A DNA stretch of 20,000 nucleotides. Origin: an uncultured virus (IMG/VR IMGVR_UViG_3300042868_002089) (taxonomy: Duplodnaviria > Heunggongvirae > Uroviricota > Caudoviricetes). How positions within the stretch are numbered: position 1 is the first letter of the stretch; each line of letters starts with the position of its first letter. The notes beneath the pieces are model-generated. The model was not told the origin of the DNA and made no database searches. It saw only the letters and a list, made by a program, of their open reading frames with translations. Made by a program: the position numbers and the translations under genes. The stretch lies in IMG/VR virus record IMGVR_UViG_3300042868_002089, one strand, 5' to 3'. This document shows positions 1-20,000 of this stretch, in pieces.

Positions 1-1
1 C

Positions 2-2392
2 TGATGCCCTTCCCAGCCAAGCTTCCCCCGAGTTTGTCTGCGAGTTATTAAAAGTGCCTACCTGTATTCTTCCTTGAAAGTTTGCCGAAATTCCATTTGC
101 ACCGGGGGCAGGGTCTACATAGAATCCTGTGTTGCTGCTGTCGTAGAAAATTGGTGCGCGAAAACTGTTATTGGCTGCAGCATAGCCATCTTGCAAAACA
201 AAATAGTTGTTGTACCCATTATTGGAGCTGTTTGGCGAAATGAACTGCACGCCATTGCGAAACATGACTTCGCCGCCATTGCCGTTAAACGAACCGCTGG
301 GGTTGGCAATAGGATCAACGTTAAAACAAGGTGTTACGCTCCCGCTTGTCACACCATAAATGATTGTGCCGTATCCGGACGAATAACCATAATAACTACC
401 TCTAGCGGCGTTTACAAACCCGGGAGAACCAGCGGGTACATTGATACCGTTTAAGTTTGATGTGCTTGCCGGGTCTACGTAATACGCAGTGTTGTTGCTG
501 TCGTAGAAGATTGGTGCACGATACGAACCTATTGATTCTGAGTAGCTGCTGTATACTGATTGAACTTCACTGCCGTTTACAGCCAGCGCCAGTCGGTGAT
601 TTGACATCGTGCCGACAAAGCCTCGGTTTTGACCGTTGTGGCTGTACATGGTGGTGATAATTCCGTCACCGGCGGCTCGTACATCAAGCCGTGCGTGAGG
701 AGTTCCGCCTACATTCAGTCGCGCTCCCCAGCTACCATCATCACTGCCATAGTTGCCACCAATACCGACAAATGCTGCAAAAGAACCAGAGGTAGCGCCA
801 GCGGGGTTTACGTAGTACGCAGTGTTGTCGCTGTCGTAGAAAATTGGTGCGCGTAGTGATCCGCCTGCTTGTGTAAACCCGCCGTCATCAGACAGATAAA
901 CAACGCCATAAGATGTTGCAGGTGCTGTTGGAGCGCCTGCTCTTAGGTATAAATCTCCACCCGCAAGCCCCCCACCGTTATCAGAATTACCCGCTTTAAC
1001 AATTAAATTTCGACCAAACCCCGTACCTTTTGTGGCAGGTGTTGCGCCCCCGGAGCCGATGATACTGATAGTCCAAGGGCCGGCTTCATTGGTACTTGAG
1101 CCAAAATTAATGTTTGCGCTTTGGGCAAATGAAAGACTGCCCGTCATTGTGCCCCCACTCAAAGGTAAATAACCCGAAACAGACCCAGCGGACCCCGTGA
1201 TGTTAATATTCCAAGTACCTGAAGCACCGGAACCGGTTAGAGAAGGGGCGTAGGAGGTGTAGTTGGCAGCAGACAAAACCTGCGAACCGCCAATTGTCAG
1301 GTTGCTAAAGTTTGTTTGAGATGTTGTCGCAGCATTCCCAGTAATATTAATACCCCAAGTCCCGCTTGCGCCTGAACCTGTTGTTGAGGGGACATCTAAA
1401 CTTGTACGCGCACCCGATGCCGTGGTTGCTGCTGTGCCGCCCGCAGTTAAAGGCAAAGTGCCAGATGTCAGTGTTGAAGAGCTGTTAGCGTAGACTGCGC
1501 CGCCGCTTGTGTAGCTTGTAAGGCCCGTGCCGCCGTAGCCTGTTTGGATTGTTCCGCCCTGCCATGTGCCGCCAGAGATAATTGACGTGCCAAGATTAAA
1601 AGCGTTCGTGCCAAAAGTTACGCCTTCCGGGAGATACGCATGAAGGTCCCAAGTTCCGCCAGTCGTGCTGTTGAGTGTTAAAAAGACTGCAACTGCGCCG
1701 CCACTAGGAACAGTTCCAATAGTGGTACCCGCAAAATTTGCAAGAGTTAGTGTGCCTGTTGCTAGGTTGTTAAAAACAAACGCTACCCCGGTTGTCAGAG
1801 TGGTTGCATCAGGCAGCGTGTAAGTCTGGCCGCCAGTCCCAACAAGAGTATGGATATAGCTTGATGCCGCCGTCAATGCCGTTGTTCCGCCAGCAGCAGT
1901 TGTGTTTGTGTTTGATTGGTTTACTCTGTTGACCGCAATGTTTTGATTGCTATCACGCAGCACCACAGAGTTTGCGCCAGAAGAAGCGGTTACACCTGTG
2001 CCACCATAAGCCACACCAACGGTTGAGCCTTGCCATACACCAGAAGACACTGTGCCCAGAGGACTAACGTTGCCGCTCTCGTTTAAGTTAACTGACTTAC
2101 CTGCGGGGTATGTCAGGAACACGCTCTTGGTCCCAGCCGCCAAAGTAATTGGCGAAGTGTTGCCATTGGAGTTAGACAGAACAGTTGTACGCGCAAGCGT
2201 AGGGCCAGACGTAGAGTACGTACCAGTGCCTACTTCCCATGCAGAACCGTCTACGATGGTGTAGTAGCAAGTATTCCCATTGCCAACGACGGCAAACGAC
2301 TGAAAGCCGGGGACAGCACCAGCCAGCGTTACCGAGCCAGTGCCTGTTGTTGTCGTTGTTTCCTGTACGCGATCAAAAAGTGCCAGAGCCAT
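2..2392 (-). CDS. Tail fibre / long virion fibre protein, partial (3' end runs off the window start)
   Basis: Not in the ORF track, consistent with no in-window stop. ATG at 2392 reads MALALFDRVQETTTTTGTGSVTLAGAVPGFQSF..., an N-terminus typical of phage fibre proteins. Gly/Thr/Ser/Ala-rich with repeats (WQG...YGGTG x2, GSGASGTWxINITG x2, RAPIFYDSxNTxxYVxP x3). The same frame is still open at position 2. Confidence 0.85.
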   Translation of the reverse strand, partial: MALALFDRVQETTTTTGTGSVTLAGAVPGFQSFAVVGNGNTCYYTIVDGSAWEVGTGTYSTSGPTLARTTVLSNSNGNTSPITLAAGTKSVFLTYPAGKSVNLNESGNVSPLGTVSSGVWQGSTVGVAYGGTGVTASSGANSVVLRDSNQNIAVNRVNQSNTNTTAAGGTTALTAASSYIHTLVGTGGQTYTLPDATTLTTGVAFVFNNLATGTLTLANFAGTTIGTVPSGGAVAVFLTLNSTTGGTWDLHAYLPEGVTFGTNAFNLGTSIISGGTWQGGTIQTGYGGTGLTSYTSGGAVYANSSSTLTSGTLPLTAGGTAATTASGARTSLDVPSTTGSGASGTWGINITGNAATTSQTNFSNLTIGGSQVLSAANYTSYAPSLTGSGASGTWNINITGSAGSVSGYLPLSGGTMTGSLSFAQSANINFGSSTNEAGPWTISIIGSGGATPATKGTGFGRNLIVKAGNSDNGGGLAGGDLYLRAGAPTAPATSYGVVYLSDDGGFTQAGGSLRAPIFYDSDNTAYYVNPAGATSGSFAAFVGIGGNYGSDDGSWGARLNVGGTPHARLDVRAAGDGIITTMYSHNGQNRGFVGTMSNHRLALAVNGSEVQSVYSSYSESIGSYRAPIFYDSNNTAYYVDPASTSNLNGINVPAGSPGFVNAARGSYYGYSSGYGTIIYGVTSGSVTPCFNVDPIANPSGSFNGNGGEVMFRNGVQFISPNSSNNGYNNYFVLQDGYAAANNSFRAPIFYDSSNTGFYVDPAPGANGISANFQGRIQVGTFNNSQTNSGEAWLGRAS
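110..853 (-). repeat. Three in-frame 51-nt repeats encoding RAPIFYDSxNTxxYVxP (110-160, 470-520, 803-853)
   Basis: Read directly: RAPIFYDSSNTGFYVDP, RAPIFYDSNNTAYYVDP, RAPIFYDSDNTAYYVNP; spacing 360 and 333 nt. Confidence 0.9.
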
Positions 2393-2395
2393 GTT

Positions 2396-2863
2396 CTATC
2401 CTTCGTACTTTATTGCTTTGCTGCGGTTGGCCTGCATTTTAATGACCTGCAAATTATTTGCCACATGTAATCCACAAACCTTTTTGCCTTGAAGAGGAAC
2501 CGCATGGTCAACTTCGTATTTAACACCTGTCACTTGTGACATAAAAGCTGCTTCAGCATAAATTCTATTTATTGCTTGCATGTCTGCCCATGCTGGTGTT
2601 GCACTAAGTATAGTGGCTCTACGCTTTGCGCGATACAAACGTTTTTTACCGCGATTGTTTTTTGCCCATTCAGATGCTTGTATGAGCGTTAACTCTTTGT
2701 TGTCTTCGTAGTGTTTTTTTCTATACTCAACTCGGCACATTTTGCACGTTGTGTTTACTCCGTGCTTACCAGTAGGGTGCTTAGCAAAATAAGAAAGCTG
2801 CTTAACCTCGCCGCATTTGTAACAACGCTGCGTAATTTCTGAGGAGAGGTCAAGCAGAGTCAC
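2396..2863 (-). CDS. Free-standing HNH endonuclease with N-terminal Cys4 zinc-binding region
   Basis: CYKC...CKMC, then C-terminal YEVDHAVPLQGKKVCGLHVANNLQVI...NRSK, the DH..P...G.H...NL....N..K HNH signature. Visibly more AT-rich than its neighbours. Start codon uncertain. Confidence 0.85.
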   Translation of the reverse strand: MTLLDLSSEITQRCYKCGEVKQLSYFAKHPTGKHGVNTTCKMCRVEYRKKHYEDNKELTLIQASEWAKNNRGKKRLYRAKRRATILSATPAWADMQAINRIYAEAAFMSQVTGVKYEVDHAVPLQGKKVCGLHVANNLQVIKMQANRSKAIKYEG

Positions 2864-2876
2864 TCAAGACTCCAAT

Positions 2877-3479
2877 TTAGCTTGTTGCAGTGGTGCTGTA
2901 TGTAACTGAAACAGTATCGCCAGCGGTGGTAACTTTAGCAGTGGCAAACGCGCCAGCGCTATACAGAGTACCAGAAGTATTGCCTTGTGTCGTAGACGCG
3001 CCTGAACCTGTCACCAAGAAGCAACCGCCAACTGTACCGCCGCCACCTGTAATGGTGTAGGTAATAGCCGTAGCAGTCTTTGTGGTCACGTTGGTTGGCG
3101 TTGTGCCAGTCGAAGTTGCAGAAGCAAACACAGCCGTGCCGCGCACTGCTGAGCCGCCCACAGTGTAGTTCGTGAACTCCGTCCATGTTTTTGAAGACAT
3201 GGTGTCAGCGGCGGCAAAAGTCAAACCTGTACCAGAAATCAAACCAAGGTATGGTCCGACTGTGGTGTAAGAAACGCCAGACAACAATGTGTCAAGCATC
3301 AACTGTTTACCAACGGCGTTGACCAGATTGGGGAAGCCTTCTTCCCATTTGATGTTGCCATCAGCATCGCGGCAGACTACGTGGTAGACGCCTTCAATGC
3401 CAACAGTCTCGGAGCCTGTGACGTTTGACTGCATGCTGATTTGCGCATTGTCGCCAAAGCTAGAAAATTCTTTAGTCAT
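2877..3479 (-). CDS. Virion structural protein (tail-associated, Thr/Gly-rich)
   Basis: 200 aa, RBS AAGGA; composition and position among tail genes. Confidence 0.65.
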   Translation of the reverse strand: MTKEFSSFGDNAQISMQSNVTGSETVGIEGVYHVVCRDADGNIKWEEGFPNLVNAVGKQLMLDTLLSGVSYTTVGPYLGLISGTGLTFAAADTMSSKTWTEFTNYTVGGSAVRGTAVFASATSTGTTPTNVTTKTATAITYTITGGGGTVGGCFLVTGSGASTTQGNTSGTLYSAGAFATAKVTTAGDTVSVTYSTTATS

Positions 3480-3488
3480 GATAAGTCC

Positions 3489-3935
3489 TTAAGAGATGCG
3501 CACGATGGCACTGTTGGCATCGGAAGCAGGGAAAATGATCTGGAAGGTGTCATTGCTGACAGTCTTGTCTGCGCCAAAATCTAACACAGCCACAGATTTG
3601 TTACCTTGGCTGACATTGTAAATTAGCGCACCACGACATGTAAATGACGCATTTGCCCAGCTTGTGTTGGCAAACGAGATATATGCAGTTGGCACGTACC
3701 CTGTGTTGTTGCCTGAAGTTGGTGATGTGGAGATTGTCAGCGTGTTGCCACCAGCGGAGTAGCCCGTACCCACCACTTCGCCACTTGTTGTGTACACAGT
3801 TGTGTCGGGTCCGATGTTGGCCGCGCCTGTGTACAGGGCAAGCTTAAAAGTGTTAGGTGACGTAGGGCCAAAGTTGTGGATTGCTTGAAGCAGCTCCACC
3901 CGAAAGCTTGTAGTCGTGGTTTGCGCAATTGACAT
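3489..3935 (-). CDS. Virion structural protein (FKLALYT-type tail-associated family)
   Basis: 148 aa with FKLALYT...GYSAGG...RGALIYN...AVLDFG motifs that I recognise from phage tail-region proteins. Confidence 0.7.
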   Translation of the reverse strand: MSIAQTTTTSFRVELLQAIHNFGPTSPNTFKLALYTGAANIGPDTTVYTTSGEVVGTGYSAGGNTLTISTSPTSGNNTGYVPTAYISFANTSWANASFTCRGALIYNVSQGNKSVAVLDFGADKTVSNDTFQIIFPASDANSAIVRIS

Positions 3936-3936
3936 G

Positions 3937-4629
3937 TCACATTACCTTCTGACGGTATTGGCCAGAGCGGTACGCGTCTTGACGCTCCATACCATCGCCC
4001 AGACGTTTTGCCAACATCAGCGCTTCCTGATACTTGGTGTTGTACATTGTCATCATGTCCGCTTCACCCTTCATGTAGGTGTAGGCTTCCACCAAAGAAC
4101 CGTACAAAAGCACTGAGTCAAAGTTATCACCCAACCATGTCTGGCCGCCTGCCGCAGTCGTAATGGACTCAGGGTAGTAGTAATAGTGCAACTCGACGTT
4201 GTACTCTTGGTTGGGGGTCGGGCCAATGATAAACGTCAGCTCATTAGAAATTGTGGCACCAGTCACAGTGGGACCAAACAACGCGTAATACTTTGGTACG
4301 CCCTTATCATCAGGTACAGGGTACGCTTGACGGATAAAGTTCACGTCCTTGTTCAACAAGTACTCGTACGTGCCGGTGTTCAGGTCATTAGCTGTCACGT
4401 CCGTAATCACCGCCAAGGAATATGTGGCCAAGTAGTCAGTCGGTGCAGACAGGTACTTGTTGTTGGCGGCAATCACGCCCGTCATGTTTTTACGCAATGA
4501 CGGGAACTGGACGGTGTTGTAAATACGCTGCTCAGCTTGCTGAACGAACACGGGTATCTGAGCAATAAAGCTTGCTTCGGTATTTTCCGTGTACGCCTGA
4601 ATAGCGTTGCTGAGTTGCGTATAGTTCAT
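3937..4629 (-). CDS. Putative head-tail adaptor / tail tubular protein
   Basis: 230 aa; AEQRIY, GVPKYYA, GPTP...Y.VELHYYY.P, LLYGSLVEAY motifs; position downstream of capsid genes. Confidence 0.6.
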   Translation of the reverse strand: MNYTQLSNAIQAYTENTEASFIAQIPVFVQQAEQRIYNTVQFPSLRKNMTGVIAANNKYLSAPTDYLATYSLAVITDVTANDLNTGTYEYLLNKDVNFIRQAYPVPDDKGVPKYYALFGPTVTGATISNELTFIIGPTPNQEYNVELHYYYYPESITTAAGGQTWLGDNFDSVLLYGSLVEAYTYMKGEADMMTMYNTKYQEALMLAKRLGDGMERQDAYRSGQYRQKVM

Positions 4630-4823
4630 GCCATCGGACCTCGGGCCATTGTGCCTTTAGTAGCGCATCCAGTACCGCGAATCTTGATGCCAGAAGTCTT
4701 CACGCCGTCGTAGGGGTTGCTACGCTCATTGGCAATAGACATGTTGGCCTTCAAAGCTTCTTTAACAGGCATCTGACCAACAACAACGGTTGGTTCTTTC
4801 TTTGGTTGTCTGTATGTAGCCAT
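4626..4823 (-). CDS. Small basic hypothetical protein
   Basis: ATG 4823 preceded by GGAGG; 65 aa ending IKIRGTGCATKGTMARGPMA; stop overlaps the next start. Confidence 0.7.
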   Translation of the reverse strand: MATYRQPKKEPTVVVGQMPVKEALKANMSIANERSNPYDGVKTSGIKIRGTGCATKGTMARGPMA

Positions 4824-4824
4824 C

Positions 4825-5016
4825 TTAACCTCCACGACCAACAGAGCGCTGGTTCATGACCTTGGCCATGTTGCGGCCATACTTAAGCATGTCGCTGTTA
4901 GTCTTACCACCAGCTTTGAGCTTAGTAGGCTTTTTACCGGGGTGCATGTTTTTCTCATGCTTGCCAACGGCAGACTTAATCATCTTCTTGTCTTGGGCTA
5001 AATCTTTTTTGTCCAT
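4825..5016 (-). CDS. Small Lys-rich hypothetical protein
   Basis: 63 aa, RBS AGGAG, tightly packed in the operon. Confidence 0.7.
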   Translation of the reverse strand: MDKKDLAQDKKMIKSAVGKHEKNMHPGKKPTKLKAGGKTNSDMLKYGRNMAKVMNQRSVGRGG

Positions 5017-5017
5017 G

Positions 5018-5449
5018 TCAGACTCCTATCTGTATCGTTACTGTACCAACTTGTGCTGCCATTGCCAAGTCATTTGGCGTTAAAGCAGTGTCAAAAACTC
5101 TGGCTCCCCCAACAGGATTCCAGCCCCACTGAAAAACCCTGCTACCTTCAGACGGTAGCCCTGCCGCATCTTTGCCTGAACTGTTGGTCAGAACAATCTG
5201 CAAGCCCGTGTTACCAGACTGATAGTAGCTCACGTCAGGACGCGGATCACGCACACCTTGCGGGTCATCCACCGGATACATACCCAACTGCAACTGCGGC
5301 TGGTCAGGGTCCCAACATGTTTTGCAAACCAAGAGATTGTAGTTCTTGGTTTTGATAATTTCTTTACGTAATTCGTGCAGCTTAAAGCGAAACCCACAGC
5401 GGTCACATTCCGCAATGGAGTTCTTGCCGGACGAAAACCGGTTTCCCAT
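5018..5449 (-). CDS. Zinc-ribbon hypothetical protein
   Basis: 143 aa with CDRCG...VCKTCWD Cys pairs. Confidence 0.7.
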   Translation of the reverse strand: MGNRFSSGKNSIAECDRCGFRFKLHELRKEIIKTKNYNLLVCKTCWDPDQPQLQLGMYPVDDPQGVRDPRPDVSYYQSGNTGLQIVLTNSSGKDAAGLPSEGSRVFQWGWNPVGGARVFDTALTPNDLAMAAQVGTVTIQIGV

Positions 5450-6397
5450 TTACGTGCCGCTTCCAATGTACTGTTGACGAGGCACAAAGCGTACTGCCGC
5501 CTTTTCTTGGTCTTCGCCTGCGGCTCTGTCCCAAGCTTCGTCATATTGTTGCTTCAAAACATCAAGGCGCTGTAAACCCTCGGGCACTTTGAGCGCGATG
5601 TAGTAAGCCAGACCTGCGGCCAAGCAGGGCACAAAACGGAAAGGCACATCCATAGTCTTAGTGCCGCCACCAGCGTCTTGAATACGGCGCATGCGCCAGT
5701 AGACGAACTGATACGTTGTGCCGGGGTTAGGGGTTGGCCACACAGTGATACTGTTCTTCTGAACCAAGCTCATGGCCGCGCCAGTTGTGTGGCTAGCCGC
5801 AGTTGTGCCGTCCTGCCCACGCGTGCAGTTGAGCAAGTACGCAGGTGTAGCGCCACTAGCTGGGGTTGTCTCGTTGTATCCAATCAACTCTGCGCCAATC
5901 TGGATGAAACCAGCAGTTGGCACGCCCACCAAAGAGGTGATTGGAATAGTTGTGGCGGTTGCATTGATGGTCGACTGGACTGTGCCAACCAAAACGCTGG
6001 AGTTACCCGTCAAACGCTGTACCCAAACCTGAATAGGACGGCCTTGGATCAATTTATTTGGGATGGTGGCATACGTGGGCATGCTGATCCGCGTAATCGT
6101 CAGGTCGGCCTGATTATTGGCTACGTTGGCGTTTGTTCGGATGACATGGTCAAGCAAGTCAACAGTGTCGTCCGGGATTGCGTACGTTGGCTGGCCAGTC
6201 ACAAGCGTGATGGTGTTTTGCTCAAACGTCCACATGTTCACGCCACGGTTTGCCCAGTCAGCAAACAGTAAGTTAAGCGATCGACGGGCAGTGCGCAAGT
6301 CATAGCCCGTGCGGAGTTCAGAACCCGCCCGTTCAAAAGCCTCCTCAACCATGTCGTTGAGGTCGAGGTTAAACGAGGTGAGTCCTGAAGTAGTCAT
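5450..6397 (-). CDS. Putative head-tail adaptor / tail tubular protein with an inserted domain
   Basis: 315 aa; ARRSLNLLFADWANRG, GRPIQ, VWPTP, PFRFVPCLAAGLAYYIA motifs typical of podovirus adaptor-like proteins. Confidence 0.6.
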   Translation of the reverse strand: MTTSGLTSFNLDLNDMVEEAFERAGSELRTGYDLRTARRSLNLLFADWANRGVNMWTFEQNTITLVTGQPTYAIPDDTVDLLDHVIRTNANVANNQADLTITRISMPTYATIPNKLIQGRPIQVWVQRLTGNSSVLVGTVQSTINATATTIPITSLVGVPTAGFIQIGAELIGYNETTPASGATPAYLLNCTRGQDGTTAASHTTGAAMSLVQKNSITVWPTPNPGTTYQFVYWRMRRIQDAGGGTKTMDVPFRFVPCLAAGLAYYIALKVPEGLQRLDVLKQQYDEAWDRAAGEDQEKAAVRFVPRQQYIGSGT

Positions 6398-6627
6398 CTA
6401 AATCCTGCCGTTTTCTTTGCAATCGTTTTAGGTTGCGCTACGAATTGTTTTCCGGCTTTTTTGCCCGCACGTTTCGCACGCGTTGTCGCAGCGTACTCAG
6501 CAGGACTGAGGCTTTTAATCGCAGCACTAGGAAGGTATCGCTCACCCGTGTCAGAAGATTTCTTACCACTTTTGGTTCTCCATTTCTGGTCGCCCCAGTC
6601 CTTCAATGATTTCTGAGGCGCTTTCAA
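6394..6627 (-). CDS. Small basic hypothetical protein
   Basis: 77 aa, KSLKDWGDQKWRTKSGK...GERYLP; 4-nt overlaps with both neighbours. Confidence 0.75.
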   Translation of the reverse strand: MKAPQKSLKDWGDQKWRTKSGKKSSDTGERYLPSAAIKSLSPAEYAATTRAKRAGKKAGKQFVAQPKTIAKKTAGFR

Positions 6628-6899
6628 TCTCGGTAACCCCCGCCAGCCGCCTTGTACTTCTTGGCAACTAGCTGAGCTTTACGAGCCGACCACTGGCCTG
6701 CGCCAGTGCCGTGGGTGGCCGCGGCTTTTACTTGAGACACAATCTTCTTGCGAAGACCGGGCTTTGTGTAATTGCCTGCGGCGTTAACCTTCCCACCCTC
6801 TTTGTATTGGGTGAAGTCAGTATCGTCCCGTCGGGCTTTCTTAACGCCCTTGGGCATTTTAGAGGGGGCAATATCCCCCATCCCACGGCTGGCCATCAT
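6624..6899 (-). CDS. Small basic protein (C-terminal half resembles DUF5872 from memory)
   Basis: NYTKPGLR...GQWSARKAQLVAKKYKAAGGGYRD motif. Confidence 0.7.
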   Translation of the reverse strand: MMASRGMGDIAPSKMPKGVKKARRDDTDFTQYKEGGKVNAAGNYTKPGLRKKIVSQVKAAATHGTGAGQWSARKAQLVAKKYKAAGGGYRD

Positions 6900-6902
6900 G
6901 AT

Positions 6903-7325
6903 TTAGCAGGCCTTGCCGCCCATGTTCATCTTCTTGGTCATGCCGCCCTTTTTCATACCCAAGGGGGTGCTGCCCTTCATAGAGACCATAGTGCCTTTGG
7001 TCTTGCCTTTAGAAGCAATACCGTCACGGCTAGGAGCCGCTGTACGCACTGAACCCATTTTGGCAGTAGTGATGCCGTTGTTTTTACGTGTAGCCATGAT
7101 AGATCCACCTTCTTTAAAAAGAGCCATTTTCCCGTGATCGGTTTTAGCTCGGTTTGCCTTCTGAATATCTGGACGGGTTCTCCCGCCAGAGCCAAACTTC
7201 TTGCCCTTGTCCGCTTCGTTGAAATCTTTCCCAACGCTTTGCGGAACTCCCACCTTCTTGGCAAACGCAGGACTGTGCGCTATCGCCGCCATGAAGTTGT
7301 GCTGCTTTTTACTCGTCGACGGCAT
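6903..7325 (-). CDS. Lys/Gly-rich hypothetical protein
   Basis: Likely start ATG 7325 (MPSTSKKQHNFMAAIAHSPAFAKKVGVPQSVG); the longer track version overlaps the upstream gene. Confidence 0.7.
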   Translation of the reverse strand: MPSTSKKQHNFMAAIAHSPAFAKKVGVPQSVGKDFNEADKGKKFGSGGRTRPDIQKANRAKTDHGKMALFKEGGSIMATRKNNGITTAKMGSVRTAAPSRDGIASKGKTKGTMVSMKGSTPLGMKKGGMTKKMNMGGKAC

Positions 7326-7503
7326 TTTTAGCCTTAGTACGATTGGTCGCTTCACGAACAGTATCAGACTCCCAGATACGAAGACCAAGGTAGATGATAG
7401 TGAACAGAGAAGCCAAAGGCGGCAACCACGTCGCCATAACGCCAACAGTTGTTAAGACTGCTGCGCCATCTGCAACTGCTTTAGCTGTGTCGTGTTGAGT
7501 CAT
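7309..7503 (-). CDS. Small membrane protein (holin-like)
   Basis: 64 aa with hydrophobic stretch AAVLTTVGVMATWLPPLASLFTIIYLGLRIW and a charged C-terminus. Confidence 0.55.
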   Translation of the reverse strand: MTQHDTAKAVADGAAVLTTVGVMATWLPPLASLFTIIYLGLRIWESDTVREATNRTKAKNAVDE

Positions 7504-7504
7504 A

Positions 7505-7759
7505 TCAGCAATTCCAAGCCCGAAGGCTTTTGTTGATTCTGGAGTTCGGGTCTTTCTTGGCCTTCTCTCCGGTCAGCTTCTTCTTCATGCCTTCCATACG
7601 GGCGCAAAAAGAGTCGCGGCGTTTGCCGCCCTCTGGTTGAGGACGCTTCAAGCCCGGCTTGCCGGGGTTTGCCTTGTTGTACGAGGCCCGTCCCTTGGCG
7701 TTCAAGCCGCCCTTCTCGGACTTCCCCTCTTTGCGTTGCCATGCTGGTGACTTAGCCAT
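7505..7759 (-). CDS. Small basic phage protein (DUF6321-like from memory)
   Basis: MAKSPAWQRKEGK...GGLNAKGRASYN...RRDSFCARM...SRINKSLRAWNC. Confidence 0.7.
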   Translation of the reverse strand: MAKSPAWQRKEGKSEKGGLNAKGRASYNKANPGKPGLKRPQPEGGKRRDSFCARMEGMKKKLTGEKAKKDPNSRINKSLRAWNC

Positions 7760-8036
7760 AAAACACCGTCACTTTAGCGCCGGTCGGCACTGTTACGTGC
7801 ACATCGGTATAAAACAAGATGCCCTCGCCGGGAATCAAGTTCGAAAACGGATTGTTGGTGTTTGCAGGGATATTGAACTGCAAGCGGATAGTGCCAGAAG
7901 CACCGCCGTCACGGAAAATAATATCGCCAGCAGTACCGCCAGACAGGCATTGGTAGCCTTTAACACGTGTGCGTCCAGACTCCATCGTGCCAGTAGCTTC
8001 GATGTGCGAGGACTTTACGTCGGTTTGCATTGTCAT
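7752..8036 (-). CDS. Small beta-rich virion-associated protein
   Basis: ATG 8036 with RBS AAGGAG; ends IPGEGILF...VTVFYG. Confidence 0.65.
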   Translation of the reverse strand: MTMQTDVKSSHIEATGTMESGRTRVKGYQCLSGGTAGDIIFRDGGASGTIRLQFNIPANTNNPFSNLIPGEGILFYTDVHVTVPTGAKVTVFYG

Positions 8037-8050
8037 AATCAAGCTCCTTT

Positions 8051-8070
8051 AAAAACGGGGCCGAAGCCCC
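8051..8070 (-). terminator. Intrinsic terminator after 8080-8388
   Basis: Minus strand GGGGC-UUCG-GCCCC followed by GUUUUU. Confidence 0.75.
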
Positions 8071-8079
8071 ACGGGTTGA

Positions 8080-8388
8080 TTAGCTCAGAGCAGCGCCGAT
8101 AGCGGTAACCCAAGCAGAGCCAGTAGAGATTACAAGGCAGTATTCGTTGTTACCTGCACCATTGTCGCTAATCAAGCGAACTTGGCCAGCATTGCCAGCG
8201 GCAGCGGTAGGCAAAGCGGTTGTCAGAATGGGGGTTAGTTTAGCGAAAGATGCGATTGTTAAGCTGTCAACACTGCTAGCGGCACCAAATGTTGCGTCAA
8301 CAGTAACAGCGCCAGTAGTGCTGTTTGTAGTGATTGATTGAAAGCCGTTCTGCGAGCGAACTGGGCCGTTAAACGTGGTATTTGCCAT
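8080..8388 (-). CDS. Putative capsid-associated fibre/decoration protein
   Basis: 102 aa, MANTTFNGPVRSQNGF...LPTAAAGNAG...STGSAWV; RBS AAGGA; follows the major capsid gene. Confidence 0.65.
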   Translation of the reverse strand: MANTTFNGPVRSQNGFQSITTNSTTGAVTVDATFGAASSVDSLTIASFAKLTPILTTALPTAAAGNAGQVRLISDNGAGNNEYCLVISTGSAWVTAIGAALS

Positions 8389-8399
8389 GATTATTCCTT

Positions 8400-8470
8400 A
8401 CATGCAAGTTGTGGTGTTCTATCTGCATGTCGTCAGCCGGGACTGTAAGAACACCGGGAAAGCCCGGAAT
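8400..8470 (-). ncRNA. Candidate structured cis-regulatory leader RNA (two crossing pseudoknots)
   Basis: Three perfect pairings: 8463-8467/8437-8441 (5 bp), 8448-8455/8413-8420 (8 bp), 8424-8430/8400-8406 (7 bp). The last ends immediately before the SD of 8080-8388. Confidence 0.55.
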
Positions 8471-8476
8471 GAAGTC

Positions 8477-8505
8477 AATATACACGAAAAGAAAAGGGGG
8501 CACAA
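8477..8505 (-). promoter_or_regulatory. Candidate sigma70-type promoter overlapping the capsid terminator
   Basis: Minus strand TTGTGC (8505-8500)-N17-TATATT (8482-8477). Confidence 0.45.
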
Positions 8506-8516
8506 GCCCCCTTTTC
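8487..8516 (-). terminator. Intrinsic terminator after the major capsid gene (possibly bidirectional)
   Basis: 11-bp stem GAAAAGGGGGC/GCCCCCTTTTC with 4-nt loop, followed by a U-tract on the minus strand. Confidence 0.85.
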
Positions 8517-8526
8517 ACAAGTTCAA

Positions 8527-9456
8527 TTAAGAACCTGAAGAACCCCACATACCGAGGGGATCAGACCAGCCGAAGCTATAACGCTCACGGGCTTTGTAAC
8601 GAACGTTACCTGTATCGAAGTCACCGTCCATGCTGTTTTGCAAGGCGATACGCTCGAAATGCTTCATGCCGTTAGGAACGTCGGTCAACAAGTACCAGCC
8701 GTTGCTGTCGGTCAAGAAGTGGTTAACAGTGTAACCTTCAGGGATTGCACCCATCTGCTTCAACGCGTTGATATCGTTGTCAGCAGTAGAAACACGCAGC
8801 TCAGTGTCAAGCAAGCGCTTGGCAACGAACATCAGTGCTGGGGGAACAACCATCTTACGGGGCTTAGCGGCGATCAACAGACCACGCTCGTCCACCCACG
8901 CTGCGATTTGAATCACGGCGTTTTCCAAAGATGTTTCGTTCAAGTCAACGCCAGTTGTTGGGCTGTTGAAGTTCACACCACCGCTAACGAGGGGGTGACC
9001 AACGCGAGTGTTAGAACTGTTGTTGCCGAACAAAGTGACGCCGTCACCGCCCAAGTATGAACCGTTGAAACCGTTGTTGATAACGGAAGCGGCTTTAACT
9101 TGCTTGGTGTAAGACATGGCACGGGCCAAAGCTTTGGTGTAACGTGCAGACAAAGAGTCATACAAGTTATCTTCCACAGCTTCTTCAGTAATACTGAAGC
9201 CCAGAGCGATTGTCTCGTGGTTGTAGCGTGCAGTGAAGGCTTCTTGCGCATTGTCATAGGCAATGGCTTGACCTTCATTCTTGACGGGAGCAGAAGCAAA
9301 GCCAGCAAGCTTTGTCTCTTCTTCGAAGCTACGCTCAGATTTCTCTGTTTCGTAGATTTCTTTGTGCTCTTCGCCGTAGCGAGCGTATTCCATGCCGAAC
9401 AAAGCGTTCAGGCCGGGGAGCAACTCTTTAAGTAGTTGTGCGCGTGAAATAGCCAT
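8527..9456 (-). CDS. Major capsid protein (HK97-fold; Mu gpT-like family)
   Basis: 309 aa, MAISRAQLLKELLPGLNALFG...YKARERYSFGWSDP; strong RBS AAGGAG; follows scaffold and precedes a strong terminator. Confidence 0.88.
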   Translation of the reverse strand: MAISRAQLLKELLPGLNALFGMEYARYGEEHKEIYETEKSERSFEEETKLAGFASAPVKNEGQAIAYDNAQEAFTARYNHETIALGFSITEEAVEDNLYDSLSARYTKALARAMSYTKQVKAASVINNGFNGSYLGGDGVTLFGNNSSNTRVGHPLVSGGVNFNSPTTGVDLNETSLENAVIQIAAWVDERGLLIAAKPRKMVVPPALMFVAKRLLDTELRVSTADNDINALKQMGAIPEGYTVNHFLTDSNGWYLLTDVPNGMKHFERIALQNSMDGDFDTGNVRYKARERYSFGWSDPLGMWGSSGS

Positions 9457-9469
9457 GGTTAGTTACTCC

Positions 9470-10099
9470 TTACAGACCAATTGCAATGGTGTATGAGTGG
9501 TAGCCGGGGTTGAACTTCACCAGCAAATCAGTATAAGCGTCGCCAACTTGGGACTGAGCATTGTTCACGAAACCAACAATGCGGAAAGCAGCGGTCGCGG
9601 CAGTGGCAGAAGCCGACACAGCAACGTTGCTATTTCCTGTGGTTGTAGAACCAGTGCTTGTGCTCTGGATGTTAGCCAAGAACACGTTTTGACCCAAAGC
9701 AGATGCAGCCACAGTGTTGTTAGCTTGCACGGAGAACACAGCGCGGTCGTCATCAATGACAAAAGCAATAGCGTTCACAGCGTTAGCTGGGTAGTACTGT
9801 GAGTAGATCGTTTGACCTTGTGCGTTCACATAGGAGCAACCGACGAAAACGCCGATAGAACCTGTGTTGGTTGCAGAGCCACCGCTTCCTGTGGGGAAGT
9901 AGTTGGTAGTTGCGTCAGCACCAGTCGCAGTCACGAGTTGCAGGTAACCTGACGCAGCCACGTACACCAACGATCCATTAAAGATGTTGACGGCGTAACC
10001 GGCAGGGTCTAGGGGGAACGAGCGAGTGCTACCAGCGTATGGTAGGCCACCCAACTCATTCACGGCTCGGAAGCCGTAAGGGGTTTGTGTAGATGCCAT
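9470..10099 (-). CDS. Putative capsid decoration/cement protein
   Basis: 209 aa, PYGFRAV...IGVFVGCSY...AFVIDD; immediately upstream of the capsid gene; RBS AGGAG. Confidence 0.6.
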   Translation of the reverse strand: MASTQTPYGFRAVNELGGLPYAGSTRSFPLDPAGYAVNIFNGSLVYVAASGYLQLVTATGADATTNYFPTGSGGSATNTGSIGVFVGCSYVNAQGQTIYSQYYPANAVNAIAFVIDDDRAVFSVQANNTVAASALGQNVFLANIQSTSTGSTTTGNSNVAVSASATAATAAFRIVGFVNNAQSQVGDAYTDLLVKFNPGYHSYTIAIGL

Positions 10100-10116
10100 T
10101 TAAGGACTCCTAAAGT

Positions 10117-10572
10117 TTATTTGGAACCAGAACCAAATCCACCACGAGTTGAAGTCGACTTGCGGTCGGCAAACAACGGCATGCGTGGATCATTTTGTCG
10201 CATGAAGCTATTGTCAACTGAGTCCATCTGGTTTTGAGCTTGCTGGTCGTAATAAGCTTTACGGGCTTCGAACTTCTCTTTTGGCATCTTGCAGAGCATG
10301 AGGCCGCCGATTTCGACGTTGCCAGTCTTATCATTTCCAACCATCATCAATTCTGGATGGTCCTCTGCCTTCACCGGCTCCCAACCTTCACGCATTTTGC
10401 GCGATACGTTGGTCACTTCCGACTGTCCCAGAACGTGCGTAGCCACCCAGTGGTACACCCAGCCCGGTTCAGGCGTTGGATCAGGCAAGTTGCTCGGCGG
10501 TACGTATACAGCACGGGCAGATTTTTCGCGTGTCGTCAGATCACGATTTTTGCGGTCGATAGTTTCAGCCAT
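10117..10572 (-). CDS. Conserved head-module hypothetical protein
   Basis: 151 aa, LPDPTPEPGWVYHWV...REGWEPVKAEDHPEL...IGGLMLCKMP; between scaffold and capsid genes. Confidence 0.7.
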   Translation of the reverse strand: MAETIDRKNRDLTTREKSARAVYVPPSNLPDPTPEPGWVYHWVATHVLGQSEVTNVSRKMREGWEPVKAEDHPELMMVGNDKTGNVEIGGLMLCKMPKEKFEARKAYYDQQAQNQMDSVDNSFMRQNDPRMPLFADRKSTSTRGGFGSGSK

Positions 10573-10573
10573 T

Positions 10574-11524
10574 TCAGTTCTCCAGTTTCGCTACTTGTGC
10601 AGCATATTGCTGCGGGGTTAAACCTAATTTCTTCGCCAACGCAACTTGCGTTGTCGTCAGCTTGATTTTTCCTGCGCTCGTAGAACGAGACACAGAGGCC
10701 ACCACTGTTGTAGGTTTCCGTTGAACCTCACCAGACCTTGGCTTGTCTTCGCTTCGACCAAATAGATCAGGAAACGTTGACTTCATGCGAGCATCAATTT
10801 GCTCGAAGTATTCAGCAGAGCGGGGATCCACTCCGTTTGTGACTAGCTTTTGATGCAGCCCTAGTGCGTAGCTGGTGTATTCTTCAAACCCCTGAGCACC
10901 GAACCACTGGTTTTTTGCCTGCCAGCGCAGAGTTTTTTCGTCGGGCTCAACCTTTTCAGATTGGGTTTGTTGCGGTTGTACATCAAATTTTTCTTCCTGT
11001 AAAGGGGTAGGACGATAATTTTTTGTCTGTTCAACTTTAATCTTGGCATCCATCACAGCTTCTTGAGCGGCAATGATGGCATCCGTGTCAAAGGATTCTT
11101 GTGCTTCCTTGAGCTTGCGGCGAGCCATTTCTAGTTCGCTTTCCGCTTTTGACTTGGCGCCAGCAATGATTGCTTCTTGGCCTGTGTAGACGTTTTTCTT
11201 GAGGCGTTTGTTCTCCTCAATCAACTGCTGTGCAAGACGCTCCAGCTCTTGTTTCTCACGCTGTGTCGCTTCTTTGACACGGCGCTCGTCGTGGCGTGCG
11301 TGTGTCAGCTCTTTAATGCGTGATTTAACTTTGTCCGAATAAGACTCAATCTCTTCATCGGTTGGGTCAACAACTTCCTTGTCCAAAGGCTTGCGGCCTC
11401 TGTCTTGGGCAGGCGTGTCGTCTTCAATCTCGATGTCAACATCCCCTTCGCCTTCAATTTCAAACTCGACGTCAGGGGTCTTCTTCGCTTCTACTTCGTC
11501 AGGAAATTTAAATTCGTCTTTCAT
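10574..11524 (-). CDS. Putative capsid scaffolding protein
   Basis: 316 aa, acidic N-terminus, long coiled coil, C-terminal helix QVALAKKLGLTPQQYA; position between portal and capsid genes. Confidence 0.7.
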   Translation of the reverse strand: MKDEFKFPDEVEAKKTPDVEFEIEGEGDVDIEIEDDTPAQDRGRKPLDKEVVDPTDEEIESYSDKVKSRIKELTHARHDERRVKEATQREKQELERLAQQLIEENKRLKKNVYTGQEAIIAGAKSKAESELEMARRKLKEAQESFDTDAIIAAQEAVMDAKIKVEQTKNYRPTPLQEEKFDVQPQQTQSEKVEPDEKTLRWQAKNQWFGAQGFEEYTSYALGLHQKLVTNGVDPRSAEYFEQIDARMKSTFPDLFGRSEDKPRSGEVQRKPTTVVASVSRSTSAGKIKLTTTQVALAKKLGLTPQQYAAQVAKLEN

Positions 11525-11534
11525 AACGTTCCTT

Positions 11535-11984
11535 TTAAGCGCGGGTTAAGCCGCGGGGGTCTTGCACAACAGCATCAACTTGGTCGTCGTTGATGAGACG
11601 GAACTCCTTGCCAAAGATTTTGAATCTTGTGCCGGAGTAAGTACGTACTAACACGAAGTCGCCTTCTTTACACCATGCTCCGTTGGGGAACTTGGAGCTG
11701 TCTTTGTACGCATCGGGGCCTACACGCAATACAAACAACACCGTGGTGGCGTGTTCTTCTTGGCGCATAGTGGCTGTATCTCTCACGAGATCCAGTGACG
11801 TACCAGCAATCTTTTGATCGACTTCAGGCACGATACAGAGCAGCTTCCAACCTGTGGGGGTCGGCAGTGCGCCTGCTTTGTCTTCATTGTCATCATCCTC
11901 GTCTGGGGCGTCCATCGGTTGGATATGTGGCGGCAATGAAATACCGGGGGGCAAAATCAAACCAGATTCAGTGGTTGTCTGCAT
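11535..11984 (-). CDS. groES: GroES/Cpn10-like co-chaperonin
   Basis: PTGWKLL...VLRVGPDAY...CKEGDFVLVRTYSGTRFKIFGKEFRLINDDQVDAVV follows the Cpn10 pattern (V..GD.V....Y.G.....G.E..++.+.DI.A). Start uncertain (11984 or 11990). Confidence 0.8.
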   Translation of the reverse strand: MQTTTESGLILPPGISLPPHIQPMDAPDEDDDNEDKAGALPTPTGWKLLCIVPEVDQKIAGTSLDLVRDTATMRQEEHATTVLFVLRVGPDAYKDSSKFPNGAWCKEGDFVLVRTYSGTRFKIFGKEFRLINDDQVDAVVQDPRGLTRA

Positions 11985-12165
11985 CTTCAACTTTCTTTAG
12001 CAGGTCAAGAACATAACGCTCTGCAAGGGCTAGACCCGAAATAATCCCGCAGAGTTTTTGGTATTCCTCAAATGAGCGACATGCACCGCCAGCCAAGTCA
12101 TCGGCATAGTTGTTCATGTCCCTACGTATTTGGTCGCGCAATACGTGTGCGAAGTCTTGAATCAT
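11968..12165 (-). CDS. Small helical hypothetical protein downstream of portal
   Basis: 65 aa, DDLAGG...FEEYQKLCGIISGL; 4-nt overlap with the portal stop. Confidence 0.7.
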   Translation of the reverse strand: MIQDFAHVLRDQIRRDMNNYADDLAGGACRSFEEYQKLCGIISGLALAERYVLDLLKKVEDADNH

Positions 12166-14660
12166 TTGATTGGTTTAGGTTGGTTTCTGGATGCGTTCTG
12201 CAGTGCTGCAGTCCGCGCTTGCAATTCCGTTTGGGATTTGCTCTTTGCGATGTCGATGCCCATCTGGACACCGGCACGTTCTTGTTCAAACTGGGATTTG
12301 GCTTGGCTCTCTCTGATCTGAGCACCAACGCGCATGGCTTCCAATTCCAGATGACCTTTGACCTTTTGCTCTTCCAGCTCTTGCTTGTCTGCGGCAATTG
12401 CAGCGTCTGCGGCAATCTTCTTCTCTTTGAGTTGAAGCTCTTGCGCCTTGAGCTGAAGCTCTTGCTGTTGCATCTGAACGATGGGGTCCTGCGCCATCTG
12501 CTGAGCCTGCATTTGAGCGGCTTGTGCTTGGCTTTGCTGGAGCACCTGATTGGCCGCCTGAGCCATCATGCCGGACAAGGCAATCTCGATCTCTGGTGGC
12601 AGCTTCTCGTCTTCGGGCGGTAGTGGCATACCGAGTTGTTGCTCGATCTTCTGGCGCATCTGATAGCCAACGTGCTCTGCAATGTGCGCTGACATGCCTC
12701 CCATGATCTTGGCCGCTTGTGGGTTCTGACCAATGAACTGCTGAATCATGGGGTCTTGCATCACAAGCATGTGCACTTGAATGTGGGCTGTGTGATCTTG
12801 ATGCAAGAACGCTTTCATGGGCTTGCCCGTCAGCGCATTCTGGTTCTCCTGCACTGGGTCGGTAGGCTTCATGTCGTCCTCGATCGGCACAAGCTTCTCA
12901 GCATTCTTGATGCCCAAGACGTTGAGCATCCCGCGGTGTAGCTCTGGCAAGTTGTAGATATCAGGAGCCATCTGCGCCATCTGAATCACAGCTTGGTACT
13001 GAACAACGCGCTGAGACATGGTCGCAGCGTTGGGGTCAGACACGGGGATCACGTCAACCAAGTCGTAGTCTGCCTTCTTGGCTTTGCGAGTGCCGTACGC
13101 AGGATCGTACGTGTAGTCTGGGTCTGTGTAGTCGCGGATGATGTTCTTGAGCAGCTTCAACTCTTGCTTCAGAGCAAAGTGCACACGGGCCTGAACAGCC
13201 GTCATGACTTTAAGCTGGCGCTCAAGCAGAGCTAGCGTCGTGCCCACAGGAGCGTTAGCGCTCATGTCGGAGACCTTCATGTCAGCCGTTGCAGCGAAGC
13301 GGCGGCCTTCCTCCACAATGTTCTGCATCAAGTTATACAGAGTAACACTTGGCTCCTTGTACGGCAGAGGCAGGATGCTGTCACGGATGTTGCCAGAGGC
13401 TACGTCGACGTCTCTCCACTCTCCGGGGGCAATCGGTGTGTCATCACCTTTAATGCGAAGTCCGCGCGATTTGAGTCCACCGGGAAGATTAGATAGCGTT
13501 CCTGCGTCAACCAATTGACGCATAAGGCTTGTGGCCGACTTGGCAAAACCACCGATAAGATGGAAGAGTCCAAAACCATAAGCTCCGAATCCGGGGATAT
13601 ATTGGTAGTGTACAAAGTGCTGGCGCTTGAGGCGAAGTTCATCATCTTCATTCCAGTTGCGGCGTATGGACAGAATGTCATTGGTGCCCTTAATGATGGT
13701 TACAACGTACGGCAGCATGATGCCGGTCTCTTCACCATCGTCGTCCACATCTTCGTAGCCGTCAAGGTTCAAGTCAACGTGGCACTCATAGATGGTGTAG
13801 CGGTCGTCGTTCAGGTCGTTAAAGCCTGTCTCTTTATCCTTGGCTTTCTGAATGTCCGTGCGGTCTTTAGGCGCATCAGGCAACTCGATGTCCAAATAAA
13901 ACCCAGCTTGCTGAAGCTTGACGATCTCGTTCTTGGTCTTGCGCATGACGTGCGTGATGCGGTGGCAAGTGTCGAGGTCTGTCGCGCCGTATGGGAGCAA
14001 CATGTCTTCTGCTGGGATGAACATGGAGACTTGACGGCCAAGCGCTGGGTCGAAGTACACCTTCTTAAATGCAGAGCCCGTAGCTGGCAGTGACCACAAC
14101 ATGCGCTCATGCTCAGAGCGATACTCAGTCATGTTCTCAGTCAACTCGAAGTTCATGTCGTCTTCAACGTTGGCCGCTTTCTCTTTGATCTCAGGCGTTT
14201 CTTTACCAATGATCTTGGTACGCACAGGCCCTTGGGCTGGGAACGTCTCTGTGATTGTCTCGGCTTGGAAGCGAACAACAGCTTCTGTAATCATTGGGTG
14301 GAACACACCGCAAGCGCCTTGCCAAGGTTCTGTGCGTTCCTCGATCTGCAGGCCCAAGAGCTTCAGTCCATCAACGTACGTCTTCTCCCACTCTTTGCGT
14401 GAGCCCTTGTCGTTGTCAATATCTGAGACCAAGTCCCCAGCAAGGGACTGCATCGCGCCATCGTCCATGTACTCGGCCAAGTTGTCACTGAAGTCTTCTC
14501 CGTCGTCTTCGTCTGGCTTAATCTTTATCTCCAGCCCGTCCATGCCAATGGTGACTTCTTCGGGATCAACGATCTCGATCTCCAAGGGGGACTCTTGCTG
14601 CGCCAATTCTTCAATGCCAACGGGCTGTTGGAAGAGCGCTTTGTCGATGTTCGTTGCCAT
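12162..14660 (-). CDS. Portal protein (P22-like, long Gln-rich coiled-coil C-terminus)
   Basis: 832 aa directly downstream of terminase; HPMITEAVVRFQAE, GSAFKKVYFD, YGFGLFHLIG, LRQ-like MRQLVDAGTLSNLPGG motifs. Confidence 0.88.
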   Translation of the reverse strand: MATNIDKALFQQPVGIEELAQQESPLEIEIVDPEEVTIGMDGLEIKIKPDEDDGEDFSDNLAEYMDDGAMQSLAGDLVSDIDNDKGSRKEWEKTYVDGLKLLGLQIEERTEPWQGACGVFHPMITEAVVRFQAETITETFPAQGPVRTKIIGKETPEIKEKAANVEDDMNFELTENMTEYRSEHERMLWSLPATGSAFKKVYFDPALGRQVSMFIPAEDMLLPYGATDLDTCHRITHVMRKTKNEIVKLQQAGFYLDIELPDAPKDRTDIQKAKDKETGFNDLNDDRYTIYECHVDLNLDGYEDVDDDGEETGIMLPYVVTIIKGTNDILSIRRNWNEDDELRLKRQHFVHYQYIPGFGAYGFGLFHLIGGFAKSATSLMRQLVDAGTLSNLPGGLKSRGLRIKGDDTPIAPGEWRDVDVASGNIRDSILPLPYKEPSVTLYNLMQNIVEEGRRFAATADMKVSDMSANAPVGTTLALLERQLKVMTAVQARVHFALKQELKLLKNIIRDYTDPDYTYDPAYGTRKAKKADYDLVDVIPVSDPNAATMSQRVVQYQAVIQMAQMAPDIYNLPELHRGMLNVLGIKNAEKLVPIEDDMKPTDPVQENQNALTGKPMKAFLHQDHTAHIQVHMLVMQDPMIQQFIGQNPQAAKIMGGMSAHIAEHVGYQMRQKIEQQLGMPLPPEDEKLPPEIEIALSGMMAQAANQVLQQSQAQAAQMQAQQMAQDPIVQMQQQELQLKAQELQLKEKKIAADAAIAADKQELEEQKVKGHLELEAMRVGAQIRESQAKSQFEQERAGVQMGIDIAKSKSQTELQARTAALQNASRNQPKPIK

Positions 14661-14662
14661 GA

Positions 14663-14833
14663 TTAGTCCTGTACAAATTTGTCTGTATTAAAGCCGTGAT
14701 AGCCGTCAAGCACTTCTGCGCTTACAGAATCAATTAAAATTTTTGTGTGGGGGTTTTTGTTGGCGTTAATCCAAGATATCAACGGCTTTGCCAGCGCCTC
14801 AAACTCTTGCATCTGCTGTTCTTTGTTGTCCAT
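14663..14833 (-). CDS. 56-aa hypothetical phage protein (below the track cutoff)
   Basis: My translation: MDNKEQQMQEFEALAKPLISWINANKNPHTKILIDSVSAEVLDGYHGFNTDKFVQD*; RBS AGGA; fills the terminase-portal gap. Confidence 0.75.
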   Translation of the reverse strand: MDNKEQQMQEFEALAKPLISWINANKNPHTKILIDSVSAEVLDGYHGFNTDKFVQD

Positions 14834-14841
14834 TTGTGTTC

Positions 14842-16383
14842 CTAGTAGTATTCGTACTTCTTACGGCGGAAAAGCTCAATATCTTCTTTCTCGTCCGTGT
14901 CCAGTGTAATAAAGCCGCCTTGCCTAAAGCGTAGCAGCGCCTGTGTTGTGGTGTCCACGTAGTCGTCGTGCTCTCCAACTGGGAAAGCCGCTATCTCTTC
15001 AATCACTTCCCGTGCCCAGCGTGTGTCTGGTGCCCAGACTTTACCACTGCTGAATAAATCCGCAACTGCGTTGACACGCACCATCTTGTCGTTGCCGCGG
15101 CTTGGGCTGAACTCCTGCACCGGTATGCCCAGCGCCCTGAGTTCCTGAATCAGCGGAGCGCCAGCGGCCTTCTTCTCCACGATAAACGCGTCGGGGTCCC
15201 ACTCTTTGTAGTGCTTGAGCGCAATGGTCTTAAGTTCAGGGAACGCCATCCTGTCCTTGAACGCGTCGAGCAATATGAGCTGGGGCGTGTCGTTCTCTTC
15301 CTCGTTGTAGAAGATGCCCCACGTTGTGCATGCCGAATAGTCAGAGTTGTTCTTGGTCTCAAACGCCGTGTCCCACGACTGGATGATGTATTCGCACGTT
15401 GGCGGCTCGTCACTCTCCCAGATTCTCCAGAGCTTGCGGCCAATGATGGCGCTGTTCTCGCTTGTGGGCTGCTGCATGTACTGCGCGTTCCAATACCTCG
15501 GGTCAAGCGACGCCTTGGTGGACTTTAAGGACGCCAGTGGCCACTGCTCTGGCCACAGAGACTTCTCGTTCTCCGTGTCTTCATTCAGAATAGCTGGCAG
15601 CTCCACGATTTCCCATGGCACAGCCTCTGGATTCTTGGCTTGGTAGTCAATCAAGCGCCCAGTCAGGTCAAGCAAGGACCATCTGGTCATAATCACAATG
15701 ATCGCACCACCGGGCATCAGACGTTGCAAGGGGCCAGTCTGGAACCAAGACCAAGCCGTGTCAAAAGCCAGCCGACTGTTGGACTTTACATCTTGTTCTG
15801 AATGAGGGTCATCAATGACGAAAAGATCAGCCCCACGGCCAGCCAGTGCGCCACCAACACCAGCAGCATAATACTGCCCACCAGCAGAAGTCGACCACTT
15901 ACCGGCAGCTTTCTGATCGTCTGCGACCATTGTTTGAGGGAAAACTTCACGATACTCCTCCGAGTCAATCAAGTTACGTACGCGCCGACCGAAATCTTCA
16001 GACAGGCCCGCAGTGTGCGTGCCCATGATGATCTTCTTATTAGGGTATTTACCTAGAAAGTACGCAGGGAACAGGTATGAGCTGAACTCAGACTTACCCA
16101 TACGTGGCGCGATGTTGATAATCACGCGCTTTTTCTTGCCCTCGACCACATCTGTGAAGATTTTGGCCAGCTTCCTGTGGTGCGGCCCGATCTTAAAGCC
16201 CGGATAGACGCTCTGGGCGAACCCTAGCATGTTTGTTTTGGCCGCTTGCAAGCTGGCGCGTTGTTCACGCATCTCCAAATCTTGGAAAAGCTCCATCTTT
16301 TCTGCCAGCGACATGTGCGGCAGTGCCTTGGCCATGGCTTCTAGCTCAAGCTTGCTCAAGGTTGTGAAGTTTTCAGGCTTCAT
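14842..16383 (-). CDS. terL: Terminase large subunit
   Basis: Walker A region APRMGKSE, Walker B LFVIDDPH, coupling motif IMTRW, nuclease acidic residues SWDTAF and HDDYVD. Confidence 0.95.
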   Translation of the reverse strand: MKPENFTTLSKLELEAMAKALPHMSLAEKMELFQDLEMREQRASLQAAKTNMLGFAQSVYPGFKIGPHHRKLAKIFTDVVEGKKKRVIINIAPRMGKSEFSSYLFPAYFLGKYPNKKIIMGTHTAGLSEDFGRRVRNLIDSEEYREVFPQTMVADDQKAAGKWSTSAGGQYYAAGVGGALAGRGADLFVIDDPHSEQDVKSNSRLAFDTAWSWFQTGPLQRLMPGGAIIVIMTRWSLLDLTGRLIDYQAKNPEAVPWEIVELPAILNEDTENEKSLWPEQWPLASLKSTKASLDPRYWNAQYMQQPTSENSAIIGRKLWRIWESDEPPTCEYIIQSWDTAFETKNNSDYSACTTWGIFYNEEENDTPQLILLDAFKDRMAFPELKTIALKHYKEWDPDAFIVEKKAAGAPLIQELRALGIPVQEFSPSRGNDKMVRVNAVADLFSSGKVWAPDTRWAREVIEEIAAFPVGEHDDYVDTTTQALLRFRQGGFITLDTDEKEDIELFRRKKYEYY

Positions 16384-16951
16384 CGGTCTTTTCTTCCGTC
16401 ACATCAACCACGTCGATCACACCCATGAACCTGTTGAGCTTGTCTTTGATCCGAGCTTCAAGCTCTACGTCAGACATCTCGGTCTTCTTGACTTCAACCC
16501 GCTCAGTAAACAGCGCAACTTCCGTCACCTTGCCAAGCATGTCTAGCGCTTTGAGGCGGATGCGTGCGTCTGGGTGTTTTACTTCTTCAAGAATCTTGGC
16601 TACGGCAAAGCCGCGAAGCTCCTTGGCCTGCTCCACAAACGCCCAGTCGTAGGCTGTGAGCATTCCAACCAAATGCTGGACTGCGGCAGGGGTTTTTAAA
16701 TTAGTTAGTGCTTGTTGTGTATTTCCAACAGGCTGGCCTGTGACTAGACTTGCAAAAGATTTACGGGCGGCTTCCTGATCGGCTTTGGTTTCGATCTCTT
16801 CGTCTTCTAGCTCAAGCGCTTTGAGCCAGTCAGAGGTTTTGACTTTGGCGTCAATCGTGGTTGTGGGGTCCGCTTTTTCAAAAGACAGAACCGCCGCCGT
16901 GGCGTCGACCACGTCTGGATGAAACTCGCCGTTAATCAGATGTTCAAGCAT
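16373..16951 (-). CDS. Probable terminase small subunit
   Basis: Directly upstream of and overlapping terL; helical with RLKALDMLGK motif. Likely start ATG 16951 (MLEHLING), since the track's TTG start lies in a promoter-like region. Confidence 0.6.
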   Translation of the reverse strand: MLEHLINGEFHPDVVDATAAVLSFEKADPTTTIDAKVKTSDWLKALELEDEEIETKADQEAARKSFASLVTGQPVGNTQQALTNLKTPAAVQHLVGMLTAYDWAFVEQAKELRGFAVAKILEEVKHPDARIRLKALDMLGKVTEVALFTERVEVKKTEMSDVELEARIKDKLNRFMGVIDVVDVTEEKTDEA

Positions 16952-16977
16952 TGCGTAGGTTGGTGCTGGCGTCGCAC

Positions 16978-17026
16978 TTGTTGCCTCGTTGTCGTTAGTG
17001 TACACTTCTTTTCGGCAGTGGTGCAA
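16978..17026. promoter_or_regulatory. Overlapping divergent sigma70-like promoters sharing a palindromic -10
   Basis: Palindrome AGTGTACACT (16997-17006) supplies TACACT on both strands. Plus: TTGTTG(16978-83)-N17-TACACT. Minus: TTGCAC(17026-21)-N18-TACACT. Confidence 0.5.
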
Positions 17027-17099
17027 GTTTCTTCATCATTGCTTCTCCTTGAGGATTAGTCCTCCTTGAAGCCCCGGCTAACCCCCGGGGCTCTTTTTT
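17013..17099 (+). ncRNA. Candidate small RNA with two anti-Shine-Dalgarno (CUCCUU) motifs
   Basis: Lies between a plus-strand promoter and an intrinsic terminator with no plus-strand gene between them; CTCCTT at 17045-50 and 17062-67. The 5' end is estimated from the -10 position. Confidence 0.5.
17070..17099 (+). terminator. Intrinsic terminator (plus strand)
   Basis: Stem AGCCCCGG/CCGGGGCT, 7-nt loop, then CTTTTTT. Confidence 0.8.
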
Positions 17100-17118
17100 A
17101 TTGTGCCGTGTCCAACGT

Positions 17119-17148
17119 TTGACATGAGTCTTTCAAAATTTTTATAGT
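17119..17148 (+). promoter_or_regulatory. Candidate sigma70 promoter for the plus-strand region
   Basis: TTGACA(17119-24)-N18-TATAGT(17143-48). Confidence 0.5.
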
Positions 17149-17446
17149 GGGGTGGGGGTGTTAAGTATCAGGTCTGGGAATTTAAGTATCTAGTTGAGGG
17201 GGTGGGGGTCAAGAATTTTAAAAATTTGATTTGCGGGTGCGAAACAGTGTTTATACGCAGGATTATCGGCGACCCCAATTAGGGGGGCTGGGGGATGGGT
17301 GGGGTCAACACCACGCCAAAACCGAACCCCCGAAACACCCCCATTTTGCACCCCTTCGTAAACTAGAGGTATCGGTTAGGGAATGGTTCTCTAGCCGATT
17401 GGGGACAAGGTGTCCCCGTTCTTTATCTTTCTCAAGGAGAATCAAA

Positions 17447-17872
17447 ATGGCTTTATCTACTCACATCTCTCTCGCACTCGATCACGCCGCAATGTATGAC
17501 GAGTGCATCATCAAGGCACGCAAGGATGCTAAGGACATGACGCACGAGCAAGTGCGTGTTGTGATCCTGCCCATTGTGGCGAGCAAGCCTAAGTACGCTG
17601 TGCCACTCGTTGACGGCAAGGGCAAGGCAAAGGGTACAAAGGTTATGGACAACACCCATGCAAACTACGAGAACGCCAAGCGTGCTGTGACGAGATTATT
17701 GAGTGACATCAAGGGCAAGCAATTGCCTGCATCATCAGGTGCAAGCGAGCCTGTCGTGTTGCCCCGTGGTTTGGTTAGCGGTACAACCAAGAAGATTATT
17801 GACTCAGGCTTGACTCAGGCTCAGTTCAACGAGTTCATTGCTCAGTTGCGTGCTTCTGTTTCTTTTCAATAA
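17447..17872 (+). CDS. Hypothetical early protein (141 aa)
   Basis: RBS AAGGAG before ATG 17447 (MALSTHISLALDH...); the track's N-terminal extension crosses regulatory DNA. Confidence 0.75.
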   Translation: MALSTHISLALDHAAMYDECIIKARKDAKDMTHEQVRVVILPIVASKPKYAVPLVDGKGKAKGTKVMDNTHANYENAKRAVTRLLSDIKGKQLPASSGASEPVVLPRGLVSGTTKKIIDSGLTQAQFNEFIAQLRASVSFQ

Positions 17873-17966
17873 TCTCAACGGGGACAAGTTGTCCCCATTC
17901 TTTCATGGCGGTGCAAGCGTGAGGCTTGCCCGCTGTTTCATTCTTTGTCCAACCTAGGAGTTAATC

Positions 17967-18161
17967 ATGAACTTACCCTCCCCCACACAATTCACACAAG
18001 ATGCTGACCTGACCATACTCATGGTCTTAAACCTGTGGCTTGCACCCATGGAAATCTACGAAGAAGCCATCGAGTGGCTTCACTCACTCTCACTCACGCT
18101 CAGCGCTGAGGACTACCGCTATGTAGAGCAATGCTTCGCCCAACACATCAACTCAATCTAA
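17967..18161 (+). CDS. Hypothetical early protein (64 aa, acidic)
   Basis: RBS AGGAG; ORF track. Confidence 0.7.
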   Translation: MNLPSPTQFTQDADLTILMVLNLWLAPMEIYEEAIEWLHSLSLTLSAEDYRYVEQCFAQHINSI

Positions 18162-18171
18162 GGAGAACCCC

Positions 18172-18351
18172 ATGAAACCCTTCACAGTAATCTCGCACAT
18201 CGTGTGCGCTATCACCCTTGTCACATCCATCATCGTGGGCTTTTGGGGCATGAACGAGTACGGCGTTGCCCCATTGTGGGCATTGCTCACGCTTTTCGGA
18301 TCGTTCTTGTTCGGCACTCAACTCATGCTCATCATCACAGGAGAACAGTAA
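18172..18351 (+). CDS. 59-aa two-helix membrane protein (not in track)
   Basis: My translation: MKPFTVISHIVCAITLVTSIIVGFWGMNEYGVAPLWALLTLFGSFLFGTQLMLIITGEQ*; RBS AAGGAG; TAATG coupling to the next gene. Confidence 0.75.
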   Translation: MKPFTVISHIVCAITLVTSIIVGFWGMNEYGVAPLWALLTLFGSFLFGTQLMLIITGEQ

Positions 18352-18560
18352 TGCGTAACCTCATCCAACCCATCACCAAAGAAGTAGGCATCATCACCAT
18401 CCGTGGGCGTGACTACCATATGCAAACCATCAGCTACGGCTCGCAGCATCAGGTTCATGTGTTCCGCAAGGGCGCATTGCATCTGCGTGGCATGGTCTTC
18501 GAGACACAGCGTGCATACGATCAATGGAAGAACGGGATGCATCAACTTGATTTGTTCTAA
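18351..18560 (+). CDS. Hypothetical early protein (69 aa)
   Basis: ATG 18351 with RBS AGGAG; MRNLIQPITKEVG...GMHQLDLF. Confidence 0.72.
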   Translation: MRNLIQPITKEVGIITIRGRDYHMQTISYGSQHQVHVFRKGALHLRGMVFETQRAYDQWKNGMHQLDLF

Positions 18561-18595
18561 TAAACGGGGACAATTTGTCCCCATTCTCTTTAATC

Positions 18596-18981
18596 TGAGA
18601 TTATTGAAGGTCAGCATATGCCTAAAATACAGATGGCGGAGACTAAAAAGTTTTGCCACTTCTCAAACCACCCCAAACGCCCAGTAAATATGGGCGTTCC
18701 CGAAATTTCTGGCTATCTATCTATCTTTTTATATATATGTATATATATAGAAGTATTTCTGGGGGGGTGTGTATATTTTTCTGAGCGAGCCACCTTCAAT
18801 AATCTTGCAAGCTTTCTCTTTTTTACTTTGGCGTTAGTCGTCTGGAAAAAAGATAGATACCTTGCCACATTTGCGCGGTATACTAGTGTTCATGCGGTCT
18901 CCCGCATGGCACGACAAGTGGCGGATTTTTTTAGTCTTCGCCATCTGTACTTCACTCAACCCCTAACCTTCAATAATCTCA
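18596..18981. other. 386-bp dyad-symmetric locus, putative replication origin
   Basis: Three inverted box pairs all centred on 18788.5, surrounding an (AT)n-rich core at 18731-18749. Confidence 0.55.
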
Positions 18982-19667
18982 TGCACAAATCCTACATTGC
19001 ACTCACACCCAACGCCCTCCATCAAAGATTATTGAAGGAGCGCATACACCCCACAGATATGGTCAGAATAAAAAATGAAGTAGCCCAACTCAAAGAATCA
19101 CAGCGTGTCGACAAGATAACGCGAACTCAGCGCAAGGCTGAGTGGGACAAGCTACTCAAACCGCTACGCTACGAACTCAATAATGCCAAGGTTGGGCGTG
19201 CATATGACCTTGATGACGAGGATCGTGTGCTTGCGTTCGATGCGTACATCTTGGTGATGGAGACATTATTGACGCGCTTTGCCAAGCCAATGAAAGCGCT
19301 TGAGGCTACGCCCATACAACTGGCGCTTGAGAAAGCCTTGCCCAACAACGGCGAGCATTGGACTGATTGGATTCCCGAGAAGATTAAAGAGCGCATAGCG
19401 TTGATGTTCGAACAACTACCCCCAAAGCTACGAGCCAAGCGAAAGGTGCCCTTCCAACGCCTATCCACACCCGAGCAGAACGCCAAGGCAAAGGAACGCC
19501 TGCTCAGGCGCACGCAAAAAGAAATCGAGACGCTCGAAAGAAAGAACACCCTGCACCCAACAGAGGCGCAGACAAACACACTAACCAAAATGAAGGAGGC
19601 AATGAAGATTATTGTGAGGTTGTCAACCAACGAACACATCCCTGCTACATGGGCAGGTGTGCTCTGA
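18981..19667 (+). CDS. Hypothetical helical, basic protein (about 228 aa)
   Basis: Protein-like portion of the 349-aa track ORF from MHKSYIAL onward (GEHWTDWIP, KRKVPF); start uncertain, no clear RBS. Confidence 0.65.
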   Translation: MHKSYIALTPNALHQRLLKERIHPTDMVRIKNEVAQLKESQRVDKITRTQRKAEWDKLLKPLRYELNNAKVGRAYDLDDEDRVLAFDAYILVMETLLTRFAKPMKALEATPIQLALEKALPNNGEHWTDWIPEKIKERIALMFEQLPPKLRAKRKVPFQRLSTPEQNAKAKERLLRRTQKEIETLERKNTLHPTEAQTNTLTKMKEAMKIIVRLSTNEHIPATWAGVL

Positions 19668-19807
19668 CGACCAGTGTCAGCTTTGTTTCGGGGGAATTCC
19701 CATGGGAATTCCCTGCAACGGGGACAGTTTGTCCCCATTGGTGTCGGCGCTTGGGCAATGCCGCGCACCATCCTCATACTGCCTAGGTAAATTCAAGGAG
19801 AAATCAA

Positions 19808-20000
19808 ATGACCAAAGTCAAACACAAAACAAACGTGCAACTCATCAACGATCTGATGTCGCACTCACAGCAAGGCGCTCTCATGCAGGCGTTCATCATC
19901 GAGGCGATATCCAAGTACTCAGAACAAACCAAAGTCTCACCGCCTTGGTCTAACCAAAGCTTCATCAGCGAGGCCGCATGGCGTGCGTGTGCTGACGAGG
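19808..20000 (+). CDS. Hypothetical early protein, partial
   Basis: RBS AAGGAG, ATG 19808: MTKVKHKTNVQLINDLMSHSQQGALMQAFIIEAISKYSEQ...; runs off the window. Confidence 0.75.
   Translation, partial: MTKVKHKTNVQLINDLMSHSQQGALMQAFIIEAISKYSEQTKVSPPWSNQSFISEAAWRACADE

Follow-up and report, generated by a model that had tools for sequence, protein, structure and literature searches.

A conserved, doubly pseudoknotted 70-nt RNA preceding a small head-accessory gene of a phage

The riboswitches SAM-II, preQ1-II and SAM-V are compact H-type pseudoknots located at the ribosome-binding site (RBS) of the gene that they regulate, with a linker running along the first helix. The pseudoknot of the T4 gene 32 leader, by comparison, lies far upstream and nucleates the single-strand-binding product along an unstructured stretch, and the 5'-terminal mRNA stabilisers of the ompA type are plain hairpins that lack conserved unpaired bases. 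The described RNA closest to the locus analysed here is Mu-gpT-DE (Rfam RF03012, function unknown), a simpler leader found before the same gene in related phages, which is typed in Rfam as 'Gene; sRNA' and is named from the upstream gene. It is said to come from the 2017 survey of Weinberg et al. The main text of that survey (PMC5737381) does not name it.

The DNA under study (the window) is a 20,000-nt stretch from an uncultured virus of the Caudoviricetes (IMG/VR record IMGVR_UViG_3300042868_002089). An initial annotation had placed three helices (P1, P2 and P3) between positions 8467 and 8400 of its minus strand, with P1 crossing P2 and P2 crossing P3. All three were confirmed at the named coordinates by sequence reading, and the strand order P1a-P2a-P1b-P3a-P2b-P3b can be read directly. 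To these we add a fourth helix, a 3-bp hairpin (Px) of which P1b forms the loop. The elements of the locus are, in the direction of transcription:

8527..9456, minus strand: major capsid protein gene, 309 aa, the upstream neighbour (phrog_371 major head protein, E 4.3e-17)
8491..8516, minus strand: intrinsic-terminator-like hairpin after the capsid gene (terminator scan: 11-bp stem and T run)
8477..8482, minus strand: -10-like hexamer TATATT of a putative promoter; the start would be near 8470
8463..8467, minus strand: P1a CCGGG, 5' strand of the pseudoknot helix P1 (sequence reading, covariation)
8454..8458, minus strand: proximal CCCGG, partner of P1a in an alternative 5' hairpin; shares the first 2 nt of P2a
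8448..8455, minus strand: P2a GGUGUUCU (sequence reading, covariation)
8434..8446, minus strand: junction A8446 and hairpin Px (CAG 8445-43 / CUG 8436-34, loop UCCCGG)
8437..8441, minus strand: P1b CCCGG, within the loop of Px (sequence reading)
8431..8433, minus strand: junction A-C-G from Px to P3a; A and C invariant
8424..8430, minus strand: P3a ACAUGCA (sequence reading, covariation)
8421..8423, minus strand: near-invariant junction G-A, and U8421 standing where relatives have the P2-closing C
8413..8420, minus strand: P2b AGAACACC (sequence reading, covariation)
8407..8412, minus strand: linker L3 ACAACU, obliged to cross P2; final C-U conserved
8400..8406, minus strand: P3b UGCAUGU (sequence reading, covariation)
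8386..8399, minus strand: Shine-Dalgarno (SD) AAGGA 8399-95, spacer and AUG 8388-86 (sequence reading)
8080..8388, minus strand: 102-aa ORF, a small virion-module protein with the conserved N-terminus MAxTTF[SN]GPVxSxNGF
8051..8070, minus strand: terminator-like hairpin GGGGC-UUCG-GCCCC and U5 (direct reading)

The RNA of about 70 nt that precedes the head-accessory gene is a conserved double pseudoknot, beyond what chance would give. When the 76-nt leader was shuffled 1000 times with its dinucleotides preserved, three perfect helices in this crossing order never added up to 20 bp (maximum 18, mean 4.5), nor did two crossing helices add up to 15 bp (maximum 14). The nested minimum-free-energy fold of the leader is unexceptional (z = -0.46), because the folding program is blind to pseudoknots. 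In the window the two nested halves of the structure have energies of -10.6 and -13.0 kcal/mol, as compared to -20.7 kcal/mol for the best nested fold, in which part of P2a is paired with the SD; their sum is only a little better than this fold, which leaves room for states other than the pseudoknot. The competing hairpin that the initial annotation had drawn between 8467-63 and 8458-54 is indeed present, and at least 5 bp of it can form in 59 of 95 relatives. It is mutually exclusive with P1 and with the first 2 bp of P2, and its covariation is much weaker than that of the helices described below (77.1% paired vs. 70.6% when shuffled, over the same 95 relatives).

The covariation set consists of 95 distinct relatives, all of them on contigs of uncultured phages. 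Covariation in P1-P3 had been named at the outset as the observation by which the model would stand or fall; all helices proved to be kept by compensatory changes. In alignment A4 (fitted to P1 and P3 only) 90.1% of the cells of the whole structure are paired as compared to 66.4% when shuffled, with none of 500 shuffles reaching 90.1%, and the covariation score of 0.612 compares with 0.199 when shuffled and at most 0.119 when the partners are slid. Both sides have changed in 23 of the 25 pairs of the four helices. For helices to which the respective alignment had not been fitted, P2 in A4 is 91.8% paired (both-sided change in 10/10 pairs) and Px 99.6% (2/3 pairs), while in alignment A2 (fitted to P2 and Px only) P1 is 79.8% paired (both sides changed in 5/5 pairs) and P3 83.6% (6/7 pairs). 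The corresponding values in A4 are 89.3% for P1, again with both-sided change in 5/5 pairs, and 84.0% for P3. A P1-type helix of at least 5 bp can form with the Px loop in 84/95 relatives, and the middle pair of Px occurs as AU in 53, UA in 17, CG in 16 and GC in 9 of them. Most relatives have an extra closing pair of P2 (alignment columns 33-71; GC in 77 and AU in 14 of the 95), where the window has a U-U mismatch (8447/8421). The RNA was assigned to the minus strand because its G-U cells (97 out of 2337, summed from the pair table) would be A-C on the opposite strand.

While the helices drift, six unpaired junction bases (A; A-C; A-G-A) are conserved in 90-95 of the 95 relatives. By alignment column, A34, C35, G37, C53 and G56 (the segment of junction A8446 and hairpin Px) are conserved in 93-95, A57 and C58 (the junction from Px to P3a) in all 95, G69 in 95 and A70 in 93. 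The L3 linker measures 5-7 nt in 80/95 relatives, and its last base is U in 93 and its penultimate base C in 84. A binding pocket or an active site would more typically show such a combination of four helices with near-invariant unpaired bases.

The leader was matched no more than once per source in every search (56 matches/81 sources, 93/95 and 95/100), and it is single-copy in a 46,965-bp record that contains all of the sampled words of the window. In every inspected locus a homologue of the 102-aa ORF follows, and the match stops at its AUG. A scan of genome contigs returned two loci on short MAG contigs (one of Polaromonas and one of an alphaproteobacterium), both with leaders of the window type (class A); these are probably binned phage DNA.

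Leaders that score on RF03012 (class B) reach 53.4-75.4 bits against a gathering score of 49. No RF03012 match was obtained for window positions 7900-8700 and 8375-8485 (E up to 10) or for 15 class A loci (E up to 5). A core grammar, G-A-[C..G hairpin]-A-C-N8-9-G-A-C, is common to class A and Mu-gpT-DE; in class B it takes the form G-A-[C..G hairpin]-A-C-N9-G-A-C in 31/31 leaders, and the window makes an exception in its closing pair, which is U/U rather than G-C. The shared junction grammar marks the window RNA as an elaborated, pseudoknotted variant and homologue of this orphan motif. Their settings are also alike: Mu-gpT-DE too follows a Mu gpT-like capsid gene with its terminator and ends at the SD/AUG of a homologous gene (in class B, a homologue with the N-terminus MAxTTFSGP), and both leader types are found among relatives of the phages HTVC023P and CRP-901. 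Moreover, the proteins encoded behind class A, B or C leaders are 72-84% identical to one another, so that the classes are interchangeable before one gene. On the other hand, the outer helix of Mu-gpT-DE has 4 bp as compared to 8-10 bp in the window type, and its hairpin 5-8 bp as compared to 3-4 bp. In the window type the hairpin loop is paired with a new 5' extension (P1) and an 8-nt segment pairs with an insert before the SD (P3), which together produce the double pseudoknot. The outer helix of Mu-gpT-DE (CCUG/CAGG) extends into the SD, whereas the SD is free in the pseudoknot of the window.

The Rfam typing of RF03012 and its naming for the upstream gene would agree with a separate trans-acting small RNA, or with a 3' element of the capsid mRNA. 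We consider either highly unlikely, as the RF03012 consensus itself continues past the SD as far as the AUG, the element is set apart from the capsid gene by a terminator and a -10-like site, no terminator is read between the fold and the ORF, and the leader stays with the N-terminal domain encoded downstream while the C-terminal domain takes at least four different forms. An orphan motif typed as sRNA is now tied to a much richer, pseudoknotted relative, itself uncatalogued; both leader types are 5' leaders of one gene family, that of a putative small capsid-accessory protein, and their shared invariant junction is defined well enough to provide a target for mutation.

As to the Rfam scan that the initial annotation had proposed, no family matches the window (only chance-level rows appeared), but the simpler homologue Mu-gpT-DE, overlooked there, is catalogued. 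The Rfam models of riboswitches, ribozymes and antiterminator RNAs gave no match in the window, nor did the riboswitch and ribozyme models in the class A relatives. A literature search that included the main text of the 2017 survey returned no description of the window-type RNA. Among the published collections, Fremin et al. 2023 (PMC10690425), section 2.6 of which mentions the T4 gene 32 leader, lists 8,495 unnamed candidate RNAs from IMG/VR. The searchable tables of that paper contain no match to the leader; its candidates might include a part of it.

The position of the fold against the RBS, claimed for the window at first, extends to the relatives: an SD-like tetramer stands directly 3' of P3b in 91/95, and the distance from P3b to the AUG is 11-12 nt in 77/95. 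In three relatives (L186, L194 and L204) P3b is UGAGG and overlaps the SD, while in the window's pseudoknot both SD and AUG are left free. In Mu-gpT-DE, as in these 3/95 class A leaders, the SD is partly paired, and any effect may run in either direction. Similar to SAM-II, preQ1-II and SAM-V, the leader is a compact RBS pseudoknot with a single-stranded linker along the first helix; in contrast to them, its SD is outside the helices in 91/95 relatives, the gene behind it encodes a virion protein and it has an extra interleaved pseudoknot (P1/Px). The parallel with SAM-II, preQ1 and T4 gene 32 drawn in the initial annotation thus holds for architecture only, as there is neither an Rfam match nor a conserved anti-SD. 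In nested ensembles no region pairs by at least 2 bp with the SD in more than 4/95 relatives; the leader has no consistent SD pairing partner and is therefore without a conserved expression platform.

These observations bear on the possibility that the leader is a sensor, in which the junction would form a pocket for a small molecule, an ion or a protein of phage or host, and binding would stabilise or melt the pseudoknot and so switch translation, as in a riboswitch or a protein-bound operator. Such a role would suit the six unpaired bases conserved amid drifting helices in a compact pseudoknot beside the SD, as well as the alternative 5' hairpin (59/95, weakly covarying) that excludes P1 together with the first 2 bp of P2, the nested fold of similar energy that in the window pairs part of P2a with the SD, and the helices that overlap the RBS in Mu-gpT-DE and in 3/95 class A leaders. 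However, no Rfam riboswitch matches, the regulated gene is a virion gene and not a metabolic or transport gene, and a conserved expression platform is missing. On balance we regard a sensor as possible, if rather unlikely.

The 102-aa product belongs to a family with a fixed N-terminus and interchangeable C-termini (2550 relatives, none named); each of the protein searches listed over 500 relatives. A tblastn search of 50,697 phage records with this protein gave no match at E 0.001 or better; the homologues in phages DSL-LC04 and CRP-901 were reached via the capsid gene, and the one in DSL-LC04 is annotated 'cement protein'. The product matches no Pfam family, and hence no nucleic-acid-binding domain by Pfam. 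A profile search against PDB gave 0 hits, and a Foldseek search of PDB with the AlphaFold2 model (mean pLDDT 69.4) gave nothing at E 0.001 or better. The ESM Atlas returned unnamed viral clusters only, the nearest named entries (PTL_trimer 0.92 and Mtd_N 0.87) being leads only. Together with its annotated homologue, the family would be consistent with a capsid-accessory protein, cement or decoration-like. Self-regulation by the product is unlikely because it has only three basic residues out of 102 (2 Arg and 1 Lys) and no nucleic-acid-binding domain. The autoregulatory side of the T4 gene 32 parallel was accordingly abandoned, as the product looks unlike a nucleic-acid binder by composition and Pfam. 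What the two leaders share is that both are phage mRNA leaders with a 5' pseudoknot; unlike that of gene 32, the fold in the window touches the SD and precedes a gene whose product shows no sign of nucleic-acid binding.

The upstream capsid ORF has Pfam matches to PF25209 (Phage_capsid_4) and PF10124 (Mu-like_gpT, 24.2 bits against a cut-off of 20.1). Reading confirms that the -35-like TTGTGC (8505-00) lies inside the loop of the capsid terminator, as first noted, and the GGGGC-UUCG-GCCCC hairpin at 8070-8051 was likewise read directly, although the terminator scan did not include it. The leader thus opens a short unit that has a terminator hairpin on either side, in agreement with the self-contained unit initially described. 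The promoter proposed for this unit fared less evenly: TTGTGC, the 17-nt spacer and TATATT are all present, but a sigma-70 promoter scan of 7900-8700 gave 0 sites. In relatives the only conserved promoter element upstream of P1a is the -10-like hexamer, found 5-10 nt upstream in 78/92 by position and in 69/92 by score (at least 4/6 matches with A2 and T6). Its position would place the paired P1a at the extreme 5' end of the RNA. The leader is covered by contigs from lake RNA libraries (X1 8277-8552, X3 8370-8520 and X2 8392-8451). The four libraries were available as contigs only, which carry no starts, ends or strand and may include DNA carry-over; since one contig bridges the proposed start, read-through and DNA are indistinguishable.

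Small ribozymes are often carried by phages, and an RNA this small, with two interleaved pseudoknots and an invariant junction, could in principle be a self-cleaving one, cutting transcripts that run on from the capsid gene so that the accessory gene acquires a 5' end of its own. This reading is very improbable in our view, given that no Rfam ribozyme family matches, that the upstream promoter-like site would make cleavage needless and that, as weak evidence, the RNA-library contigs pass through the element uncut. The put RNAs of phage HK022 are made just after the promoter and act on RNA polymerase. By analogy, an RNA that immediately follows a promoter-like site and leads into a terminator-ended unit, with more structural genes beyond, might act on the polymerase to allow read-through of the 8070-8051 terminator into head/tail genes. 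This, too, appears improbable: the tight conserved SD/AUG spacing and the helix-SD overlap in Mu-gpT-DE point to translation, and there is no similarity to the known antiterminator RNAs in Rfam.

The interpretation that we favour, with moderate confidence, is a cis-acting leader of the accessory-protein mRNA that would control translation initiation and mRNA stability, most likely acting post-transcriptionally; it probably sets the amount of the capsid-accessory protein. Four helices arranged as P1a-P2a-Px5'-P1b-Px3'-P3a-P2b-P3b make up this leader of about 70 nt. P1 joins the 5' end of the RNA to the Px loop, P2 and P3 form an H-type pseudoknot with the 3' strand of P3 ending at the base that directly precedes the SD, and the near-invariant unpaired junction (A; A-C; A-G-A) holds P2, Px and P3 together. 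The buried 5' end may protect the message against 5'-end-dependent decay, and the rigid fold against the RBS may set the ease of 30S engagement; the helices concerned overlap the SD itself in Mu-gpT-DE and in some relatives. The outcome would be an accessory-protein output fixed relative to that of the capsid protein.

If transcription starts where the -10-like site suggests, the leader would resemble the ompA-type stabilisers in its paired extreme 5' end, which either P1 or the alternative hairpin would provide. It differs from them in having conserved unpaired bases and in being no simple hairpin. Neither the four helices nor the six unpaired bases that hardly vary would be needed in a mere stabiliser or spacer.

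More tentatively, and with considerable doubt, the leader may represent a new class of functional RNA (a sensor, a docking site for the ribosome or a knot-like 5' cap that keeps RNases out) that times or doses the capsid-accessory protein, with Mu-gpT-DE as its minimal form. So intricate a fold within only 70 nt, kept in uncultured aquatic phages that are abundant, is of the kind that has often proved to bind a ligand or the ribosome. As a sensor, it would be a riboswitch for a metabolite, an ion or an infection-state signal; as a 5' cap, it would block 5'-to-3' or 5'-end-dependent RNases. Such a class would be in use by many uncultured freshwater and marine podophages, and its minimal form, Mu-gpT-DE, would hide the SD and start codon in an unannotated pseudoknot, for which the pairing AGCCA:UGGCU is proposed. 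For the simple form a cultured system exists in the Roseobacter phage CRP-901 on strain FZCC0083, and the function of these leaders is therefore directly testable.

Read directly between 8650 and 7950, the minus strand bore out the initial annotation: P1a to P3b, the Shine-Dalgarno (SD) and the AUG of the 102-aa ORF lie where it had placed them, and the competing 5' hairpin, the TTGTGC-17 nt-TATATT sequences and the UUCG hairpin are present as claimed. Two further elements, the hairpin Px and a closing pair of P2, were absent from that description and were revealed by the alignment of relatives.

Elements of the leader and its flanks in the window (all minus strand; read from sequence unless indicated)
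8516-8491, minus, capsid terminator, loop holding TTGTGC (8505-00) (sequence and terminator scan)
8482-77, minus, TATATT, 17 nt after TTGTGC
8467-63, minus, P1a, CCGGG
8467-63 with 8458-54, minus, competing 5' hairpin
8455-48, minus, P2a, GGUGUUCU
8445-43 with 8436-34, minus, Px (CAG/CUG), hairpin with P1b as its loop (alignment of relatives)
8441-37, minus, P1b, CCCGG
8430-24, minus, P3a, ACAUGCA
8420-13, minus, P2b, AGAACACC
8406-00, minus, P3b, UGCAUGU
8399-95, minus, SD, AAGGA
8388-86, minus, start codon AUG of the 102-aa ORF
8070-8051, minus, terminator-like hairpin GGGGC-UUCG-GCCCC-U5

In dinucleotide-preserving shuffles of the 76-nt leader, neither a 20-bp total over three perfect helices crossing in this order (0/1000, maximum 18) nor a 15-bp total over a crossing helix pair (0/1000, maximum 14) was reached. 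The nested MFE fold is ordinary (z = -0.46), because nested folding cannot represent pseudoknots. The double-pseudoknot leader is a real feature, present as a single copy in the 46,965-bp virus record that the window matches (estimated to be 60% complete). It stands within a minus-strand head and packaging module that also holds further small ORFs.

Main genes of the head and packaging module
14842-16383, minus, large terminase
12162-14660, minus, portal
8527-9456, minus, major capsid protein (phrog_371; Pfam Phage_capsid_4, Mu-like_gpT)
8080-8388, minus, 102-aa ORF
5450-6397 and 3937-4629, minus, two SU10-adaptor-like ORFs (Pfam PF24175 SU10_adaptor, E 1.4e-9 and 3.6e-20, respectively)

The two separate SU10_adaptor ORFs represent a possible adaptor duplication in the neck module. 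The ORF at 7752-8036 (94 aa, no PHROG or Pfam match) has its own AAAGGAG SD directly after the 8070-8051 terminator. By capsid DNA the nearest named phages (Planktothrix Pag-Yong1, Synechococcus MinM2, DSL-LC04, Pelagibacter HTVC023P and HTVC027P, Roseobacter CRP-901 and CRP-902) reach merely 65-68% identity.

Relatives were collected in three protein-seeded IMG/VR scans (best 80 of 581, 80 of 391 and 80 of 568 confirmed relatives), leaving out duplicate leaders and those with less than 90 nt of upstream sequence. Sorted by pattern among the matches listed, they comprised 94 leaders resembling that of the window (class A), 31 of the Mu-gpT-DE type (class B), nine of a third type (class C) and four others. 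A first covariance model, built from 39 class A leaders with P2 and Px as its only structure, gave 56 matches in 81 sources, at most one per source, and matched 93/95 sources of the deduplicated set; its two misses (loci L009 and L187) carry other leaders. A second model, with only P1 and P3 as structure, matched 95/100 sources, among them phage DSL-LC04 from GenBank and a contig assigned to a Polaromonas MAG; the sources it missed were Pag-Yong1, L009, one locus of class C and two of class B. In all loci inspected, the matches stop at the start codon (AUG) of a gene homologous to the 102-aa ORF. The 5' half of the leader is missing from two contigs: in L047:2436-2503 a -10-like site is fused straight to the P3a/P2b region, and in L001:628-715 the capsid coding sequence continues directly into P2a. 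These losses are natural deletions or assembly chimeras.

Covariation in P1-P3 across relatives, on which the initial annotation had staked its fold, is present, so the fold survives. We used an alignment fitted to P2 and Px (A2) as an independent test of P1 (79.8% paired; both sides changed in 5/5 pairs) and P3 (83.6%; 6/7), and an alignment fitted to P1 and P3 (A4) as an independent test of P2 (91.8%; 10/10) and Px (99.6%; 2/3). Taken over all four helices on A4, pairing holds in 90.1% of the 2337 cells, as compared with 66.4% in shuffles (0/500 reach the observed value) and 19.6-43.0% with slid partners, and double-sided change is seen in 23/25 pairs; the covariation score of 0.612 compares with 0.199 in shuffles and no more than 0.119 with slid partners. 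Relatedness is ignored by the shuffle control but kept by the slid controls, which come out far lower. G-U pairs occupy 97 of the 2337 cells (A4 pair-table sum) and would become A-C on the opposite strand, which places the RNA on the sense strand of the ORF.

The class A order reads P1a - linker - P2a - A - Px5' - P1b (loop) - Px3' - A-C-(G) - P3a - (A)-G-A - P2b - L3 - P3b - SD, with a linker of 7 nt in 65/95 and an L3 of 5-7 nt in 80/95. P1 and Px form one pseudoknot by a loop-to-5'-strand pairing akin to a kissing loop, P2 and P3 form a second, H-type one, and each lies within the other's long loop. The middle Px pair occurs as AU (53), UA (17), CG (16) and GC (9) on A4, and in most relatives P2 is closed by a tenth pair (GC 77, AU 14), which is a U/U mismatch in the window. 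The unpaired A34, A57, C58 and G69-A70, together with A68 (3' end of P3a), the last L3 base and the Px pairs C35-G56 and G37-C53, are conserved in 90-95 of the 95 leaders. The abutment to the RBS extends from the window to its relatives, an SD-like tetramer lying directly 3' of P3b in 91/95 and the AUG following P3b by 11-12 nt in 77/95; in L186, L194 and L204, P3b (UGAGG) is itself within the SD. Overall, the leader is a selected sense-strand fold, always abutting the RBS of a 102-aa-type gene.

Of the proposed promoter, a -10-like hexamer is seen 5-10 nt before P1a in 78/92 leaders (69/92 scoring well); a sigma-70 scan finds no promoter. Judged from these sequences, the RNA would start a few bases before P1a. 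Contigs from lake RNA libraries cover the leader (X1, 8277-8552; X3, 8370-8520; X2, 8392-8451) but, being contigs, may be DNA, so they demonstrate neither start nor transcription. In the window (8491-8516) and at many loci, the capsid-terminator loop reads CUUGUGC, which would also serve as a -35-like element, 17 nt upstream of the -10-like hexamer.

Given such a start, the fold would pair the 5' end of the RNA and sit directly against the SD. We give even chances to its being a post-transcriptional determinant, acting in cis, of 30S access and mRNA lifetime; antitermination element, ribozyme and trans-acting sRNA are less likely readings. A sensor or other specific function, which we consider rather improbable, would agree with the invariant junction bases and with the partly conserved alternative 5' hairpin (at least 5 bp in 59/95; 77.1% paired vs 70.6% shuffled), as well as with a nested competitor of similar energy in the window (-20.7 kcal/mol vs -10.6 plus -13.0 for the two pseudoknot halves), in which part of P2a pairs with the SD. 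Against a classical switch speak the lack of a conserved anti-SD partner, the structural nature of the downstream gene and the mere 3 basic residues in 102 of its product.

Neither the window leader nor 15 class A relatives match Rfam. Class B leaders are RF03012 (Mu-gpT-DE; 75.4, 60.9 and 53.4 bits vs a gathering score of 49), and cultured Roseobacter phage CRP-901 carries one (72.3 bits) immediately before gp56. The RF03012 consensus has a 4-bp outer helix (CCUG/CAGG) that runs into the SD and encloses a hairpin, with the AUG at its end, and all 31 leaders of class B fit G-A-[C..G hairpin]-A-C-N9-G-A-C. Class A has the same junction grammar, with N8 = P3a, and is therefore best read, from sequence comparison, as a Mu-gpT-DE elaborated by four changes: the outer helix is lengthened into P2, the hairpin is shortened to Px, an added 5' strand forms P1 with the hairpin loop, and an added pre-SD segment forms P3 with the N8 segment. 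As class A fails the RF03012 model, we file the window leader not as a member but as a new, more complex variant of this orphan motif. No description of this leader RNA was found in the literature, the PMC10690425 alignments and the Weinberg 2017 supplement lying outside the comparison; the 8,495 unnamed candidate RNAs that Fremin et al. 2023 (PMC10690425) drew from IMG/VR may include a nested part of the motif.

Mu-gpT-DE may also mask the AUG that follows it. The conserved UAGCCA of the motif has its complement in the UGGCU of AUG-GCU (L087:351-403, L247/CRP-901:1923-1975 and 29 other class B loci), a candidate pseudoknot absent from the Rfam structure of RF03012. Codon 2 is GCU in 31/31 class B genes, against 50% among their 317 remaining Ala codons, and varies in class A genes; two class B leaders have UUGCCA without compensation. 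The class C leaders (9 distinct among the matches listed; L092, L093, L099, L101, L146 and others) lie some 80 nt upstream of the AUG (position 401) of the same 69-aa protein and consist of a covarying hairpin with a UUUGCA-type loop followed by UUGA-CCUCG-GACA-CGAGAGG overlapping the SD; Rfam returned only chance-level rows at E 5 or better. Pag-Yong1, a GC-rich phage of a cyanobacterium, has a different leader (L242:2413-2516) with a long GACCCGGGG/CCCCGGGUC hairpin, matched by neither covariance model nor Rfam.

The protein collection contains 2550 relatives of the 102-aa product, all of them unnamed, and no Pfam family matches it. Its predicted fold is mediocre (pLDDT 69.4, beta-rich), and neither fold nor sequence matches a solved structure; it is therefore called a putative capsid-accessory protein on the strength of its position and of annotations made by others. 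The homologue in DSL-LC04, a metagenome-assembled phage (PMC10611076), carries the annotation 'cement protein' and follows a class A leader; the Pag-Yong1 gene in that position is labelled 'minor capsid protein' and begins MSTTLFPAPV, a related N-terminus. The family keeps the N-terminus MAxTTF[SN]GPVxSxNGF, to which C-terminal parts of at least four mutually unrelated types are joined (69-177 aa overall), and class A leaders stand before all four. The conserved N-terminal 16-45 aa and the lengths of 69-112, 122, 133 and 172-177 aa (window 8080-8388; L023, L064, L077) suggest that exchangeable outer domains are mounted on a constant capsid anchor. Class A, B or C leaders precede proteins that share 72-84% identity, and are thus interchangeable before one gene.

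Follow-up and report, generated by a model that had tools for sequence, protein, structure and literature searches.

What is encoded in the gene-free DNA between the late and the early genes of an uncultured tailed freshwater phage? We analyzed a window of 20,000 nucleotides of this phage (IMG/VR record IMGVR_UViG_3300042868_002089), in which the structural and packaging genes occupy the minus strand (2-16951), and small genes, whose function is mostly unknown, occupy the plus strand from 17447 on. The first gene of the late operon is terS, which encodes the small terminase subunit (16373..16951, minus strand; phrog_51, E 6.8e-4), and the same strand carries terL (14842-16383; phrog_38, E 4e-102) and the portal gene (12162-14660). 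The conservation of terS starts at the ATG at 16951 (MLEHLI...), where most tblastn matches to the longer ORF open at its residue 17-19, and no ribosome-binding site is present at this conserved ATG in the window. On the other side, the consensus scan returned a sole near-consensus promoter, TTGACA-18-TATAGT, which matches 11 of the 12 consensus bases and is aimed into the early genes (17119-17148, plus strand; feature entry 17109..17148). Its -35 is overlaid by a palindrome, TGTCCAACGTTTGACA (17109-17124), that is kept in relatives. This early promoter lies just beyond the terminator described below and is a neighbour of the gene that we report here, not a part of it.

The phage belongs to an abundant lineage. 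Neither the DNA of the window nor the TerS protein matched anything in the INPHARED collection of cultured phages. One terS search, of IMG/VR, returned 360 relatives, and two further terS searches returned 251 and 146, corresponding to hundreds of contigs. The nearest record (G001; 46,965 nt, 60% complete) served for genome-wide target counts. In this record, the minus strand carries approximately 35 kb of late genes and the plus strand approximately 11 kb of early genes, the two blocks meeting at the intergenic region under study. For the comparative analysis, we relied on 241 loci (window included) that were picked by terS similarity alone, blind to the RNA, and that fall into three clades with identity down to around 53%. 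At least 260 nt upstream of terS were available in 209 of the 241 loci, yielding 164 unique upstream sequences, and 160 upstream sequences were parsable for hairpins, terminator and CUCC.

The intergenic region contains two putative promoters placed back to back. Their -10 elements are both read from a palindromic block of 10 nt, AGTGTACACT (16997..17006, both strands), which occurs in 163 of the 164 unique upstream sequences and only once in the 47-kb record. On the plus strand, TTGTTG (16978..16983) is followed by a spacer of 17 nt and by TACACT (17001-06); on the minus strand, TTGCAC (17021..17026, read 17026-21) is followed by a spacer of 18 nt and by TACACT (17002-16997), and points into terS and the late operon. 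The initial annotation had read the block in this same way, as a palindrome giving a -10 on both strands with a TTG at 17-18 nt, and the coordinates hold. Among the unique relatives, a TTG is found 16-18 nt upstream of the plus-strand -10 in 157 out of 163 and at 16-18 nt, mostly 18, from the minus-strand -10 in 147 out of 163. The last three bases of the small-RNA -35 are free to vary (TTGTTG, TTGCTT, TTGCGG, TTGAAC and others). Both strands carry TAnnnT in 163 of 164 sequences, and the two hexamers always overlap at a central TA. Variants of the block (AATGTACACT, AGTGTATACT, AGTGTATAGT and AGTATACAAT) sometimes lose the palindrome but always keep both hexamers.

By consensus both promoters are weak, with three of six matches in each -35 and four of six in each -10, and the consensus scan named neither of them. 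The support for them is therefore their conservation and not the quality of their match, and the pattern of this conservation is what would be expected for two real sigma-70-type promoters arranged back to back. Since the two -10 hexamers share one TA, polymerases at the two promoters should exclude each other. This modifies the earlier proposal of an RNA co-promoted with the late operon: the promoters on both strands are conserved, but the shared TA suggests mutual exclusion rather than joint firing.

Downstream of the plus-strand promoter, we predict an RNA of 86 nt, which extends from 7 nt past the -10 to the end of a U-tract (17014..17099, plus strand; both ends are predicted). A covariance model, R1, derived from four sequences and run against 100 representative sources, recovered exactly this interval on the plus strand of the window (42.4 bits, E 6.7e-07). 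Overall, R1 found one match in 94 of the 100 sources, every one of them on the small-RNA strand. The minimum free energy of the RNA is -34.1 kcal/mol (z -4.05), and none of 200 shuffles folded as well; the corresponding value for the opposite strand is -28.7 kcal/mol (z -2.25). In the relatives, the length of the predicted transcript ranges from 71 to 129 nt, with a median of 84.

The fold is composed of three helices. P1 (17014..17043, plus strand; nine modelled pairs) is formed by the RNA's 5' end and the CAUUGCU that immediately precedes the exposed motif; its apical part (GCAA) is encoded by the same DNA as the -35 of the late operon. In the centroid fold, the heptamer UCUCCUU, an anti-Shine-Dalgarno motif (17044..17050, plus strand), is unpaired in the linker between P1 and P2. 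P2 itself (17051..17064, plus strand) has the form GAGGA-UUAG-UCCUC. Finally, P3 and the following U-tract form an intrinsic terminator (17070..17099, plus strand), with the stem at 17070-17092 ahead of the T-run, and this is the top terminator-like site within 16000-20000. In all 160 parsed relatives the terminator hairpin abuts a run of at least six T, although it comes in 82 distinct sequences, and in all 160 a second hairpin lies upstream of it. CUCC occurs no more than 12 nt 5' of this second hairpin in 158 of the 160 (three terS-based sets together). Across terS-upstream regions, promoter, CUCC and terminator are thus all kept (163/164, 158/160 and 160/160), and the initial annotation was right in placing here a gene-free plus-strand unit with its own promoter and terminator, which we locate at 17014-17099.

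A plain MAFFT alignment allowed RNAalifold to recover just part of P1, with the hairpins misaligned. Because indels caused this misalignment, we adopted the covariance model, and pairs were counted in an alignment fitted to its structure. In this alignment, which by construction favours the structure, 94.8% of 2,221 cells pair, as opposed to 72.6% after shuffling, with none of 500 shuffles as high, and 24 of the 26 pairs show changes on both sides. The score for covariation, 0.529, falls to 0.088 or less when the partners are slid by one to three columns, a control that carries the same bias. Both sides vary in seven of the nine modelled pairs of P1, where G.U is frequent (for example, 72 G.U at pair 1-66), in all six modelled pairs of P2, where 96.6% of cells pair, and in all 11 pairs of P3. 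The relatives contain 66 distinct P2 sequences, such as GAUGG..CCAUC and GAGG..CCUC. Furthermore, wobble pairs identify the plus strand as the RNA strand, since 409 cells are G.U and only 22 are A.C; read as the other strand, the pairing drops to 77.4%.

In contrast with the helices, the heptamer is nearly invariant: of 93 distinct sequences, 77 or more keep each of its columns, and for six columns the number is 88 or more. It is the centre of a 14-mer, TTGCTTCTCCTTGA, which starts with five bases that make up the 3' strand of P1, continues with the seven of the exposed motif and ends with two that open P2. The strong conservation of the 14-mer is explained by this combination of P1 arm, exposed motif and P2 opening. 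The exact 14-mer is present in 47 of the 144 loci of two distant sets; in distant clades the core is constant, while the flanks are altered (TTGCTTCTCCTCGA, ..CTGAT and others). The module can also be found in a different setting. In another phage contig (L091), a clearly homologous module, with the 14-mer, second hairpin, terminator and T-run, occupies the 3' end of an ORF that runs in the same sense, between convergent genes, and no start codon follows on the opposite strand.

The region has three of the features by which a small-RNA gene was judged, namely a conserved promoter of its own, a covarying fold and a correctly oriented terminator. We consider it very likely to be a real gene for a conserved, structured small RNA of a large lineage of freshwater phages. 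As for public RNA data, six runs, five of which are on record as RNA, contain small shares of the words of the region. Four of these runs, all in the form of contigs and hence free of information on strand, ends and level, were compared with the window, and one of them has contigs of relatives across 17004-17170.

Which messages could such an RNA recognize? The segment TTCTCCTTGAG (17043-53), reported together with a CAT at 17037-39 in the initial annotation, is found at these coordinates, and its complementarity to early ribosome-binding sites is confirmed: it is the complement of CTCAAGGAGAA at 17431-41, TCAAGGAGAA at 19793-802, AAGGAGAA at 18160-67 and AGGAGAA at 18339-45. TCAAGGAGAA occurs three times in the window, where 0.04 occurrences are expected (200 shuffles, none of which reached three). 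The candidate targets include the start region of the first early gene, 17447 (TCAAGGAGAAtCAAAATG; 17432..17449, plus strand), with 11 contiguous complementary bases and -19.3 kcal/mol against the 20-nt seed region. The start regions of gene 19808 (TCAAGGAGAA; 19793..19810, plus strand) and gene 18172 (AAGGAGAA; 18160..18174, plus strand) have 10 contiguous bases (-18.0 kcal/mol) and eight contiguous bases (-13.3 kcal/mol), respectively. Outside the window, the start region at 20362 of the record has 12 complementary nucleotides, and the best site of all, at record coordinate 28173 in window numbering, forms 15 bp, including one G.U, with -27.2 kcal/mol. The longer of these matches draw on bases that are paired within P1 and P2, which speaks against a specific link.

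The heptamer UCUCCUU is the exact complement of AAGGAGA and shares the letters CUCCUU with the 16S rRNA tail. In G001, AAGGAGA in mRNA sense is found 11 times in the 11 kb of the early region, each time with an ATG or GTG coming 3-13 nt later, and not once in the 35 kb of late genes. When late genes of this record do carry AAGGAG, the next base is T in four cases out of four. This bears out the earlier remark that late ribosome-binding sites lack the full AAGGAGAA. In four further records, AAGGAGA was counted by strand and side, with no gene calling. The strand of the RNA, downstream on the early side, carries it 16 times in G003, 15 in G005, 18 in G006 and 15 in G004, as compared to 2, 0, 1 and 5 times for the opposite strand on either side. 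A form of the ribosome-binding site that is specific to one class of genes, AAGGAGA in early genes and in no late ones, stands as a result by itself.

At the level of start regions, 9 of 19 early and none of 43 late ones have at least eight contiguous bases complementary to the 20-nt seed region (Mann-Whitney p 4e-5). The pairing with the 16S tail is also better in early than in late genes (p 3e-5). Because the heptamer complements any strong Shine-Dalgarno sequence, and early genes pair better with the 16S tail, the contrast between early and late genes may partly reflect the strength of the ribosome-binding sites and not targeting. An entire abundant lineage of freshwater phages keeps a folded small RNA where early and late genes meet, and the sole stretch of this RNA that is both unpaired and invariant corresponds to the ribosome-binding sites of a single temporal class.

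Two additional contacts had been suggested. The CAU at 17037-39 had been thought to be positioned so as to reach the AUG of the target; it lies instead inside helix P1 and is replaced by CUG in other clades. A second segment, GAUUAGUCCU, had been proposed to pair with the start of the portal gene, AGGACUAAUC. The underlying match of 10 out of 10 is real in the window, where GATTAGTCCT is present at both 17054-63 and 14661-70. However, nine loci (window included) combine this P2 with a portal start that can be read, and a matching portal region is found in the window alone, the eight relatives being without it. GAUUAGUCCU corresponds to the loop and 3' arm of P2, which vary freely among relatives, and we rejected this pairing.

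Taken together, the computed features suggest the following course of events, in which we infer the production of the RNA, its timing and the repression of early translation. RNA polymerase of the host type would transcribe an RNA of approximately 86 nt from the weak promoter back to back with that of terS, and would stop at the intrinsic terminator, around 20 nt short of the early promoter. The RNA would fold into P1, P2 and P3, leaving UCUCCUU single-stranded between P1 and P2. The heptamer would then pair with the early start regions that contain AAGGAGA and block binding of the 30S subunit, and the duplex might also invite cleavage by RNase. As a result, the synthesis of early proteins would be turned down and late messages would be spared. 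We give even chances to the core of this proposal, namely that the small RNA acts through its exposed heptamer on the AAGGAGA-type sites of the phage's own early genes. That it does so as a timed switch from early to late expression is a more tentative idea, possible but on balance doubtful. If the repression of early genes is true, it would represent a simple, portable and sequence-programmable translation switch, as well as a new RNA family for the annotation of phage metagenomes.

The conserved elements could in principle have other explanations. CTCCTT could be the ribosome-binding site, on the minus strand, of a small ORF (MMKKLAPLPKRSVH, 14 codons, 17039-16995) or of an upstream start of terS, which, as noted above, has no such site at its conserved ATG. 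AAGGAGAAGCAA is present in all 77 close relatives that reach that far (window included), and an ATG follows AAGGAGAAGCA at start-codon distance in around 70% of relatives: 56 of the 77 close ones and roughly 111 of 161 over the wider set, an approximate count in which the first GGAG met was taken. In 10 of the 77 this ATG shares the frame of terS, and that frame is open. The other 21 close relatives, however, have ACA or ACT at that position and hence no start codon. Where the ATG exists, frame and length of the ORF differ, and across all three terS-based sets the encoded peptides, of 2-32 residues, are unrelated. Conservation of the antisense ORF MMKKLAPLPKRSVH had itself been named as the result that would argue against a small RNA, and it is not what the homologs show. 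Moreover, read on the minus strand the 409 G.U cells of the helices would turn into A.C mismatches, the conserved A-run ahead of the hairpin serves no purpose there, transcription from the minus-strand promoter starts downstream of the CTCCTT site, and L091 retains the module with no antisense start codon at all. We therefore regard this reading as extremely unlikely, although the opposite strand could have a second use. A programmed +1 frameshift at CCG-AAA-AGA, which would join the small ORF to terS, was also considered and dropped, as the frame relations differ among close relatives. The act of transcription, rather than its product, might instead be what is selected: the plus-strand promoter would compete with the late promoter and keep the late operon down, and the terminator would shield the early promoter. 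The central TA shared by the two -10 hexamers, which precludes double occupancy by polymerase and is conserved in 163 of 164 sequences, fits this possibility, as does a terminator that ends around 20 nt before the -35 of the early promoter. Transcription alone nevertheless leaves unexplained both the compensatory changes in three helices, with 24 of 26 pairs altered on both sides, and the invariance of an unpaired heptamer, and in L091 the same module occurs with no late promoter. While such interference may operate in addition to the function of the RNA, we consider it quite improbable as the whole explanation.

A real RNA could also have its main targets in the host, either as a look-alike of the 16S tail that shuts off the host by masking its strong ribosome-binding sites or as a sink for an RNA-binding protein such as Hfq or ribosomal protein S1, with the pairing to phage early genes being a side effect or even a cost. 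The start region of the first early gene differs between clades, and in one of them (L281-L338) it has only TTGGAGA, reducing the complementarity to 5-6 nt, a poor fit to targeting of early genes. The heptamer stays constant throughout, which would suit a fixed host target. Small RNAs bound by Hfq usually end in a hairpin with a long U-tail, and the 3' end of the phage RNA resembles this. In addition, the weak Rfam matches described below are bacterial small RNAs with C/U-rich motifs, one family of which is reported (PMC4603805) to be toxic when cloned in E. coli. On the other hand, at least 120 contigs of bacteria or archaea contain the exact 14-mer followed by a T-run, and among the 80 such loci that we examined the RNA model finds a match in only two, both of them lying on short binned contigs that give no clue to a host. 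The perfect complement of the heptamer is found 11-18 times per phage genome in early genes and almost never in late genes, a pattern that resembles a pair matched to each other inside the phage. Host messages or factors as the main targets thus appear unlikely, though less so than the two readings discussed before, and action on the phage's own early genes remains the reading that we favour.

We finally compared the RNA with known systems. A search of the whole window against Rfam 15 gave no match at the gathering thresholds, so that the RNA could not be assigned to a known family. The best matches below threshold all fall on the plus strand, over the CU-rich stretch and the terminator, and come from four families: PsrR1 (RF02701; 26.4 bits, gathering score 42), the Betaproteobacteria toxic small RNA (RF02278; 19.7 and 50), anti-hemB (RF02837; 19.6 and 49.5) and ar15 (RF02345; 19.2 and 40). 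These scores indicate a likeness of general design, the families being small RNAs that also have C/U-rich stretches and terminators, and not membership. The system closest in logic is the cuckoo family of Alphaproteobacteria. According to PMC4615179, it has an invariant motif that looks like an anti-Shine-Dalgarno sequence and stems that covary freely, and its RNAs are composed of two to four adjacent hairpins with CCUCCUCCC in each loop. The common traits are an invariant C/U-rich motif as the sole conserved sequence, compensatory stems and a terminator with a U-tail. The phage RNA differs in having a single UCUCCUU, placed in the linker between helices, and variable hairpin loops that do not contain the motif. 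Its gene also lies at a fixed place in the control region of a phage, and there is no match in sequence or in Rfam model.

Small phage RNAs that pair with a phage message over its ribosome-binding region, and so block its translation, are known from P1 and P7 (c4) and from P22 (sar). Each controls one immunity gene (ant), and is either cut from or antisense to the operon that it controls. The RNA described here, unlike c4 and sar, has its own promoter and no overlap with its targets, and is complementary to a whole class of 11-18 start regions. Its arrangement also differs from the cis-antisense type (sar or OOP), as the predicted plus- and minus-strand transcripts diverge back to back and the candidate targets lie 0.4-11 kb away. 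PMC4603805 mentions the Rfam C4 family. As judged by listings and abstracts, we found in the literature no small RNA of a phage that imitates the 16S tail or acts on early ribosome-binding sites as a class. To our knowledge, a role has been established for very few small RNAs of lytic phages, and the temporal control of phage genes is usually credited to transcription factors, polymerases and nucleases.

The known system closest to the proposed role is RegB of phage T4, with which that phage disables its early messages by way of their ribosome-binding sites. The likeness extends to the sites themselves, given that the early sites have GGAG followed by A (AAGGAGA) and the late sites do not. RegB is a protein nuclease, whereas here the discriminating agent would be a base-pairing RNA, and PHROGs scans of 16 plus-strand genes of the record revealed no RegB-like gene. 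A speculative extension, which we hold to be conceivable but rather improbable, is that the RNA is the counterpart of RegB in the change from early to late translation. It would expose the docking letters of the ribosome itself and tell AAGGAGA (early) from AAGGAGU (late) by a single base, within a hub of three promoters where the shared TA of the -10 elements would force the polymerase to choose between the RNA and the late operon.

The form of the ribosome-binding site depends on gene class, both throughout the whole nearest record (G001) and in four further long records (G003-G006). AAGGAGA, the complement of the UCUCCUU exposed in the small RNA, is confined to sites preceding early genes, with 11-18 occurrences per genome, counted ahead of called early genes in G001 and on the RNA's own strand, early side, in G003-G006. 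When late genes carry AAGGAG, the next base is T.

Some relatives, including loci L012, L068, L313 and L346 among others, have an extra hairpin inserted in the loop of helix P1, that is, in the linker inside P1. The outer stems of these relatives vary by clade, for example GTGG..CCAC versus GTTCGG..CCGAAC. The small RNA therefore tolerates modular insertions in the P1 loop. The same RNA module is also found in another phage contig (L091, positions 600-720 of the locus, minus strand), where it occupies the 3' end of an ORF of 64 aa. A very large DarB-like protein (phrog_10089, E 1.4e-16) has its C-terminus facing the module in convergent orientation. There the module has its own TTGCGA-17-TACACT upstream, and no terS match was detected near the module or anywhere in the 33.7-kb record.

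On the late side, no Shine-Dalgarno site precedes the conserved start codon of terS, which follows a short leader (16951-16996, minus strand). A hairpin within this leader shows compensatory changes across relatives (AGTGC..GCACT, AGTAC..GTACT). In clade L101 the terS message is nearly leaderless, since the start codon lies just ~14 nt past the -10. Between terL and the portal gene, a 56-aa ORF (phrog_16206; 14663-14833, minus strand) looks like a small inserted gene. The ribosome-binding region (ACTACTAGGAACACA-ATG) that lies ahead of the portal start in most relatives examined is found ahead of this ORF in the window, and the portal start region reads AGGACTAATC-ATG in its place.

The sole near-consensus sigma-70 promoter, TTGACA-18-TATAGT, points into the early genes and lies with a palindrome at 17109-17148 (plus strand). 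The palindrome, 16-nt TGTCCAACGTTTGACA, covers the -35, and palindromes of the TGTCTAACGTTAGACA type are kept in relatives. It probably serves as the operator at which an early-transcription repressor binds. The long leader from this promoter to the first early gene bears G-rich repeats (GGGGTGGGGGT and similar) at about 17150-17162, 17198-17210 and 17283-17307 (plus strand). Further along the same strand, a nearly identical hairpin (GGGGACAnnnTGTCCCC) with a T-rich tail occurs three times (17400-17418, 17880-17896 and 18566-18582), on each occasion directly upstream of an early gene. Candidate roles for these hairpins are attenuator, processing site or hairpin-type promoter. Many IMG/VR contigs of this lineage end within the G-rich-repeat leader, 74-524 nt upstream of terS.
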